Shown: one piece after another, positions 1-53,402 of the stretch | Layout of the letters: each line of letters starts with the position of its first letter | How positions within the stretch are numbered: position 1 is the stretch's first letter | Source of the DNA: a virus | Taxonomy: Duplodnaviria > Caudoviricetes | IMG/VR virus record: IMGVR_UViG_3300035659_000019 | Coordinates: 1-53,402 of that record | Strand: one strand, 5' to 3' | Length of the DNA: 53,402 nucleotides | The notes under the pieces: model-generated | The model's input: the letters and a program-made list of their open reading frames with translations, nothing else | Databases searched by the model: none | Told to the model about the DNA's origin: nothing | Translations under genes and position numbers: made by a program

Positions 1-127
1 GATCTGGATTCTTAGATTCGGCGGCCGCTCGCATCACTAGCTGGCTCCGCTTAACTGCTTCGTCGTTCCATGTACGCATCTTAGCTATAGTCTTCTGGTC
101 ATAACCCGCTTCCTTCCATAACTGCTC
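1..127. repeat. Terminal direct repeat, identical to 53217-53343 (circular assembly overlap)
   Basis: 127 nt of exact identity read by eye, followed by 59 nt with 11 mismatches. Confidence 0.95.
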
Positions 128-1417
128 TTCGGGTATGCCAATCTTTTGTTTCTTTATAAGCAGGTCCATCTTCTCCTGGTCGCCACGCGCCGCAGCCTCT
201 GCCCATATAGGTTCGAACGCTGCTTCACTATCGAGCTTCATCTCCCCCCAAACATCCTCGAGCGTTCTAGCGATCTTGAGTGCTGCAACCCAAGAGTTTC
301 CTGCACGAGTCTGCAACGTTGCTACCCGTGAGATTAGAGGGCCTTCTTGCTCTTTCAAGGTCTCGTCGCTCGCAATCAGTTTAGTAGATACAAAGCGACT
401 CACCGGAGTATTGGTTACCATAGCGAGCCATAACACTAACTGGTGTGTCAAATCCATCAGCTGCTGGAGATTAGCGGCCTCGATCGCTCCAAACGAAGCT
501 TCCCGAGCTGACTTAGTCGTCCCCACTATCTGTCCAGGCTCTAGCTTCATCCAGTTACTACGGTCTTCTTTAGGAGCCTTACCGTCGGTTGTTGGGATAA
601 AGCCTAACGCGTAGAAGATGCGGAATGCTGTCAAGTCCGAACTCGACATTAGATCAATGAGGGACTTATTGACTGCGTTTTGGAGAGGGAACGCGTCCCA
701 CGCTTCACAACGAAGCATCTTATTTGTAAAGTGTATCAACGGAATACCAATAGGCTTGAGGTCGCTATTAACCCACGGAAGCGGCCATGAGTCATCGCCC
801 AACGCTTGGTAGGGTGCCCACTCGGCCCCGAACAGATTCCTTCGGTACTTTGCTACTCTGTCTGAGAAGTATAGAGTCTTCCGTTGATAAGTCTCGTTGT
901 TCTCCATCTTCTCCGACCAGTACTTTACGCCGTACTCTGGCTCCTGGTTCGGATCATCCTCGGTATATTTCATGTAGCAGCCAAACCCATCGCCCCCCAC
1001 GCTAACATCGGTATATCTTTGATGTGGAATGAGTCGCGGTCGGCTCTCAATTCCGTTCCAGTCAACGAGTACAAAGTATTCCCCATCTCTTAGACAACCT
1101 TCATGAACCTCAGCCTGCATAGCATCAAGTTTGTTCTTCTGCCACACATCCCAGACCCAATCGATCAATGTCGCATCCGGCGAGTCGAATCCGGTTACAA
1201 TCAAGCGCTCTGCAACGGCCGAAACGACACTCCGACATACGTTCATGCGGAACTTTACCTGCGAACCTAAGAACTGTTCGAGACGCTCCGTTAGAGCGAC
1301 AAACTGCTCTCCTTCGTGGTAACTGCGAGCAAGAACTATCGCCTCTTCCCGCGATCTCTCAATCTGGTTCATAAAGTCTTGTATTGATAGCGCAATCGTT
1401 GTCGTTGCTGGTAACAT
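1..1417 (-). CDS. Portal protein (SPP1 gp6-like); runs off the window start and ends at 53191-53216 across the circular junction
   Basis: Not in the ORF track. Manual translation from ATG 1417 (MLPATTTIALSIQDF...NVCRSVVSAVAERL...WDVWQKNKLD...GIPLIHFTN...GIPEEQLWKEAGYDQ) is open to nt 1. It lies directly after terL, and its C-terminus matches ORF 53191-53385. Confidence 0.85.
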   Translation of the reverse strand, partial: MLPATTTIALSIQDFMNQIERSREEAIVLARSYHEGEQFVALTERLEQFLGSQVKFRMNVCRSVVSAVAERLIVTGFDSPDATLIDWVWDVWQKNKLDAMQAEVHEGCLRDGEYFVLVDWNGIESRPRLIPHQRYTDVSVGGDGFGCYMKYTEDDPNQEPEYGVKYWSEKMENNETYQRKTLYFSDRVAKYRRNLFGAEWAPYQALGDDSWPLPWVNSDLKPIGIPLIHFTNKMLRCEAWDAFPLQNAVNKSLIDLMSSSDLTAFRIFYALGFIPTTDGKAPKEDRSNWMKLEPGQIVGTTKSAREASFGAIEAANLQQLMDLTHQLVLWLAMVTNTPVSRFVSTKLIASDETLKEQEGPLISRVATLQTRAGNSWVAALKIARTLEDVWGEMKLDSEAAFEPIWAEAAARGDQEKMDLLIKKQKIGIPEEQLWKEAGYDQKTIAKMRTWNDEAVKRSQLVMRAAAESKNPD

Positions 1418-1418
1418 A

Positions 1419-2843
1419 TTATACCCTCGACTGCTGGTATGCGTATGCTACTGAATACGCATCTTCGCCTGACTTAGCTCGAACGGCTAACGCATAACTG
1501 ACTGCCGCATCATCGTAATCACCTGAAGGAGCCTTCAACGAGGCACCTTCAATACATTGTAACTGCAAGAACGACTTCTCGCTATGTATCACACACGTCT
1601 TATCCTTCGCCGCATCGGCCATCGTCGACCACATAATCGCTTTCGACTTCGTTGTGCTTAGCCAACCAGCGTTCCCATCAATACCTGGGAGCAAATTAAC
1701 GTCCGGATAGAGCTCACTCAGATACAGAAGTACCGCATGACCGTGGTTGTTACGCTCAATTAACGCACCTGCTCCGTTGTAGTAGCGCGAAAGCGTAACG
1801 ATATTCTCCGCCATTACTGACGGCTCCTGGCGTTCAGCTAGACTCGCTACCTCTTCACCTAGGTCGCTCATTACGGTAACCGACGAATCATCACTCGTTG
1901 GATTGCCTTCCGCAGGATCCGCCCCTATGTAGTAGCCCATATTGGATTCGGGCGGTCGAAATATTTGTAAACCCGCAACGGCGGGAGCGTCTGGGACGCT
2001 CTCCAACGGTGTCATCTCTTGGTAACAGCTAACTAACCACGGCGTCGGAAGTCTCTTATCCATCGTACGCGCCATCAACGCTTCCGCATCGGTAGCTGGA
2101 TATTGCTCATACAAGTCATCTAGTGCAGTCGTCCGCGCCAGTATGTCGCTCTTCTGGTCCGCATACCACACTTGGCCGCGGTCTGGCCGGCTCCACCACG
2201 GTAAAAACACCGAAACCCATGGACTCTTGCCGGCTTTCGCTGCCTTGTACATTGTTTTGAAAGGACTATTCGGTTCATCCTTGTTCGAACGGCTCAGTAG
2301 GATCATTCTGCCGCCACCATCAATTGTCGGCTTTACCGCAGTCATTAGCTTATCGAGGTCAGGAATCAGATCTGCCTCGTCAACCAGTGCTGTTGACGCA
2401 GTATATGAGTCTCCTGCTGTAGTTGGGAACGCATACGTCTCCGAACCGTTGCTAAAGTGCCACGCATGGTCGTTACTTACCAACACTCTTCGAGTACGCA
2501 TCCATGCTGGTAACCGTTTCTCTATTCCTTGTTGCCGCTTGAGCAAATACACTGCTTCATCGTCACGGCGTGAAAACAACAAACTCGTAGTCGACGGGTA
2601 GAATAGTTTCAGCCACAAGTCGAACGCTAGCATCAACCATGTCATACCTAACTGCCGAGCCTTCAATACTATAACCAAGCGGTTATCGACAAACGTTCGC
2701 AATACCTCCACTTGAGCTGGCCACAAGCGGAACGGAATCCACTTGCCTAGCGGTGCATCGTAGATATGTGTATAATGGTCTACCCAGTACGGACACGACT
2801 GCGAGCACGTTAGCCATTCTCTTTTCTGTTCATCTTCTCCCAT
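1419..2843 (-). CDS. terL: Terminase large subunit
   Basis: Walker A-like LKARQLGMT, Walker B LVDEAD, nuclease motifs GADPAEG and YDDAAVS; adjacent to portal. Confidence 0.93.
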   Translation of the reverse strand: MGEDEQKREWLTCSQSCPYWVDHYTHIYDAPLGKWIPFRLWPAQVEVLRTFVDNRLVIVLKARQLGMTWLMLAFDLWLKLFYPSTTSLLFSRRDDEAVYLLKRQQGIEKRLPAWMRTRRVLVSNDHAWHFSNGSETYAFPTTAGDSYTASTALVDEADLIPDLDKLMTAVKPTIDGGGRMILLSRSNKDEPNSPFKTMYKAAKAGKSPWVSVFLPWWSRPDRGQVWYADQKSDILARTTALDDLYEQYPATDAEALMARTMDKRLPTPWLVSCYQEMTPLESVPDAPAVAGLQIFRPPESNMGYYIGADPAEGNPTSDDSSVTVMSDLGEEVASLAERQEPSVMAENIVTLSRYYNGAGALIERNNHGHAVLLYLSELYPDVNLLPGIDGNAGWLSTTKSKAIMWSTMADAAKDKTCVIHSEKSFLQLQCIEGASLKAPSGDYDDAAVSYALAVRAKSGEDAYSVAYAYQQSRV

Positions 2844-3328
2844 TCCTCAGCCTCCTGGCGCGCCTTGGCAAGTTCGTCGGCGGTAAATGAGATTGTATTG
2901 GCGGACTCAACACGAGTAACCGCGGGCAGGCCGGCCCTATCTAGAATCTCCTTTGCAGCTTGTACACCTAAACGCGTACTCAGCAAATTTAACTCCAGAG
3001 TCTCTACAGCGCGTAATGAGAGTTCACGGAGTTTTCGACTAGCATGTTCTACAGAAGCCATGGCAAGCCTCGACTGCTCCGTCTCCCACGCCTTCGCGCG
3101 GTCGAACCACTGCCACTTCAACGCGACGTTTACCCATGGATACGGCGTCTTGCTCGACAATAGGAACGTGTCGACATCGGGTCGCGTGTCGCGAATGAAA
3201 TTCAAATACGCAACGCGAAGAGACCTGCCTGGTCCTTGCGCTAGGTAGTACTTGACGAAGATAGTATGCCAACGTTCGGGCTCGCCTTGAAGACGTTCCC
3301 AAACGTTAGTTTCCTGAGGTGTGTCCAT
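2810..3328 (-). CDS. Probable terminase small subunit
   Basis: Upstream of terL; YYLAQGPGRSL...W.W..RAKAW...AAKEILDRAG pattern; GAGGAG RBS before MDTPQ. Confidence 0.7.
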   Translation of the reverse strand: MDTPQETNVWERLQGEPERWHTIFVKYYLAQGPGRSLRVAYLNFIRDTRPDVDTFLLSSKTPYPWVNVALKWQWFDRAKAWETEQSRLAMASVEHASRKLRELSLRAVETLELNLLSTRLGVQAAKEILDRAGLPAVTRVESANTISFTADELAKARQEAEEWEKMNRKENG

Positions 3329-3388
3329 AACATTCTCCTCATAGTCGCGGGCAGAGCGGCCGGCCTCGAGGCCCATCTCTATGTAAAT

Positions 3389-3417
3389 ATTATAGAACAG
3401 ATTAAAAAAGAAGGCAC
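3389..3417 (-). promoter_or_regulatory. Candidate late promoter
   Basis: TATAAT on the minus strand at 3389-3394 with a weak -35 (GTGCCT) at 17 bp, upstream of the minus-strand structural operon. Confidence 0.4.
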
Positions 3418-3610
3418 GTGGTCAATTCTGCATCGTCTCGGACTAACTGGGGTGCGGGCCCGGATCCTACTTTTGCAAGTTGCCCCCTAGGAATTTTAGA
3501 AGAAATAAATTATAATTGTAGTACGTCAAAAGTTGAACGAGGCATGCGACGAGCCGATTTAGGCCTTGGCACACGCCCAAGTGTTTCAGCTATTCTGAAA
3601 GGAGCCGTAT

Positions 3611-4186
3611 ATGATGGACATAAATGAAGTAGCAAGGATGATAGAAGCAGGTCTTACAGTGGAAGCGATCGCTGAGGAGCTAGGGTGCTCAACGAGTTCG
3701 GTGTACAAGATAATGCGTGCTGTGCAACCTAACAGACGGAAAGGGAGGCCGTCCTCGGGGGACGTGCTTACTGACGTAGACCGCAGTGAGATCGTTGGCG
3801 AGTACAGATCAGGAGAGATCCCCGTTGGAGAGATCGTCCGTTCTTGGAAGATTACGTACGCTGTATTCTATAAGACTCTGCGAGATGGTGGCGTGTCGTT
3901 AGGACGTCCTAAGACGCCGGTGAAAGTAGCGAGAGAGGAACAGGCTGTCCAGATGTATATCGATGGAGCACCGCTCTGGGAGATCGTCGAGGAGACCGGA
4001 GTTCCACAACCAGTACTACACAAGATGCTACATATCCGTAAGGTACCGTTCCGTCATGGAAGCGCGCCAAAGTTTGTAGTGGACGGTGCGCCGATAGAAC
4101 CGGAGGACGAGCTACACGAAGGTGAGGGCGCTGAGCCTAGTCTTGGAGAAGATGGGACCTTCCAAGGAGACCCAGAGCCTCTTTAG
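3611..4186 (+). CDS. Protein with three tandem HTH-like units and an acidic tail; possible transcription regulator
   Basis: GLTVEAIAEELGCSTSSVYK, VGEIVRSWKITYAVFYK and LWEIVEETGVPQPVLHK units; GAAAGGAG RBS. Confidence 0.65.
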   Translation: MMDINEVARMIEAGLTVEAIAEELGCSTSSVYKIMRAVQPNRRKGRPSSGDVLTDVDRSEIVGEYRSGEIPVGEIVRSWKITYAVFYKTLRDGGVSLGRPKTPVKVAREEQAVQMYIDGAPLWEIVEETGVPQPVLHKMLHIRKVPFRHGSAPKFVVDGAPIEPEDELHEGEGAEPSLGEDGTFQGDPEPL

Positions 4187-4274
4187 GACCCCGGCGTTTA
4201 CCCGGCTCGATATCGTTTCCGCTCCGCGATCAAAACTGTTACAAAAGTAACGTTCAAACCAGGACATTTGACAT

Positions 4275-4303
4275 TTGACTTGGAGTTAGAATTCATGTAC
4301 AAT
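4275..4303 (+). promoter_or_regulatory. Sigma70-type early promoter
   Basis: TTGACT-17 bp-TACAAT. Confidence 0.75.
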
Positions 4304-4421
4304 AAAGCTGTAAGCAAAAAAAAAAACAACTTTCACAACAAACAAACATATATATTGTACTTTAATAACTAAATACTCTACTTCATTTTATAAATTTTCT
4401 CAAACATCTAAATTTATAAAA

Positions 4422-4594
4422 TATCTTGAAGCTAAAAGCTGTGACGACTTCTCAGCTAGTAACAACTAGCTTAGAACATCGCGAAAGCTGAGTCGAAAGA
4501 CTGCGATTCTTCAAGATTATGAGATGAGTACTAACGACGTGACTCAACACAAGTCGAACTATAATATAGGTCGTATGCAAAACGAACACGTCGT
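4422..4594 (+). ncRNA. Putative structured RNA or leader with two multibranch domains
   Basis: ATCTTGAAG/CTTCAAGAT closes AGCTAGT/ACTAGCT and AGTC-GAAA-GACT hairpins; ACGACGTG/CACGTCGT closes further small arms. Confidence 0.45.
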
Positions 4595-4662
4595 AGAGTT
4601 TAGTAACTTTCTATCTAATCATCAAATCATCAAATCGACATCTATCTATAGGAGAGAACAAA

Positions 4663-4935
4663 ATGACTACAAAACGTTATACATCAAAATCACACAACTT
4701 CTTCGATAACGACAAAAACATAACACAATATCATCATCCACGTAATCGACAACTTCCACCACACATCGTCTACAAACTAGAGCGAGAGTCAACAGATGGT
4801 GGCACAGTAATATGTGGCATATGTCACGAGAGATTCACAGTAACAGCTTGTGTCTGGTCAAGAAGAAGCTGGACTGAAGAACCACAATACTTTTGTAAGT
4901 ATTGCGTCAAGTTTCACAAGCTTACAAGAGTGTGA
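4663..4935 (+). CDS. Hypothetical zinc-finger protein
   Basis: GGAG RBS; CGIC...CKYC. Confidence 0.6.
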   Translation: MTTKRYTSKSHNFFDNDKNITQYHHPRNRQLPPHIVYKLERESTDGGTVICGICHERFTVTACVWSRRSWTEEPQYFCKYCVKFHKLTRV

Positions 4936-4944
4936 GTAATGTGA

Positions 4945-5083
4945 CACACTCAGCTCTGATAAGCTTACAATCTGAGCTGTCCGCTGAAGTCGAGTGAGAG
5001 ACTAAACGTGCTAGTCAATACTAGAGTGACGTCTGCACTTGCTTCCAGCAGCTCAGTTGTCAAGCTTGTCAGAGCTGAGTGTG
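4945..5083 (+). ncRNA. Putative structured RNA: ~35-bp imperfect stem closing a branched loop
   Basis: CACACTCAGCTCTGATAAGCTTACAATCTGAGCTG pairs with CAGCTCAGTTGTCAAGCTTGTCAGAGCTGAGTGTG. Confidence 0.55.
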
Positions 5084-5122
5084 GCCCACCTAAAACCACA
5101 CCAACACCTTAGGAGGTGTACG

Positions 5123-5581
5123 ATGCCTAGTAACATTGATCCCAAGTTAGCCTATACCATCAAGCAGGCTGCTTTAGCCTGCAGCCTTGACCCAATGTGG
5201 GTCAGACGTATGGTACAGGAGTCCAAGTTGGATGGCTGCTACCAGGAGAACGTACCTGGCACGACCATCAAACGATGGATGATTCCAGGAGCTTCTCTGA
5301 TCAAGCACGCAGCCAATGCTAAGCAGAGCAAGCGAACTGACGGAGCCACTAAGTTCACGATGTATGCTGATCGTGCGATGGCTGCTAAGTTGGAAGAGCT
5401 TGCCAAAGCAAATGGGTTGGTTGTAACCATCCAGAGAGCTAACACTCCTGAGCAGATTGCTAAGCGATATGCTCACCAGAAAGCTCAGCGAGCTCTTGCC
5501 AAAGCGAATGCTACCAAAGCTTCTGCAGCTAGCAAGCAGCGAGCGTTAGCAGCACTTCGAGGTACTGTCAGCAAGAAGTAA
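5123..5581 (+). CDS. Xis/HTH_17-like DNA-binding protein with Lys/Ala-rich tail (paralogue 1)
   Basis: YTIKQAALACSLDPMWVRRMVQESKL...WMIP; AGGAGG RBS. Confidence 0.65.
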   Translation: MPSNIDPKLAYTIKQAALACSLDPMWVRRMVQESKLDGCYQENVPGTTIKRWMIPGASLIKHAANAKQSKRTDGATKFTMYADRAMAAKLEELAKANGLVVTIQRANTPEQIAKRYAHQKAQRALAKANATKASAASKQRALAALRGTVSKK

Positions 5582-5727
5582 CCCAAAGCGCTGAAGCGCG
5601 CACGACCAAATTGAATACCCAGAGCATGCAGCCGGCACCTGCATGCTCCTGGTGAGTCGCAAAACTCCACCTCCACGCGGTGCGACTTGGACAATGCTAA
5701 CGGAGAATTGAAGGAAGGAGAACTAAA

Positions 5728-5919
5728 ATGCCAGAACTACCGTTCGACCTAAACATGATTCGATTCTTAGCTCAGCGAATACACGATCATCTAGACCAAA
5801 TAAGCAAGGTGATAGAGATTGATGATGAGCAATTCGGTGAGCTCAACCACTTTGTGAGTTGGATCGTTGACCACAATCTGGAATACCTAATCGAGAAAGG
5901 AGGCAAAGCCAATGACTGA
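5728..5919 (+). CDS. Hypothetical protein
   Basis: Strong RBS, 63 aa. Confidence 0.6.
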   Translation: MPELPFDLNMIRFLAQRIHDHLDQISKVIEIDDEQFGELNHFVSWIVDHNLEYLIEKGGKAND

Positions 5920-6085
5920 CAAATATCAATACATCAAGGCAGGCGCCTGGCGCGCACATCAGAATGGTGTGCGTGAGTCACACACAGTGCGCCGCGCCGC
6001 GGCAAGCATTGCATTCTGGATGCTTGCAGTCGGCGCAGCCAGCTGCTTCGTGGCGATCGTGGTTCTTGCGATCGTCGTCCGGTAA
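5912..6085 (+). CDS. Small membrane protein (57 aa, not in ORF track)
   Basis: AAGGAGG RBS; MTDKYQ...IAFWMLAVGAASCFVAIVVLAIVVR. Confidence 0.65.
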   Translation: MTDKYQYIKAGAWRAHQNGVRESHTVRRAAASIAFWMLAVGAASCFVAIVVLAIVVR

Positions 6086-6225
6086 CATAGAGCCCCCGGC
6101 CCGGGGCCCCCAGTGCCCCGACCCACAGGACCCCCGCCCCCCGGAGCGGGTGTCTGCAATCTGCGAATATCGTGACCGGGGACACTAGCATGCTGCGTCA
6201 CATCGCAGCGGAAGGAGAGCTTATC

Positions 6226-6735
6226 ATGTACACAGAGAGAACAACCGGCGGCGAGCCGGTGGACGTCGGACCGCTGTACGCGGAGGCGCTGCGGGCCTGG
6301 GGCCCCTCAGCCCTGCCGCCGGCGGAGATGATCCGCGTGACCATCGAGCCGCAGATGACCCGCAACTTCGAGCGGGCCTACCCCAAGGCGTTCCACCGTC
6401 ACACGGGCCAGAAGGTTAGCCGCGACTACTACGCGATCACCCTCAGCGGTCCATGGTTCTGCGCTATCCAGGACGTCTGCGGAGAGCAGGTGCTACTGGA
6501 GCAGTGGCGCGACACGGTACTACACGAGCTTGCGCACATCAGCATTTACCACACGCGCCCGGGGTCAGGAATTCACCACGGATACGAGTGGCAGCGTCTC
6601 ATGCAGAAGGTGGGGCTACCTACCTGCGCACGAGCGTTCTACCCTTGGTCATACAAGGTAGCGCTACCTGGTACGAAGGTAACCTGGGCTCAGATAGCGA
6701 GTTACAAAGAAGACGAGCACGGAGGCGACTCATGA
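6226..6735 (+). CDS. SprT-like zinc metalloprotease
   Basis: TVLHELAH...HHGYEWQRLMQKVG. Confidence 0.75.
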   Translation: MYTERTTGGEPVDVGPLYAEALRAWGPSALPPAEMIRVTIEPQMTRNFERAYPKAFHRHTGQKVSRDYYAITLSGPWFCAIQDVCGEQVLLEQWRDTVLHELAHISIYHTRPGSGIHHGYEWQRLMQKVGLPTCARAFYPWSYKVALPGTKVTWAQIASYKEDEHGGDS

Positions 6736-6862
6736 CGGCAGAGAACCGTCAGGGTACCGCTCATGTAATAATCATAACAAACGGCACGGGTAAAAATTAT
6801 TATAATAATATATAATATATATAATGAAAACCGTAACCCCACTACCACAAGAAAGGAGCACC

Positions 6863-7030
6863 ATGGACGAGAAACTGAAAGCATTGCTAGTAGCCTTCCT
6901 AGAGAAGGTAGTCTCTGGCACCGAGTCGATCATCGAGCTTCGGGTATACAAGGACGCTGACCCCGTATACAAGATGATCGAGCTGTGTCAGATGGACGAC
7001 GGCTCGTACGAGATCGAAGACGAGCAGTAG
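6863..7030 (+). CDS. Small acidic hypothetical protein
   Basis: GAAAGGAG RBS downstream of an AT-rich TATAAT cluster. Confidence 0.55.
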   Translation: MDEKLKALLVAFLEKVVSGTESIIELRVYKDADPVYKMIELCQMDDGSYEIEDEQ

Positions 7031-7102
7031 GTTCGACGCCCTGTCCTGGAGCGAGGACTCCAGGACAGCCGCCGGCTCTACTGCCGGAGAGAGGAGTACC
7101 AT

Positions 7103-7873
7103 ATGCACCCTGAGACAAAGCACGACATGCTAGCCGCACTACTGTATTACCACGACTACGTAGCGAACGGCCGGCGTCACCTTACGACCTTGGGTCGCGA
7201 CGGGTACTACCACCCCATTGAGGACCTTGAGTGCCCGCTGTGCGAGAACGCCCGGTGGATCTCGTCGTACGGATCACATATGCGGAGCAACGAGCACATC
7301 GTTGCGAAGTTCCGCGTCTCACGACGACGGCTCCAAAAGGCCCAAGAGTACCTGACCATCCTAAGCCACGGTCAGGGTCTTACGCCAGACGTAGCATATA
7401 AGCGTCTGTCGTTCGGCGAAGGAGATCTGTCAGGGCTACTCGTATCACCACACAAGTCTGACGAGCCCTGGCAACCTGGTAAGGTGTACGAGGCGACCTG
7501 TGTCAGTTCCGACATGACGCAGGCCGCACATACGCCCCCAGGAGAGGACTGCACGTGCGGGATCTACGCATTCTGGGACCCAGTACAAGCCTTCGAATAT
7601 CCAGGAGGCGACGTAACGGTCCGCCTGAAGATTGGCGGACTAATAGAGGACTGCGAGGAAGGCTGCAGAGCCCAATACGCGGTCATTACAGGCCTAGTCT
7701 ATCTCGAGCACGCACGGGATAGCTTGGTCGTAGACACCGCGAGCATCGAGCTCTCGGCACGATACGGAGTACCGGCCATACCGGCAGTCCGTGAGAACCA
7801 GGGAGAGAAGCTCCGTACGATGTTGGAGCCGCTATTCTCCCAGTGGGATATGGAGGACAAGAGCCATGAGTAA
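7103..7873 (+). CDS. Hypothetical metal-binding protein
   Basis: CPLC...H...H finger and HTPPGEDCTCGIYA motif. Confidence 0.6.
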   Translation: MHPETKHDMLAALLYYHDYVANGRRHLTTLGRDGYYHPIEDLECPLCENARWISSYGSHMRSNEHIVAKFRVSRRRLQKAQEYLTILSHGQGLTPDVAYKRLSFGEGDLSGLLVSPHKSDEPWQPGKVYEATCVSSDMTQAAHTPPGEDCTCGIYAFWDPVQAFEYPGGDVTVRLKIGGLIEDCEEGCRAQYAVITGLVYLEHARDSLVVDTASIELSARYGVPAIPAVRENQGEKLRTMLEPLFSQWDMEDKSHE

Positions 7874-8156
7874 GTCCCTGATCAGCGACGAGCCTCGTGT
7901 ATCGTATAAAGAGGCTGCCGACATCCTGGGTGTAGATCATCATTACGTCCGGATACTGACGGCTCGCGGCGTCTTCGAGATCTTAGAGGAGCGCCGCATT
8001 AGTCCCCACGTGATCAAGGTGTTCATCAGCCTTGAGAGCGTGGAGCGTTACCAGGAAGCCCACCGTACGCGTACGCGCCATATGGTAAAGCTGACTGAAG
8101 ACGAGTGGTCGCAGTTCCGGGCCATGTTCGGCAATGACAAAATCCGAGGAGGGTAG
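7866..8156 (+). CDS. Xis/HTH_17-like DNA-binding protein (paralogue 2, short)
   Basis: VSYKEAADILGVDHHYVRIL...ISLESVERY. Confidence 0.7.
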   Translation: MSKSLISDEPRVSYKEAADILGVDHHYVRILTARGVFEILEERRISPHVIKVFISLESVERYQEAHRTRTRHMVKLTEDEWSQFRAMFGNDKIRGG

Positions 8157-8157
8157 T

Positions 8158-8349
8158 ATGACTTACATCGGCAAGAAACGTCGCACGACGAAGCTTCCCA
8201 AGCCGGAGGCCGTTCCGCTCGCGCCGCCTATCCAGGTACCTGACTGGCCTACGCCAGAACGGACACCGGAAGAGGCGCCGCTCGTAGCACCCAACTGGCC
8301 CACTAAGGCACCGGTAACGGTACCCCTTACGCCCGGGGGCAGCTGGTAG
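8158..8349 (+). CDS. Proline-rich small protein
   Basis: GGAGG RBS; internal repeat VPDWPT/APNWPT. Confidence 0.55.
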   Translation: MTYIGKKRRTTKLPKPEAVPLAPPIQVPDWPTPERTPEEAPLVAPNWPTKAPVTVPLTPGGSW

Positions 8350-8388
8350 CTAGCCGGGGGCTAGGGGGGCCCCCAGAAAGGACCACAT

Positions 8389-8814
8389 ATGTACCGCAGT
8401 AACGGTTATGTCGACCCCAACCGTACGATACCAGGCAAGACGTGGTATCCAAACGGCGCGGCGACACTTCACCACCCTACGTACGAGGTACTGCCTGGAC
8501 ATTGGAACAACATCCGGCAGAACCGACGGTTCCTCATGCTGCTCTACGAGGCCGTCGGCGACGAACCATTCACCAATAAGCAGGCGTACGAGATCTACGC
8601 CAAGCACTGCTGGCAGGGCCGCTTCCGGATCGCAGAGTTCCGAGATCGCGCGCATGCAGAGCTGGACGCCGACTTAGCAGGGATGTACGACAAGGAGATA
8701 GGGTACGGCGACTGCTGGATGCAGATGAACTGCAGGAACCAGCTGTGCACGGGAGCCAAGCGGGGCACCCTGATCCGCTTGGAGCCCGGCCTCTACAGGT
8801 TCCGCCCGTACTAG
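8389..8814 (+). CDS. Hypothetical protein, possible winged helix
   Basis: RBS; C-terminal KRGTLIRLEPGLYRF resembles a wing. Confidence 0.55.
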   Translation: MYRSNGYVDPNRTIPGKTWYPNGAATLHHPTYEVLPGHWNNIRQNRRFLMLLYEAVGDEPFTNKQAYEIYAKHCWQGRFRIAEFRDRAHAELDADLAGMYDKEIGYGDCWMQMNCRNQLCTGAKRGTLIRLEPGLYRFRPY

Positions 8815-8826
8815 TGTAACCCACCG

Positions 8827-8862
8827 ACCCTCGGGGTCGCAAGGCCCTCCGGGTTCTTTTTT
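8827..8862 (+). terminator. Intrinsic terminator
   Basis: GC-rich hairpin with GCAA loop followed by a T-tract. Confidence 0.7.
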
Positions 8863-8946
8863 GCCCAACGGCGCGGGTGTCTGCCATCTGCCAATTTCCT
8901 GGCCATGGACACGAACTTTCTAGCGGGTAACAAACTTTGGGGAAAA

Positions 8947-9300
8947 ACACCCGTGTAGTATGGATTCAACTCCTCGTTACCCGTGTAAGGACCGCTCCTA
9001 GGCGTTTACCCGCGTAAAAATCCTCTCACGGTCTTTACCCGTGTAGAAGGAATTCAACACCATGCTCCCCGTGTAAAGTCCGGCCCCTACCTTTTACCCG
9101 TGTACCACAGTTAATCAAACGCGCTCCCCGTGTAAAGACCAGCGCGGCACCACTACCCGTGTAGTAGGATGTTCAAAGACGGCTACCTACGTAGCTAAGG
9201 AGCAAATCACCGCTACCCGTGTAAAAACACCCAAACACGCAGACCCGCGTAACTCTCACCGCTACCCGTGGCACAGTTACCCGCCAGAGGCGCACCCGCC
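8947..9300. repeat. Array of (T)ACCCGTGTA motifs at 29-30 bp period with variable spacers
   Basis: CCCG(T/C)GTA cores start at 8950, 8980, 9009, 9038, 9068, 9097, 9127, 9156, 9186 (degenerate), 9216 and 9244; decayed copies at 9265, 9280, 9295. Confidence 0.9.
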
Positions 9301-9389
9301 ATGCTAACTCTCTACGGACCCCGGCACTTCTAGAGAACCGTCCTGACCATACCATGACGTATCATCAAAAAATTCATGACAAACGCCAC

Positions 9390-9418
9390 TTGACATAAAA
9401 TTACTAATATTCTATAAT
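9390..9418 (+). promoter_or_regulatory. Perfect-consensus sigma70 promoter
   Basis: TTGACA-17 bp-TATAAT. Confidence 0.9.
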
Positions 9419-9480
9419 ATATATAACGATTGAACAGCGTATCATGTTCATAGACTACTACAGGAAAGGAGGATACCCCA

Positions 9481-9897
9481 ATGGCTAACGACAAGAACAC
9501 CGCCCCTAAGACTTCGTATTCCATCGAGGAAGCTGCAAAGTTCCTCGGAATGCGCAGCCAGTACGTCCGGACGCTAATCCGGACCGGCAAGCTGCCCAGC
9601 ACGAAGGTACAGTTAAGCGAGAACATGTGGCGCCACGAGATCGCACTCGCAGCGCTCGAGGCTCGCAAGGCCGCAGGAAGCACTCGCGGCAAGCCGGCGA
9701 ACGGCAACAAGTACTTCATCCACGCAACTCCAGTCGTACTTGCTCGGCTTCAGGCGATCGTCGCGAAGGAAGGCCTAAGCATTACCTTCGCCCCCGCATA
9801 CGACAAGGCCAAGGCGAAAGCCCAGTACCTGAAGCAGAAGGCCAAGAAAGCCGCCGCGAAGAACGGCACGCTCAAAGCCGTCGTCGAGAAGAAGTAG
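9481..9897 (+). CDS. Xis/HTH_17-like DNA-binding protein with Lys/Ala-rich tail (paralogue 3)
   Basis: YSIEEAAKFLGMRSQYVRTLIRTGKLPS; tail KAKAKAQYLKQKAKKAAAK. Confidence 0.8.
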   Translation: MANDKNTAPKTSYSIEEAAKFLGMRSQYVRTLIRTGKLPSTKVQLSENMWRHEIALAALEARKAAGSTRGKPANGNKYFIHATPVVLARLQAIVAKEGLSITFAPAYDKAKAKAQYLKQKAKKAAAKNGTLKAVVEKK

Positions 9898-9961
9898 TGA
9901 CCCCGGCCCCCAAAGCTCCACATAACGAGCCGTCCGTAAGGACGGCTCTAGGAGGTTGCCT

Positions 9962-10318
9962 ATGCTCAGTTTCGAGATCGACTTTGCCTGGGACATAGAC
10001 GCCACGCCTTACCAAGATCACGACTTCATGCACCTCGGCGGCGAATGGAACTCCAGCGGATTGCTACCAGATCGAGCCACTGGACAGCGGTTACGCGACG
10101 TACAGCTGCTTTTGCACACGCCCCTGCAAACCCGTAATGCTGTCAGATGGATGGAGGCCTTGGATCCGCCGCTCGAGTATGTCAACGTGCATTGGGCTCC
10201 GCCTGACTGGATCGTAAGTATCCAGGAATGGGCGGATACCCATGGCTTAGCTGCGTTGAAATGGTGGATCGATGATATCGGAGATGATCTAGTGGAGTGG
10301 CTATGTGCCTACGCATGA
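9962..10318 (+). CDS. Hypothetical protein
   Basis: AGGAGG RBS next to hairpin 9927-9948. Confidence 0.55.
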   Translation: MLSFEIDFAWDIDATPYQDHDFMHLGGEWNSSGLLPDRATGQRLRDVQLLLHTPLQTRNAVRWMEALDPPLEYVNVHWAPPDWIVSIQEWADTHGLAALKWWIDDIGDDLVEWLCAYA

Positions 10319-10789
10319 GATTACGAAAGCGGCGTCCCCGGGTAAAGCGTATCAGGTTAGACTTATTCACGGTGACGATCCGTAAAAGAAAATAAAACGG
10401 GCCCAGTGGGCATACTAACGTATGCCCACACCCGGGGATAACGAACAATAATTTTCCTTTGTCATTATTGTCTAAGATCCAGAGGATGCTTATATATAAA
10501 TACTAATAGAAACGTATAAACTCACATATATTGAGAGTCTGAACGGTTCTGCTGTATAATGATTTAGAATACATAGAATATATAGAATAATACTAGATAA
10601 AATATTATTATTATTATTATATATTATTAATGGGACCCTCAGCCATTCCAACTCCCTGTTTGTCTCTTACCCACTGAGCCCGTTAACGGCAACACGTCCC
10701 GGTAACGCTCACAGTAGGTTTGGAACAAATGCCACGTTCCAAATAACAAATAATGGCGTATAATAGAATCATATAGGAAAGGAGGAACC

Positions 10790-13122
10790 ATGGATATAAA
10801 TTTGGAAGACGAACGAATCACCTCGCTCGAAGAGAGCGAACGCATCGAAGTGATCGATGTGGCGCTCAACGCATGGGCAATGGGTACTGCTCTGGATGTC
10901 GCCGACTCTCTTCAAGGCGACGAAAAGGCACGAGAGTTCATCCTCCAGCACATCGAGATGATCGACTACGTCGCTGGGCAGGCCGCACATCTACTCGAGG
11001 TGCACTTCACACCGCCGCCTGTAGACGCTCTCACGGTTGCAACCGCACTTACGGATCCCGACGTCTTTGCAGACCATCCTAACGGACTCGTAGACATGAT
11101 CGGCAGCCACCCAGCGTACATTGAAGCCTGTGTTGGTCGTATCGCAGCCGTACTGGGTACCGGCGTTGCATTGATCTACGAAGATGTAGGCTACCGGCAC
11201 CTCGACGAAGAGACCACCAAAAAGGTCCGCGACATCGACGAGCAACTATATCTCGATGTACTACAGGCTCTACATTACCAAGAAAGGAAGGAGTACCATG
11301 CCACCCAAGGGTAGCACATTGATCCTCGATACGTATGAGGATCCATTTAGTCAGCTGGTGGAGTTTCTACAGAGCCTCCCTAATCCAGAGGCGCCCATCA
11401 GCATCCATGAAGTAGACCCGAGCATGACCTACAAAGTTCGGCCCTACTTTACGGCGTTCAGCAAGCGACAGGCAGTCCTCATTCTGAGGATCCTAAAAGA
11501 CACACTATGTGAGTGGGAAGCTTGGGGCCCACCCGAGAAGTACCCAATGACCTACACCAAGCAGGACATCATTCGTATGATAGCACAACTAAAGGCGGTG
11601 CTAAATGTCAAGCACGAGTGACACACTAACCAAAGCCCAGGAGTGGGAAGAGGCTCACTCATTTGAGGAGTGGCAAGCCTTACCCGTTACCAGAGACGAC
11701 CTGGATCAATGCATCTGCGATGCAATCCACGCCGCTCTGGCGATCCCTGGGGTATGGGATGCAGTCATGTCACAGGCCCACAAGGAAGACTTTACCACGC
11801 CTGAGGACGACGACCCGTACTCTATTCCCTTCTACTATATTTGGGAACATCTAACAACAGAGGAGGTATCAAGTGACAAGCAAACTAGTACGTCATAAGG
11901 TCAGCGTCTCGGTCTACAAAGTAGGTGCGGATCAACCAATCCTGCACGTAGAGCTCGAAGACTACGACCCCATTCGAACGGATGGCGAAGTTTATCGAAC
12001 CGCCACCCCAGTCAATGGCCATTACATCTTTGTTGGGGTCGAACCGCTCCCCGATCAACCGCGTATAAGCCTTACCCGAGCGCAAGCAAAGACCGCGCTC
12101 GAAGGGTGCTACGCTCAGATCAGCGAGTACGACACGATGCCCAACGACCCCAAGAACGCAAAGTACCGTACCTTGGCGCAGACACTCGAAGAGTTCCTAC
12201 AGACCAGCCGCACTCCACCTAAAAAGCGGAAGCCGGCTGACATCGAGATTCACTTCACGCCATCGGTTAAATCGAACTACGGTCCTGATCCTGACGTTAG
12301 CGACGTAATTCGCCAACACGAGGAGAGCGGCGATGGCTTCCCTCCCTAACCTTAAGTCCATCGAAGGGGCCCTCAACGACTTCGTCGACAAACTAACAGC
12401 CGGCAATGAGGCTGCCCTCGTCGAGATGCGGAGGAAACGCGAAATGCCTATCCAACTTGACCCCACAGGAGATCCCTACGAGCGCCTGACTGAGTTCCTA
12501 GAAGCCGCGATGACTTATGCGCAACGCGGCGAGTGGCCTCTAGTTCAGGAGATGCTAACCAACGCCAACGAGGCGTTATCATATATCGTGCCAATCGGCG
12601 CACCATTTCGTCATATATGGACGACTACACCCGCCGATAGCTTTGACCTTTGGGTATGTGCGCGATGCGGCAAACATTCGAACGACCCAGTTCCAAACGC
12701 AAAGGAGGTTTGCAATGACAGTGCAAGCAGTGGTTAGAATAGCCAAGGATCCGCGAGGCGGCAGTACCTGGCTCGTAGACCTTGGATTCGTCCATCCTAG
12801 TCTGGGATGGACTTCGATTCACCAAGTGAATCACATCCCCAGCGTAGCCGTAAGCGTTGTCGAGAAGTACATTCAAGCAGATGGCTACAAAATGAGCGAC
12901 GACCTCGAGACGGAGATTTCGTATCTCCGCATGCATCTAGCTGCACGCATCGATGACGCGGAACAGCAACTAAACCAGCATGACTACGAAGAGGCCGCCA
13001 ACTGTCTCAACGTGGCAAGCGGCCATGCAAGCGCAATCGCAGGTCTCTGGCCTAAGTATCTAGCCTCGCTCACAGATGTTATAAACGCGCGAGAGGAGTT
13101 ACGTCATGCCTTCCCCAAGTAA
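10790..13122 (+). other. Run of six overlapping early hypothetical genes (10790-11314, 11298-11621, 11605-11898, 11873-12349, 12333-12737, 12715-13122)
   Basis: Each has a GGAG/GAGG-type RBS and overlaps the previous stop; TATAAT at 10759; no recognisable family. Confidence 0.6.
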
Positions 13123-13420
13123 AGTTCAGCATACCGCAATCGACGTCGAGCTAGGCGAGAAACCTGCTCGAGCCTCGGTCAGCGAGTTCCAGGGTAAGAA
13201 CTACATATCCCTGCGTTATACGTACGAGGACCGTAACACGCATGAGACCAAGTTCGGTCAGAACGGAATTAACATGCAGGCCGGTACTGACGTTGCTACG
13301 CTCATTGAGGTTGGCGTAGAAGCGATCGAGTCCCTCATCAACGTACTCAACGTCTCAGCAGGCACCCACTACCATCTGGAAATGGAGGATACCAATGCAA
13401 CTGACACCAATAGCATCTAA
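13106..13420 (+). CDS. PC4-like ssDNA-binding protein
   Basis: ASVSEFQGKNYISLRYTYED...FGQNGINM matches the PC4 (V.V.EF.GK.Y.DIR..Y...KGI) pattern. Confidence 0.7.
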   Translation: MPSPSKVQHTAIDVELGEKPARASVSEFQGKNYISLRYTYEDRNTHETKFGQNGINMQAGTDVATLIEVGVEAIESLINVLNVSAGTHYHLEMEDTNATDTNSI

Positions 13421-13679
13421 GCCGCGGAAGCCGTCTGGCGCGTTCATCAAGTACCTTAGGGAGCACAACTTCCGCCCCGGCGAGTTCTTAACCGCTAGGG
13501 ACCTTAGCTTCGCCTACTACCGACATGCAACGAAGCTACCGCTGACAGACGAAGCATGCGCCTATCGACACCGGGATTCGAACTGCCGTGGCAACGCCGG
13601 TTTTGAGATCCGACGCTTACTGGACTACGGCTACATCTCCAAGTTCAAGAAGGGGCACTACATCGTCGTCCACTGGTAA
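13395..13679 (+). CDS. Hypothetical protein, possible winged helix
   Basis: EIRRLLDYGYISKFKKGHY. Confidence 0.5.
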   Translation: MQLTPIASKPRKPSGAFIKYLREHNFRPGEFLTARDLSFAYYRHATKLPLTDEACAYRHRDSNCRGNAGFEIRRLLDYGYISKFKKGHYIVVHW

Positions 13680-13758
13680 CCTTTGATCACTTCGGGGGGA
13701 TCCGAACGACGTTCATTCGCTCGGGTCCTACCTAGGTGCTAAAAGGAGGCACCACATT

Positions 13759-14388
13759 ATGGACCAAATTGATTCGTTCACGGGCGACAACTTCTTCCTG
13801 TCGAACTTCTACCCAGCATGTATCAAAGTAGAAGGTATAGCTTTCCCGACGGTAGAGCACGCATACCAGTACGCTAAGACTCTGATCCAGAATGAGCAGA
13901 TTGCAATTCTGACCGCACCTACACCGGGAGCAGCAAAGCGACTAGGTAAGACGGTTACGCTCCGAGCAGACTGGGAGATGATCAAGGAGGAGGTTATGCG
14001 CAAATGCCTCAGCCAAAAGTTCGCTATACCCGAACTCGGTACGGCTCTCCTCGCTACGGGAACCGCGGAACTTATCGAAGGGAACTCGTGGGGAGATACG
14101 TACTGGGGCGTGTGCAATCACGCAGGCCAAAATCGACTCGGCGAACTGCTAATGCAAGAGCGCAGCAAGGCTAGGATGGACATCGACCCAGACATCCTCA
14201 AAGAGTACTACCTTCGTCGTAACGAGCTAGACTACTTCTTCGAATACCTCGACGCCAACGGCTACGACGTCGAAGCATTCATGGAGAAGAACGAGGCCCG
14301 GCTGGACAAACTCGCCAACCAGCTCGATCTGGCTATCGCAGATCTGCTGGACAACCTAATCGAAGCAGATGCGGAGGGTATCATATGA
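13759..14388 (+). CDS. NADAR (YbiA-like) family hydrolase with acidic C-terminal extension
   Basis: FLSNFYP...FPTVEHAYQYAK...AKRLG...LRADW...ELIEGNSWGDTYWG...GQNRLGELLM. Confidence 0.9.
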   Translation: MDQIDSFTGDNFFLSNFYPACIKVEGIAFPTVEHAYQYAKTLIQNEQIAILTAPTPGAAKRLGKTVTLRADWEMIKEEVMRKCLSQKFAIPELGTALLATGTAELIEGNSWGDTYWGVCNHAGQNRLGELLMQERSKARMDIDPDILKEYYLRRNELDYFFEYLDANGYDVEAFMEKNEARLDKLANQLDLAIADLLDNLIEADAEGII

Positions 14389-14498
14389 TAATCGAAGTAC
14401 TGAAACATTCGGGCAACTTCTTTACGGCGTGCATGGTCATAATCGCGTGCGCCGGCTTTTTGATATGGGACCACTTCTTTAGAGGGCCGCACGAATGA
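14385..14498 (+). CDS. Small membrane peptide (37 aa, not in ORF track)
   Basis: ATGA overlaps at both ends; FFTACMVIIACAGFLIW. Confidence 0.5.
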   Translation: MIIEVLKHSGNFFTACMVIIACAGFLIWDHFFRGPHE

Positions 14499-15569
14499 AG
14501 ATCTACGACAGCATGCACCCAACACTGCACAGCATAGACCTGCCGCATCACCTGATAGAGAACTGCATAATCTACGACGTAAGGTGGCAGGTACTCAAGG
14601 CGCAGCTTATCTGGTCGAGCCCCGTATTCATTAAGTGGGCTAGCACACAGCTGTTCCGTTACATGGAGGAGCAGGTCTCGAACCAAGAGAAGATGCGTCG
14701 CGTCTGCCGCATCCAACCGTACGCCAATCGAGCAGGCTTCGGTCCGCTCGAAATCCCTAACCCCTTCCTCCTCGGAGACTGGGACTGGAATAACGTACGG
14801 ATCGATCTTATAGCGCTCTGCCATCAAGACATCCGCCTAGCACACCTCCTAAGAAACTTGACGGACGGCAAGCAGTACTCGACTCGAGAAGGGCAGTACT
14901 ACAAAGGAATCGTCCTAGCCGTAATCGCTAGGAGGGAACCGCAGACTAGCGGAGCATTCATCTCGAGTCAAGCCGGAGCGTTCTGCGGACACTGTAACCA
15001 CTGGTTCGCCGAGCGATTCATTGTGTACGGACTTCCAACACATCATGCGTGCGACTTCATGCCTGACCACTACTGCCGTGCGTGTGCAGTTGCGTTGAAC
15101 GTAACGGAGCTAATCGTATGAACGCCCATCCACACGTCGGTCAGCATAAGCCGTGTATACAATGCGGCTCTAATAGCGTCTCGGCTTGGACTACGAAGCT
15201 CGTCCAGAAGTACAACCCCAAGAAAGGGCACCTGGAGACGCTCGGCTCAGTCCGCAGGCGCGTGTGCCGTGATTGCGGATACGAAGAAAGGATGGAAACA
15301 TGTGGATCGCCGTCAGTAGTCACGTCCCCCGAACCGGGACGTTCCACGCAGAGTCCGAAGACCTAGACTCGCTGATGTTTCTTTGTGCTGGAATGTGTAT
15401 CCGAGCCACTAACAACGAGGCCGAGATTGGTTGTGCATCTGAACCTGAACTACACCATTTCCATATCGGCCCAGTCGTCGAGCAGGCTAGAGGCATTCAC
15501 CTTGTCCTACCGTTTCTTGACATCTACGAGACGGTAGAAGGGCAGTTTCTGTATGACCGCCGTAATTAA
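14495..15569 (+). other. Three hypothetical genes (14495-15121 and 15118-15366 with CxxC pairs; 15300-15569)
   Basis: Coupled ORFs containing CGHC/CRAC and CIQC/CRDC. Confidence 0.5.
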
Positions 15570-15581
15570 GAAAGGAGTAAC

Positions 15582-16103
15582 ATGTATGCCCGCATCTTTA
15601 CAATCTTGCTGGTCGCCGTGCTACTGTTCCCCGCTATGACAGCGTGCGCTACGGTTGCAGGGATTGACCCAAGTGTGGCTCTATCACAGCCACCGTTGGA
15701 TGGAGACATCATCGCAATGCAGTACGGAGCTACCTTGAACGGCATGCGTACCGCACTACGGGAAGCAGGCTATGGCCTACCGCGGATCTTCACAAAAGAC
15801 GCGTTGATGCTCTTCCGTTGGCCAATGTCCCAAGGTTGGGGCTTCGCCGTACTCGATCGCACGCGTACCGGTCTCATTCCAGACAACGGGAACTACGTAA
15901 ACGTCGAGACAATGAAGTCCTTACAAAACGGTCTCGCCGGCTGGAAGCAAGCAGCCCCGGATGAAGTACCTGCTTGGGTGACAACTGCTTTAGGCGGAAT
16001 CCAAGCCTTCGTCGGCACGCTTGCTGGATCACTTACTACAATGTACCTAGTTCCAGCTCCGTGCCCGACGATTAACTGCCTATACCCAACGTCGGAGGAA
16101 TAA
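15582..16103 (+). CDS. Putative lipoprotein or exported protein
   Basis: Signal-like MYARIFTILLVAVLLFPAMTAC ending in a lipobox-like Cys. Confidence 0.6.
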   Translation: MYARIFTILLVAVLLFPAMTACATVAGIDPSVALSQPPLDGDIIAMQYGATLNGMRTALREAGYGLPRIFTKDALMLFRWPMSQGWGFAVLDRTRTGLIPDNGNYVNVETMKSLQNGLAGWKQAAPDEVPAWVTTALGGIQAFVGTLAGSLTTMYLVPAPCPTINCLYPTSEE

Positions 16104-16106
16104 CAA

Positions 16107-16566
16107 ATGTGGACATTCGGTCTCCCCCTATGGGTTATGCTTGCGGCTCGGTACTGCGTTCGCAAGAGAGCAAAGCAAACAGCCCGTACAGAGGATCCTA
16201 GATACGCGCTGAACGCTTACCAGGTCCTCCAAACAAGGGTAATCAACATGCCCTTGACGTACAACGCCTTCGAGATGGAGATTCGTCACCACCTGCTACA
16301 GTGGTTGGCGAAGGAGATTGCAGCTCTCGAGACGCTTATCGCAATGAACGTCGTAGCAGTAGGAGTGATACCTCATGAGTGACCCGCACGCATATATCTG
16401 GTCGCAGGACGGACATGAGTACCACGTTACAGACGACCCAAGCGACGCACCGGAAGGTACAAATGCTTGCCCGCTAGCGGCCGAGACAGATACCTTTCTC
16501 AGTACCTACGAAGGGCTACTCGACGAGTACGATTGTACGCTAATCGACGACCGGCTCAGTACTTAA
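16107..16566 (+). other. Two hypothetical genes (16107-16382, 16375-16566)
   Basis: Coupled ORFs with RBS. Confidence 0.5.
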
Positions 16567-16606
16567 ATAAGTTGGACGTGTTCAACTTTGGTATGTTCTC
16601 CCTTAG

Positions 16607-16640
16607 TTTTAACGTTATTTTCACGTTAGTAGGTTATACT
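16607..16640 (+). promoter_or_regulatory. Candidate activator-dependent middle promoter
   Basis: TTTTAACGTTA-TTTTCACGTT then TATACT; same geometry as 20417-20450. Confidence 0.6.
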
Positions 16641-16687
16641 AAAAGAAAGCACGTCCAACCCATTCTGTTTAGAAAAGGAGTGTTACC

Positions 16688-17110
16688 ATGGTTCTAGATA
16701 CATCTAAGTTCCAGTTCCCGGACGTTATGAACATTCGCTTAGCGAGTGTCTACCTTGACGTCAGCGAACAGCGGATCCGCGCCCTACTTCGGGAGGGCCG
16801 CATCAAGGCGGACAAAGACGAGGCCGGTGCTTGGATCATCAGCAAAGAGGCCCTTGAGGCCTACAAAGCGGAGCACGCGCAAGGACCCAAGCGCACTTCC
16901 GGCGTCAGTGGCAAAGGCAAGGCCTACGTCGTACGCGTACCGTTCCAGAAGATCCAGGCTGTCAAGGATTTCCTTGCCACTCAGGACATCGAGCTGGAGC
17001 AGCGGTACAACTACGACAAGATGAAAGTCTACCAGCAAAAACGGAAGGCTCGTCTTGCCGCAGAGAAGAAAGAGAAAGCCAAAGCCGCCAAGGCTGAAGC
17101 CGCCAGCTAG
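16688..17110 (+). CDS. Xis/HTH_17-like DNA-binding protein with Lys/Ala-rich tail (paralogue 4)
   Basis: MNIRLASVYLDVSEQRIRALLREGRIKADK...WIISKEALEAY. Confidence 0.85.
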   Translation: MVLDTSKFQFPDVMNIRLASVYLDVSEQRIRALLREGRIKADKDEAGAWIISKEALEAYKAEHAQGPKRTSGVSGKGKAYVVRVPFQKIQAVKDFLATQDIELEQRYNYDKMKVYQQKRKARLAAEKKEKAKAAKAEAAS

Positions 17111-17120
17111 TCAACAGGTC

Positions 17121-17609
17121 GGTGGACCTCGCCTGATGGTCCACCCACCAAATAGACTTAGGATCGACAGATTGATCCCAAGTCTACTTGGTGAGCAATG
17201 TGAGGCTCACTTCGCTTTGGGGGAGGCGTGGACTTCTGTGTGGTCCTCCTTCCTAAAAAACACGACTGCTGGCTACAGTCGTCCTCCTTTGGTGTTCTAC
17301 ACGCCTCCCCCATCGCAGTTGGCCGACAATAGTGCCGGAGAAATTTCTAGCAGCAAAGGAGCCAGACGTATTGCCGGCCAACTGCGGTACAGAGCGTATA
17401 GTCGTACTCGTATGACATTAAGATCGTGTGAGCCAAAAGGGTGAGGCGATAAGGGTAGCAACCCCGCCGCCAACCCCCTACCTGTACCGTACTCACTTTT
17501 CCGCGTAACGTCTAACGCGTCGCTCCACATCTGTGGTCGCTTGACCGTAATTGACGTAGCGTGTGGCAGTGAGAGTGGAGACCGTCCCCCTGCAGAGGCG
17601 GTCTCCACT
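17121..17609 (+). ncRNA. Large structured non-coding region with at least seven consecutive stem-closed domains
   Basis: Stems GGTGGACC/GGTCCACC, TAGACTTaGGATC/GATCCcAAGTCTA, GTGAGC/GCTCAC, TGGGGGAGGCGTG/CACGCCTCCCCCA, CGCAGTTGGCCG/CGGCCAACTGCG, GGTACAG/CTGTACC, AGTGGAGACCG/CGGTCTCCACT; no credible ORF. Confidence 0.7.
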
Positions 17610-17624
17610 TTTAGAGGAGGCATA

Positions 17625-18374
17625 ATGCAAACGATCGGTTGTGACTTAGCATACTGTAACGACATTGGCTCTACCGGCTACGCAAAAATGAAGGAAGGCG
17701 GCATCGTCTATGCATGGTCCAAGCTTACACAAGGGACTCGCGTCCACGATGACCACTTCTTAGCACATTGGAATGGTTGCGGTAATGCCGGAATCCTACG
17801 AGGTGCGTATCACATGTACGAACCTCTCGCGTCTGCTGACCAACAGCTGGCGTACATTAAGGAGTGCTATCCCTGGAAGGAAGCGGACTTGCCGTTCGCG
17901 TTGGATGTCGAGATCGACTTGCAGGCAACCAACGCATCCCTAATCAACGCAGTAGATCGTCTCTTAGTACTACTGTGGAACGAGTATGGCAGTAAGCCAA
18001 TCATCTACACAGGCCGCTGGTGGTGGAACTACAACATGACTCCTGCGGAACTGTGGATGTCGGAGTACGACTTCTGGTGCGCACAGTATCCATATGCGGC
18101 CGGAAGAGTCGATCTTACTTGGGGAGCGTTATCCTCCATACTACCTACGGGTTGGACACAACCTGTAACTGGCGGTAAGACGCCCGTGATCTGGCAGTTT
18201 AGCGGCGACAAGTTCTTTTTTCCTGGTGTCGGAGGCGCACTAGACTTGAACCTGTTCAACGGTAACGAAGCCGCCTTCCGAGTGTGGGCCAAAGCTGCAC
18301 CGCTAGAACCGGATTGGGAACACAGTGTTGATCCGTTCCTCCGGACGCTTGGTTATACAGGAAGGGCACCATGA
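17625..18374 (+). CDS. GH25 muramidase (endolysin)
   Basis: IGCDLAY...KLTQG...RGAYH...ALDVE...PIIYT...IWQFS...LDLNLFNG; GAGGAGG RBS. Confidence 0.9.
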   Translation: MQTIGCDLAYCNDIGSTGYAKMKEGGIVYAWSKLTQGTRVHDDHFLAHWNGCGNAGILRGAYHMYEPLASADQQLAYIKECYPWKEADLPFALDVEIDLQATNASLINAVDRLLVLLWNEYGSKPIIYTGRWWWNYNMTPAELWMSEYDFWCAQYPYAAGRVDLTWGALSSILPTGWTQPVTGGKTPVIWQFSGDKFFFPGVGGALDLNLFNGNEAAFRVWAKAAPLEPDWEHSVDPFLRTLGYTGRAP

Positions 18375-18493
18375 ACCACCGGCATACGTCTTGCCTTGGA
18401 ATCGTCATTACTAGCATCCTCGGTACTCTAGTCTACCTCTGCATCTGTGGAGGCTGCTATCTACTAATGGCTCTCGTCGGAGGTGGAGGATGA
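18371..18493 (+). CDS. Small single-TM peptide (40 aa, not in ORF track)
   Basis: ATGA-coupled to both neighbours; LGIVITSILGTLVYLCICGGCYLLMALV. Confidence 0.55.
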   Translation: MNHRHTSCLGIVITSILGTLVYLCICGGCYLLMALVGGGG

Positions 18494-18939
18494 CATATAC
18501 AGTAATAGGTATAGATCCAGGGCACACAACAGGCTTCGTGAAGGCGTGCCTCCATGATAACGATCGCATCGAGGTGGTGGACGCTCAAGAGATTGCGTGG
18601 GAGAGTAGGTTTGATCTCATACCTCTCTTGAAGTGTTACGTCGGATTGGCCCAACCAGCCTACGATGCGGTCGTCATGGAGTCCTTCAATCTATTTAGTT
18701 GGAAGGCGGAGGCGCAAATCGGTTCCGCCTTCCCTTCTGCTCAAATCATTGGTATCGCTGACACCGCCTTGTACCTTGCTGGCACACAGCACATGCTTCA
18801 CATGCTACCGCCCGCAGTCAAGGCCCGCATCTCGCTCGCCCGGATCCAAGATGCTCGGTGGCAAAAGAGTGAGCACCTCAAGGATGCCGTAAAGCTCATT
18901 CGGTACTACATTGTAAAGCATGTGTCTATTACAGCGTAA
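18490..18939 (+). CDS. RuvC-like Holliday junction resolvase
   Basis: VIGIDPGHTTG...VVMESF...HLKDA. Confidence 0.75.
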   Translation: MTYTVIGIDPGHTTGFVKACLHDNDRIEVVDAQEIAWESRFDLIPLLKCYVGLAQPAYDAVVMESFNLFSWKAEAQIGSAFPSAQIIGIADTALYLAGTQHMLHMLPPAVKARISLARIQDARWQKSEHLKDAVKLIRYYIVKHVSITA

Positions 18940-19076
18940 CATTCTACATATCCTCATTGAGGAGATGTCCCTCGGCAACTTAGACCCATCCTATTTCAGA
19001 GAGGGAGGCGGCGATTTGGCGTCTCCTTCGAGTGCAGCCATGTCTTTACACCAGCTAGCGGAAAGACTAAAGACCC

Positions 19077-20402
19077 ATGAAGACCCCTCGCCCCTACCAA
19101 GTAACAGCGATCCAGCTTGCCCTTGCTCGGAATGCCCTCATAGCAGATGTCTGCGGACTCGGTAAAACTCTAGACGCAGTCTGCGCAGCACGTCTATTCG
19201 TTGGAGGTATGCACGGCATACGGCGCATTCTCATCGTTTGCCCCCTACGAGTTCGACTACAATGGGTGGAAGAGATCCGTGATCAGAACCCCGAGGCAAA
19301 AGTCTTTGTCATTGACCCCGGACTCCCGCTCGATCTTCAAATCCCCGAAAAGCCTAAGCCCTCAGGTTGGTACATTGTCTACTACGAAGGGCTTGCTCGA
19401 AGCGCAAAGGATCTACGTCCTATTGTCTGGGATGTTATCATCGCGGACGAGGCACACCGCCTTAAGAACCGCAAAACACGTTGGACTATCCAACTCAAGA
19501 CTCTCACCGCGATCCGTAAAATCGCACTCACGGCTACACCCCAGGAGAAAGGCCCTCAAGATCTTTGGTCGCCAGGCAACTGGCTCTATCCAGACGTTTT
19601 TACCTCCTACTGGAAGTTCTTCGACCACTATGTCGATGTTGACGAATTCACAAACCGTCCCAAAGGGATAAAGAACGAGAAGCAACTCGCATCCGTTTTG
19701 GCTCGCTTCATGCTCCGCCGTACCAAGGAGCAGGTTGAGCCAGATCTTCCCCCTCGCATCATGCAAACCGTTGACGTACCTATGACTCTTGTTCAGCAGA
19801 AGATCTACAACGAGGTCTCTAAGTCTCGAGATCTCACTGTCAAGGTCGAAGGGCAAACCCCTATACTCCTAATCGAAAACGTGTTAACGCACATCGTACG
19901 CCTTCAGCAAATCTCCTCTTGGCCTCCGCTTCTCGACTTCACCTCCTCGTCGGGAAAGGTCAACTGGGTGCTCGATTGGCTAAACGACAACCCACAGGAG
20001 GTAGTCGTTATCTTCTGTAAGTTTCGCGGAACTGTGGATGCGCTCGTCAGATCCATAGGGAAAACGAAACTGGAGGTCGTCGTTGGCGGTGTGCAAAGCG
20101 TGCCTGAACGGTTCGTTAAGGGCGAAGTAAATATTCTCGTTGGAACGATCGCCGCGATGGGCGAAGGTCTCAATCTACAACGGGCGGACGTCGCGCTCTT
20201 TGTCGATCAGGAGTGGTCAACCATCAAGATGACCCAAGCGATCGATCGTATCCATCGTATTGGGATCACAGGTCCTAAGCTTGTCTATTACCTCCGCTCA
20301 ACCAAGACCGACGATCTAGTACTAAGGGCTATCGAGAAGAAATGGACGGAGACGGAATTAGTGTATGCAGCCATCGAAGAGTGGAAGGCCCAGTCTAAAT
20401 GA
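19077..20402 (+). CDS. SNF2-like SF2 helicase
   Basis: GLGKT, IADEAH, LTATP, GEGLNLQ, QAIDRIHRIG. Confidence 0.93.
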   Translation: MKTPRPYQVTAIQLALARNALIADVCGLGKTLDAVCAARLFVGGMHGIRRILIVCPLRVRLQWVEEIRDQNPEAKVFVIDPGLPLDLQIPEKPKPSGWYIVYYEGLARSAKDLRPIVWDVIIADEAHRLKNRKTRWTIQLKTLTAIRKIALTATPQEKGPQDLWSPGNWLYPDVFTSYWKFFDHYVDVDEFTNRPKGIKNEKQLASVLARFMLRRTKEQVEPDLPPRIMQTVDVPMTLVQQKIYNEVSKSRDLTVKVEGQTPILLIENVLTHIVRLQQISSWPPLLDFTSSSGKVNWVLDWLNDNPQEVVVIFCKFRGTVDALVRSIGKTKLEVVVGGVQSVPERFVKGEVNILVGTIAAMGEGLNLQRADVALFVDQEWSTIKMTQAIDRIHRIGITGPKLVYYLRSTKTDDLVLRAIEKKWTETELVYAAIEEWKAQSK

Positions 20403-20416
20403 AAGTTCTACTTTCA

Positions 20417-20450
20417 TTTTCACTTTGTTTTCACTTTCGTGAGTTATAAT
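20417..20450 (+). promoter_or_regulatory. Candidate activator-dependent middle promoter
   Basis: TTTTCACTTTG-TTTTCACTTT then TATAAT. Confidence 0.6.
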
Positions 20451-20492
20451 TAGGTTATCTCTCAACGGAGCCGGAGGAAAGAAGAGGACACT

Positions 20493-21575
20493 ATGAAACA
20501 TAGCATCCACATCAGCGATGTTAGAAGCTTCAAGTCATGCCGTCGCAAATGGGCTTGGTCTAGTCCGCTACGGCGTAACTTGGAGCCCAACATTCCATAC
20601 GCTCCGTTCTTTACTGGACGCGGGCTCCACTATTGTTTGGAGATGTTCTATAGAGAACATACACCATTCTTGGACTCCCTGAAGCGGTTCCTCGAAATCG
20701 AGCTAGCCGAGATGGAGAAGACTGGTCGTCTGTGGCCTCAGGAGCAGTCCAAGATGGACGAGCAGATTGCTCTCATGATGGGCATGCTTAGTCACTACAA
20801 CCTCTGGGTCACAAAGGACCGCACTACGCGACTACGTGACGAGAACATCGAATGGCTCTCGTTCGAAAGGGAATTCAGTGTCCCCCTCTACAACCCCTAT
20901 ACTGGAAATAAATCTTCCAAGGTATACCTTGCAGGACGTTTCGATGGACTTGTCAAGTTGCTGCCGGAAGGCGGCATATGGATTTGGGAGACTAAAAGTA
21001 CCAGATCCATCTTCGAACTCGAGAACAGCCTCGCAAATGACGAACAGTGCGGCGCTTACATCTATGCTGCAGAGCAGCTGTTCGGCGTACCTGTTACTGG
21101 CGTTATCTACAACGTCATGCGTAAGAAACTTCCAACAGAGCCTGCAGTCCTTCAAAACGGCCTCCTCTCGAAGAACAAGGCCATAGATACGACAGCAGAA
21201 GCATATCTGGAAGCGGTCCGTCGTAATCATCCTGACTGGGACAACGCTCTTACGCTACAGTTCTACGAGGACATACTACAGCATCTCATCGCTAAGGGCA
21301 ACACGTTCTTTGCTCGCGTAGCGATTTACCGTACGCCAACTGAGATTCAACGGTTGGCGTCAAATCTCTGGGCTGTCGCTTTGGAGATGACTCGTGAGTC
21401 AACGATCATTTATGATGCTCCGGGCTGGCTGAGTTGCAACTTCTGCCATTTCCGTGCCCCTTGCCTAGCAATGAATGCGGGTGCGGATCACGAGTTCCTA
21501 CTCGAGCAGGAGTATCGGAAGCGAACGGATACCAGAGAGCTACTGTACGCAGAGGAGGACCAGAATGGCAAGTAA
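20493..21575 (+). CDS. Cas4-like PD-(D/E)XK exonuclease
   Basis: N-terminal SCRRKW, GRFDGL...WETK, QCGAY, C-terminal CNFCHFRAPC. Confidence 0.85.
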   Translation: MKHSIHISDVRSFKSCRRKWAWSSPLRRNLEPNIPYAPFFTGRGLHYCLEMFYREHTPFLDSLKRFLEIELAEMEKTGRLWPQEQSKMDEQIALMMGMLSHYNLWVTKDRTTRLRDENIEWLSFEREFSVPLYNPYTGNKSSKVYLAGRFDGLVKLLPEGGIWIWETKSTRSIFELENSLANDEQCGAYIYAAEQLFGVPVTGVIYNVMRKKLPTEPAVLQNGLLSKNKAIDTTAEAYLEAVRRNHPDWDNALTLQFYEDILQHLIAKGNTFFARVAIYRTPTEIQRLASNLWAVALEMTRESTIIYDAPGWLSCNFCHFRAPCLAMNAGADHEFLLEQEYRKRTDTRELLYAEEDQNGK

Positions 21576-21990
21576 CCCAATAACAGCGGAGTACATCGCT
21601 GGGCTGTTCGATGGCGAGGGCTCTATATGCTGTCTCCATAATGTAAGTGGGACCCCCCGCGTACAGTTAAACGTTACGAACACAAATCGTGAGGTTCTAG
21701 TAGACCTCAAGGAGTTCTTTGGTTTTGGTACTATGGCTAATAGCTCGGCCTTTGGTACACGCCCATGTTACCAGTGGCAGCTTGCTGGAGCACCCAAGGT
21801 CATAGAGGTCCTAACTGAGTTGCTTCCGTACCTTCGGGTCAAAGAGAAGCAGGCAAAGATTGCGGTACAGCTATGCGAGCGAATCGCAAGTAGTGCTGGC
21901 CGGAGTAGGCGTCCCTTATCGGACGAAGAATACTCCATTCGCGAAGGCCTAGCGGCTGAAATTACTGCATACAACAAAGGAGGTACCTAA
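21565..21990 (+). mobile_element. Free-standing single-motif LAGLIDADG homing endonuclease gene (HEG1)
   Basis: EYIAGLFDGEGSI...LLPYLRVKEKQA. Confidence 0.9.
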
Positions 21991-22874
21991 TGGCAAGCCG
22001 CATCACAAGAATACAGCTCGAATCCCCATACATCAAAGCATTGTTCTACGGGCAGCCGGGCTCCACAAAAACCCGGACCGTTGCCACAGCCGCTATGGAC
22101 GAGAGACTTTCTCCCGTCCTAATGCTTGACTCAAGCGGTAATCCTATTAGCATTCGTAACTACCCACAGTTGCCGGACATCGTACAGATAGACTCACTAA
22201 CAGAGTACAATCCTATTTACGAATGGCTTGCTGCGGGTCAGCCTGAGGAACATGGTGTTCCCAAGAGCTTGGATCTTCATCCGCCAGTGCCATATAAGAC
22301 CGTTATTATTGACGGCGTTACAGGAGTTCAGCGTATGTCCTTTAGTATCGTAATCGGGACAACGAAAGCGGGTCCCGGTACGATCCAGGAGTCTGCCGAG
22401 TTTCAGCACTTCAACAAGGTACTCGCGCAGATGGTTACGTTCGCCAAGCTGTTCTATAGTCTTCATATGAACGTACTCATTACGTCCCTCGAGAGGGAAG
22501 ACGTGGACGAAGCAACTAAGACTATCCACTACAAACCTCTCTTATGGGGTCAGAGCGCTGGCGAGGTTCCTGGTTACGCGTACCTTGTTTCAAGGCTCGT
22601 CCATCGTGCTCGGCTAGAAAACAAGGACAAGATGGACCTAGAGGAGGCACATCGCCTTCATATCATCGAAGACTCAATTGGCGTCGGCACTGTCTCAGTT
22701 GCGTTATTCAGACCAACTGGCAAGTATATCGCAAAGGACCAATACGGCAAGTGTGGTCCGTTCATGGTGAATCCTACCATGACCAAAATTCTCGACAAGA
22801 TTCTGGCCGTTGAGCCAGTTCTTGAGGCGGGTGCAAACCCAACTAATCCTACCCCAGAAAGGAACCTAACCTAA
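21990..22874 (+). CDS. AAA_24/Sak4-like ATPase (recombination)
   Basis: ALFYGQPGSTKT, KTVIIDGVT, YIAKD; lies between the exonuclease and DUF669 genes. Confidence 0.8.
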   Translation: MASRITRIQLESPYIKALFYGQPGSTKTRTVATAAMDERLSPVLMLDSSGNPISIRNYPQLPDIVQIDSLTEYNPIYEWLAAGQPEEHGVPKSLDLHPPVPYKTVIIDGVTGVQRMSFSIVIGTTKAGPGTIQESAEFQHFNKVLAQMVTFAKLFYSLHMNVLITSLEREDVDEATKTIHYKPLLWGQSAGEVPGYAYLVSRLVHRARLENKDKMDLEEAHRLHIIEDSIGVGTVSVALFRPTGKYIAKDQYGKCGPFMVNPTMTKILDKILAVEPVLEAGANPTNPTPERNLT

Positions 22875-23284
22875 TGCCTGCTATTGATTTTTCCCAAGTC
22901 CAAGACCTAACCCCTATCCCGCAAGCTTCCTACCCTATGGAGATCGTTGCCGCAGAGGTTGGTGAGTCGAAGAAGGGTTTCGCTAAGATCGACCTTCGGT
23001 GGAAAGTGCTCGAAGGTGAGTTTGAAGGTCGTCAGATTTTCGACTCCATGAGCTTCCACCCCGACGCTCTGTGGAAGACGAAGGCGGTCCTTAAGGCTCT
23101 AAACTTCCCCGACGATTTCGCCGGTGAGGTCGGGCCTGAAGATCTCCTAAATCGCCAAGCGACGGTGTACGTATCTGTTGAGACTGGTCGAATCGATCCG
23201 GCCACTCAGGAGCCGTACCCCGATCGTAATCGGGTTGTCAAGGTCAAGCCGCTCGGCCAAACCATGAGCTCGCTGCTCGCCTAA
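22874..23284 (+). CDS. DUF669-like ssDNA-binding protein
   Basis: IDFS...PIPQASY...SKKG...LEGEFEGRQIFD...NRV. Confidence 0.75.
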   Translation: MPAIDFSQVQDLTPIPQASYPMEIVAAEVGESKKGFAKIDLRWKVLEGEFEGRQIFDSMSFHPDALWKTKAVLKALNFPDDFAGEVGPEDLLNRQATVYVSVETGRIDPATQEPYPDRNRVVKVKPLGQTMSSLLA

Positions 23285-23302
23285 CAACTCCATATAGACA
23301 CA

Positions 23303-23336
23303 AGACCCCTTCTAACCCGCCGGGAGGGGTCTCTTT
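23303..23336 (+). terminator. Intrinsic terminator
   Basis: AGACCCCT...AGGGGTCT followed by CTTT. Confidence 0.6.
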
Positions 23337-23339
23337 GTC

Positions 23340-25745
23340 GTGATGACCATGGACCCAAAGACGAATGCGTTTCTCACCCACTTTAAGTTCGGCGAGGGTT
23401 TGTTGGCTATCCTTACTGGCTCGCCGCCTCAGGCAGTCGCTTACTGTAAGGATATTCCGGAGACTCTACCGACTAATGAGGATGTCTACTTCGGCCCCGC
23501 AATGCGTAACAAACAGGGGAACACGAAGGACGACGTACTCGGTACAGTGGCTCTGTGGGTCGACGTTGATGATATGCAGAGACCACTATATACACTACCG
23601 CCTAGCGCGATGGTCTTTAGTGGACATGGATGGCATCTCTACTGGCTCCTTAAGGAGCCTCTAACAGACATACAAAGAATCGAAGAGCTCAACCAACTGC
23701 TAGCCAAGGATGTGCCTACGGCTGATCCAGCATGTTGGAACGTAAATAGGGTCCTACGCATTCCTGGGACCATCAATACGAAAGATCCAAGAGCCGATGT
23801 CGTACTCCGCAGCGATAATGCTCTACGATACATTCCTGATGACATTGCGGTACTGGGACACCTGGATCGCGCCGCCAAACATAAAATTCGGACGGGCGAC
23901 TCTCGAGGATTCCGATCTAGGAGCGAACGTGACTGGTCTATCATAACGGACTTAGTCTCCGCTGGCGCTACTGACGAATTGATACTTCTAATATTCAGTA
24001 ACCAGCCATGTGGAGATAAAGTTCGTGAGGCTCCTGATCAGTACCTAGAGCATACCATCGAAAAGATTCGAGCCAAGGTAACGGCTGGACATCCGCCGCC
24101 TGCAGGCTCAGCTATCGAGGAGCACGATGACGGCTACTACATGTGGTCACGCAGAGCAGTTAGGAGAGTTAGTACGTTCCTAATCGAACCAGTACTTCTT
24201 CTTGACGGCTCTGCATATCAAGCGGAAGACGCTATTGTGGGCAAAGTCAAAGCTAGCGGTTACACTTGGGACAACACAACATTCTCAAGGAGTGCGTTCA
24301 CGTCGATCCCAAAACTCGACAAGGAATGTCCGATGGCCGCTTGGCAATGGCTAGGCAGAGATGAGGATGTCCGGGCTCTGTTACCGTACCTCCTAGCTCA
24401 ACTACAAGAGAAAGGTCTTCCTAAAATAATGGCGAGCCCCTCTCTGGGGCTACATTACGTGCATGACGTACCCTACTTCCTTGGCGACAAGCAAGTGTTG
24501 AGCGGAGATCAGTTATGGGACGGCTTCAGTGGACCTATAGCTTGGTTACCGTCAAAGCGCGAGCATCCAAAACTAGACTTAAGGCCTGACGTGAACGAGC
24601 ATGAGCTCGAGATCCTACGGTCATTGGTACCGTATCTGAACGAACCCCAGGCAGTCTGGCCTATCTTGGGATGGTACGCAGCGGCGTGTATTAAACCATG
24701 GCTCGAGGTTAAAGGGTACCGCTTTCCCATTCTAAATGTAGTCGGTACGAAAGGGTCAGGTAAGACAACGTTGATACAACGTATCTTCATGCCATTATTT
24801 GGTCAGCTAGATCCCAGGAGCTACGACGCAGGTACGACACGATTTGTTACATTAGCACTGATGGGAGCATCGAATGCAATACCGGTCGCTTTTAGCGAGT
24901 TCCGTTACGATACTGTAGAACGGTTTATCCGCTTCATCCTGTTAGCCTACGATACTGGGCATGACCCACGTGGGCGTGGTGACCAGACTACCGTAGATTA
25001 TGCCTTATCCGCACCGTTTACGGTGGACGGTGAAGACTTAATTGAGGACCCGGCCGCGCGAGAACGTATAGTGGTTTGCCACTTACATCCTAACATGATC
25101 GCAGAAGGTTCGGACTCTTACAAAGCCTACAACGAGTTCCGGAACTGTATCCCGCCTCACTTTGGAGGGCACTTCATTCAGCTAGTCCTACGAGCAATGC
25201 AGTCAGGCGAACTGGAGACTCTCCTTGGGTGGTGTCGCGAAGTAGTGTTCTCGCAGTTTCCATCTAAGCTACCAGATCGAGTGAGACAGAATCACATAGT
25301 GTCTTATCTCGGTTGTGTACTTTGGTGTCGTGCCGTTAATATGGAACCGCCTTCGCCAGAGATTCTAACTAGATCGATCGCAAGCGTATACGATATAGCG
25401 ACGGGGAGAGCCCGCACGCTCGCAGACGCGATGGTCGAAGATGTTGTGAATGCCTGTGCGCAGACGACGTTGGCAATACGCTATGTGGTATTAGACGACG
25501 GTAGGACCCTATACTTCCAGCTATCCTCGGCACACAGCTGGTGGTTATCTGCTAGACGTCGCCAAGGCCGAGGCGCCTTGGAAAGAGATGCAATCCGGTC
25601 ACAAATGAAGGAAGCTCCATACATACGCGAGCCTAAGGTAATCGAGGGTACGTGGATGTACGGAGTTAGTTTAGTAGCAGCACAAGAGAGCGGATTAGAT
25701 GTACCTGATTACATCAACACCCGCGAGTTGAAAGTGAGGTTCTAA
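23340..25745 (+). CDS. Primase-helicase (RepB/AEP-like primase plus P-loop domain)
   Basis: LWVDVD, SGHGWHLYW, RVLRIPGTINTK, SRSERDW, Walker A GTKGSGKTT. Confidence 0.85.
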   Translation: MMTMDPKTNAFLTHFKFGEGLLAILTGSPPQAVAYCKDIPETLPTNEDVYFGPAMRNKQGNTKDDVLGTVALWVDVDDMQRPLYTLPPSAMVFSGHGWHLYWLLKEPLTDIQRIEELNQLLAKDVPTADPACWNVNRVLRIPGTINTKDPRADVVLRSDNALRYIPDDIAVLGHLDRAAKHKIRTGDSRGFRSRSERDWSIITDLVSAGATDELILLIFSNQPCGDKVREAPDQYLEHTIEKIRAKVTAGHPPPAGSAIEEHDDGYYMWSRRAVRRVSTFLIEPVLLLDGSAYQAEDAIVGKVKASGYTWDNTTFSRSAFTSIPKLDKECPMAAWQWLGRDEDVRALLPYLLAQLQEKGLPKIMASPSLGLHYVHDVPYFLGDKQVLSGDQLWDGFSGPIAWLPSKREHPKLDLRPDVNEHELEILRSLVPYLNEPQAVWPILGWYAAACIKPWLEVKGYRFPILNVVGTKGSGKTTLIQRIFMPLFGQLDPRSYDAGTTRFVTLALMGASNAIPVAFSEFRYDTVERFIRFILLAYDTGHDPRGRGDQTTVDYALSAPFTVDGEDLIEDPAARERIVVCHLHPNMIAEGSDSYKAYNEFRNCIPPHFGGHFIQLVLRAMQSGELETLLGWCREVVFSQFPSKLPDRVRQNHIVSYLGCVLWCRAVNMEPPSPEILTRSIASVYDIATGRARTLADAMVEDVVNACAQTTLAIRYVVLDDGRTLYFQLSSAHSWWLSARRRQGRGALERDAIRSQMKEAPYIREPKVIEGTWMYGVSLVAAQESGLDVPDYINTRELKVRF

Positions 25746-26059
25746 TGGATGGAAGAGTAACGTTGCGGTCAGCCGTAAAGAGCCAGCTCCAGACCTTGAA
25801 ATCGGAGACGGCTTTCTATTACGGCGAGGTTGTTGAAATAAAGGGCGTGAAGTTTACCATAACGCGTATGAACAACTCTACGCTATGTGTACACCCCATC
25901 AATAAGTTCCGGCATTTCGCTGGCATTCTTTTAGTAGAGGAGAGTGAACATGTTACAACAGGTGTTGCAGATTCAGAAGGAACTGGCGCCCCCGAGAGCA
26001 GTAGTACTCCTGTCGGGCGGGATGGACAGCACGACGTGCCTGTCCCAAGCAATCCGTGA
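25745..26059 (+). CDS. Hypothetical protein
   Basis: TAATG-coupled to the primase gene; overlaps queC. Confidence 0.45.
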   Translation: MDGRVTLRSAVKSQLQTLKSETAFYYGEVVEIKGVKFTITRMNNSTLCVHPINKFRHFAGILLVEESEHVTTGVADSEGTGAPESSSTPVGRDGQHDVPVPSNP

Positions 26060-26723
26060 CGGGAACGACGAGATCTTAGCGGTTACGTGTTTCTATGGAA
26101 GCAAACACGCCGCTGCAGAGGTTGGCGCTTCACGTCAGATCGTGGAGTGGTATAACAGTCGTGGCATAGCGAAGGTCGACCAACGAATCATCGAGCTACC
26201 TAATATCTTTAGAGGGTCGGGCTCGGCACTTATGAACGAGGTCAATATGCCACAGATGTCCTACGCAGACATACACGAGTCCTTTGGTCCTAGTCCAACG
26301 GTCGTACCGTTTCGCAATGCCAACCTTATCTCGGTAGCGACAACGCTCGCTATCGGCTTCAAGGCCACATCCGTATACATCGCTGCACACGCAGATGATG
26401 CACACAACTGGGCCTATCCTGATTGCACACCAGAGTTCCTGGGTGCGATGGCTGCTGCCGTGTACATAGGTTCGTACCATGCAGTTACCCTACGGTTTCC
26501 GTTCGTCTGGATGACCAAGGCCAACATCGTTGCGTGCGCGGAGATGGCGCCCTACGCTCCTCTCGGGCTCACCTGGTCTTGTTACGAAGACGGGCTACAA
26601 CAATGTGGTACTTGCCCAACGTGTATCGAACGTATCCACGCTTTTAGGGTGAACGGTTGGAAGGATCGACGTACTTACGAAGCTCCAGTCGATTGGATGA
26701 ATCTCCCGGAGTTTCCATATTAG
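25950..26723 (+). CDS. queC: 7-cyano-7-deazaguanine synthase
   Basis: VVLLSGGMDSTT, VPFRN, YPDCTPEF, TWSCY...CGTCPTC. Confidence 0.95.
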   Translation: MLQQVLQIQKELAPPRAVVLLSGGMDSTTCLSQAIRDGNDEILAVTCFYGSKHAAAEVGASRQIVEWYNSRGIAKVDQRIIELPNIFRGSGSALMNEVNMPQMSYADIHESFGPSPTVVPFRNANLISVATTLAIGFKATSVYIAAHADDAHNWAYPDCTPEFLGAMAAAVYIGSYHAVTLRFPFVWMTKANIVACAEMAPYAPLGLTWSCYEDGLQQCGTCPTCIERIHAFRVNGWKDRRTYEAPVDWMNLPEFPY

Positions 26724-26731
26724 GAGGATGT

Positions 26732-26977
26732 ATGAACTTCTTCAAAGACTCAACTACCAAAGACCTGCAAGAGATACTGACAGGTGTGGCCGCTCACGGC
26801 ACGCGACAGTTGGTCCAGAGAGTTTGGGCTGTAATTACTCTGACGGCCTGGTTTTCTCTGATGGCCTGCTTTTGGCTTCACATGTTTGCTACGGACGTAA
26901 AGGTAGTAGGTCCTTCCATCTTCTTCGCCGTTGTATTCATTAGTTGCGTAATCATCATACAAGGAGGTCCGAGATGA
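26732..26977 (+). CDS. Two-TM membrane protein
   Basis: AGGAGG RBS; two hydrophobic segments. Confidence 0.6.
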   Translation: MNFFKDSTTKDLQEILTGVAAHGTRQLVQRVWAVITLTAWFSLMACFWLHMFATDVKVVGPSIFFAVVFISCVIIIQGGPR

Positions 26978-27399
26978 CCGTTACTATATCGCGTGAGTAC
27001 TCGTTCAGCGCAGCACACCGCCTTGAGGGGCATCCCCAGTGCGGTCGTATGCATGGCCACAACTACGTAGTCGAGGTGATCGTCGAGGCAAGCATCTTCG
27101 AGCTATCGCCGAACGGCATGATCCTAGACTATCATGACCTCGACGAGATTGTCAAGCCCATCGTTGCACTACTGGATCATCGTTACCTTGTTAGCGATGC
27201 GAATGCTCGTGCTGGCGACGTTTACTATAAGGCAGTACCTCGTGACTGCTATCTCATGGATGTCGAGCAAACTACGGCGGAGCTCATTGCGGGATGGTTC
27301 TTTGCAAAGCTTGAGGTACACTACCGGCTAAAGCATTACGGGATAGTTGTGATCATCTCAGAGACTCCAAAGAGCAAGGCCGCATATGCGGCAGACTGA
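26974..27399 (+). CDS. queD: 6-carboxy-5,6,7,8-tetrahydropterin synthase
   Basis: FSAAHRL...CGRMHGHNY...LDHRYL...TTAE...ETP. Confidence 0.93.
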   Translation: MTVTISREYSFSAAHRLEGHPQCGRMHGHNYVVEVIVEASIFELSPNGMILDYHDLDEIVKPIVALLDHRYLVSDANARAGDVYYKAVPRDCYLMDVEQTTAELIAGWFFAKLEVHYRLKHYGIVVIISETPKSKAAYAAD

Positions 27400-27438
27400 T
27401 CTACGCCTAAAGGAGCTAAATAAGACAGGAGGTGAACT

Positions 27439-27792
27439 GTGAAGCAGGTCGATCTGGCCTATGCGGCAGGGTTCTTTGACGGAGAAGGGTCTATTACGAT
27501 CTCGAACAAAGGCGGTTATGTTCGAATCGAGGTAGCCGTCTCTCAAAAACTGCCTGCAGTACTCCAGTGGTGGGAGACTCACTTTGACGGCAATACATAT
27601 CACAGCGTAGTCTCCCAGTGGAAGATTCATGGCTCTAAAGGCGTCGCACTCTTAACGTTACTTCTCCCGTATCTTATCGTTAAGAATGTCGACGCTCAAG
27701 AGGCAATTCATATATGGTCGATACGAGCTGACCGCGAGCTCACGACACAACTAATCAATGAAAGGAAGGTTCGACGTGGTAAAGTTTCTTGA
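27439..27792 (+). mobile_element. Free-standing LAGLIDADG homing endonuclease gene (HEG2, divergent)
   Basis: LAYAAGFFDGEGSI...LLPYLIVK. Confidence 0.85.
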
Positions 27793-28165
27793 TGTCAATC
27801 CCGATGAGTTTGATAATACCCGAGAAGGCAGACGTGGACGTGTTGCGTATCCTATCCTAAAAGAGTTCCTTGAGACAGGCAAGTTCATGGCCCAGCTTGA
27901 TCGAACGGGAATGCAACAGTCGTTCCAGTCTCTCTGCAGTACGCTAAATGCGTACATCCGTAACCATGTTATGCCAATCAAGATTATCACCCGACAGATG
28001 CAAATCTACCTGATGCGGCTTGACGTGGATAAAGAAGGTAAGGCCATCCCAGACTGGGTTGCTAAGAGCCTCGGAGCTCCGCTCCTTCTAGGTGAGGCTC
28101 CCGTAATCGATGCTGCGGAAGTCCAAAAGCGGATGGCAGTTGAAATCAACAAGAGTACGAAATGA
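27776..28165 (+). CDS. Hypothetical protein
   Basis: GTG start after AAGGAAGG; ATGA-coupled to the next gene. Confidence 0.55.
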   Translation: MVKFLDVNPDEFDNTREGRRGRVAYPILKEFLETGKFMAQLDRTGMQQSFQSLCSTLNAYIRNHVMPIKIITRQMQIYLMRLDVDKEGKAIPDWVAKSLGAPLLLGEAPVIDAAEVQKRMAVEINKSTK

Positions 28166-28821
28166 ACGTTCTTGTTGTATGTGCTAAGCGTTATAACGGC
28201 CACGAACTTTGGGTTACCTTGGGTGTGCTTCAATCTAGAGGGCACACCTCCGAGGTCGTTTCAACGCAAACCCTTATCTCGGACGAGGTTACTGGACAGG
28301 CTAATACCATCAAACGGACTCTCGACGACGTAGCAACCCTCGAAGGCTTCGATGCTCTCGTATTTGTTTCGGGCAATATGCAAGATACAGAGGCGCACTG
28401 GAAGCACCCAAGGACGTTAGCCTATGTGCATGAGGCCATCGAGCGTAACCTGCCTATAGCCGCAATCTGCTGCTCCGTTCCTATTGTCAAGGAGGCTGTA
28501 AAGGGGAAGCGAGTCTCCTTCTTTCCTCTCGTACGCTCTCGTGAGATTCTTAGAAACGCGGGTGCAATACTTCAAACAGTAACTATAAGTGTCGACGGGA
28601 AGCTCGTTACTGCGGAGCACCAGATGGCTACACAGGTCTGGGTGGAAGAATTCTGCAATGTGCTCGATGGTACGGAGTCGAGCCTGCATCTCGTTGACTC
28701 TGGCTACAAGCCAAAAGGGCGTGAACGTAAGGCGATCCCGGAACTCGAGCACCTTCGGCAAATCGTTCGCAAGACAGGACGGACGGATATCGATGATACC
28801 AAACCTAGTAAAGGAACGTAG
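28162..28821 (+). CDS. DJ-1/PfpI family (class I glutamine amidotransferase-like) protein
   Basis: Conserved Glu in YNGHEL, FDALVFVSG, nucleophile elbow IAAICCS, VKGKRVS, VDGKLVTA. Confidence 0.8.
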   Translation: MNVLVVCAKRYNGHELWVTLGVLQSRGHTSEVVSTQTLISDEVTGQANTIKRTLDDVATLEGFDALVFVSGNMQDTEAHWKHPRTLAYVHEAIERNLPIAAICCSVPIVKEAVKGKRVSFFPLVRSREILRNAGAILQTVTISVDGKLVTAEHQMATQVWVEEFCNVLDGTESSLHLVDSGYKPKGRERKAIPELEHLRQIVRKTGRTDIDDTKPSKGT

Positions 28822-29050
28822 CGATAAGTACGGTGAAGCCTGGCTAACTACAGGCGAGATCGCACGCGACCTAGATGCAGTCGGTCGCCTTCCTGCCTTC
28901 GCTCTGTTCCCTTGGTTAATAATCCTGAACAAGCTTATCCGGGCGCTCACGTCTCCGTACCACATCGATCACTGGAGAGACATTGCTGGTTACGCTTACA
29001 TAGTTACTGAGCACTTAGAAAAGGTGCAACATGACAAAGTACAAGGTTAA
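28793..29050 (+). CDS. DUF6378-like alpha-helical putative nucleotide pyrophosphohydrolase
   Basis: ER...YG...KLIR...HIDHWRDIAGYA. Confidence 0.65.
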   Translation: MIPNLVKERSDKYGEAWLTTGEIARDLDAVGRLPAFALFPWLIILNKLIRALTSPYHIDHWRDIAGYAYIVTEHLEKVQHDKVQG

Positions 29051-29690
29051 CGAAATATTTCATTCAATCCAGGGTGAAGGTTACTGGTCAGGACGGCCGG
29101 CAACCTTCATCCGTCTTCAAGGATGCAACCTAACCTGCAACTGGTGTGATACGAAGTACGCACTAGGAGCAGGTGGTGAATGGATGGACACGAGAGAGGT
29201 CACCCGCCAGATTCGTATCGGCAATATGGCTGTTATTACTGGCGGCGAGCCGATGCTCTGGGATCTCGAGGAGCTTTTAGCGAACCTTGCGTTCCTTGGT
29301 GTCTACACCCAAATCGAGACGAACGGCACGCTAAAGCCGCTCTATATATCGGAGCCTAATTGGCTTACTGTATCTCCTAAGCCCGTATGTCCGATAGCAT
29401 CGGATAAAGTACTCCCTGCCCAGTTAGCTTTTAGGCAGCCTTGGGAAGTAAACGAGTACTACTATACGTACGCAAACGAGTTCAAGTGGGTTGTAGACGG
29501 TGATCTTAGCTTCGACTGTGTCGAAGCCGCGTGGAGGCGATGCCGTAGAAAGCGACCGCCTGTTTTCTCCCTAATGCCAGAGGGCTGTCCGCCCAAACCC
29601 GAGTTTGTACATCTTGCTCTAGTCTGGCTCGAGAAACATCCTGCCTGGCGTTACTCGGATCGACTACAGTGGAGGATAGGTGTGAAATGA
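29031..29690 (+). CDS. queE: 7-carboxy-7-deazaguanine synthase (radical SAM)
   Basis: EIFHSIQGEG, FIRLQGCNLTCNWCDT, ITGGEP, IETNGT, VSPK. Confidence 0.95.
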   Translation: MTKYKVNEIFHSIQGEGYWSGRPATFIRLQGCNLTCNWCDTKYALGAGGEWMDTREVTRQIRIGNMAVITGGEPMLWDLEELLANLAFLGVYTQIETNGTLKPLYISEPNWLTVSPKPVCPIASDKVLPAQLAFRQPWEVNEYYYTYANEFKWVVDGDLSFDCVEAAWRRCRRKRPPVFSLMPEGCPPKPEFVHLALVWLEKHPAWRYSDRLQWRIGVK

Positions 29691-29845
29691 ACGACAGATG
29701 TCTCTACTGCGGTCGCGAGCTACCTGATGGCATGATAAAGGACGGCCTTTGTAAACGCTGTCACGAGATTTTTTATGGCAGCGGCGATGTTCCCGAGCCG
29801 CTACCAGACGACATAGAAGAAGAGGAGGAAGACGACGATGAGTGA
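29687..29845 (+). CDS. Small CxxC-CxxC protein with acidic tail (52 aa, not in ORF track)
   Basis: MNDRCLYCGRELPDGMIKDGLCKRCHEIFYGSGDVPEPLPDDIEEEEEDDDE; ATGA-coupled to queE. Confidence 0.7.
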   Translation: MNDRCLYCGRELPDGMIKDGLCKRCHEIFYGSGDVPEPLPDDIEEEEEDDDE

Positions 29846-29990
29846 ACCTAGAAAGTGCGAATGTTGTGGCGCACCGCTATTCCCTTGGCAGGCACGCCTT
29901 TGTGCCACTTGCCTCCAGAAGTTCATGAATAGCGGTGGCTGCTCTCCTATACCAGAAACAGATGAGGAGGACGACGATGACGACGAATAA
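29838..29990 (+). CDS. Small CxxC-CxxC protein with acidic tail (50 aa, not in ORF track)
   Basis: MSEPRKCECCGAPLFPWQARLCATCLQKFMNSGGCSPIPETDEEDDDDDE; GAGGAGG RBS. Confidence 0.7.
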   Translation: MSEPRKCECCGAPLFPWQARLCATCLQKFMNSGGCSPIPETDEEDDDDDE

Positions 29991-30531
29991 CGTTAGTGAG
30001 CTTACTACCATCTTAGCTACGATTTTCGGCAAGGAATGTTTCGATGATTCTGTCTCCAGTACTGCAAGCCGCGTACTTCGGTATTGGGGTGAGTTTCAGC
30101 CCAAAAGTGAGATAGACTTCGAGTTTACAGTCTTTCCAGCAACCGTCAACCAGCTCATAATCGTCAAAGACATTGAGCTGGAATCCATATGTGCACACCA
30201 CCTGCTGCCGTTTTACGGCAATGCTCACGTAGGATATATTCCTAATGAGCTAATGGTGGGGCTGAGCAAGATACCACGCCTAGTAGAGTTCTGGGCACGT
30301 CGCCCCACTACACAAGAGCAACTAACTGCGAACATAGCATCGGACTTGAAACATCGTCTCGCTGCTATGGGCGTCGCAGTAACCATTGAGGCTAGGCACA
30401 CGTGCATGTCGTGCCGCGGCGTACGTAAGCACAATGGTGTAATGATAACGAGCGAGATGCGTGGAGTATTCCTTACCGCTGAAGCAGCTCGATCGGAATT
30501 CCTAAACCTGATTGCGAGGGATCGTATATGA
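29977..30531 (+). CDS. folE: GTP cyclohydrolase I
   Basis: SICAHHLLPFYG, VGLSKIPRLV, QEQLT, HTCMSCRGVRK. Confidence 0.95.
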   Translation: MTTNNVSELTTILATIFGKECFDDSVSSTASRVLRYWGEFQPKSEIDFEFTVFPATVNQLIIVKDIELESICAHHLLPFYGNAHVGYIPNELMVGLSKIPRLVEFWARRPTTQEQLTANIASDLKHRLAAMGVAVTIEARHTCMSCRGVRKHNGVMITSEMRGVFLTAEAARSEFLNLIARDRI

Positions 30532-30782
30532 GCGTCGTAGAGCAAATTTGGCTATGTGATGCTTGGATCGATCGCCTTAGCGTCCTACGTGACGCCGCGA
30601 CACAGACTGTGAAGAACAACCCTGATCTCGATCCCACAATCCGTACTAGAGTTCTGGAATGCAGGCTCGAGGTCGAATCCGTACTCGCCTCCTTTATTCA
30701 GGAGCGCGATAAACTAAGAAAGCTGGTAGAAGATGAAATACGCCGCGATAACTCCGACGCCATACCTCCCACTCCTCAATAG
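30528..30782 (+). CDS. Hypothetical helical protein
   Basis: ATGA-coupled to folE. Confidence 0.5.
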   Translation: MSVVEQIWLCDAWIDRLSVLRDAATQTVKNNPDLDPTIRTRVLECRLEVESVLASFIQERDKLRKLVEDEIRRDNSDAIPPTPQ

Positions 30783-31473
30783 GATGTCGTACCATCTGCT
30801 CCTAGGCCAGAAGCTCGTTACTGACCTAAAGTACTTAGAGTGGGCAGAGATGCGGCACTACCAAGGAGATTTCCTTATCGTCGATAACGGAGCCGCTGAG
30901 CCCGAGCAGGAGCGTGTGCCTTTCGAAAATATCCTCAAGGTTGCGTTGAACATTTACGCAGACGAGATCGTCGTACCAGACGTCATACGTAACTCTGAGT
31001 TGACACTCGAAATGGCTCGACACTGGGGTCCAACGATTCCGCTCAACAAGCGTCTAATCATTCCTCAGGGACGTGACCTGGAAGAGTGGAAGTCGTGCTT
31101 CCTTGAGCTGAAGCATCTACTTAGCTTCGTAGCCGTGGGCATACCAAAGCATGCCGAGACCTTCAAAGGAGGTCGAGCTGCTATCCTCATGTGGCTTCAC
31201 GAAGCGGACTTCTGCCGCCGATCTAATATTCATCTCTTCGGCTGTCATACAGATCCCCTGGAAGAGATCCGCCAGGCGATAAGGATCTGTCCTGAGATCC
31301 GAGGGATCGACACTGGAGCGGCGGTTGCCTACGCTCAAGTAATGCAACCGCTCACGTGCGGCAAGCACTTTGGAGTCGAGTGGGATAAACAAGCAGATCC
31401 TCGAAGCATATCGTACAACATGTGCTCGATAGCGAACTGCATAGAGGAGGAACTGAATGCATATAACCATTGA
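30733..31473 (+). CDS. TGT/DpdA-like guanine transglycosylase (divergent)
   Basis: TGT-like motifs LIVDNGA, VVPDV, IIPQG, VAVGIP, IHLFG, GIDT inside a que/folE cluster. Confidence 0.7.
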   Translation: MKYAAITPTPYLPLLNRMSYHLLLGQKLVTDLKYLEWAEMRHYQGDFLIVDNGAAEPEQERVPFENILKVALNIYADEIVVPDVIRNSELTLEMARHWGPTIPLNKRLIIPQGRDLEEWKSCFLELKHLLSFVAVGIPKHAETFKGGRAAILMWLHEADFCRRSNIHLFGCHTDPLEEIRQAIRICPEIRGIDTGAAVAYAQVMQPLTCGKHFGVEWDKQADPRSISYNMCSIANCIEEELNAYNH

Positions 31474-31870
31474 GTACATCGCTGGGCTGTTCGATGGCGA
31501 AGGTTGTATAACTTGCAACCACACGCAAAGCGCCCCCATAATACACTTGCAAGTCTCTAATTGCAATCGTCCGATCTTAGAGGAGCTTAAGGCATTCTTT
31601 GGTCATGGTACTATCCAGACCAATGGCGGCGGAGGTGATCGACCCGTATACTGTTGGCACACGAGCGGCGCCTCTAAGGTTACGGAGGTCTTAACGAAGC
31701 TTCTTCCATACCTTCGGATCAAGCAGAAGCAGGCATCGATTGCGCTGAAACTATGCGAACGTATCATAAATCGGGTCGGGCGAGCTTGGCCTGCATTAAC
31801 CTACGAAGAGTACTCCCTCAGAGAAGGTCTTGCAGAAGAGATTACTCGTCTCAACAAAGGAGGTACGTAA
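31457..31870 (+). mobile_element. Free-standing LAGLIDADG homing endonuclease gene (HEG3, close paralogue of HEG1)
   Basis: EYIAGLFDGEGCI; 29 nt identical to HEG1 (31472-31500 = 21589-21617); same EEYS.REGLA.EIT..NKGGT end. Confidence 0.9.
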
Positions 31871-32127
31871 TGCATATCACAGTCAAGGATCAGACTACCG
31901 GCTCAGATGCTACGATGTGCGTAGAACGTAGTACGGGCACTTGCGTTATCCTTGGGGGAGATATCGACATGTTTGACAAGCTCGTAAACATGGCGAACTC
32001 TCTCAAGGCGGACTCTGTAACTATACTCGCTGCTACGCCAGCCGTAGCGGCGCTCGAGGCTCTCGGCTGGAAGGCATCTGAAACAGTAGTCGCTATGACT
32101 AAGCTTACAAGGAGGGCTAGACAATGA
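31870..32127 (+). CDS. Hypothetical protein
   Basis: AAGGAGG RBS, TAATG coupling. Confidence 0.55.
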   Translation: MHITVKDQTTGSDATMCVERSTGTCVILGGDIDMFDKLVNMANSLKADSVTILAATPAVAALEALGWKASETVVAMTKLTRRARQ

Positions 32128-34472
32128 ACAAAGCTCCTTACGCACACTGCGACGAATGTACTCTCAAGGACCAGCCCTACGTCCCGTGGTTTGGTCCTCT
32201 CGAGCCTGAGCTCATCTTCGTAGGAGAAGCTCCCGGCGCCGAAGAGGTTCGTGAAGGCAAGCCGTTCGTAGGACCCAGCGGACGCCTACTCGACGCTACC
32301 CTTATAAACATAGGACACGATCCTGGAGAGACCTATCGTACGAACTGCGTTATGTGCCGTCCACCACAGAACAGGACTCCTACGGACGAGGAGCTCCTAT
32401 GTTGCTACGAACGCCTGCTATACGAACTCGCCTCCGTCCATCAGAACAAAGTAGTAGCGCTCGGCAAGGCTGCAGGTGACATGCTGCATGCAAATGAAGG
32501 ACGAGGCGCGTGGAACGTTGGTGCTGCTGGTCTAATAGTCCTTAAAACGTGGCATCCTGCTTACGTGCTTCGTAAGCCTTCGGAGTACAATGCTCTCGAA
32601 CATGATTTACGGAAGGCTTACGGTGGGATGTACCAGGAACCCGCTTTCCTGAACGCCATTAAGGTGCACATCCCCGATACCTACGAAACGTTAGAGCGTG
32701 AGCTGAGCTACTGCCCTCCACACGCAGAGGTATCGTTTGACATAGAGTCGGACCAGGTACAATGGTATGATATGCCTGGCAAAAAGGCTGATGCCGTCCT
32801 AATGCTAGGGATCAGCTGGAATGACGAGTACGGAGTAATCATCAACGATGAAATGCTCTACGACACTGAAGGAGTGATTCCGCTCCTCCAAGAGTTCTTC
32901 AACCGCTCGGATTTCTTTCTCTCAGGGCATAACTCAAAGTTCGACGAAGTCTTCCTACAGCATACCTTCGGTCTCAAGATCCGCTCAAGTATAGATACTA
33001 TGACAGCACACTATGTATTGAACGAGAACGAACGGCACGGTCTTAAAGCTATTGCGTGGGAAGAGTTCAGCCTTCCGGACTACGAGGAGGAGCTCCTAAA
33101 CAAGTACCTCAAGAGTCGGAACGACTACTACTCCAAGATCCCCTTCAATGAGTTCGCTGTATATTGTGCAACGGACCTGCGAGTTACTCGAACTCTCTCA
33201 AGAGTTCTTAAGAAGCGGATGGAAGAGCAAGGCCTATGGGAGCGTCCCTACAAGCTCGTCCTCCTACCTGCACACGACCTCTTGGTCGACATGGAGTTAG
33301 CTGGCGTTAAGGTCGACATTCCGTATCTCGTTGCTGCTCGAGTAAAGATGGAACTCGAGCAAGAGCGAGTTGCTAAGGTGTGCGCAGACATGATGGGGCT
33401 CGATGATTTGAACCTTAGTAGCTGGATGCAGGTCGGACATGTGTTGTGGGACGTATTGAAGCTCCCGCAGTCTCGTAACCCACGATTGAAGCCTCGCTCG
33501 ACCAATGAAGAGGCCGTAATGCATTTGAAAGGGAAGCATCCATTCGTGGATCAACTACTCTACTACAGACACGTTGCGAAGCTCAAGGCGTCGTACATCG
33601 ACAACATGTTGGAGTTTGCAGATGTACAGGGGCGTGTGCATCCCTCGTGGCGCGAGGAAGGAACGGAGATCGGACGACTATCGGCGAGAGATCCTGCAGT
33701 TCAAACGATTCCACGACCGGGCGATAAGAAAGCAGCGGACTACTCGGTCTATACTGACGGTGCTATGATACGCGGAGCCGTAATCGCAAATGAGGGTTGC
33801 AAGCTTGTTATCTGCGACTACTCTCAGGCGGAGCTTCGTGTTATAGCTGTACTAAGCAACGAACAGTTCCTTTTGGACGTCTATGCGAATGATAGGGATC
33901 TACATACTGAGGTTGCTACTGCAATGCACGGACCAGATTTTACGAAGGAGCAACGGGTTCAATGTAAGATGTTCAACTTCTCCTACATCTACGGTGGTTC
34001 GGAGTACTCGTTTGCTTTAGACGCAGGCTTGCCTATACCCATCGCAACAGCCTTCGTACGTAAGTATAACAGTCTTATGCCTAACCTCCTAGCATACCGT
34101 AAGTCACAGTACGAACTGCTTGTCGCACAAGGCTACGTTGAGACGATCTTTGGGCGCCGGAGGCGCTTCCCGTTGATCACCCAGGAGAACCGTGACGAAG
34201 CGCGCAAGGCAGCTGTACATCAACCGGTTGCAGGCACTGCGAGTGACCTGACGTTGCTCAGTGCTGTTGAGGCCTGGAAGAGATACGGCTATACAATCGT
34301 TTTGTTGGTCCACGACAGCATAGTTGCGGAAGTGCCTAACGATAAGGCGGACGAAGCAGCGGTACGTATCTCTGGTATTATGTGCGAGATGGGGGAGAAG
34401 TATTTACCACAGGTGAAATGGAAAGCCGACTCGGAGGTTCGCTCTCGATGGGTGGATCCTCCTACGTTCTAA
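32124..34472 (+). CDS. polA: Family A DNA polymerase with N-terminal family-4 uracil-DNA glycosylase-like domain and 3'-5' exonuclease
   Basis: UDG: CDEC, VGEAPG.EE...PFVGPSG, TNCVMCRPPQNRTP, WHPA. Exonuclease: FDIE, HNSKFD, YCATD. Polymerase: DYSQAELR, KMFNFSYIYG, VHDS. Confidence 0.93.
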   Translation: MNKAPYAHCDECTLKDQPYVPWFGPLEPELIFVGEAPGAEEVREGKPFVGPSGRLLDATLINIGHDPGETYRTNCVMCRPPQNRTPTDEELLCCYERLLYELASVHQNKVVALGKAAGDMLHANEGRGAWNVGAAGLIVLKTWHPAYVLRKPSEYNALEHDLRKAYGGMYQEPAFLNAIKVHIPDTYETLERELSYCPPHAEVSFDIESDQVQWYDMPGKKADAVLMLGISWNDEYGVIINDEMLYDTEGVIPLLQEFFNRSDFFLSGHNSKFDEVFLQHTFGLKIRSSIDTMTAHYVLNENERHGLKAIAWEEFSLPDYEEELLNKYLKSRNDYYSKIPFNEFAVYCATDLRVTRTLSRVLKKRMEEQGLWERPYKLVLLPAHDLLVDMELAGVKVDIPYLVAARVKMELEQERVAKVCADMMGLDDLNLSSWMQVGHVLWDVLKLPQSRNPRLKPRSTNEEAVMHLKGKHPFVDQLLYYRHVAKLKASYIDNMLEFADVQGRVHPSWREEGTEIGRLSARDPAVQTIPRPGDKKAADYSVYTDGAMIRGAVIANEGCKLVICDYSQAELRVIAVLSNEQFLLDVYANDRDLHTEVATAMHGPDFTKEQRVQCKMFNFSYIYGGSEYSFALDAGLPIPIATAFVRKYNSLMPNLLAYRKSQYELLVAQGYVETIFGRRRRFPLITQENRDEARKAAVHQPVAGTASDLTLLSAVEAWKRYGYTIVLLVHDSIVAEVPNDKADEAAVRISGIMCEMGEKYLPQVKWKADSEVRSRWVDPPTF

Positions 34473-34475
34473 ACT

Positions 34476-34508
34476 AAAAGACCCCAGTCAAACGGCTGGG
34501 GTCTTTTC
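34476..34508. terminator. Bidirectional intrinsic terminator between the converging operons
   Basis: AAAAGACCCCAGTC-AAAC-GGCTGGGGTCTTTT. Confidence 0.85.
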
Positions 34509-34523
34509 TTCTATTCAGTTGTC

Positions 34524-34865
34524 TTAGCGTGGCGGACCGATCATCTCTGGTTTTGGTTTCGCAGCGAATATGTAGTTGGTTGACTTGTATACTCCTGCGC
34601 TAGTCATAAGAGCGATTACGAAGTCCACAAGCGGGTACCAAATCCATTCTCTCCAGGTAGGTCCAATATAGACCTGCAAGAAGCCGAGCAGGCTTAGCAA
34701 CACCACCACGACTTCTACAATGAATAAGATTAGTACGATCCGCAGTTGCTTCTGGTCGGAAGGCAGTTTATCGTACCAGTCCTTTACTCCTGGAAGTACA
34801 AAGAAAAGAATGGCGATTACTGCCGCGAGGACAGGCAGTAGGTCGAACGTCAACTTAATTGTCAC
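34524..34865 (-). CDS. Putative holin (three TM segments)
   Basis: GTG start after AGGAGG; three hydrophobic segments; last gene of the late operon. Confidence 0.6.
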   Translation of the reverse strand: MTIKLTFDLLPVLAAVIAILFFVLPGVKDWYDKLPSDQKQLRIVLILFIVEVVVVLLSLLGFLQVYIGPTWREWIWYPLVDFVIALMTSAGVYKSTNYIFAAKPKPEMIGPPR

Positions 34866-35218
34866 GGTGCACCTCCTAAATGTGCGAATATTTTCGGGAA
34901 GACCTCTATAATGAGGAACACTAGAACGGCTGTAATGAGCGGCCCGAAAAGCCTGTCGACGATCCACTTCCATGTTACGTTCTTACCGTCAACATCTTCT
35001 TTTATAGTGGACGGGTTCGATCCCTTACGAGCGTTACGTGCACCCTCTAGTTTTGCGATACGTGTCGCATGATCGAGTAGAACCTTGTTGACACCTTCGA
35101 GTCCGACTTCGACAGCAAGCTTTAATGCAGCAGTAGCAGTTGTAAGTGCTGTCAACGTAGTATCTACACGTCCCATCCAATATGCGAGGTCTCCATCTCT
35201 CTTCGGCTCTGGTTGCAT
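34862..35218 (-). CDS. Coiled-coil protein with C-terminal TM, probably lysis-associated
   Basis: Helical N-terminal part, hydrophobic C-terminus, next to the holin. Confidence 0.5.
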   Translation of the reverse strand: MQPEPKRDGDLAYWMGRVDTTLTALTTATAALKLAVEVGLEGVNKVLLDHATRIAKLEGARNARKGSNPSTIKEDVDGKNVTWKWIVDRLFGPLITAVLVFLIIEVFPKIFAHLGGAP

Positions 35219-35230
35219 AGGAAGTCTCCT

Positions 35231-35575
35231 TTACAACTTAGCAGTGTGAATAGCAGAGCAGGTACCATTGGTTGCAACAGAGAAGTCAACATACACGGTG
35301 CCGTCCACCTGGTTGAAGATCTCCGAGGGGAACGGTCCGATCAGCAAGGATGCAGTTGCTCCCATTACTACTACGACATCTGTGATAGTGAGCCCTTTTA
35401 CCTTTGCAGGTACTCTGAAGGTAACCGTGATTACGGTACCAGCGGTTCTCATATAGAATATGGTCTCGTTCCCTATATTCGAGAACGACATCCCGTTTGC
35501 GGCGTCGACTGAGACCTCCCCCATTGTGACTCCAGCGAGAACGACCTCTCTTACTGTTAGCGCTGTTCGTGGCAT
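35231..35575 (-). CDS. Small beta-rich virion protein (paralogue B)
   Basis: ALTV...ANG..F.N.G...IGPF...FNQ.DGTV shared with 35928-36269. Confidence 0.6.
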   Translation of the reverse strand: MPRTALTVREVVLAGVTMGEVSVDAANGMSFSNIGNETIFYMRTAGTVITVTFRVPAKVKGLTITDVVVVMGATASLLIGPFPSEIFNQVDGTVYVDFSVATNGTCSAIHTAKL

Positions 35576-35578
35576 ATC

Positions 35579-35710
35579 TTATCTCCTTTTCTTCCTTACC
35601 CTTGTGGGTAGGTTCTTGAACTTAGTCGTAGTGTGATGAGCCCAGCGTCGCGCGATGCGCGGCTTGTTCTTGAAGAGCCATCTCCACTGTGCCTTACTTC
35701 TAATTGGCAT
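35579..35710 (-). CDS. Tiny basic protein (43 aa, not in ORF track)
   Basis: GAGGTG RBS; MPIRSKAQWRWLFKNKPRIARRWAHHTTTKFKNLPTRVRKKRR. Confidence 0.7.
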   Translation of the reverse strand: MPIRSKAQWRWLFKNKPRIARRWAHHTTTKFKNLPTRVRKKRR

Positions 35711-35725
35711 GCTCACCTCTTTCTG

Positions 35726-35911
35726 CTAGAGCGGCTTCCAGTGCCGCTTAGCCATGCGGGCGAAGTTCGCTCGGCGACGCGTCTTTGTAGAGTATCTCGT
35801 AGGATGCGCTAGAACGTGCCGAGCGTGTGTCTGGACACTACGATGCGCTCCCTTCGCCTGTTTGGTGAACGCGCCCTTCTTAAGCTTGCCGAAGGGCTTT
35901 TTCTTTCTCAT
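35726..35911 (-). CDS. Small basic protein
   Basis: AGGAGGTG RBS; KKGAFTKQAK...SVQ..ARHVLA...RRANFAR. Confidence 0.7.
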   Translation of the reverse strand: MRKKKPFGKLKKGAFTKQAKGAHRSVQTHARHVLAHPTRYSTKTRRRANFARMAKRHWKPL

Positions 35912-35927
35912 CGGATCACCTCCTTCC

Positions 35928-36269
35928 TTACGATCTCTTCATCTTAAAGGCACCTACGGTGATCGTAGTAATAGCACTGTACGTAACTTGTACTGTGCCG
36001 TCACCCTGATTAAAGACCGCCGGATCGAAAGGACCGATCATCTTATCGATGCCGGCTCCACAGACTACGGCCCACTCTACTACGTCAACGCCGGCTAGTT
36101 TTGCTGGCGTAGCGAAGGTCAAGGTAGTTGGTACCCCACTACCATTCTTTACATGAAAGAAGGTAGCGCCATCATTGATAAACCACTGACCGTCTGTGTT
36201 CGCGGCTACGTAGGAGGGCTGTATGCTTGCAATTACGATATCCTGTACAGCGAGCGCTATCATTGCCAT
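35928..36269 (-). CDS. Small beta-rich virion protein (paralogue A)
   Basis: Similar to 35231-35575. Confidence 0.6.
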   Translation of the reverse strand: MAMIALAVQDIVIASIQPSYVAANTDGQWFINDGATFFHVKNGSGVPTTLTFATPAKLAGVDVVEWAVVCGAGIDKMIGPFDPAVFNQGDGTVQVTYSAITTITVGAFKMKRS

Positions 36270-36271
36270 AT

Positions 36272-36637
36272 CTAAGTCTCCTTTATCATCCAGAACAGAG
36301 CTGAGAGCTCCGCTGGTGTTATTTCTATATTGCCGAACTCCTCAATAGAAACGAGGTGTGGCTCAAAGTCGGGTAGTCCCATCTCAAGTAAGTTGGTATG
36401 CTCAGTCTCTGCCTCCTTTTCCTGCTCTGGTAACGACCAGTGGACCTCGTCTGAGTCTGTGCTCGTTACCGCATTTGTATTTACCAGAATAGCCTTCCTG
36501 GCAACGTTGTAGACTTCGTATTCAACGTTTGCCTTTCGAATGTTCTTGGCAATAGCATAGGCGAGCCTTGCGCCCATAGGGCGCGCTGCCAAGTCTTGTA
36601 GTACTTTCTGTGACTCAAGTAGCTCCCGAAGTTTCAT
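36272..36637 (-). CDS. Hypothetical protein following the tail fibre
   Basis: AGGAGG RBS; LAYAIAKN...ITPAELSAL.WMI. Confidence 0.6.
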   Translation of the reverse strand: MKLRELLESQKVLQDLAARPMGARLAYAIAKNIRKANVEYEVYNVARKAILVNTNAVTSTDSDEVHWSLPEQEKEAETEHTNLLEMGLPDFEPHLVSIEEFGNIEITPAELSALFWMIKET

Positions 36638-38792
36638 ACATCCTCCTAGCCAATTGTCTAATGGCGCCAATAATTAGCATGCTCATGCGTGACCAGTTAA
36701 CGAAGTGGTGCCCGTCTTCGTTAAATGTAACCACACGTAGTCGTGACAACAAGTCACGGTTCGTTTCTAGCGTCTCGAGGAACTCTTTCCTCAGTGGATC
36801 CCTCTCGAGTAGCGTACAGGCAGCATCGAGTAGCACGATATCATCCTCGTTGTCGAAGTTCGTCCAAGCAGTTCCGACGTCCTGATGGGAGTCTCCGTCT
36901 GCGTCCAAGATGAACCGGTTCGTAGTGTAGTTACGTACTACCAACAGGTTGGCATTGGCTCCCATTGCAGCAATACCCGTACCAGACTTCTTGCTCGCTA
37001 CGATAAGTACGCCACCATCAGCACTAGCTGTTTTTGCTGAGTCGTCCGTAGTGTATATGCCGTGTAACTGCGCGCCTATGTAAGTCTCCGTGAAGCCAGT
37101 GAGCACAACACCTCCGTAGTCAGGTTGTACCTTTTTGAAATCGCCGTACGTGCTAGTTTCAGTAAGGTCCGTAACGCCATGGGCAATGTCGCTACTTTTG
37201 AAGGCGAGTATCTCATCGTCAGCCCCCGCTTGACTGAGCGTTAATCCTCTAGTTGCCTTTGTGTTCAACGTTGTGCAGCCACTCCCCATGTTGATGTTAC
37301 CACCTGGGTGGAACGCCATTACCCATTCGTTCAAGTTCCAGCCGTACACGCCCATCTTCACAAGGGCCTTTGTAGTGCTCGACTCATTTATCAATCCCCA
37401 GGCCTTCGTGTCATCAGTTGCTCCGAGGACCACACCAGCTCGAGCATCCGCGGTCGTTGCAGCAATATGGCCGCCGTCGTTTACGAAGACCCAACCTCTT
37501 AGGTTGGTCCTTCCTGCGACGTACACATCGCCGTTAGAGAGACCTACAGGCTTCGTATACTCACCTCCTACAATGAAGGCTCCTAGAGTAACGAACGTAC
37601 CGGTGTTTACGTCACTATTGCTATCGGCACTAACGAGGAACTGTGCTTGAGTAACGTCGCTTGCTACTGTTATATAGGTAGCTGCATGATAGGTCGACGG
37701 CGCGACCGCCTGAAGACCTACAATCGATGCTTTGCTGGCGATGGGGTATGCGATGAGCTCTACTCCGTTATACGATGGAGAAGGGTTCTGATACCCGTAT
37801 AGGCCTGCATAGTCAACTGCGGCGCCGTTCGTAAAGCGATAGGAGACGACGGGATCAATTGCAGTACCTTCAGTAAGTGTAATCCCGCCCGCTTGGATCC
37901 GCAATGAACCGGCTCCCGCACTAATGAGGAAGCCGTTAGTAGGATCGTAGCGCATATAGTTGCCAGCCGCGTAGTCGCCGAGTCCAATACCATACAGTTC
38001 GGTAGCAATGCCGTACGTTCCGTCTAGGTCTCCAATACGAGCAACGTAAGTAGTTAGGTTATATGCAGCTCCCTGTTTTAGGATAGAAATACGGGGTGTG
38101 TCGTATGAGTTTAGTTCGATACGACCATCACCCGTTGTTCCCAAAACGAGATAGACACTACCTGCGGGCCAGAAGTTCGCTCCCGAACCATCGAGGTTAC
38201 GTGTCACGGCGTACTCGTAACTACCGTAGGAGGCGCCAACTAGCATGTACTCTACTTTGCCGACCGACCGAAATAGGACCCAATCTCCAGACGACATCGA
38301 CTGACCAAAGAAGACTGAGGAGTCTCCTACTTGGACATCGACGGTAACTGCTCCTTCGTTATGCCCTACTATGAGCCAGCCGCCCAAGAGCGTAATAGTC
38401 TCTTTAGCGAAGACGAGTGCATCTATCTCCGACAAGTAACCCTTACGCCACAACTTGTCTGATGATCCCAGATCGTACTGATCGGTATTAGTAGGTATTA
38501 GACTTGAGCCTACGCTTCCACTAACCGTTAGTATTTGTCCGGCAGGTATTGTAACGCCTAGGCTAAAGGTCTGAAGAGCGTTCCATACGTGACTAACGGA
38601 GATCGTATCGATAGTCGCCTTACGTACGAACTGCGGCCCCTGGTCGTCTGCAATCGCTCCAGCGTGGTGCACACCACTCATGTCGTGCGGTGAGGGTGCG
38701 TAATTACCTGTAAGTGATACTCCTGCATCACTAAGCCAACCAAGTACGTAAGGCTTTATCTTCGGGGCTAAATCGGCGACGTCTAGTTTCAT
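36615..38792 (-). CDS. Tail fibre / receptor-binding protein with probable C-terminal intramolecular chaperone
   Basis: Gly/Thr-rich beta segments, YDLGSSDKLWR, C-terminal VNWSRMSMLIIGAIRQL. Confidence 0.7.
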   Translation of the reverse strand: MKLDVADLAPKIKPYVLGWLSDAGVSLTGNYAPSPHDMSGVHHAGAIADDQGPQFVRKATIDTISVSHVWNALQTFSLGVTIPAGQILTVSGSVGSSLIPTNTDQYDLGSSDKLWRKGYLSEIDALVFAKETITLLGGWLIVGHNEGAVTVDVQVGDSSVFFGQSMSSGDWVLFRSVGKVEYMLVGASYGSYEYAVTRNLDGSGANFWPAGSVYLVLGTTGDGRIELNSYDTPRISILKQGAAYNLTTYVARIGDLDGTYGIATELYGIGLGDYAAGNYMRYDPTNGFLISAGAGSLRIQAGGITLTEGTAIDPVVSYRFTNGAAVDYAGLYGYQNPSPSYNGVELIAYPIASKASIVGLQAVAPSTYHAATYITVASDVTQAQFLVSADSNSDVNTGTFVTLGAFIVGGEYTKPVGLSNGDVYVAGRTNLRGWVFVNDGGHIAATTADARAGVVLGATDDTKAWGLINESSTTKALVKMGVYGWNLNEWVMAFHPGGNINMGSGCTTLNTKATRGLTLSQAGADDEILAFKSSDIAHGVTDLTETSTYGDFKKVQPDYGGVVLTGFTETYIGAQLHGIYTTDDSAKTASADGGVLIVASKKSGTGIAAMGANANLLVVRNYTTNRFILDADGDSHQDVGTAWTNFDNEDDIVLLDAACTLLERDPLRKEFLETLETNRDLLSRLRVVTFNEDGHHFVNWSRMSMLIIGAIRQLARRMYETSGAT

Positions 38793-40354
38793 ACTATCTC
38801 CACATCTGTTATGCTATCTGGTACTGTGGGCGTGATCTCTAGAACCTGTTGCTCCACTAGATAGCGGCTGAGCTCGATAAATTCTGCTCCCGCCTTTAGC
38901 GTGTCGTCTGATACTAATTGATCAGGAAGTCCGATGAAGTCTGCCCACTTACCCACTGGGCACGTTGCTAGAGGAATCGGTACGTTAGAAGCCTGAGACC
39001 AAACGTTGTCGAACTTGTCTATCTGAAGTTCGGTTGCGGTAGGCTGTGCATAGATAACCAACTTCCGTTCTCGCGTTACCGTCGCTAAATAGCGTAGGCC
39101 ACCACTAGTTCCTGTTTGCATTAGCTCACTAAGTATTGTACCCACCCCCTGCTCGCCACTTCGATAAGGATTGCCGTAGACGCCACTAGAGGGGCTGACC
39201 TCGACCCCAGTGAAGAACGGGGCATAGCTACCCGAGAGCATGCTAGATATCTGTAGTGATGTCTCCTCGACCACGTTAAGTGTAAACAATAGGTCAGCAT
39301 CAGTGGCGAGTGCTTGCCAAGAGCCGCTCTTATAAACGCGACATACCCCGTCCGTATAGCCCAGGGCGTTGTTTGCTAGTACGGAATAGTAGTTTACGTC
39401 ACTCGTCGATCCAGTACGCTCGGCAACGACCCAGTACAGTACGCCTACAGTGAGCCCAGAACGTGTGAGTACCTTTACAACCCAAGCGTACTGCTCACTA
39501 AGTGAACTCCCTACGAACGTAGTCGAGACGATCTCCGTGCCAGGCACACCCGCATTATCGTTGCAAATACTATACTTGACGCTGTCGACCGGAGCCTTGA
39601 CCTTCTTTATGTGATAGCTCATTGTGTCGACAAACCAAGTGCCTGCGACCGTAAGCTTGAAACCTTGTGCAACCTTTACTACGGATCCTGCAGCAGCCTT
39701 ACCAAAGGCGATCTCTTGCGTAGTTCCTGTTTGATCCTCGTACGAGGTCGAGCCTGTGGGGTGTGCATAGAGTTGCCAGTTCAAGGTTGAGTACCACCCC
39801 TTGCAGGTTAGAAGAGCGGATAGACTGCCCCCCTCAGAGGTGCCGGACTGTATCTGCCGTACAGGAAGCTTATATTGAGCCAAGTATAGGTTACGTTTTG
39901 CCTCCGCAACTTCGGTAAGCGCGTCGCCTATATTGTAGATTCTTTGTTTGACCCCGTAACGGGCCTGACTTGTTGCATCCTGAACGTAGGCCGTCGTTAA
40001 CTTAGTCGTAGACGATGTTTCTCCTGGCTTAAGCTCCGAGTACGTTACAGCAACCTTGTTCGCCATGCTACCAATAGATACGCTGATTGTCCATGCACCT
40101 ATGCGGATCTCAACATTGTACAGATAGCCGAACCAGACGAGCTCGCTCCGGTCGTCATAGATTCGCACAGGACTGCGTAGTAGAGTAGCAAGTCGCGATA
40201 ACGCCTCGGCAGTACCACGAGCGGAGATGGAAGCAGCTACTGGACCGCCAACGGCAGCCCACTCATACGTGTTTACCGTAAGCTCACAGCCTGTGCGAGC
40301 AATGGTCTCGGTCTTAGCGAGATCCGGGTCGCCAATTTCAACTTGGTACGTCAT
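38789..40354 (-). CDS. Minor tail protein (hub/Tal-like)
   Basis: Second gene after the tape measure; DATSQARYGVK. Confidence 0.6.
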   Translation of the reverse strand: MTYQVEIGDPDLAKTETIARTGCELTVNTYEWAAVGGPVAASISARGTAEALSRLATLLRSPVRIYDDRSELVWFGYLYNVEIRIGAWTISVSIGSMANKVAVTYSELKPGETSSTTKLTTAYVQDATSQARYGVKQRIYNIGDALTEVAEAKRNLYLAQYKLPVRQIQSGTSEGGSLSALLTCKGWYSTLNWQLYAHPTGSTSYEDQTGTTQEIAFGKAAAGSVVKVAQGFKLTVAGTWFVDTMSYHIKKVKAPVDSVKYSICNDNAGVPGTEIVSTTFVGSSLSEQYAWVVKVLTRSGLTVGVLYWVVAERTGSTSDVNYYSVLANNALGYTDGVCRVYKSGSWQALATDADLLFTLNVVEETSLQISSMLSGSYAPFFTGVEVSPSSGVYGNPYRSGEQGVGTILSELMQTGTSGGLRYLATVTRERKLVIYAQPTATELQIDKFDNVWSQASNVPIPLATCPVGKWADFIGLPDQLVSDDTLKAGAEFIELSRYLVEQQVLEITPTVPDSITDVEIV

Positions 40355-41790
40355 ATCGCTCGTCTCCGCCTACGATAGGAAGCCTTCACGGTCATGTAGT
40401 AGTCGACCTTGAAGGTACTAGTAGCGACGTCCCAAGTAAAGTACAGTCGTTGAGTTGTATTTGGTTGGAGTACTATAGGCTGCCCGCGATATACAAAGTG
40501 TCCATAGGATACTCCTCCGTACAGCATATATACTGACTTCTCGGCACCGTCCCAAACCAATGTGGAGTTCAGGCCAAGATGATATGAATCGGCAAAGAAG
40601 TACATATATCCGTCTTCACTCTCAGTAGGCATAAGCAGGATGAAGTCTAGCGACATATCCATTGACACCGCGCCTTCACTCTTTGCATACAGCTCAAGAG
40701 TTAGCGCTTCCGGCGTCGTGCCCGCAAGCAGGTACGGAGGGATACATAGCACTCCTAGGTCGAAGGCACCCTCCCACGGTGGCTTATAGGCTACGGTACT
40801 CTGGAGGATCGTTATGCCTGCGTACGACAACTTGAACATTAGCCAGCCTGGTACGAACGCAGCACCAAAAGGAAATGCGCACACCAAGCGGAACCAACGG
40901 TTACGCATTAGTGCCGTCTGCGCACTTGTAAGGGTCCAATCTAAGATGTGCGTCCAAGACGAGAGTACACCGGTTATCCGCTCGCCTGCCAGATTGCTGA
41001 AGTTAACGTTTGCCGTGAGATCCGCAACGTAGGTGCCGTTTTTCCACGCGTAGCTTTCCGCTTCATACCTATGTATAAATGAGCTGGGTGTCCAACGTCG
41101 ATTATTGGCAACGAAGATATGCCATATACGGTTGGTGTCCGAGTTCTGGTTTAGCATCTCTAACTTCATCGGCGACGGGATCGCTCCTTTGATGTCGGTA
41201 TTTAGAATCTCGACGAAGTTATCGTGCTCTGACCCATCCATGTGTGGATAAACTGGGATACCTCCCGTTACGCGAGTCATATTTCGATTTGACAAGGGAA
41301 GCTCAGTCCAGCCTGTATCTTCCCAGAAGGGCGCACGTACTAGGATAACGGATATGTCCGAGTACTTTGAATAGCCTGCAACGCCGAACATCGTTGCTTG
41401 TGCTTCGGAGAGTCGATTTGGCGTTTGAATAAGCTGGATTGTAAAGATCTCCGATCTCCATGTAACGATCGAGCCCTCGGGCCGGATCCGAATATAGACA
41501 CGCTCTGTAAGGGAGTCGAGGTTCTGCATTGCCCTATGTAGCGCGGACTCCAGTGTTTCGCGGTTAGCATCTACTTCAGCGTTCGTAGAACCTCCTACGA
41601 ATACTCTCAGAGTGTCTGTAGCATTACCTGGCTTGGCATACTGAAGTTTCTCGCCCTCGTCGTAAATAGAAAGCTGTGACTGCGTCTGATAGGAAGGTGT
41701 AGATGCAGTGAACCCCATGAAGAAGTAGGGAGGGTTATTTAGGTTCACAATATTGCTCGCGTTGCGGTAGATATCTATTAGAGTTGTCAT
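40351..41790 (-). CDS. Distal tail protein (Dit-like, with inserted domain)
   Basis: First gene after the tape measure; RAPFWE, GAIPSP, LQPN...YRRR end. Confidence 0.6.
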   Translation of the reverse strand: MTTLIDIYRNASNIVNLNNPPYFFMGFTASTPSYQTQSQLSIYDEGEKLQYAKPGNATDTLRVFVGGSTNAEVDANRETLESALHRAMQNLDSLTERVYIRIRPEGSIVTWRSEIFTIQLIQTPNRLSEAQATMFGVAGYSKYSDISVILVRAPFWEDTGWTELPLSNRNMTRVTGGIPVYPHMDGSEHDNFVEILNTDIKGAIPSPMKLEMLNQNSDTNRIWHIFVANNRRWTPSSFIHRYEAESYAWKNGTYVADLTANVNFSNLAGERITGVLSSWTHILDWTLTSAQTALMRNRWFRLVCAFPFGAAFVPGWLMFKLSYAGITILQSTVAYKPPWEGAFDLGVLCIPPYLLAGTTPEALTLELYAKSEGAVSMDMSLDFILLMPTESEDGYMYFFADSYHLGLNSTLVWDGAEKSVYMLYGGVSYGHFVYRGQPIVLQPNTTQRLYFTWDVATSTFKVDYYMTVKASYRRRRRAI

Positions 41791-44700
41791 TTGCTTATCA
41801 TCATTTCATATCGTAGGCGGGTCGCAATCTGCTGGAAAGTCTTCTCGACATCCAGCTCGGTTGACATCTTTGCAATTTGTACATTTACCACCAACGACGA
41901 AGGCATCCTCGGTCCTCCTAGAGCGCCGAAGGAAGATGTCCCGAAACCAACGTAGGCATCGCGAGCGGCCTTAATCGCGCTTGCGATTCCTCTAAACGCC
42001 TTCTCTAGCGGAGGAGGGCTGCCCGGCCGGAACATCTCCGGCAGCCGATTAGCGAAGTCTTCCAACGCCTTGATCGCTGCTAGAATCAAATCGTTAATCT
42101 TCGAGATAGCGTCCCGGATCCTTTCAAACACGGTCGCTACGGGCGGAAGGATGAGCTCGGCTAGGTTCTTAAGCGTGCCACTAAGCTTGTCTAAGATCAG
42201 ACTGTGTATCTTGTCTAGTAGGGCGTGTATACCCTCTTCACCTGTAAGCGCCTTAAGGATCCGATCGAAGAGGTCCGCTACTTTCCCTAGGTAAATCGCT
42301 GCGAGATCGTGTGCTACCTTGAAGCCAGTTTTGAGGAGGGTAGCAACATTACCATAGAGAGTTAGTATATCCCTTAGCATTGGTAGATAGTCGTTCGTAA
42401 TAAAGTCCTTGATAGTCTGGAGAGCGGGCTGGAAGTGTTGATAGATCATAGTAACGTTGTCCCAGTGAGCGGTATACATCTTACCCAGCGTATCGACGAT
42501 CTTCAACAAAGGAGTCCATAGTAGCCAACCTGCCGTAGTAAGGTCGTCCCAAGATGTCTTTAGCTTCGGCAACGCCGTCTCACCGAGATCCTTTGCAAAG
42601 CCCAACATAGCACCTAGGCCGTCACTTATTCTGCTGAGCGGCTCTTCTAGCGTCTTAACGGCCGCAATCGTAAAGTCACGAAAGCCGCCGAAGTTTGTGA
42701 TCCACGCCAAGGCAAGTGCGCCGATCCCCAAGGTAAGCTCACCCACAACTACCGCTAGACCAGCTAGTACGACCAAAAGAGGCCAGACCGAAGTTGCTGC
42801 ACCTAGTATCGCCTTAGTAGCACCGCTTAACGCTGCTGTTAGTGTAATAGGGGTACCGGCTTTAGCAGCTGTACCTAGGGCAGCGGAAGCTGCAAAGATG
42901 ATAGCGAGGAACGGAGGCCCGAGCACACTAATAAGCATACCCACCATTCTGCCAACGCCAGGAGCAGCCGCCTCGACTGCTTTAAGTGCGCCTGCAAGTA
43001 GACCCGCCGTTAGCGCAGACTTCCCAAAGGTTGAAGGCCCAGGCTCAAATACTGTAAAGAGAGATTTGACAGCGCCAACGACGCCACTCTGGCCATCTTC
43101 TCCTATCAAGATCAGCTTTATTTTCTCGAGCGCAGGCTTCAGGTCTTGCTCCCACTTAGCCTTAAGCGTCGTCCATGCCTCAGGGATATGTACCTTGCAC
43201 CAGTTGTAGAGCTTTTTTAGGGCGGGTACTAGCTTCTCGTCGATGAGGATATGGATCTTATTGAACGCAGGCTTTATGTGGTCGTTATAGGCATCCTTCA
43301 CCGCTTGAAACGCTAGAGGAATCTTTGTTTCGAACCACGGGATTAGCTTGTCCCGAATGAAGTCTCTAAGACGCCCGAATGCAGGTATCACATCTTCAAC
43401 AATGAACTTGCGTAGCTTCTCGAGCGCCGGCTGTAGCTTCGTCTCCCATACTTCTTGCACCTTCGCAAACGCTAGAGGAATATGTATCTTCAGCCACTCG
43501 TATATCTTTATAATTGCAGGAACCAGCTTCGTTGTGACAAACTGCCAGAAGTCGTAGAGTGCGGGATGTAAGTGGAGCTGCCAGAAGTCGCTAACAGCCT
43601 TATACGCAATGGGAATGTTCGTTCCCACCCAAGTCGCTAGCGTCTTAATGACCGGTACGAGCTTCTCGGCAATAAATCGAGCTAGACTGTCGAACCATCT
43701 AGCAATCGCAGCTCCGCCCTCTCCGGTTAGAAAGAGATAGAAGGCTGTTACTATCTTGCCGATAAGACTAACGCCTCCAGTAACTGAGTCTTTGCCGAGC
43801 CCCGCAAGAGCATCGCCTATGACCTTGAACGAGTTCGATATCGAGGGTCCGTAGATCGTCCAGAAGTCTTTGAACGCCTTCATTAGTATAAGGAACCAGT
43901 ACTTGAGGTCGTTAAAGGTCTTTTGTACCCACTTAACAGCAGGCTGCAGTCGTCCCCAAGCAGCAATATACTTATCGAGTGTCTTGACGCCCTCTGGACC
44001 GAAGAGCCTTAGAACTACGTTGTGCAGAATATCCATGCCGCCTAACAACTCTTTGACTGCGATCTTCAGTTCGTTCCATTGGTGGATATTAATACCCTGC
44101 TTACCCATAGCAACGATCAGGCGAGCGTATTTTTCTAAGAAGGAGATCGCCTTGTCTATTGGTGCTAGCCACTTCGCAACCGCAGCACGCCATCTCTCCC
44201 CAATTTGGTCCATTGCCTTTGAGTCACGAAGCAAGACGATAAAGTCTAACAGCTTAGCGATGCGTGCAGTAATCTCGTCGATTGCAGGAAGGATTAACTT
44301 CGGCATCGAGAGAACCCATACATCGTGGAAGGTCGACTTCAGCCCTATTAGGGTCTTCGCGAGACGTTCAGCCGCTCCCGCAAAGTTTTCGTCGGCATAC
44401 TTCTGGAAGTACTTAGTAAAGTCCTCCCAGGTTATCTTCCCGGCTGCAATAGCGCGGTTGAAGTCCAAATGGGTCTTGATGTTGATGCCCATCTGCTTGC
44501 CGACATAAACGAGAACCGAGTTCAGATCGAAGCCGGCAAGGGCCAGCTGTCGAATATCGAGGGCTGTTACTTTACCTTGACGACGTATCTGCGCTAAGTT
44601 ATACGCCATACGGTCAAGCATATCATTCGACGCACCAATAGCTGCGGCATAGTTTAGGAGTGCGTCGGTCAGTTTCTTAGATTGATCTACCGAGAAGCCG

Positions 44701-45092
44701 AAGGCCATGTTCATCCGGAACACGTTCATCGTTAGCTCTACGGTATACGGCGACAGAATCGCCATCTTTGACAGCTCATCCATTAGTGCGGCTGCTCTCT
44801 CCCGAGCTTCGGGAAAGACATCCGAAACATTCTTAAGACCGTCAGAGAGTCCAACGAGCTCGCGAGCAACCAAACCTTCGAGCGTTGCTCGCATTAGCTG
44901 GAACTGTGCTGTCGCGTTAATACAGTTCTCGAAGACCGTCGAGATACCGTCGGCAATCGCGTAGAATATTCGTGAGGCAACGATACCCCCGAAAATTTGT
45001 CCTATACGAGAGAAGGACCACGCTAGGTTATTGAAGACGCCACTAGCGCGGTCCGTTCCTATAATTGAAATACTAAGGTCATAGCTAGCCAT
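41787..45092 (-). CDS. Tape measure protein
   Basis: 1101 aa helical protein, N-terminal tape-measure domain, periodic W/F-P repeats, hydrophobic segment. Confidence 0.92.
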   Translation of the reverse strand: MASYDLSISIIGTDRASGVFNNLAWSFSRIGQIFGGIVASRIFYAIADGISTVFENCINATAQFQLMRATLEGLVARELVGLSDGLKNVSDVFPEARERAAALMDELSKMAILSPYTVELTMNVFRMNMAFGFSVDQSKKLTDALLNYAAAIGASNDMLDRMAYNLAQIRRQGKVTALDIRQLALAGFDLNSVLVYVGKQMGINIKTHLDFNRAIAAGKITWEDFTKYFQKYADENFAGAAERLAKTLIGLKSTFHDVWVLSMPKLILPAIDEITARIAKLLDFIVLLRDSKAMDQIGERWRAAVAKWLAPIDKAISFLEKYARLIVAMGKQGINIHQWNELKIAVKELLGGMDILHNVVLRLFGPEGVKTLDKYIAAWGRLQPAVKWVQKTFNDLKYWFLILMKAFKDFWTIYGPSISNSFKVIGDALAGLGKDSVTGGVSLIGKIVTAFYLFLTGEGGAAIARWFDSLARFIAEKLVPVIKTLATWVGTNIPIAYKAVSDFWQLHLHPALYDFWQFVTTKLVPAIIKIYEWLKIHIPLAFAKVQEVWETKLQPALEKLRKFIVEDVIPAFGRLRDFIRDKLIPWFETKIPLAFQAVKDAYNDHIKPAFNKIHILIDEKLVPALKKLYNWCKVHIPEAWTTLKAKWEQDLKPALEKIKLILIGEDGQSGVVGAVKSLFTVFEPGPSTFGKSALTAGLLAGALKAVEAAAPGVGRMVGMLISVLGPPFLAIIFAASAALGTAAKAGTPITLTAALSGATKAILGAATSVWPLLVVLAGLAVVVGELTLGIGALALAWITNFGGFRDFTIAAVKTLEEPLSRISDGLGAMLGFAKDLGETALPKLKTSWDDLTTAGWLLWTPLLKIVDTLGKMYTAHWDNVTMIYQHFQPALQTIKDFITNDYLPMLRDILTLYGNVATLLKTGFKVAHDLAAIYLGKVADLFDRILKALTGEEGIHALLDKIHSLILDKLSGTLKNLAELILPPVATVFERIRDAISKINDLILAAIKALEDFANRLPEMFRPGSPPPLEKAFRGIASAIKAARDAYVGFGTSSFGALGGPRMPSSLVVNVQIAKMSTELDVEKTFQQIATRLRYEMMISK

Positions 45093-45288
45093 CGCCGGTA
45101 CCTCGCATTTTCGTTAGGTTATTCTCTACATCGATACAGTTCAGATGCTTAAAGACTTCAACGACGTTCTCGCCCCGAAGTTCTGAAAGCCGACAGTGGT
45201 ATACATCACGGCACAACACAAGTGTAATGTACTCCCATGGAGCAGGCACTGCTTCAGTCCAAAGATAGGCAAACAGTGCCTGCTTCAA
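45085..45288 (-). CDS. Tail assembly chaperone, frameshifted C-terminal part (gpT-like)
   Basis: In the -1 frame of the upstream ORF and open from the slippery site. Confidence 0.75.
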   Translation of the reverse strand: MKQALFAYLWTEAVPAPWEYITLVLCRDVYHCRLSELRGENVVEVFKHLNCIDVENNLTKMRGTGDG

Positions 45289-45290
45289 AG

Positions 45291-45518
45291 TTAAGCCGGT
45301 TTCACCGACGGGGGGTTTGTGAGCTTTTCGACCTCTGCCTGCACAAGTTCCATGACTCTCGGTAGGTCCTTGATTTTCACGGCACGAGCTCCACCCTCAC
45401 TCACAACTATCCTATTGAGGATGCCCATCTGGCCATTGAAGTCACCGCCAGAGTTGTTCATCAAGTCCTGCATATCGCCGAGCGTGAGTTCAGATACGTC
45501 GATCACTAAATCAGCCAT
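45291..45518 (-). CDS. Tail assembly chaperone (gpG-like)
   Basis: Between the major tail and tape measure genes. Confidence 0.75.
   Translation of the reverse strand: MADLVIDVSELTLGDMQDLMNNSGGDFNGQMGILNRIVVSEGGARAVKIKDLPRVMELVQAEVEKLTNPPSVKPA
45312..45318 (-). promoter_or_regulatory. -1 programmed frameshift heptamer A AAC CCC
   Basis: In-frame X XXY YYZ; the -1 frame reads PVGETGLTLKQALF into ORF 45085-45288. Confidence 0.75.
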
Positions 45519-45532
45519 CGGAATACCTCCTA

Positions 45533-45982
45533 CTATGCTACGACGCTCTTAGCAATCGTGACCACCTTGAGGGCGATCTCGACCGCTACGAGGTCCGCAC
45601 TGTCTGCACTACCAACGGGGTATACAGGTCGCTGAATCACGCCCGCGCTAGTAGTGAACATAAAGGTAGTTGACCCACCACCTTTTGGCGACCATCGCAA
45701 ATAGAACGGGGAGTTACCTTCATAGGCTACACGCACTATCTCCGTAACCTCTGAACCACCTTCGGTATATACAACCCGACACGTAACTCCAAGAGAAGCG
45801 CGCTTCCCTGAAGTTAGGATCGGTGTATCGCCGTCATTGGTAAAGAAGTCTGAAGTAGCACGCTCACCGCCGTCTACTGCAACGCTGTTTGCGAAGCCCG
45901 AAATGTCAGTCCACGAGGATCCGTTGACGGACATCTCAACTTTCGCATTGCGCCAGGACATACCTCCAGTAGTTTGTGCCAT
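45533..45982 (-). CDS. Major tail (tube) protein
   Basis: Position; WTDISG...LRWSPKG...FTTSAG. Confidence 0.75.
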   Translation of the reverse strand: MAQTTGGMSWRNAKVEMSVNGSSWTDISGFANSVAVDGGERATSDFFTNDGDTPILTSGKRASLGVTCRVVYTEGGSEVTEIVRVAYEGNSPFYLRWSPKGGGSTTFMFTTSAGVIQRPVYPVGSADSADLVAVEIALKVVTIAKSVVA

Positions 45983-45984
45983 GC

Positions 45985-46215
45985 TTATACCTCTCTAGAG
46001 AAGGGTACCGGCTCTACGGCGGCTACCTTGGGCACACCGAGCTTTACCCCTTTAGGCAAGACGGTCCCAAGATCCTCCAAGACTCCGGTAGTAAAGAGGT
46101 CGGGGTGAAGTAGCTCCTTGTCCATTTCAACTACTTCGCCTTTCACGAGTTCCCGCTGATGTTGTAGCGACCAGACAGGACCTTCGAGGACCTTGATATA
46201 AACTCTTGTACTCAT
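45985..46215 (-). CDS. Hypothetical protein
   Basis: Coupled ORF in the neck/tail region. Confidence 0.5.
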   Translation of the reverse strand: MSTRVYIKVLEGPVWSLQHQRELVKGEVVEMDKELLHPDLFTTGVLEDLGTVLPKGVKLGVPKVAAVEPVPFSREV

Positions 46216-46640
46216 AACGTTGCCTCCAATCTTAACGGTATTAGTTCGAACAGGTAGGGTACACCTGCTACTACTACACGATCAACTATTGATTGCGAGT
46301 CCCAATCCACTGCGACCCAGTAATCCGTCACTTGGTGATTCTCGATGCACGTTGCAATGTAATGTTCGATGTTATCGAGCATGTCTTCTGCTTGCGCCTC
46401 AGTCCAACCCGACTCGGTATCAGAGTGTAACACGAATACATGTGCGAGAAGTACAAACGTAGCGCGCGATCCACGATTAGTGAACGCAGTACGGTTAGAG
46501 GGGCCCGAAGCAACGAAAACAACGGGTGACTCACCAGTAAAGCTAGACGCCAGGTAGTCGTAAACGTTCTGGAGTCCAGGAACTTCTGCCTTTATCAGCG
46601 AGGCCAGAAGCTTTCGTGCATTCAACCTATTTAGCCCCAT
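46212..46640 (-). CDS. Tail terminator-like protein
   Basis: Position and size; VYDY...P, AEDMLD. Confidence 0.6.
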   Translation of the reverse strand: MGLNRLNARKLLASLIKAEVPGLQNVYDYLASSFTGESPVVFVASGPSNRTAFTNRGSRATFVLLAHVFVLHSDTESGWTEAQAEDMLDNIEHYIATCIENHQVTDYWVAVDWDSQSIVDRVVVAGVPYLFELIPLRLEATL

Positions 46641-47098
46641 ATCTCCTCCATCACTCTAATAGCCTTACTCATACCTACACCACCGAGATACAGGTGTGCT
46701 TCGCTAATAGTTCGCTGATAGAAGGCGTGTGATCCGCCGCGTGCGTGTTCATAAACACCGTAGATAAAGGGCCACATTAGCGTTGAGCCCTTTGCCCATA
46801 CTACACGCTGGTTGAGATACACGTTGCCTGTCATCTTGTGAGAGTCATACTCCCACTCGTGCGACTCTGCTAACTTACCTGACGTACCTCGGTGTGTAAT
46901 CTTAGCTGCGTAGTCTCGGGCTTCCTCTAGCATTGCCTCTATGGACTCTTTGAAGATTCCACGGTAGGTTTCGCCGTCGTTAGCCTTCTTGATCGCCTGC
47001 GCTAGCTTATAGTAGCCGGAGACCCTGAACGTAAGCTCGACATGCCTATAGGTCGCCGTTACATTCAAGTCACTAAAGATACCAGGGGTCCAGGGCAT
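46631..47098 (-). CDS. Neck protein (HK97 gp10-like position)
   Basis: SGKLAES...YGVYEH...HAFYQRT. Confidence 0.55.
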   Translation of the reverse strand: MPWTPGIFSDLNVTATYRHVELTFRVSGYYKLAQAIKKANDGETYRGIFKESIEAMLEEARDYAAKITHRGTSGKLAESHEWEYDSHKMTGNVYLNQRVVWAKGSTLMWPFIYGVYEHARGGSHAFYQRTISEAHLYLGGVGMSKAIRVMEEIWG

Positions 47099-47099
47099 G

Positions 47100-47426
47100 T
47101 TACTGTGCCTTCCTCTGTTCTAGTAACATGTAGAACAGCTTACCATCTGGGCACCACCAGTCGCCACAGGCCCTAATAGAATACTGAACGCTCTCGACAA
47201 CGAGAAGATCGCCTTCCTTTATGTCGTAGTCGCCAAGTGTGAACGATTGAAGTAACTCCATTGGAGTCTTAAGGCTCGCTCGTTCTATGAGATCTGGATC
47301 CGCTGGGTCCAGTGGTGTGCATCTTAGTTCCGCTACGCAAGTAGTGGGTGCGCCACGCTTGCCGCCTACTACGAGAGGTGAGCGTACTGTAGATGCAGTA
47401 ACCGTCATCGCTCTACGTATACCCAC
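47100..47426 (-). CDS. Head closure protein
   Basis: DIKEGDLLVV...YSI; position. Confidence 0.6.
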   Translation of the reverse strand: MGIRRAMTVTASTVRSPLVVGGKRGAPTTCVAELRCTPLDPADPDLIERASLKTPMELLQSFTLGDYDIKEGDLLVVESVQYSIRACGDWWCPDGKLFYMLLEQRKAQ

Positions 47427-47796
47427 TTAGTTCCTCCGCAAGTAAAGCGTAGCCGTCATCACGGACGAGACCTACGCTAAACGCAAGGGAACCACCACCG
47501 CCGTATGCAAGACGTAGAGCCGTCGCTTGACGCTCGTATGCCTTCGCAACCTGCGAGCAGTTCTCTTTACGTGGTCCGATAGTGTAGTCCGCTTCGTTAG
47601 ACCACGCTCGTGCCAGCAGTTCACACGCCGCTGCTACTGATTGATTCAAGTCATCCTCACACTTCGTAAGGATGTACGCTATCTCCTCGTCAGTAAGTGG
47701 CGTGCGATTCGGTTTTACGCCGTTGTCCGGATCGGTGTCGTTTATTTCGAAGCGCAGCCGTCCAACTAGCGAAGTAAGGGTGTACGTAAAAGTCAT
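47413..47796 (-). CDS. Head-tail adaptor
   Basis: RLRFEINDTD...LTDEEIAYIL; first gene after the capsid gene. Confidence 0.7.
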   Translation of the reverse strand: MTFTYTLTSLVGRLRFEINDTDPDNGVKPNRTPLTDEEIAYILTKCEDDLNQSVAAACELLARAWSNEADYTIGPRKENCSQVAKAYERQATALRLAYGGGGSLAFSVGLVRDDGYALLAEELSGYT

Positions 47797-47808
47797 TGGT
47801 TGCTCCTT

Positions 47809-47838
47809 CTGGGGGAGCCTTGCCTAAGGGCTCCCCCA
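47809..47838 (-). terminator. Hairpin after the major capsid gene (terminator or stabiliser)
   Basis: TGGGGGAGCC/GGCTCCCCCA stem; no clear U-tract on the minus strand. Confidence 0.5.
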
Positions 47839-47863
47839 TCTTCGGGAGGAGAGAAATGCTACT

Positions 47864-48922
47864 TTAGATGATCGTAGGATCAGCCCAAGTGGCATTCGCA
47901 AAGTAGTGGATCGCGCCGTTGGTACGCGTCCAGACACCGAGTCCGTACTCGGACTCCATATACTGGGCGTGCAGCGGGTACGCATCGATTTCCGCAGCGA
48001 TCCGGAGACCCTGCAAACCAGTATTGCTCCGTTGTCGGAACGCAAGAGGTTTGTTTGGAGTTCCAGCGTCCCAGCAGAACGCGTAGTTCGCGATGGCCCA
48101 CGGCTTTACCCAAACTTCAGCAGCACCTAGAATACCGATCGCTCGGTTATCGAGGCGCGAGATATCCAAAGTTTGTGCCGTAGTATCCGTCACGCGGTAG
48201 ACGATCCGAGGATCGACGTACGCCACGAAGCCCGTGAGCGCGCGAAATGCAGCTTCGTCAGCCTGTGCAATCGCGAGCTTGATGGCCGTGCCGTGACCGT
48301 GCTCTATAACGTTAGAGATCAACGCGATGATGTTCGCAACGAGGAGCGTAGCGGCGGCAGTGTAGTGCTGGTGAGATGCTCCGTCGAAAACCTCACCGTT
48401 AGGACCCGGTGGGATGTCTGCACTATCGGCGTTGACGAGACGCTTTACAGATAGCGCGACATTATCAACCAGGTGGTCGGTCCAGGTATAGTTCGTAGCC
48501 TGGTACAGAGCCTTCTTGATGTCGCGGCGTAACGCACGTACGTGCGCTTTCTCCGCGGCGAGAGTAGCGATAGCCAGATCAGCAGGAGTCTTCGTTTGGA
48601 GCCACTTACGAGTCCAACCGATAGCATACTGGTTCAGCTTCAGTGGGAACCCAACAGTGGCGCCTACGAGCGGGCGTTGTGTAGGCGCACGACCGAATTC
48701 GTCGACGTCATACATTTCGCCTTCTACCCCAGCGCCGTAGATGCGCTGACGATCGGTAGTACCTTCACAGAACTCACCAAGCAAGTCCTGCATGATCCGG
48801 TTGTGTGCAGCAAGATCGGACTGCAGGATCGCGATAATCCTGTTTTCGCCGAACTCCGCAACGCTCTGGATGCGAGCAGCAAGCAGAGATGAGATGTCAA
48901 GAGTTCCAACAATGGTAGGCAT
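47864..48922 (-). CDS. Major capsid protein
   Basis: 352 aa, follows the scaffold and decoration genes, followed by a hairpin and the adaptor gene. Confidence 0.8.
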   Translation of the reverse strand: MPTIVGTLDISSLLAARIQSVAEFGENRIIAILQSDLAAHNRIMQDLLGEFCEGTTDRQRIYGAGVEGEMYDVDEFGRAPTQRPLVGATVGFPLKLNQYAIGWTRKWLQTKTPADLAIATLAAEKAHVRALRRDIKKALYQATNYTWTDHLVDNVALSVKRLVNADSADIPPGPNGEVFDGASHQHYTAAATLLVANIIALISNVIEHGHGTAIKLAIAQADEAAFRALTGFVAYVDPRIVYRVTDTTAQTLDISRLDNRAIGILGAAEVWVKPWAIANYAFCWDAGTPNKPLAFRQRSNTGLQGLRIAAEIDAYPLHAQYMESEYGLGVWTRTNGAIHYFANATWADPTII

Positions 48923-48934
48923 GATTCATTCTCC

Positions 48935-49843
48935 TTATGCTGTTCGGAATCCTAGGACGTAAACTTCAGCCCCAGGGAAGTTGGCACCAGTGCTTGCCTT
49001 AGAAACACGCAAGTTGGTACCGGCGGCAACATCAAAGTATGCGTCATCATACGACGCAAAGTGATACTGAGCCTTATCGGCGCCTGCAGCGCAGTCCAAA
49101 GCTTCAGTAATCGCATTAGCGACGTTCTTCACGGTGACCAAGCAGCCAGCAGTACCTGCTCCCTTCAGCACAAACCACGCCATCGCGACGCGTGTCTTGT
49201 GGGTCAATAGGATGTCTGTATCGCCGTTCGCGCCTGACGTCAGTGTTAAGCGATGGATCACAGGAATGCCACCGATGACGTTTGCGTTAGCAACTAACGC
49301 GGCTACAGTACCGGTCAGAGATGCAAGAGCGATCTTTGCCTCCGTAACGTTCGCATCCAGAATCTTAACGGTAATAACAGCGTTCGACGCGAGCTCGGTA
49401 GCAGTAATAGTACCTGCACCTACCGTTGCCGACGTCAGAGGAGTTTCATCGCCTACAACACGAATGTCGTAAGCGGTAATTGCCTGCGCAATGGCAAAGG
49501 CGCAACCAGTTTGCGCAGCGGTGTCTAGACGACCCGCAGTAGCACCTGTAAAATAGATGTCTCCTGGGGTTAGCAGACCATCAGAATAATGGAATCTGGC
49601 ACCTTTCCCGTACAGCGTAACAGCTTGACCTAACTTCACCGCACGGGGTGTCCACCCAACGATCTCTGCCGCTTCGTTTGCAGCGGTAGCATCGCTCATA
49701 TACACCTTGCCATCGGAGGACTTGATGTAACAAGGTGCGGCAACATCGAGATCCGCGCCAGCCTGCAACCCGGTAATCTGAGGTGCAAACATGGCAGTAG
49801 AGGTATCGATGCTAGCCTTTGTTGAACGGGCTATTAAACCCAT
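48935..49843 (-). CDS. Capsid decoration protein with fibre-like extension
   Basis: Decoration-like N-terminus (AGADL...CYIKSSDGKVY...LTPGDIY...GRLDTA), then ITATELASNAVITVKILDANVTEAKIA repeats. Confidence 0.65.
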   Translation of the reverse strand: MGLIARSTKASIDTSTAMFAPQITGLQAGADLDVAAPCYIKSSDGKVYMSDATAANEAAEIVGWTPRAVKLGQAVTLYGKGARFHYSDGLLTPGDIYFTGATAGRLDTAAQTGCAFAIAQAITAYDIRVVGDETPLTSATVGAGTITATELASNAVITVKILDANVTEAKIALASLTGTVAALVANANVIGGIPVIHRLTLTSGANGDTDILLTHKTRVAMAWFVLKGAGTAGCLVTVKNVANAITEALDCAAGADKAQYHFASYDDAYFDVAAGTNLRVSKASTGANFPGAEVYVLGFRTA

Positions 49844-49855
49844 AGTAATACCTCC

Positions 49856-50440
49856 TTAAAGAGAATAGCCGAGATCGGCTCGTTTCTTCGTTATAATTTC
49901 CTCAGGAGTGAGCCCCGCTACATCACCGGTCTTAGATGAATCAATATCCGGTGACTTCTTACCAGGCTTACCCACAAGGTACGGTTTGCGCTTCACTAGC
50001 GCCTTAACTGCATCCTCGACGCCATCGATCTTACCATCCTCAGTGATCTCCACATCAGAGGTATCAATTAGTCGAGAAACGTCTTCGATCGCTTCCGGTA
50101 AAACATTCTGCTTCACGGCCTCACGCTCGACTGCCATTCGGATAAGCGCCTTGTCATTATCCTCTTGGAGCTTCGCAGCTCTGGTCTCGAGAACTTTGAT
50201 CAGCTGCTCCGCCTTCTCAAGCTTCGTTTGCTCAGCATTAGTAGTCTTTACCTCTGCCTCTTCAAGCGCCTGAAGCTTCTTACGACGCTCAGCAGCTTCC
50301 CGATTTGCTTTCCGGAGTGCTGTTCGCATCTTGGCCATCTCTGCCAATGCGTTCTCGAGGTCTTTAGGATCCTTAACCTCTTCTTCGTCTTCGGACGTCA
50401 CGTCCTCTTCCTCTAGGTCTTTCTTATCTTCGTCGTCCAT
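49856..50440 (-). CDS. Scaffolding protein
   Basis: Acidic N-terminus, coiled coil ANREAAERRKKL, AVKALVKRKPYL. Confidence 0.8.
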   Translation of the reverse strand: MDDEDKKDLEEEDVTSEDEEEVKDPKDLENALAEMAKMRTALRKANREAAERRKKLQALEEAEVKTTNAEQTKLEKAEQLIKVLETRAAKLQEDNDKALIRMAVEREAVKQNVLPEAIEDVSRLIDTSDVEITEDGKIDGVEDAVKALVKRKPYLVGKPGKKSPDIDSSKTGDVAGLTPEEIITKKRADLGYSL

Positions 50441-50455
50441 CTCGGATCTCCTTTA

Positions 50456-50812
50456 CTAATCAGATTGACTTTCTTCAACTGTAGCCAAGCCTGCCATAAC
50501 TGGCGAGGTTTCGCCACTACTAACTACAGTCAGGCGAGCCTCATGTCCGTAGATACCAGACGTGAGATCCACAGTGTCTTCCGCGTTAATCGTAATGAGC
50601 ATGACTCCTTCCGTTGGTGCAGGGAAAGTAATTCCTCCTCCTACTGCTGAAGTCTTAGTAATGAGTACCTCATCCGCGGTATAGAGTACCCACTTCGCCA
50701 TATAAGGGATAAGACCAAAGTCTATAGGCGCTCCTTCTGAATCGAGTACTGTTACTTCAATAGCGAGTGTTGACCCAGTATATAACGTAAAGTCTTGATT
50801 CAGAACTGTCAT
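50456..50812 (-). CDS. BppU-N-like beta-sandwich virion protein
   Basis: LYTGST..IEVTV.D..GAPID...ITINAEDT..L..G.Y. Confidence 0.55.
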   Translation of the reverse strand: MTVLNQDFTLYTGSTLAIEVTVLDSEGAPIDFGLIPYMAKWVLYTADEVLITKTSAVGGGITFPAPTEGVMLITINAEDTVDLTSGIYGHEARLTVVSSGETSPVMAGLATVEESQSD

Positions 50813-51696
50813 ATCTCACCATCCAAGTCTTCATGTGTGCCTAGATGTCCGTCTAACTCTATACTCATATCGAAGCCTCCTTGCAACGCGCCATCAAAAG
50901 CGGCTCCACCTACTAGAGCTAAAGCACCCTCAAGTTCTCCTCGTAACGCCTCTACGAGGGTGAGCGCACCGCCCAATCTAACCGTACGTACGGGTATCAC
51001 AAATGCGACTACCGTTCCGTCCGTACTATCTTGAGCGCTAGCCGCTTCCGTAATATCCGCAACGATACCGCCTGCTACCGCATCCTGAACCGCTAGAGCA
51101 GAACAACTCTCCGTAATACTATCGGCAGTAATCCGTAAGCCGTTGCTAACGTCCGTAGCGTCGGCTACCTCTATAATGTTAGCGAGCGTAACGAAAAGGC
51201 GGTCGGAGACATCTTGAGCGCTAGCCGCTTCCGTAATCGCAGCTAACATACTATTGGAAGCTAGCTGGCCATCTATCGCCGAACCACTCTCGGTTATGGA
51301 TGCGACGCCAATTATTAAGCTACTAGTTACATCTACTCCGCTGGCCGCTTCAGTAATGCCAGCGAGGGTTTCAAGGGTAAAGGCTTGACTTTCTGACGCC
51401 GAAGCTGCTTCCGTTATGGTGCTAGGAAAAACCTGTGATGCGTCCTGTGTCTCACTAGCAGAAGTAGCCTCTGTTATCGTACTAGCAGTGATGCGTAGAC
51501 CATCGGATGTTTCTGTCGCAGATGCAACCTCGTTTATTGCGGCTGCGTATATTCCAATGGCATCCTGAATACTATCGGCTGTTGCAACCTCTGTAATACT
51601 GGCGCTTTTAGCACCCGTAGCAGAGTCCTGCCAGAAGTGATACCAAGCTTGCCCGCGTGCCCAGAAGTTGAGCCAAACAGCATCAAGGCGGGCCAT
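50809..51696 (-). CDS. Repeat protein with about ten 20-aa ITEAASA units, probable fibre
   Basis: Units such as SITEVATADSIQD, TITEATSASETQD, AITEAASAQDVSD. Confidence 0.7.
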   Translation of the reverse strand: MARLDAVWLNFWARGQAWYHFWQDSATGAKSASITEVATADSIQDAIGIYAAAINEVASATETSDGLRITASTITEATSASETQDASQVFPSTITEAASASESQAFTLETLAGITEAASGVDVTSSLIIGVASITESGSAIDGQLASNSMLAAITEAASAQDVSDRLFVTLANIIEVADATDVSNGLRITADSITESCSALAVQDAVAGGIVADITEAASAQDSTDGTVVAFVIPVRTVRLGGALTLVEALRGELEGALALVGGAAFDGALQGGFDMSIELDGHLGTHEDLDGEI

Positions 51697-51697
51697 G

Positions 51698-52606
51698 TTA
51701 GCTCACGCAACACCAAGCGTTTACAAGACCAGAAGTAATCGCTGCCGCGGGATTAGGCAAAGAGGTTGTCAAACCGGTTGTTGATGTCCCATGCAAAATA
51801 GGTACCTGAGCTGCTAGTTGTCCGCCTGTCTTGGCCGTTCCACCTTTGCTGGTAATAATGGTTGTCGCGGCCATGAACATACCTACGTAGTAAATGCCAC
51901 TCGAAGGTACTAGATAGGGTGTAGTCATAGCTAACGTCTTCATAGTCTGCGCTGCCCATGCAGCAGCTCCTTGATCAGTGCTAGTTGCTAGAAGATTCCG
52001 GCTAATATCATACAACCCAAACATCCAGTGCGTGATAGTGGCTCCGGCGGTAGCGGCCGAGTGCCACATGATGTTACTTACGGTCATTCCTACAGTCAGG
52101 TATATAGCCTGCATGAATAATGTACCTGAAGCAGTAGGAATGGTCGCGTTTACCTCTGGGCAAATGCTTCGATCCATAGACTCTGCCAAAGTTCCTGTAG
52201 GCCCGTAGACGTCTACTGAACCAAGTACGCTGTTACCCACTCCCATAAGAACTTGGCCGGCTGAGTTGAAGAATCGCCACCCAAGACCATCTTCGTAAAT
52301 AGCACATCCACCCGGAAGTAATGTAAAAGTAGGTGTGATAGCGTTAACAGCTGCCGTGCCGCCCCGGAATAACCTGAAAGTCCTGACTACGGTGTCGTTA
52401 TTGTTGACCATAATGGTCTTGATGAATGCTGTTGTCGAACCGGGAACAGTATAGATGGTCGCCGGAGAGGCGGCTAATTGGCGCTGATCTAAAACCGTAT
52501 AAACCTCGGTTCCGGCATTCAACTCCATACCGAAGACGGTACAAGTTAGTTGCGAGGCAACGCTTGCACCACCTGCAAGAGTATCAGCGGCAGCTAAAGT
52601 GATCAT
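51698..52606 (-). CDS. Beta-rich putative virion protein
   Basis: Thr/Ala/Gly-rich, TIYTVP motif, inside the late operon. Confidence 0.55.
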   Translation of the reverse strand: MITLAAADTLAGGASVASQLTCTVFGMELNAGTEVYTVLDQRQLAASPATIYTVPGSTTAFIKTIMVNNNDTVVRTFRLFRGGTAAVNAITPTFTLLPGGCAIYEDGLGWRFFNSAGQVLMGVGNSVLGSVDVYGPTGTLAESMDRSICPEVNATIPTASGTLFMQAIYLTVGMTVSNIMWHSAATAGATITHWMFGLYDISRNLLATSTDQGAAAWAAQTMKTLAMTTPYLVPSSGIYYVGMFMAATTIITSKGGTAKTGGQLAAQVPILHGTSTTGLTTSLPNPAAAITSGLVNAWCCVS

Positions 52607-53194
52607 TTATAGACTCGCTGTGTAACTTACATTCAAAGTGTCGGTATCGACTACTGCCTTATCTCCACCGGTGAATAGGCCAGCCGAGTAGAGAACTCCT
52701 GCAGTACTGTCAATAGTGGATACTGCTCCAGCTCCGTAAACTAGGAAACAACCTTTCACAGTACCCGAACCAGTGAAGACAAAGGCCAAGGCAGCTGATA
52801 AAGCCTTGGAACCGTTGTTAGCAGCACTCCATGCACAAGTCTTCCGCGGTGCGGTGTAATGGGGTGTATATGTGGCACCAGCTTCTTTCCAAGTGCCATG
52901 CGATGCCATTGTGTCGCCAATTACTGGAACTCCGGTATAGCTGTCGGAACTAATAAGACCCATATATGGCCCGACTACTGCATAGCTAGCTGCAGCTAAG
53001 TAGGTATCCAGTGCTAGGTTCTTCCCAACGTAGGTTACGACGTTCTCAATGGTATCTTCCCACTTGAGATTGCCATCTTTATCAAAACATTGACACCTGA
53101 AAGTGCCTTTAAGCTTGAGGGCCTCGAAAACCCCTCCTGCGCGTACAAGAGCGGCACTGTTTAGGTCTACTGCGTTAGCCTGTGTAGGATTCAC
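52607..53194 (-). CDS. Putative virion protein directly after the portal
   Basis: GTGA-coupled to the portal stop; DGNLKWED..ENVVT..GKN...DTLNVSYT. Confidence 0.6.
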   Translation of the reverse strand: MNPTQANAVDLNSAALVRAGGVFEALKLKGTFRCQCFDKDGNLKWEDTIENVVTYVGKNLALDTYLAAASYAVVGPYMGLISSDSYTGVPVIGDTMASHGTWKEAGATYTPHYTAPRKTCAWSAANNGSKALSAALAFVFTGSGTVKGCFLVYGAGAVSTIDSTAGVLYSAGLFTGGDKAVVDTDTLNVSYTASL

Positions 53195-53402
53195 GGTTGG
53201 TTATCTCCTTGTTGTTGATCTGGATTCTTAGATTCGGCGGCCGCTCGCATCACTAGCTGGCTCCGCTTAACTGCTTCGTCGTTCCATGTACGCATCTTAG
53301 CTATAGTCTTCTGGTCATAACCCGCTTCCTTCCATAACTGCTCCTGTGGTATGCCAATAGACTGTTTCTTAATAAGTAGATCCATCTTCTCCTGGTCGCC
53401 TC
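53191..53402 (-). CDS. Portal C-terminus (second, variant copy)
   Basis: MDLLIKKQSIGIPQEQLWKEAGY...QQQGDNQP, compared with KQKIGIPEEQ at the window start. Confidence 0.85.
   Translation of the reverse strand, partial: GDQEKMDLLIKKQSIGIPQEQLWKEAGYDQKTIAKMRTWNDEAVKRSQLVMRAAAESKNPDQQQGDNQP

What the first reader, a model, noticed from the sequence alone, without database searches (positions are those of the whole stretch)
4284..4737. Early region almost free of CC/GG dinucleotides: possible footprint of the DNA modification target
Seen: by hand count these 454 nt contain about 86 C and 55 G but zero CC and only two GG (4569, and the RBS at 4651). About 16 CC and 7 GG would be expected from composition. 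Depletion continues through 4920-5080, and even the RNA stems here are built without GG/CC steps. The region starts at the first consensus promoter next to the terminase end of the map. Established: phage DpdA enzymes insert 7-deazaguanines at short sequence motifs. Inference: this phage modifies G in GG, and the first-transcribed segment has lost these sites, especially on the template strand, so host RNA polymerase can read incoming modified DNA. An alternative is avoidance of a GG-targeting host defence in the first-injected DNA.
Basis: partly seen in the sequence, partly recalled or inferred. Interest (0 to 1): 0.75.

Follow-up and report, generated by a model that had tools for sequence, protein, structure and literature searches.

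The report
Early phage cassette purged of GG/CC
The first transcription unit of this 7-deazaguanine-modifying phage has lost nearly every GG and CC on both DNA strands, and related phages show the same purge for other G-containing dinucleotides, so it probably marks where the phage's own DNA modification acts.

Summary
Window 4284-4737 has 0 CC (16.3 expected) and 2 GG (6.7 expected). The purged zone runs 4260-5084: a sigma-70-type promoter, a 350-nt leader, an orphan 90-aa zinc-ribbon ORF and a 139-nt hairpin. It stops just before the next gene's ribosome site. In the ORF, all 9 CC/GG sit in unavoidable Pro, Gly or Trp codons. No other part of the genome shows this, and none of 63,197 control windows does. 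Depletion hits both strands, so the pressure acts on duplex DNA. Related phages with the same DpdA-like gene and que genes have equally sharp early zones purged of other dinucleotides: GC in G010, AG/GG/CT/CC in G023, GG/CC in G024. 25 phages without that gene have none. In phage Iggy, whose DpdA target is experimentally GA, the only locally purged dinucleotide is GA/TC, in its divergent control region. The GG motif is unproven. The rationale that host RNA polymerase cannot read modified DNA is not supported. CAjan and 9g show no such zone.

The parts
4260..5084 (.). Zone purged of CC and GG on both strands (825 nt, 37% G+C against 51.5% for the genome).
   Evidence: CC 6 of 33 expected, GG 10 of 25 expected. 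Both borders are sharp: all 8 CC of the 4187-4662 gap lie before 4261, and GG 5083 with CC 5085, 5086 and 5089 follow the zone.
4268..4303 (+). Sigma-70-type promoter: overlapping -35 candidates and a TACAAT -10.
   Evidence: TTGACT-17-TACAAT at 4275-4303, 10 of 12 matches, the best site in 3500-6500. A second TTGACA at 4268 was read.
4305..4662 (+). Untranslated leader. It has an A-run, a stretch of about 115 nt with a single G, a 13-bp A-U hairpin (4385-4422), a branched structure with GAAA loops (about 4422-4513), and the ribosome site AGGAGA holding the GG at 4651.
   Evidence: Sequence. Fold energy -65.2 kcal/mol, z -2.8. Inverted repeat I5. The transcript start is inferred from the promoter.
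4663..4935 (+). ORF90, an orphan 90-aa protein with two CxxC pairs (zinc-ribbon-like). It is coded with the minimum possible number of CC/GG.
   Evidence: All 9 CC/GG lie in 4 Pro, 3 Gly and 2 Trp codons. Synonymous recoding gives 23.7 +/- 3.5, with a minimum of 13 in 3000 trials. Only weak treble-clef Pfam hits. No homologue other than itself among 5.8 billion proteins and none in IMG/VR.
4940..5088 (+). Long, nearly perfect hairpin or inverted repeat that closes the zone. It contains no GG and only 2 CC.
   Evidence: Folding 4925-5125 gives -94.2 kcal/mol, z -8.4, with 0 of 200 shuffles as stable. Inverted repeat I1. There is no U-run after it.
5123..5581 (+). Next early gene (HTH_17-like DNA-binding protein). 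It lies outside the zone and has near-normal CC/GG.
   Evidence: Weak HTH_17 Pfam hit. CC 30/34.6 and GG 21/35.6 for the ORF 5039-5581. Homologues in G004 and G010.
3611..4186 (+). HTH_7 DNA-binding protein just upstream of the zone. It serves as the conserved synteny anchor.
   Evidence: HTH_7 E 2.4e-13. Homologues next to TerS in G004, G006, G008, G010, G011, G013 and G015.
30733..31473 (+). DpdA-like DNA-guanine transglycosylase candidate (246 aa).
   Evidence: AlphaFold model with pLDDT 97.5. Best PDB fold hits are archaeosine TGT 1iq8 (TMq 0.71) and bacterial TGTs. 25.8% identity over residues 1-144 to phiST CGPG_00065, which is DpdA3 (PMC10516641). 11 of 50 relatives weakly match DUF6610. 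No PF01702 hit.
25944..30531 (+). 7-deazaguanine precursor genes: QueC 25944-26723, QueD 26944-27399, DJ-1/PfpI amidotransferase-like 28162-28821, QueE 29031-29690, FolE 29935-30531.
   Evidence: Pfam hits: QueC 3.1e-45, PTPS 2.7e-26, DJ-1_PfpI 6.6e-16, Radical_SAM 6e-09, GTP_cyclohydroI 3.4e-53.

Best explanation
Window 4260-5084 is the phage's first (immediate-early) expression cassette: promoter, long leader, one small zinc-ribbon protein and a closing hairpin. Selection on the duplex DNA has removed the dinucleotide GG (CC on the other strand) from it wherever the protein sequence allows. The most likely agent is the phage's own 7-deazaguanine system. On this reading GG is either the dinucleotide at which its DpdA-like transglycosylase exchanges G, or the step at which a modified G does harm. 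The cassette therefore stays an unmodified island in an otherwise modified genome. Shown here: the purge, its limits, its strand symmetry, its effect on codon choice, its recurrence with other G-containing dinucleotides in related phages, and the match of purge and mapped motif in Iggy. Inferred: that GG is the target in this phage, that the cassette is transcribed first, and the benefit. The benefit may be that the first gene can be read and expressed from incoming DNA even when host proteins are hindered by modified G. It may also be that host enzymes attacking modified G (type IV nucleases, Dag-type glycosylases) are at work while the cassette is expressed.
For: (1) The purge is extreme and local. 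(2) CC and GG are both purged. In G023 the forbidden set is AG, GG, CT and CC (7/84, 1/71, 3/68, 0/59). In Iggy GA is 5/45 and TC 11/41. Each set is closed under reverse complement, which points to duplex DNA. (3) The pressure overrides coding. ORF90 has only forced CC/GG. The G010 ORF has 0 GC and no Ala (8.1 expected). The two G023 ORFs have 1 and 0 forbidden dinucleotides against 54.2 +/- 6.1 and 41.6 +/- 5.6, and 1 and 0 Pro/Gly/Trp against 20.6 and 15.4 expected. (4) The architecture and position are shared. The G010 zone 640-1111 (GC 0 of 21.5) and the G024 zone 60-560 (CC 3/18, GG 7/21) also hold a small ORF and a hairpin and end before the next ribosome site. G010, G008 and G023 zones lie downstream of the HTH_7 gene. 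(5) Association with the cluster. Among 25 genomes with the DpdA-like gene, long non-repeat zones occur in G000, G010 and G023, a partial one in G024, and repeat-array zones in G004 and G008. Among 25 genomes without the gene there are only tandem repeats (G041) and one 81-nt run. (6) In Iggy, DpdA targets GA with 97% of sites modified (PMC10484667, passages read). GA/TC is the only dinucleotide with a local extreme: 16 of 85.9 expected at 59901-60600 against a genome median of 0.79. This is the lowest of all 700-nt windows and lies in the divergent non-coding region between gp89 and gp90/gp01. (7) Host glycosylases that destroy 7-deazaguanine DNA exist (bioRxiv 10.1101/2025.10.29.685425, passages read).
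Against: No modification data exist for this uncultured phage. Its DpdA-like protein shows no similarity to the DpdA1 enzymes whose motifs are known. Its nearest named relatives are DpdA3 enzymes, reported to replace all G (PMC10516641). If that holds here, a GG-free zone would still be modified at its 309 G:C pairs. CAjan (GA and GGC) and 9g have no purged zone; their lowest GA/TC windows are 0.48 and 0.61, so the effect is not general. 5 of 9 same-synteny relatives (G006, G011, G013, G014, G015) have none. The G004 zone and most of the G008 zone are arrays of one repeated motif. The forbidden dinucleotide does not follow DpdA similarity: G010's protein is 39% identical and purges GC, while G024's is 28% identical and purges GG/CC. 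The comparison with controls is confounded with phage lineage, and 4 of 25 against 0 of 25 is not significant on its own. The Iggy match has about a 1 in 10 chance of being coincidence.
Confidence: 0.45

Rival explanations
1. The cassette avoids a host defence that reads the dinucleotide itself on duplex DNA. The obvious candidate is a CRISPR protospacer-adjacent motif: CC for type I-F, I-A and I-B, NGG (and weaker NAG) for Cas9. The first-expressed, possibly anti-defence, cassette could then be neither targeted nor sampled for spacers.
For: The purge is strand-symmetric and involves a 2-nt element. The G023 set AG+GG equals NRG, but that NAG is a weak Cas9 motif is recalled, not taken from a call. 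The layout of strong promoter, small orphan protein, then HTH gene resembles anti-CRISPR operons (the resemblance is recalled). CC-motif depletion is published for P. aeruginosa phages (PMC12174588, passages read).
Against: Published motif depletion is slight and genome-wide (8.27% against 8.74%; PMC12174588). The rest of this genome keeps about 6,100 CC/GG and shows no site avoidance, so targeting elsewhere is not prevented. GC (G010) is not a known motif of this kind (recalled). In Iggy the purged GA/TC matches its DpdA motif. Phages without the DpdA-like gene lack such zones.
Confidence: 0.2
2. The constraint acts on the early RNA. A host or phage factor senses or cuts GG and CC in the transcript, as ZAP senses CpG in the cytomegalovirus IE1 RNA. 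Alternatively the leader is kept free of Shine-Dalgarno-like (GG) and anti-Shine-Dalgarno-like (CC) strings so that the single ribosome site stays unique and unmasked.
For: The zone's limits match a transcription unit, from the promoter to the base of the hairpin. Outside codons the only GGs in the transcript are the ribosome site at 4651 and 4569. A precedent for dinucleotide suppression limited to an immediate-early transcript exists (PMC7498042, abstract read).
Against: Forbidden sets are closed under reverse complement in G000, G023, G024 and Iggy, which an RNA reader does not predict. CC is absent even from the G-poor, unpaired 5' leader. A single GG or CC does not make a ribosome-binding or masking site, yet every free one is gone. 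No RNA run was available to test transcription.
Confidence: 0.12
3. The zone is a mutational footprint. A context-specific cytosine deaminase (CC context here) repeatedly hits the most exposed early-transcribed DNA on both strands. It erodes the motif until only sites held by purifying selection remain.
For: The zone is A+T-enriched (37% against 51.5% G+C). Only protein-forced CC/GG and the ribosome site survive. The limits fit a transcription unit. The parallels of APOBEC3G and AID are recalled, not taken from a call.
Against: There is no excess of the expected products. CT, TC, AG and GA are raised no more than CA, AC, TG and GT (1.08-1.33 against 1.23-1.28), and TT and AA are not raised. 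The G023 zone is 46% G+C with CpG at 153 of 65 expected, and it forbids C followed by a pyrimidine, an unusual deaminase context. The G010 zone is barely A+T-enriched (43% against 46%). No homologue exists from which to infer the direction of change.
Confidence: 0.1
4. The zone is a recently acquired foreign cassette whose odd composition comes from its donor and has no function in this phage.
For: Low G+C, sharp borders and an orphan ORF.
Against: No genome with anything like zero CC/GG turned up in 2.4 Mb of fetched phage genomes. Independent phages have the same architecture at the same map position with different forbidden dinucleotides. The sequence is nearly invariant in four metagenomes.
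Confidence: 0.05

Closest known systems
Dinucleotide-specific 7-deazaguanine insertion by phage DpdA (Iggy: GA; CAjan: GA and GGC)
   Same: This phage also carries FolE, QueD, QueE, QueC and a TGT-fold enzyme. The recognition unit is a G-containing dinucleotide, read on either strand. In Iggy the mapped motif is the locally purged one (PMC10484667 and PMC7544227, passages read).
   Different: The enzyme here is not a DpdA1. It resembles DpdA3 and DUF6610. Its motif is unknown. Neither paper's searched passages mention a motif-poor region: the words 'promoter' and 'depleted' or 'underrepresented' occurred 0 times. CAjan has no such region.
CpG suppression confined to the cytomegalovirus immediate-early IE1 transcript, which evades ZAP
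   Same: A dinucleotide is removed from the first-expressed gene only and is normal in later genes. The logic is that the first gene must work while the host sensor is still active (PMC7498042, abstract).
   Different: That sensor reads RNA in an animal cell. Here the purge is strand-symmetric, the virus is a phage, and the suspected cause is its own DNA modification.
Recognition-site-free leading DNA of T7 and T5 with early anti-restriction genes (recalled, not from a call)
   Same: An early-acting stretch carrying the first promoter lacks defence targets and encodes a small early protein.
   Different: Those cases concern specific 4-7-bp sites. Physical first entry of this zone is not shown, because no genome ends were found.
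PAM depletion in phages of CRISPR-bearing hosts
   Same: The short motif CC/GG is avoided on both strands (PMC12174588, PMC4246573 in listing).
   Different: The known effect is weak and genome-wide. This one is near-total and confined to 825 nt.

Membership tests
DpdA-type DNA-guanine transglycosylase (ORF 30733-31473) | TGT-like TIM-barrel fold | tested here: met
   Model pLDDT 97.5, pTM 0.93. The top Foldseek hit is archaeosine TGT 1iq8 (TMq 0.71), followed by many bacterial TGT chains. Generic TIM barrels also score.
DpdA-type DNA-guanine transglycosylase (ORF 30733-31473) | Sequence match to Pfam TGT (PF01702) | tested here: not met
   No PF01702 match anywhere in the genome at E<=1. No Pfam, NCBIfam or PDB sequence hit for the ORF.
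DpdA-type DNA-guanine transglycosylase (ORF 30733-31473) | Similarity to a named DpdA subfamily | tested here: inconclusive
   DpdA3: 25.8% identity over residues 1-144 to phiST CGPG_00065 (E 3e-6) and 27.6% to Campylobacter phage homologues. DpdA4/DUF6610: 0 hits for this protein, weak hits for 11 of 50 relatives (best E 2.4e-4). DpdA1 (CAjan): probability 0.7%.
DpdA-type DNA-guanine transglycosylase (ORF 30733-31473) | Adjacent preQ0-pathway genes | tested here: met
   FolE, QueE, QueD and QueC lie within 5 kb upstream. The same order is found in G004-G028.
DpdA-type DNA-guanine transglycosylase (ORF 30733-31473) | 7-deazaguanine present in virion DNA at defined sites | not testable with these tools
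   The phage is an uncultured virus from sediment metagenomes, known only from assembled contigs.
Modification-motif-free early or control region (seen here in Iggy) | The locally purged dinucleotide equals the mapped modification motif | not testable with these tools
   Met for Iggy (GA, PMC10484667). Not met for CAjan. For this phage the motif is unknown.
Restriction-site or PAM avoidance | Genome-wide under-representation of the avoided motif | tested here: not met
   Outside the zone CC o/e is 0.88 and GG 0.85. GGCC 0.84, CCGG 0.95, and no under-represented 6-mer palindrome.
Immediate-early dinucleotide suppression (HCMV IE1 type) | Suppression limited to the first transcript and absent from later genes | tested here: inconclusive
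   The sequence pattern fits. Timing of expression is inferred from the promoter only, and no RNA run was listed.
Immediate-early dinucleotide suppression (HCMV IE1 type) | The sensor reads RNA, so the bias is strand-specific | tested here: not met
   Both members of each complementary pair are purged in G000, G023, G024 and Iggy.
Known RNA families for the leader or hairpin | Match to an Rfam model | tested here: not met
   No match in 4260-5122 even at E<=10.

The most novel reading that the evidence does not exclude
Some phages with hypermodified guanine keep their immediate-early cassette, or main control region, free of the dinucleotide at which their own transglycosylase acts. This creates an unmodified island that works on incoming DNA and cannot be attacked by modification-dependent immunity. 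If so, the local purge reveals the enzyme's specificity from sequence alone. The predictions are GG for this phage, GC for G010 and G after a purine for G023, with GA recovered for Iggy. It would also mean that DpdA3/4-like enzymes are sequence-specific and diverge fast in specificity.
Probability: 0.35. Interest if true: 0.85.

Novelty: new variant of a known kind. Interest (0 to 1): 0.8.

Why it matters
If the purge marks the modification target, the target motifs of uncultured DpdA-type enzymes could be predicted from genome sequence. They could then be tested by expressing a few genes in E. coli. It would also show that a protective DNA modification has a cost large enough to reshape the codons and amino-acid content of the first phage genes. 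The G023 proteins have almost no Pro, Gly or Trp, and the G010 protein has no Ala. It would give phages a counterpart of the cytomegalovirus IE1/ZAP case. It points to the small orphan early proteins, such as ORF90, as candidate counter-defence or takeover factors. Three literature searches and passages of the CAjan, Iggy and DpdA3/4 papers turned up no description of such zones. Supplementary files could not be seen and might hold per-site modification maps that bear on Iggy's control region.

Tried and rejected
- **DNA similarity:** the region 3600-6200 has no match in the phage collection.
- **Relatives of the early proteins:** ORF90 and the HTH_17 protein have no relatives in IMG/VR. ORF90 matches only itself among 5.8 billion proteins. 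The protein atlas gave only unnamed small proteins.
- **Rfam:** nothing in the zone.
- **Earlier findings:** none on record.
- **Sequencing runs:** no RNA holder was listed. Four sediment DNA runs hold the zone almost unchanged (one A-run indel at 4316, G>T at 4934, one other letter). This was too little variation to test selection. No molecule ends or joints were seen, so first entry of this DNA could not be tested.
- **Relatives, first pass:** scanning for CC/GG only suggested no conservation. This was revised once all dinucleotides were scanned.
- **L051, G015, G025 and G041 runs:** these are simple or tandem repeats.
- **Trinucleotide-free runs:** nothing beyond chance in early regions.
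- **Amidotransferase-like gene:** zones occur in 2 of 3 genomes that have it (G000 and G010, not G022).
- **NADAR gene and DarT1:** DarT1 has no GG-specific motif. ScARP-type enzymes have none either.
- **Genome-wide palindrome avoidance:** none found.
- **phiST (DpdA3, all G replaced):** no early zone. One coding window has CC/GG 2 of 20.7 at 32851.
- **9g and CAjan:** no zone.
- **Promoter scan:** it did not flag the by-eye promoters of the G010 and G024 zones.

Full report
**1. The observation**

Window 4284-4737 holds 86 C and 55 G. It has no CC (16.3 expected) and two GG (6.7 expected), at 4569 and in the ribosome site at 4651.

The exact probability of no CC is 2.1e-9. None of 20,000 shuffles had fewer than 5 CC. 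The CC-free run 4260-4738 (479 nt) is the longest run free of any dinucleotide in the whole 53,402-nt record. The two longest GG-free runs lie beside it.

The purged zone is 4260-5084. Within it CC is 6 of 33 expected and GG is 10 of 25 expected. All other dinucleotides are present, including GA at 57 of 53.

No other gene or gap of the + strand block is affected. The other large A+T-rich gap, 10319-10789, has CC 27/18 and GG 24/16. In 125 fetched loci (1.64 Mb), 0 of 63,197 windows came close.

**2. Anatomy of the zone**

The window is a whole IMG/VR virus record, linear and estimated 95% complete.

- The late genes (TerS 2810-3376, TerL, portal and the structural genes) lie on the - strand.
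- The + strand block starts with an HTH_7 protein (3611-4186).
- Next comes the best sigma-70-like promoter of the region (4275-4303).
- A 350-nt leader follows. It has an A-run, a stretch of about 115 nt with one G, an A-U hairpin and a branched fold with GAAA loops.
- ORF90 (4663-4935) follows.
- A 139-nt hairpin closes the unit. Its fold energy is -94 kcal/mol with z -8.4.

The zone starts at the promoter. It ends at the base of the hairpin, a few bases before the CC/GG-rich ribosome site of the next gene, which is HTH_17 at 5123-5581 with CC 30/34.6.

Within ORF90, all 9 CC/GG are in Pro, Gly or Trp codons. Recoding the same protein with the genome's codon usage gives 23.7 +/- 3.5, never below 13 in 3000 trials. 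The pressure therefore acts on nucleotides, and the ORF is real.

AGCT is enriched (15 against 4.2 expected).

**3. The phage**

It encodes QueC, QueD, a DJ-1/PfpI amidotransferase-like protein, QueE and FolE.

Next to FolE lies a 246-aa protein with no Pfam hit. It has these properties:
- Its model (pLDDT 97.5) is a TIM barrel whose best solved match is archaeosine tRNA-guanine transglycosylase.
- It has 1,537 relatives.
- It is weakly similar to phiST CGPG_00065 and to Campylobacter phage proteins. Cui et al. name these DpdA3 (PMC10516641, passages read).
- 11 of 50 relatives weakly hit DUF6610, which is the DpdA4 family.
- It is unrelated in sequence to CAjan's DpdA1.

The premise that this phage has a DpdA is therefore reasonable. 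The enzyme belongs to a branch whose sequence preference is unknown.

TerL relatives sit in Chloroflexota genome bins. The phage occurs in sediment metagenomes.

**4. Relatives**

A first pass looking only at CC/GG found nothing in 80 TerL loci. I then fetched several sets of records:
- 23 near-complete records that carry the DpdA-like gene, of which 17 also have QueC.
- G004.
- 25 records without the gene.

Eight of these share this phage's gene order, with portal, TerS, HTH_7, primase and PolA at 29-59% identity. Scanning all ten strand-symmetric dinucleotides changed the picture.

- **G010.** Positions 640-1111 have no GC (21.5 expected). The zone starts right after a terminator-like hairpin. 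It holds a 99-aa ORF with no alanine and a hairpin, and it ends just before the next ribosome site. It lies between the HTH_7 and HTH_17 homologues.
- **G023.** About 1.2 kb (45307-46528) has AG 7/84, CT 3/68, CC 0/59 and GG 1/71. Its two ORFs have almost no Pro, Gly or Trp. The zone lies downstream of an HTH_7-like gene and starts at a promoter-like site.
- **G024.** Positions 60-560 have CC 3/18 and GG 7/21. Behind a by-eye promoter there is an A-run like the one here, then small Cys-rich ORFs and a hairpin.
- **G008.** There is a zinc-ribbon ORF in the position of ORF90, in very A+T-rich DNA with CC/GG 7/19.
- **Repeat arrays.** The GC-free run of G008 and the CG-free run of G004 are mostly arrays of one short repeated motif. 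I do not count them as the same thing.
- **No zone.** G006, G011, G013, G014 and G015 have none.
- **Controls.** The 25 genomes without the gene gave only tandem repeats in G041 and one 81-nt run.

**5. Phages with known motifs**

Published targets are GA and GGC for CAjan and strictly GA for Iggy, where 97% of sites are modified (PMC7544227 and PMC10484667, passages read).

In Iggy, GA/TC is the only dinucleotide with a local extreme. There are 16 of 85.9 expected at 59901-60600, against a genome median of 0.79. This is the lowest of all 700-nt windows. It lies in the non-coding divergent region between gp89 and gp90/gp01.

CAjan and 9g show nothing comparable. phiST shows nothing in an early region.

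**6. Interpretation**

In this phage, G023, G024 and Iggy the forbidden set is closed under reverse complement. That argues for a reader of duplex DNA rather than of RNA.

The element is a G-containing dinucleotide, the size of the known DpdA motifs. It differs between related phages. It is strong enough to reshape proteins. It is limited to the first transcription unit or control region of phages that modify G. In the one case with a mapped motif, the two coincide.

I therefore rank "footprint of the phage's own G modification" first, at about 0.45. Two sub-readings remain open: the enzyme's target dinucleotide, or the step at which a modified G is harmful.

A defence-related benefit is at least as likely, because glycosylases that destroy 7-deazaguanine DNA exist (bioRxiv 10.1101/2025.10.29.685425, passages read). 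It is inference all the same.

The rivals, with my confidence in each, are:
- a host defence reading the dinucleotide directly, PAM-like (0.2);
- an RNA-level sensor or ribosome-site insulation (0.12);
- a deaminase footprint (0.1);
- foreign origin (0.05).

The remainder is unassigned.

**7. Limits**

- There are no modification, transcription or genome-end data for this phage.
- The comparison between genomes with and without the gene is confounded with lineage, and the numbers are small.
- Promoters of the other zones are by-eye or weak.
- Supplementary files of the cited papers could not be read.

Noticed in passing
window 13759-14388 (+): A NADAR-domain protein (E 1.2e-23). Orphan phage NADARs are reported to reverse DarT1 guanine ADP-ribosylation (PMC11825919). 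It is a likely counter-defence gene against another G-directed attack.
   Followed up: partly
window 5652-5735 (+): Three HDV-family ribozyme models hit the same spot weakly: RF00094 at 26.7 bits, RF02682 at 22.3 bits and RF01787 at 17.6 bits. All are below the gathering score. The spot is the gap between the HTH_17 gene and the next ORF.
   Followed up: no
window 3468-3480, 4239-4249 (reverse strand), 4888-4900: Three copies of a 13-nt partly palindromic motif (TACTTTTGYAAGT). One lies in the divergent TerS/HTH_7 gap, one just upstream of the early promoter and one at the end of ORF90. They look like operator sites for one of the HTH proteins.
   Followed up: no
window 21475-21990, 27439-27792, 31457-31870 (+): Three LAGLIDADG-like ORFs are interspersed in the replication and que cluster, and PolA (32124-34472) carries an N-terminal UDG-superfamily domain.
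   Followed up: no
G023 45307-46528 (L259 5307-6528): The most extreme zone seen: 1.2 kb with essentially no AG, CT, CC or GG (about 280 expected) and CpG at 153 of 65 expected. It encodes two ORFs of 132 and 99 aa that almost lack Pro, Gly and Trp.
   Followed up: partly
Iggy NC_070970.1 59901-60600 (L344 9901-10600): The divergent non-coding control region of phage Iggy has GA/TC at 0.19 of expectation, and GA is the published DpdA motif. No mention was found in the passages of the Iggy paper that I searched.
   Followed up: partly
G004 2550-3133 and G008 about 7700-8120: Arrays of a short repeated motif (CATGAGA / TCTCATG type) lie between the HTH_7 gene and the early promoter in two relatives. 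They are probably binding-site arrays. The window has no such array.
   Followed up: no
window 4358-4369: A boxA-like string (9 of 12 matches to the rrn boxA as I recall it) lies about 50 nt into the leader and is followed by the A-U hairpin. It could be a nut-like antitermination site. The consensus is recalled, not tested.
   Followed up: no

Follow-up and report, generated by a model that had tools for sequence, protein, structure and literature searches.

The gap between the HTH_17 gene and the endolysin gene of an uncultured phage is occupied by an array of hairpins that is real, statistically exceptional, and an orphan; its last element is an ordinary terminator-like hairpin of a module boundary, and the rest of the array is unexplained. 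Tentatively, the gap can be considered a lineage-specific spacer of independent hairpin modules, which would be the passively transcribed tail of the early operon, with a leaky terminator at its end that limits read-through into the lysis and replication genes. The window, i.e., the whole stretch of DNA that was analyzed, comprises 53,402 bases and represents an IMG/VR virus record that is complete or nearly so (CheckV 95%), and near-identical DNA was found in five sediment metagenome runs. The gap itself, of ~514-515 nt and with a GC content of 0.54-0.55, occupies positions 17111-17624, between the HTH_17 stop codon (TAG, 17108-17110) and the endolysin start codon (ATG, 17625).

Folding of the gap and its hairpin modules

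In the comparison with dinucleotide shuffles, which the preliminary description had named as a possible refutation, the gap folded far better than the shuffled sequences on each strand. The MFE on the plus strand is -221.3 kcal/mol, against -170.3 +/- 6.6 kcal/mol for the shuffles (z -7.78), and on the minus strand it is -241.7 kcal/mol (z -9.98), with 0 of 100 shuffles as good in either case. Eight controls from the same genome, five other gaps and three coding stretches, gave z values from +1.3 to -3.8 (15 shuffles each). When the plus strand was scanned with a sliding window of 200 nt, only 4901-5100 and 47801-48000 were more over-folded than the gap, and on either strand the gap windows rank within the top three or four. 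It is also worth mentioning that a hairpin with a ~45-bp stem (4940-5088; z -7.0, 0 of 200 shuffles as good) is located between the gene 4663-4935 and a weakly HTH_17-like gene that begins at 5123 and has its SD 20 nt beyond the stem.

Seven stem-closed domains had been listed from the sequence at the outset. Five of them, D1, D2, D3, D4, and D7 (Table 1), are robust: each has an ensemble pair probability of at least 0.85 on both strands, and none of 200 shuffles was as good on the plus strand. The other two are not: the stem 17191-17210 proved weak, with z -2.2, an ensemble probability of 0.0, and 5 of 200 shuffles as good, and the closing stem 17386-17488 has a probability of only 0.07 on the plus strand and 0.11 on the minus strand. 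A robust hairpin that the list lacked, at 17492-17573, has been added as D6; it is robust on the plus strand only (pair probability 0.9 versus 0.09 on the minus strand). The chain of hairpins is real, being made of five of the seven listed domains and one unlisted. Within the loosely structured D5 an inner hairpin at 17439-17476 reaches a probability of 0.95 on the plus strand, and a C-rich, G-poor run is present on that strand at ~17459-17500. Linkers of 0-2 nt separate the adjoining hairpin modules, and the sequence of every module is different.

A single closed 370-nt fold of the gap is not supported. The helix 17114/17485, which closes the MFE structure of the bare gap, has a probability of 0.05 when the folded sequence includes 20 nt of flank, and the helix 17204/17434 has a pair probability of 0.91 on the plus strand and 0.03 on the minus strand. 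The proposal of one large ncRNA is weakened by these long-range closing helices, which are not robust, and by the lack of the array in both syntenic relatives described below.

Table 1. Features in and around the gap (positions in the window; z values are for each domain folded alone, and probabilities are those of the ensemble; strands in brackets).
Feature	Position	Strand	Description
HTH_17 protein	16688-17110	+	Excisionase-like DNA-binding protein with a Lys/Ala-rich tail; Pfam HTH_17, E 1.2e-6; last early gene
D1	17117-17149		Hairpin of 10-12 bp, beginning 7 nt past the stop codon; z -4.3 (+); probability 0.98 (+), 1.0 (-)
D2	17146-17193		Hairpin with a 20-bp stem, inverted repeat; z -6.6 (+), -9.2 (-)
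D3	17218-17312		Branched domain, inverted repeat; z -5.0 (+), -6.5 (-)
D4	17312-17388		Closing stem of 18-21 bp round 37 nt, inverted repeat; z -4.3 (+), -6.9 (-); probability 0.98-0.99
D5	about 17385-17491		Loosely structured stretch; z -3.6 (+), -2.6 (-)
D6	about 17490-17573	+	Irregular hairpin of the 18-bp class with four G.U pairs; z -4.2 (+), -3.1 (-)
D7	17574-17613	+	Terminator-like hairpin followed by TTTT; 13 bp, -23.4 kcal/mol; z -5.3 (+), -6.2 (-)
GH25 endolysin	17625-18374	+	Pfam Glyco_hydro_25, E 1.6e-25; PHROG endolysin families
40-aa hydrophobic ORF	18371-18493	+	ATGA overlaps with the endolysin stop and with the start of the RuvC-like gene
RuvC-like gene	18490-18939	+	31% identity to L123:6964-7386 (E 3e-20); 33% to L127:830-1342 (E 9e-20)

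The branched domain D3 has a perfect 13-bp GC-rich closing stem that encloses two hairpins, 17230-17246 and 17262-17282; read on the minus strand, the second of these (17282->17262) is followed by GTTTTTT and is terminator-like. The loops of D3 carry on the plus strand two CCTCCTT heptamers (17245-17251 and 17283-17289), and no start codon follows these sites on the minus strand. In the whole genome CCTCCTT was observed 19 times against 6.2 expected; in the plus-strand gene block 12 of its 15 occurrences are in the SD sense, and the D3 pair makes up two of only three antisense ones. The stems of D2 (20 bp) and D4 (18-21 bp) are of the size of RNase III substrates (about two turns, ~20 bp) and would fit the initially proposed release of small RNAs by such cleavage.

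The MFE structures contain 165 pairs on the plus strand and 171 on the minus strand; 129 pairs are common to both, all of them Watson-Crick, and strand-specific G.U pairs number 12 on the plus and 17 on the minus strand. D2, D3, and D4 fold better on the minus strand, and their three mismatches are A.C on the plus strand, where they weaken the helices; two of them lie in the D2 stem and become G.U pairs on the minus strand. A strand call based on G.U versus A.C pairs was rejected, being contradictory between the left and right halves of the gap. Because the shared pairs are all Watson-Crick and G.U pairs occur on both strands, a DNA-level origin of the palindromes fits equally well. With these mixed signals, D2-D4 being better on the minus strand and D6 good only on the plus strand, the sequence decides neither the strand nor an RNA or DNA role.

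Gene context and content of the gap

The gap lies within a block of plus-strand genes extending from ~3.6 to 34.5 kb, while the structural genes are on the minus strand. In this block small early genes are followed by the genes for the endolysin, the RuvC-like protein, an SNF2 helicase, a PD-(D/E)XK nuclease, AAA_24, and DUF669; an 801-aa protein, a QueC/radical-SAM cluster, and a UDG-PolA fusion are encoded there as well. The genome had been called otherwise tightly packed, which does not hold throughout, other gaps of the early region being 170-340 nt long or more on a crude ORF map. Consensus sigma-70-type promoters on the plus strand are located at 4275, 9390 (12/12 positions matched), and 10531 (11/12); beyond 10.6 kb no plus-strand promoter of such quality was predicted, and no sigma-70-like site was found on either strand in 16000-19000. 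Since the neighboring genes are all on the plus strand and no promoter is seen, transcription of the gap by read-through on the plus strand would be the default expectation. We infer from the sequence the transcription of the gap, its strand, its termination, and any processing.

Several other features of this genome deserve mention. Among the early genes at 13106-14388 are those for a NADAR domain protein (E 1.2e-23) and for a PC4-like domain that binds single-stranded DNA (E 1.1e-6). At ~8967-9252 the sequence CCCGYGTAA is present in six exact copies (0.82 expected, 0 of 100 shuffles as good), followed by a perfect TTGACA-17-TATAAT promoter (9390-9418) and an HTH_17 gene (9481-9897); this iteron-like array is a candidate operator or origin. 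The replication block contains a LAGLIDADG-type ORF pair (21475-21990 and 31457-31870) related to each other, their DNA showing 71-85% identity over 48-206 nt, and a cluster of QueC, radical-SAM, and DJ-1/PfpI genes in 25944-29690 suggests 7-deazaguanine DNA modification. PolA (32124-34472) has an N-terminal uracil-DNA-glycosylase domain, and the same UDG-PolA fusion was found in five IMG/VR contigs. The ends of the record, 1-184 and 53217-53400, are direct repeats with 95% identity, representing either a terminally redundant sequence or two strains that overlap in the assembly.

The initial statement that the gap bears no tRNA, tmRNA, RNase P, or intron signature is borne out by the absence of any Rfam family and of any gene called by ARAGORN, and in the Rfam scan proposed at that time no family reached the gathering score anywhere in the window. 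At E<=10 the only match within 16900-17800 was a chance one to uc_338, of 11.9 bits against a gathering score of 120. A remnant of a tRNA cluster was rejected on the ARAGORN result, as were known RNAs on that of Rfam, including the preQ1 riboswitch considered with regard to the QueC cluster. Coding can be rejected as well: two ORFs longer than 100 aa extend into the gap (17055-17444 on the plus strand and 17297-17665 on the minus strand), both of them low-complexity, junk-like, and without a Pfam match, and the largest ORF entirely within the gap encodes 34 aa.

Copies of the array or its modules were sought at several levels. The gap contains no repeat family of at least three copies longer than 9 nt and no direct repeats or iterons, and it shares no promoter or box motif with other gaps beyond SD-like words. 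When the gap was compared by local blastn with the remainder of the window and 126 loci (648 kb), nothing beyond chance was returned, and blastn against 50,697 phage records revealed no homologue. Two modules were used in exact-pattern scans: an arm of D4 had no match in IMG/VR, and an arm of D2 gave 12 single-arm matches in 596 Gb of GTDB genomes, a number that we estimate to lie at or below the chance level. An abstract-level literature search found no described counterpart of the array, which is not to claim that none is in print.

D7 and the junction in related phages

Relatives sharing this junction are rare. Endolysin homologues were found at 13 loci in scans of IMG/VR, with at most 35% identity, and in metagenomes with 56-60% identity; the one close locus that was fetched (L016) is not syntenic, as its endolysin gene follows an AT-rich region and has other surroundings. 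A scan of GTDB with the endolysin alignment gave no relative, and neither did single queries with the HTH, SNF2, and RuvC-like genes. For the HTH protein no homologue was found in a search of 5.8 billion proteins, and tblastn in the phage records yielded none. TerL identified 119 relatives, of which 80 were kept; these have 41-55% identity and replication modules other than that of the window, and the GH25 gene was found in 0 of the 20 records searched out of the 80. The UDG-PolA fusion led to the five IMG/VR contigs mentioned above (43-50% identity), three of which also carry SNF2 and none the endolysin; compared with any cultured phage, PolA has at most 27.6% identity.

Two syntenic relatives were found, G026 and L127, and in both the HTH gene is followed by a hairpin and then by the RuvC-like gene; the ~460-nt array and the endolysin are missing in the two of them. 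In G026 the HTH homologue (L123:6454-6918; 36% identity, E 1e-16) has its own promoter, and 19 nt past its stop codon stands an intrinsic terminator confirmed by the scan (L123:6938-6960; 8 pairs, tail TTTTTGATTT); the RuvC-like homologue begins ~12 nt after the terminator stem, and SNF2 is next. L127, which was reached via the HTH alignment, has 46% identity in the C-terminus of the HTH protein and a 13-bp hairpin 25 nt past the stop codon. Its segment 259-465 runs from the hairpin through about six tandem AAGAGCC-like heptamers to two small ORFs, after which comes the RuvC-like gene.

The HTH to RuvC-like junction is a variable spot, because its content differs in each of the three genomes, and only the phage of the window has the array, the endolysin, and the 40-aa hydrophobic ORF there. 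As the array is missing in both syntenic relatives, it is dispensable for the boundary function. The 40-aa ORF, which has no Pfam match, is a candidate holin-like lysis partner of the endolysin; were it one, a two-gene lysis cassette would have been inserted at this junction. The contigs of three of the four sediment runs compared, with none from run X5, cross the gap and have no differing letter in it, and the only difference in these contigs is a 15-nt in-frame deletion at 17082, in the Lys/Ala repeat of the HTH gene (run X3). In run X2, a contig of 135 nt is similar to the stretch at 17184-17228 only, with two changes, its other 90 nt being unlike it; this hints that a population variant may differ left of 17184.

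The last module, D7, is a GC-rich stem-loop whose stem ends at 17609; TTTT occupies 17609-17612 and is followed by AGAGG. The endolysin SD, AGAGGAGG, occupies 17613-17620, and the earlier observation that the last stem ends 4 nt before it is correct. The terminator scan demanded a U-rich tract of at least five T in the 8 nt right after the stem, and D7 is missing from its results because only four T follow the stem. D7 can be aligned with the G026 terminator via AGACCG...AGGCGGTCT, a likeness not reported by BLAST at E<=10. The AGACC...GGTCT frame is shared by D7 and the hairpins at 23303 and 34479 of the window, and the pattern has four matches against 1.44 expected, a number reached by 4 of 100 shuffles. 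Of these plus-strand hairpins, that at 23303-23332 stops 7 nt short of the GTG of the 801-aa gene, with GGGAGG in its 3' arm, and that at 34476-34507 is a bidirectional terminator where the plus- and minus-strand gene blocks converge.

D7 may mark the end of a transcription unit: G026 has its terminator in the same position, and the scan of the plus strand lists no terminator-like site between 8855 and the gap. The short U run of D7, together with an SD 4 nt past the stem, points to a leaky terminator, and D7 probably is one; alternatively, it could be a hairpin stabilizing a 5' or 3' end. The idea that the last stem gates lysis retains some support from the terminator at the same place in G026, but not as a lysis-specific switch: the position is that of a module boundary, because the G026 counterpart precedes the RuvC-like gene.

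Possible explanations and known systems

In the tentatively favored reading, six or seven independent, very stable hairpin modules would fill the space between the HTH_17 stop codon and the closing unit of a hairpin and a U-run. The gap would be transcribed passively on the plus strand, forming the last part of a long early transcript from the sigma-70 promoters at 4.3, 9.4, and 10.5 kb, and the hairpins would act in cis on this transcript. D7, with its stem at 17574-17609 and UUUU, would serve as a leaky intrinsic terminator limiting read-through into the endolysin gene, the small membrane ORF, and the replication genes, a block that starts 15 nt later. This would leave the downstream block no room for a promoter of its own, so the lysis and replication genes would be reached by transcription through D7. 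The 18-20-bp stems may be dsRNA blocks or processing sites, allowing RNase III-type cleavage, forming barriers to 3'-exonucleases, and protecting the untranslated stretch; the heavy structure could keep this long stretch from easy Rho entry, and the upstream stems could uncouple the fate of the early message from that of the downstream one. The stability of D6 on the plus strand only and the presence of other long hairpins directly ahead of genes in this genome count for the spacer. If such a spacer is what the gap contains, a chain of hairpins and a leaky terminator would insulate the early genes of an uncultured phage lineage from its lysis and replication genes, and insulators of this kind would be accessory cargo swapped at a hot spot.

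It is possible, although rather unlikely, that the array is selfish or accidental palindromic DNA, i.e., REP/BIME/MITE-like insertions or products of template switching in a tolerant spot, carried along in the transcript with no dedicated function. The absence of the array from both syntenic relatives and the different content of the junction in all three genomes would be expected of such DNA; so would the near-perfect stems, equally good on both strands and sharing 129 Watson-Crick pairs, and the X2 contig that hints at a variant left of 17184. The position between a stop codon and a terminator is, as general knowledge has it, typical of such repeats. Nevertheless, no second copy of a module was found in the window, in the 126 loci, or in the scans of IMG/VR and GTDB genomes with the D4 and D2 arms, respectively; the modules all differ in sequence, and linkers of 0-2 nt are odd for independent insertions. 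Were the array mere palindromic filler, it would follow that extreme folding z-scores in phage gaps are not by themselves proof of RNA genes. In both cases, this lineage has a variable insertion site at the HTH to RuvC-like junction, which in the present phage took in the lysis cassette.

A new structured ncRNA, or several small RNAs, produced from either strand and acting in trans as a decoy for a nuclease or defence system of the host or as a regulator of host or phage messages, is doubtful. The exceptional folding, the branched architecture with adjoining helices, and the two CCUCCUU heptamers exposed in the D3 loops would suit it, and an RNA of the plus strand would end in a hairpin and a U-run like the sRNAs derived from mRNA 3' ends. 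Against it stand the lack of a promoter-like site on either strand and of an Rfam relative, the absence of conservation of the array in relatives, the unstable long-range helices, and the contradictory strand signal; long perfect stems are also unlike most conserved ncRNAs. More doubtful is a particular form of this idea, in which a phage-specific multi-hairpin RNA of ~460-500 nt, or hairpin RNAs released from it by RNase III, would be strongly expressed where the early operon ends, serving as a decoy or sponge. Its targets could be dsRNA-binding host factors or defence sensors, or else ribosome-binding sites bound via the CCUCCUU loops, so as to time endolysin translation.

A DNA-level site heading the replication module, whether an origin, a single-strand initiation site, a recombination site, or a cruciform, is improbable. 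The palindromes are strand-symmetric, and the gap is just upstream of the RuvC-like, SNF2, PD-(D/E)XK, AAA_24, DUF669, and PolA genes; yet it has no direct repeats or iterons and is not AT-rich, an iteron array adjoining a consensus promoter is found elsewhere (8980-9252), the hairpin array is missing in relatives whose replication genes are the same, and the GC-skew profile has no turning point at the gap. A lambda-like late leader, with a promoter in the gap and a short RNA stopping at D7 unless the HTH protein modifies RNA polymerase so that it reads through into the lysis genes, is most improbable despite the order of a DNA-binding protein, a non-coding leader, a terminator, and lysis genes, as the gap has no sigma-70-like promoter, HTH_17 is not a Q family, and in G026 the HTH gene has its own promoter and the terminator stem stands 19 nt from its stop codon.

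The array can be set beside several known systems. The late region of phage lambda comprises Q, PR', 6S RNA, tR', S, and R; the gene order here is similar, but unlike in lambda no promoter-like site was found on either strand in 16000-19000. Replication origins have iterons and/or an AT-rich unwinding element, and the gap differs from them in having neither. REP/BIME, BOX, and MITE-type intergenic palindromes are multi-copy families. They resemble the array in being hairpin modules located between a stop codon and a terminator, variable among relatives and folding on both strands, but of the modules described here no second copy was detected in the window, the 126 loci, or the pattern scans of IMG/VR and GTDB. 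In the early and late transcripts of phage T7, RNase III hairpins are located between genes, with one site per junction and a characteristic internal loop. The stable ~20-bp hairpins in an untranslated spacer just upstream of the next ribosome site are similar, except that here five or six unrelated hairpins are chained and the sites are putative.

The array could also be likened to sRNAs derived from mRNA 3' ends (a review is PMC9438474), as a structured segment that uses the terminator of the upstream gene. Known sRNAs of this type are mostly 50-200 nt long and have a seed region, and a stable species released from the gap would be hypothetical. The closest parallel for D7 may be the intrinsic (Rho-independent) terminators of phage module boundaries. 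D7 departs from them in having four T only and ~460 nt of extra hairpins ahead of it, and everything downstream of it depends on read-through, because the next SD starts 4 nt past its stem. In common with them it has a GC-rich 13-bp hairpin and a T run, located where the early block ends, and in the related phage G026 a scan-confirmed terminator stands in its place.

Follow-up and report, generated by a model that had tools for sequence, protein, structure and literature searches.

The free-standing homing endonuclease genes (HEGs) of the T-even phages (seg and mob; intronless homing) are stand-alone open reading frames (ORFs) between conserved genes, with starts that overlap the upstream ORF, expression that is tied to the neighbors and a presence that varies among relatives (excerpts of PMC2988022). 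The overlap in T4 consists of UAAUGA for mobE and measures 11 bp for segF, 20 bp for segC and 23 bp for mobA (excerpts of PMC2988022). In the MobA element of T4-like phages (mobA and the gene 60 N-terminal extension, homR), a cassette within a coding region brings along a replacement copy of the target and a new downstream start, and the rewritten stretch guards against re-cleavage; MobA is an HNH enzyme, and the gene is split midway, giving a bypass cassette and two proteins whose tails are new (excerpts of bioRxiv 10.1101/2022.08.31.505936). In the gene hybrids made by mobile endonuclease ORFs (mORFs) in fungal mitochondria (Allomyces atp6; Glomus atp6, atp9, cox2 and nad3), the end of a gene contains an endonuclease ORF and is also present as a second, diverged copy, which keeps the hybrid gene whole (excerpts of PMC3630166). 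Our literature search found no paper on the duplication of 5' ends by phage HEGs, the closest cases being homR of the MobA element and the gene hybrids of mitochondrial mORFs. Homing endonucleases with a single LAGLIDADG motif include I-CreI and I-MsoI, whose genes lie in group I introns within rRNA genes of algal chloroplasts; enzymes of this type cleave a roughly 22-bp pseudo-palindromic target.

Here we analyze two phage genes, HEG1 and HEG3, which share the general properties of the T-even HEGs listed above. The T-even enzymes belong to the GIY-YIG or HNH types, whereas HEG1 and HEG3 are single-motif LAGLIDADG genes. Furthermore, both are flanked by a repeat of the start of the downstream gene, which is not described for the T-even HEGs in the excerpts of PMC2988022. 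Unlike in the MobA element, the target genes are intact, with involvement confined to their start region. A preliminary description had proposed a splice-free cassette that takes over the resident translation start and rebuilds one for the displaced gene. We consider it plausible but weak that HEG1 and HEG3 belong to such a start-swap arrangement, as a minimal form of a layout that is known from other loci.

Organization of the two loci

The window, that is, the whole stretch of DNA analyzed, is the 53,402-nt IMG/VR record IMGVR_UViG_3300035659_000019 of an uncultured sediment phage (Duplodnaviria; Caudoviricetes). Its relevant features are as follows.

20493..21575, + strand: PD-(D/E)XK exonuclease gene (Pfam PDDEXK_1, 7.6e-16; phrog_1218 exonuclease, 1.3e-40)
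21550..21572, + strand: left copy of the 23-nt imperfect repeat of locus 1 (SD, spacer, ATG and 5 nt), with the exact 9-mer AATGGCAAG at 21564-21572
21565..21990, + strand: HEG1, single-motif LAGLIDADG endonuclease gene, 141 aa
21975..21997, + strand: right copy of the locus 1 repeat, 78% identical to the left copy, with the exact 9-mer at 21989-21997
21990..22874, + strand: Sak4-like AAA_24 recombination ATPase gene, starting MASRIT (Pfam AAA_24, 1e-8; phrog_124, 1.3e-27; 93 homologs)
27439..27792, + strand: HEG2, a distant third LAGLIDADG gene, 117 aa, GTG start, located after QueD
30733..31473, + strand: DpdA-like gene (sole match phrog_20335, of unknown function; the name is that of the preliminary description)
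31445..31467, + strand: left copy of the 23-nt imperfect repeat of locus 2, with the exact 9-mer AATGCATAT at 31456-31464
31457..31870, + strand: HEG3, single-motif LAGLIDADG endonuclease gene, 137 aa
31858..31880, + strand: right copy of the locus 2 repeat, 83% identical to the left copy, with the exact 9-mer at 31869-31877
31870..32127, + strand: small ORF, 85 aa, starting MHITVK, followed by the PolA gene

All strings and coordinates reported previously are present in the sequence. The final 11 nt of the exonuclease gene overlap the start of HEG1, its stop codon TAA (21573-21575) adjoining the left 9-mer of locus 1 directly on the 3' side, and the final 17 nt of the DpdA-like gene overlap the start of HEG3. 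Both HEGs end, as had been noted, in a conserved SD followed by a TAATG stop/start overlap; the final 20 nt are AACAAAGGAGGTACCTAATG in HEG1 and AACAAAGGAGGTACGTAATG in HEG3. The string AACAAAGGAGGTAC occurs only twice, at 21973 and 31853, and AGAGGAGGA is located at 21551, 29821 and 31443. Each HEG lies in a frame other than that of its neighbors, and both are bordered by overlapping genes on either side, with two different, complete genes at each locus. Judged by this context, HEG1 and HEG3 are free-standing phage HEGs between conserved genes, and the genes that they displaced would be the Sak4-like gene and the small ORF, respectively.

The endonuclease family

HEG1 matches the Pfam family LAGLIDADG_1 with 23.1 bits, exactly at the cut-off, and HEG3 with 35.5 bits; both match phrog_5046, and the YIAGLFDGEG motif, a single LAGLIDADG helix motif with the acidic catalytic residue, is intact in both. 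A profile search against solved structures (PDB) recovered I-MsoI at 7.2e-23 with a tandem construct and I-CreI at 6.4e-11. With one LAGLIDADG motif, a length of ~140-170 aa and profile matches of 1e-10 to 1e-23, the two genes resemble I-CreI and I-MsoI, and they probably encode active homodimeric endonucleases of that type, although they are free-standing in a phage rather than intron-encoded.

The preliminary description had regarded HEG1 and HEG3 as close paralogs, with an apparent move to a second site in the same genome. The paralogy is upheld, as is a common 29-nt block (GAGTAC...GGCGA, at 21589 in HEG1 and 31472 in HEG3). The genes, 65% identical in DNA, are old paralogs. The proteins share 81/136 residues (60%), and in the comparison of codons 32 of 82 identical residues are written differently. 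A recent move within this genome is not supported by these values. The 3' ends are identical in 19/20 nt, against 65% for the whole genes, and HEG1 has 9 additional nt directly after the ATG. A [LI][ST]x[ED]Y pattern precedes IAGLFDGEG in 8/9 aligned family members, and the IT residues of HEG1 and HEG3 are thus the family's own. Likewise, MHITIEY of HEG3 is a canonical N-terminus of the family, and the copying at locus 2 could therefore have run from the HEG to its neighbor. HEG2 has its own 39-nt spacer and no start-codon repeat, and so serves as an internal control.

Repeats on the start codons

The 9-mer AATGGCAAG is found only at 21564 and 21989, and AATGCATAT only at 31456 and 31869, so that AATG and five further bases flank each HEG, as previously reported. 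The ORF part of the duplication comprises only 8 nt per locus (ATG and 5 nt), and the translation start signals are included, whereas in the mitochondrial mORFs C-termini of tens of codons are duplicated and no RBS is at issue (excerpts of PMC3630166). A repeat search extended both repeats to 23 nt (78% identity for locus 1, 83% for locus 2), and at locus 2 the next two codons are also alike, differing only synonymously (ATA/ATC and ACC/ACA; MHIT). Further exact 9-nt direct repeats arise by chance in the same 1-kb stretches; the unusual feature is that, at each locus, the repeat coincides with the two start codons.

The probability of such matches had been put at about 1 in a million. The odds of a chance match are higher than that: five bases match at a fixed pair of starts in ~1 of 1000 cases, and a run of at least 5 matching bases is seen in ~0.6-1% of mismatched HEG/downstream pairs when the starts are allowed to vary, so that the match at two of the three HEGs in one window has a probability of ~3e-4 to 3e-6. 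We also compared positions -22 to +11 (33 positions) of the 53 gene starts of the phage, giving 1378 pairs. The start regions of HEG1 and Sak4 are alike at 19/33 positions, and 35/1378 pairs are at least as alike; those of HEG3 and the small ORF are alike at 23/33 positions, which ranks second of all pairs, while the most similar pair (24/33) involves no HEG. Likeness around the SD is a general property of gene starts in this phage, and the SD portion of the repeat adds nothing to its rarity.

It had also been claimed that the first codons of each HEG copy the downstream gene (MASNPIT and MASRIT; MHITIE and MHITVK). The nucleotide match stands, but its reading at the protein level is weaker given that the IT residues belong to the HEG family. 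The best protein score in the window, 3/8, is reached by ~4-5% of the mismatched pairs and does not depart from the null; the actual starts of HEG1 and Sak4, read directly from the sequence, share 2/8 residues.

A longer form in the same family

Whether the first codons of homologous HEGs match their downstream genes was surveyed at 153 other loci of the family, with at least 6/8 identical residues between the two starts as the criterion. The layout is clear at two of these (L078 and L298), there is no duplication at the other 151, and none of ~6000 mismatched pairs reaches this identity. At L078, the HEG carries VMLRLSEL as a fusion and MMLRLSELYISTQGEG opens QueE, so that 8 codons of QueE are duplicated; 6/8 of these codons differ with the residues unchanged, and the duplicated N-terminus is native to QueE in homologs. 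At L298, ~18 codons of the downstream gene are duplicated and fused to the HEG. The long form of the layout is real and present in the same HEG family, but it is no family trait. The two loci are stronger material than the window, and they represent a mirror image, at gene starts, of the mORF gene hybrids as described in the excerpts of PMC3630166.

The most serious alternative, which we regard as possible but doubtful, is that HEG1 and HEG3 are conventional free-standing HEGs occupying tight junctions of operons, that the upstream overlap and the 3' SD are the normal grammar of the phage, and that the five matches after the ATG are due to chance, aided by favored second codons. T4 free-standing HEGs often overlap the upstream ORF (excerpts of PMC2988022), the start regions of this phage are generally alike, ATGGC opens 6/53 listed starts and ATGGCAAG occurs four times in the window. 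Moreover, the great majority of the family loci have no duplication, and very many windows were scanned for the preliminary description, so that a coincidence of 1e-4 to 1e-6 can surface. Chance does not readily account for a repeat of equal length (AATG and five bases) on both starts at two loci, for the high rank of the HEG3 pair, for the continued likeness with synonymous differences at HEG3, or for the long form in the same HEG family.

Junctions in related phages

In all nine IMG/VR relatives compared at the exonuclease/Sak4 junction (33-62% Sak4 identity), the exonuclease gene is located directly before Sak4 with no HEG match at E<=1e-3, and the spacing ranges from a 4-nt overlap to ~250 nt. 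In two relatives (the records of L008 and L005), the stop of the DpdA-like gene overlaps the ATG of the next small gene. The small ORF has a single distant homolog, which in the L008 record immediately follows the DpdA-like gene, and no usable homologs from which its native start could be read. The proposed alignment with HEG-less relatives thus yielded uninterrupted junctions, that is, a presence/absence polymorphism at the synteny level only (9/9 and two relatives), whereas a search at both junctions for a near-identical HEG-less allele at the nucleotide level found none.

Sak4 homologs begin with MA- in 19/40 cases and one begins MARRITR; given also the 9-nt extension of HEG1 after the ATG, the left start used by HEG1 seems to be that of Sak4. 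The exonuclease tails are acidic in the relatives, as expected if they encode an SD. When the 9-mers are collapsed in silico, the upstream stops are lost and the reading frames run on for 43 codons in the exonuclease gene and 15 codons in the DpdA-like gene. This argues against a simple reduction to one copy of the 9-mer, and the upstream genes of the relatives do not resemble the lengthened forms. No dyad symmetry was detected in the collapsed junctions (4/9 pairs, which is below the median of random places, 99% of which reach 4), and the true target may be elsewhere.

A second alternative is that both start regions belong to the cassette: the left one, AGAGGAGGAnCnGAATG, would be the HEG's own SD and ATG and would have rewritten the ends of the upstream genes in their final codons, the right one, AAAGGAGGTACnTAATG, would serve the next gene, and the identity after the ATG would stem from short-patch conversion between similar ends or from copying of the HEG start onto the neighbor. 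At 15/17 positions the left start regions are identical between the loci though the target genes are unrelated, which fits cassette-borne starts as well as resident ones. The canonical N-terminus of HEG3, which its neighbor may have copied, and the unnatural upstream extensions in the collapsed alleles also agree with this scenario. We nevertheless consider it unlikely, in that the MA start is native to Sak4, the acidic, SD-encoding exonuclease tails are native in the relatives, SDs resembling AGAGGAGGA are common in this phage and the 9-nt extension of HEG1 is left unexplained.

Finally, LAGLIDADG genes are often borne by introns or inteins (excerpts of PMC10448857), but for HEG1 and HEG3 a group I intron or an intein of the flanking genes has next to no probability and was rejected, in agreement with the preliminary description: no Rfam family was matched at E<=0.1 in 20000-33000, there is no non-coding flank, and each gene has its own start and stop.

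A proposed start-swap model

We return to the proposal that HEG1 and HEG3 are minimal start-swap cassettes at two tight junctions. Their free-standing state, the uninterrupted junctions in the relatives and the layout at L078 and L298 argue for it; the collapse to a single 9-mer, the move within one genome and the targeting of SD-ATG junctions as such, which were part of the original proposal, are not supported. For the layout as a whole we see an even balance of probabilities. According to this model, HEG1 and HEG3 would have been inserted as free-standing genes at two tight junctions of the replication and 7-deazaguanine module, the cassette entering a few nucleotides past the start of the target ORF. 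The left start would formerly have belonged to the target gene, and the flanking repeat would have arisen with the insertion. Each HEG would now be read from an RBS and ATG on the tail of the upstream gene, where the relatives start the downstream gene, so that the resident start region serves the HEG. The final codons of the HEG (NKGGT*) carry the strong SD and the TAATG overlap, and from this second copy of the start region the displaced target gene would be translated. The enzymes may cut nearby HEG-less alleles and spread by recombinational repair.

If the model is correct, HEGs can reside in the opening codons of essential phage genes, with no need for an intron or intein, by taking the translation start of the gene and carrying a spare one. 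This would explain the expression of the HEG at the level of its target, the immunity of the target to re-cleavage and the mosaic gene starts in phage modules, and it would imply that annotation can easily place the wrong N-terminus on the HEG as well as on the displaced gene. The window would add a minimal case and a pair of paralogs at two different genes. A bolder idea, which we think quite improbable, is that the lineage of HEG1 and HEG3 recognizes no single gene but initiation regions themselves (a strong SD, a fixed spacer, the ATG and the first codons), and could therefore hop between unrelated phage genes, taking the resident start and leaving a portable SD-TAATG. The HEG-filled state is stable, as contigs of four further sediment runs span all four junctions.

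Genomic context of the HEGs

The window is an approximately 95% complete IMG/VR virus record of 53.4 kb, and neither of its two main HEG loci had a DNA match among 50,697 GenBank phage records. The region from 19 to 35 kb holds a replication and 7-deazaguanine module on the plus strand, with the following genes.

Genes of the 19-35 kb module (window coordinates, strand, product)
19077-20402, +, SNF2 helicase
20493-21575, +, PD-(D/E)XK exonuclease
21565-21990, +, HEG1
21990-22874, +, Sak4-like AAA_24 protein
After the Sak4-like gene, +, DUF669 protein
After the DUF669 gene, +, 801-aa protein without a family match
After the gene for the 801-aa protein, +, QueC, then QueD (26974-27399)
27439-27792, +, HEG2, directly after QueD
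After HEG2, +, ORF of unknown kind, then DJ-1/PfpI protein
29031-29690, +, radical-SAM protein in the QueE position
Between the radical-SAM and DpdA-like genes, +, GTP cyclohydrolase I
30733-31473, +, DpdA-like gene (named in the preliminary description; sole match phrog_20335, of unknown function)
31457-31870, +, HEG3
31870-32127, +, 85-aa ORF
32124-34472, +, PolA gene with UDG domain

HEG2 and HEG3 are interleaved within 25950-31473 with the genes for QueC, QueD, the radical-SAM QueE-like protein, GTP cyclohydrolase I, the DJ-1/PfpI protein and the DpdA-like protein. In the family A DNA polymerase (32124-34472), an N-terminal domain of the uracil-DNA-glycosylase superfamily (Pfam UDG, 7.2e-25) precedes the 3'-5' exonuclease and polymerase domains.

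HEG1 and HEG3 encode LAGLIDADG_1 proteins with 81 of 136 residues identical, and the profile of their family recovered I-MsoI and I-CreI among solved structures. The overlap of the exonuclease gene with HEG1 measures 11 nt and that of the DpdA-like gene with HEG3 17 nt, and a repeat search lengthened the repeats flanking each HEG to 23 nt, at 78% (HEG1) and 83% (HEG3) identity. No Rfam family matched the interval 20000-33000 at E<=0.1. Both are therefore free-standing genes, in agreement with the preliminary description.

Signal and chance in the repeated starts

The strings quoted in that description, among them the 9-mers (AATG plus five bases) shared by each HEG start and the start of the displaced gene, were all recovered at their places, and the window contains no further copies of the 9-mers. 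The residues of the pairs MASNPIT/MASRIT and MHITIE/MHITVK are also as quoted, but part of the likeness is not a copy of the neighbor. The motif [LI][ST]x[ED]Y stands immediately before IAGLFDGEG in 8/9 aligned members of the HEG family, and in many of the fetched loci, so the IT of MASNPITAEY and MHITIEY belongs to the HEGs themselves. The N-terminus of HEG3 is canonical for the family. HEG1 has a 9-nt extension (GCAAGTAAC) straight after its ATG, and both the five repeated bases and the exonuclease stop codon lie within it. As for the displaced genes, 19 of 40 Sak4 homologues start with MA and one with MARRITR, which makes MAS and RIT native to Sak4. A large search returned no homologues of the small 85-aa ORF (P0006), so that its native N-terminus is unreadable; its sole distant relative has a different one.

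We compared positions -22 to +11 around the 53 gene starts of this phage, a total of 1378 pairs. HEG3 and its neighbor agree at 23/33 bases, a value reached by only 2 pairs, and HEG1 and Sak4 at 19/33, reached by 35, while the top pair (24/33) consists of the Sak4 start and that of an unrelated gene at 11873. The repeat is therefore generic in its SD part, and what signal there is comes from the bases that follow the ATG. The start region of the GTG gene at 11873 (11851-11883) resembles the Sak4 start region inside the 3' end of HEG1 (acaaca[ga]aggaggta...), and no HEG-like protein is encoded there.

For the bases after the start codon, mismatched HEG/downstream pairs with alternative starts allowed served as the null. 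Runs of at least five matched bases occurred in 0.6-1% of these pairs, and two of the three window HEGs (HEG1 and HEG3) reach five, whereas HEG2 reaches two. The agreement had been put at one in a million by chance; it is indeed unlikely, at about 3e-4 to 3e-6, but weaker as evidence given the very many windows scanned. At the protein level, the best window score of 3/8 lies within the null, being reached by about 4-5% of mismatched pairs. The main rival explanation, that HEG1 and HEG3 are ordinary junction-resident HEGs whose starts match their neighbors by coincidence, we regard as possible, if somewhat doubtful.

Start duplication among HEG homologues

We fetched 243 loci with HEG homologues: 80 from viruses, 80 from metagenomes, 7 from genomes and a further 76 from viruses. 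Once 21 duplicates, 46 long proteins (mostly two-domain) and 23 loci that lacked a usable start or downstream ORF had been removed, 153 distinct loci were left. A profile search of 1.84 billion representatives, which yielded mostly two-domain proteins and no gene context, was set aside. The HEG start and the downstream start shared at least 6/8 residues at two of the 153 loci (L078 and L298), while none of about 6000 mismatched pairs reached 6. The expectation that the first codons of HEG homologues match the downstream gene thus holds in rare cases and is not a trait of the family.

On the IMG/VR contig fragment L078, a LAGLIDADG HEG (849-1253) lies between QueD (260-868) and QueE (1250-1936). 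The HEG opens with VMLRLSEL followed by EAAYIAGLFDGDG, and QueE opens with MMLRLSELYISTQGEG right at the HEG stop. Six of the eight duplicated codons are respelled with the residue unchanged, and the QueD stop falls within the duplicated stretch. The duplicated N-terminus is native to QueE (e.g., MLRLSELYTSVQGEG in the related locus L222), and QueD adjoins QueE in 10 of the 13 relatives in which QueD was found. No relative of L078 was close enough to give a nucleotide-level empty site, QueE identity being at most 54%. On this reading of the sequence, L078 is the clearest start-swap case among the loci examined. At L298, the first ~18 codons of the HEG at 1941-2381 (MREFTSGATRDSEDGKLD) duplicate the MRTFDSGATRDDEDSKLD of the gene that starts at 2368, and the two copies differ by 6 synonymous and 4 replacement changes; the downstream protein is presumably similar to phage dATP/dGTP diphosphohydrolases in their N-terminal domain. 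These two loci show that HEGs of the broad family sometimes occupy the start of a gene: the HEG is read from the signals and first codons found there, and the gene is left with a second, respelled start.

The closest relative found for HEG1 and HEG3 is P0099, at 51% identity on a 1.6-kb contig. With the exception of one short segment, loci from the metagenome, genome and viral scans do not exceed 41%. This segment (L316:2001-2477, IMG/VR) is 93% identical to residues 3-64 of HEG3 in tblastn, at a weak overall E-value of 1e-4, and might represent a closer relative or a fragment. The ~32-nt LAGLIDADG-motif blocks of HEG3 (31474-31505) and HEG2 (27466-27497) were matched alone by contigs from other sediment runs, with unrelated sequence beyond, and so these exact motif nucleotides occur in further HEG relatives from the same habitats.

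Junctions in relatives and age of the paralogs

In all nine IMG/VR relatives with 33-62% Sak4 identity (L004-L012), an exonuclease gene lies immediately 5' of Sak4 without a HEG match; the two genes overlap by 4 nt at the closest and are about 250 nt apart at the widest. The exonucleases of these relatives end in short, acidic tails, a property that would follow from tails encoding the SD of Sak4. The DpdA-like stop overlaps the ATG of the next gene in two relatives. On these two comparisons, tight gene-to-gene contact is the ancestral state at both window junctions. Relatives lacking the HEGs thus exist for both junctions, but all are too distant to give an empty site at the nucleotide level. 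Single-protein IMG/VR scans with the Sak4 and DpdA-like queries found no close relatives, and tblastn against phages gave only 23-25% Sak4 and 29-33% HEG relatives. In four further sediment metagenomes, contigs of high identity span each of the four HEG junctions and none has a HEG-skipping joint, although contigs drop rare variants and rare empty alleles are possible.

When each HEG is removed computationally with one repeat copy, the upstream stops are lost; the exonuclease gains 43 codons and the DpdA-like protein 15, and no relatives have such lengthened genes. Either the stops were also supplied by the cassette or the ancestral junction was different. The collapsed junctions show no dyad symmetry. 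On the left side, the start contexts at the two loci are identical at 15/17 positions, which could stem from a preferred target, from an SD of generic kind or from starts brought by the cassette. That the cassette carried both starts would accommodate this identity, but sits poorly with MAS and RIT being native to Sak4, and we consider it improbable.

The proposed move within this genome is contradicted as a recent hop by the 65% DNA identity of HEG1 and HEG3 (267/411 bases) and by differing codons at 32 of 82 identical residues. If one arose from the other, it was long ago, and selection or later homing events are then needed to explain why the 9-mers are still perfect. Recent gene conversion over the 29-nt block is not compelling, as 60% of identical residues share their codon anyway.

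A possible mechanism

According to the preliminary description, the HEGs take over the SD-ATG of the target, duplicate its 5' end and supply a replacement RBS. This interpretation has partial support: such a layout exists, and L078 and L298 show it better than the window, which is a minimal and uncertain member of the class. For HEG1 and HEG3, we consider start-swap insertion the likeliest mechanism, with about even confidence. Each HEG would have entered a few bases within the target ORF. The resident SD-ATG would now drive the HEG at the displaced gene's level, and the displaced gene itself would be re-initiated from a portable SD and TAATG in the conserved last codons of the HEG. The HEG-less junction would read ...AGAGGAGGAnCnGAATG plus 5 nt joined to the body of Sak4 or the small ORF. 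One route might begin with a break close to the start codon: its repair would copy in a HEG located elsewhere and, on reaching the SD-like 3' end, change to an intact copy of the target as template, so that the stretch from SD to break would be duplicated.

Full-text literature searches turned up no account of phage HEGs duplicating a 5' end, which is not proof of absence. In the portions available of the respective sources, the T4 seg/mob genes share with HEG1 and HEG3 the free-standing habit and the overlap with upstream ORFs (PMC2988022); fungal mitochondrial mORF gene hybrids also have a duplicated gene end, but at C-termini (PMC3630166); the MobA element supplies gene 60 with a new start and carries a homologous region that serves as replacement (bioRxiv 10.1101/2022.08.31.505936); and "core creep" concerns intron ORFs fused to upstream exons (PMC10448965). 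The terms "start codon," "overlap" and "recoded" are absent from the available text of the ICP1 HEG paper (PMC10448857).

The QueD-QueE junction

HEG2 (27439-27792) directly follows QueD, the same gene that precedes the unrelated HEG of L078, and insertions may land repeatedly at the junction on the downstream side of QueD. HEG2 itself comes with a spacer of its own and lacks a start repeat. Small ORFs spanning 0.3-1 kb lie between QueD and QueE in L228-L236 (e.g., L232:1010-2000), L214:1721-2003 and L222:1651-2003, and no HEGs were found in the larger gaps of L232, L214 and L222. Since these ORFs have no HEG similarity, the junction evidently accepts other insertions too. The 7-deazaguanine gene set in the phage of L078 is similar to that of the window.
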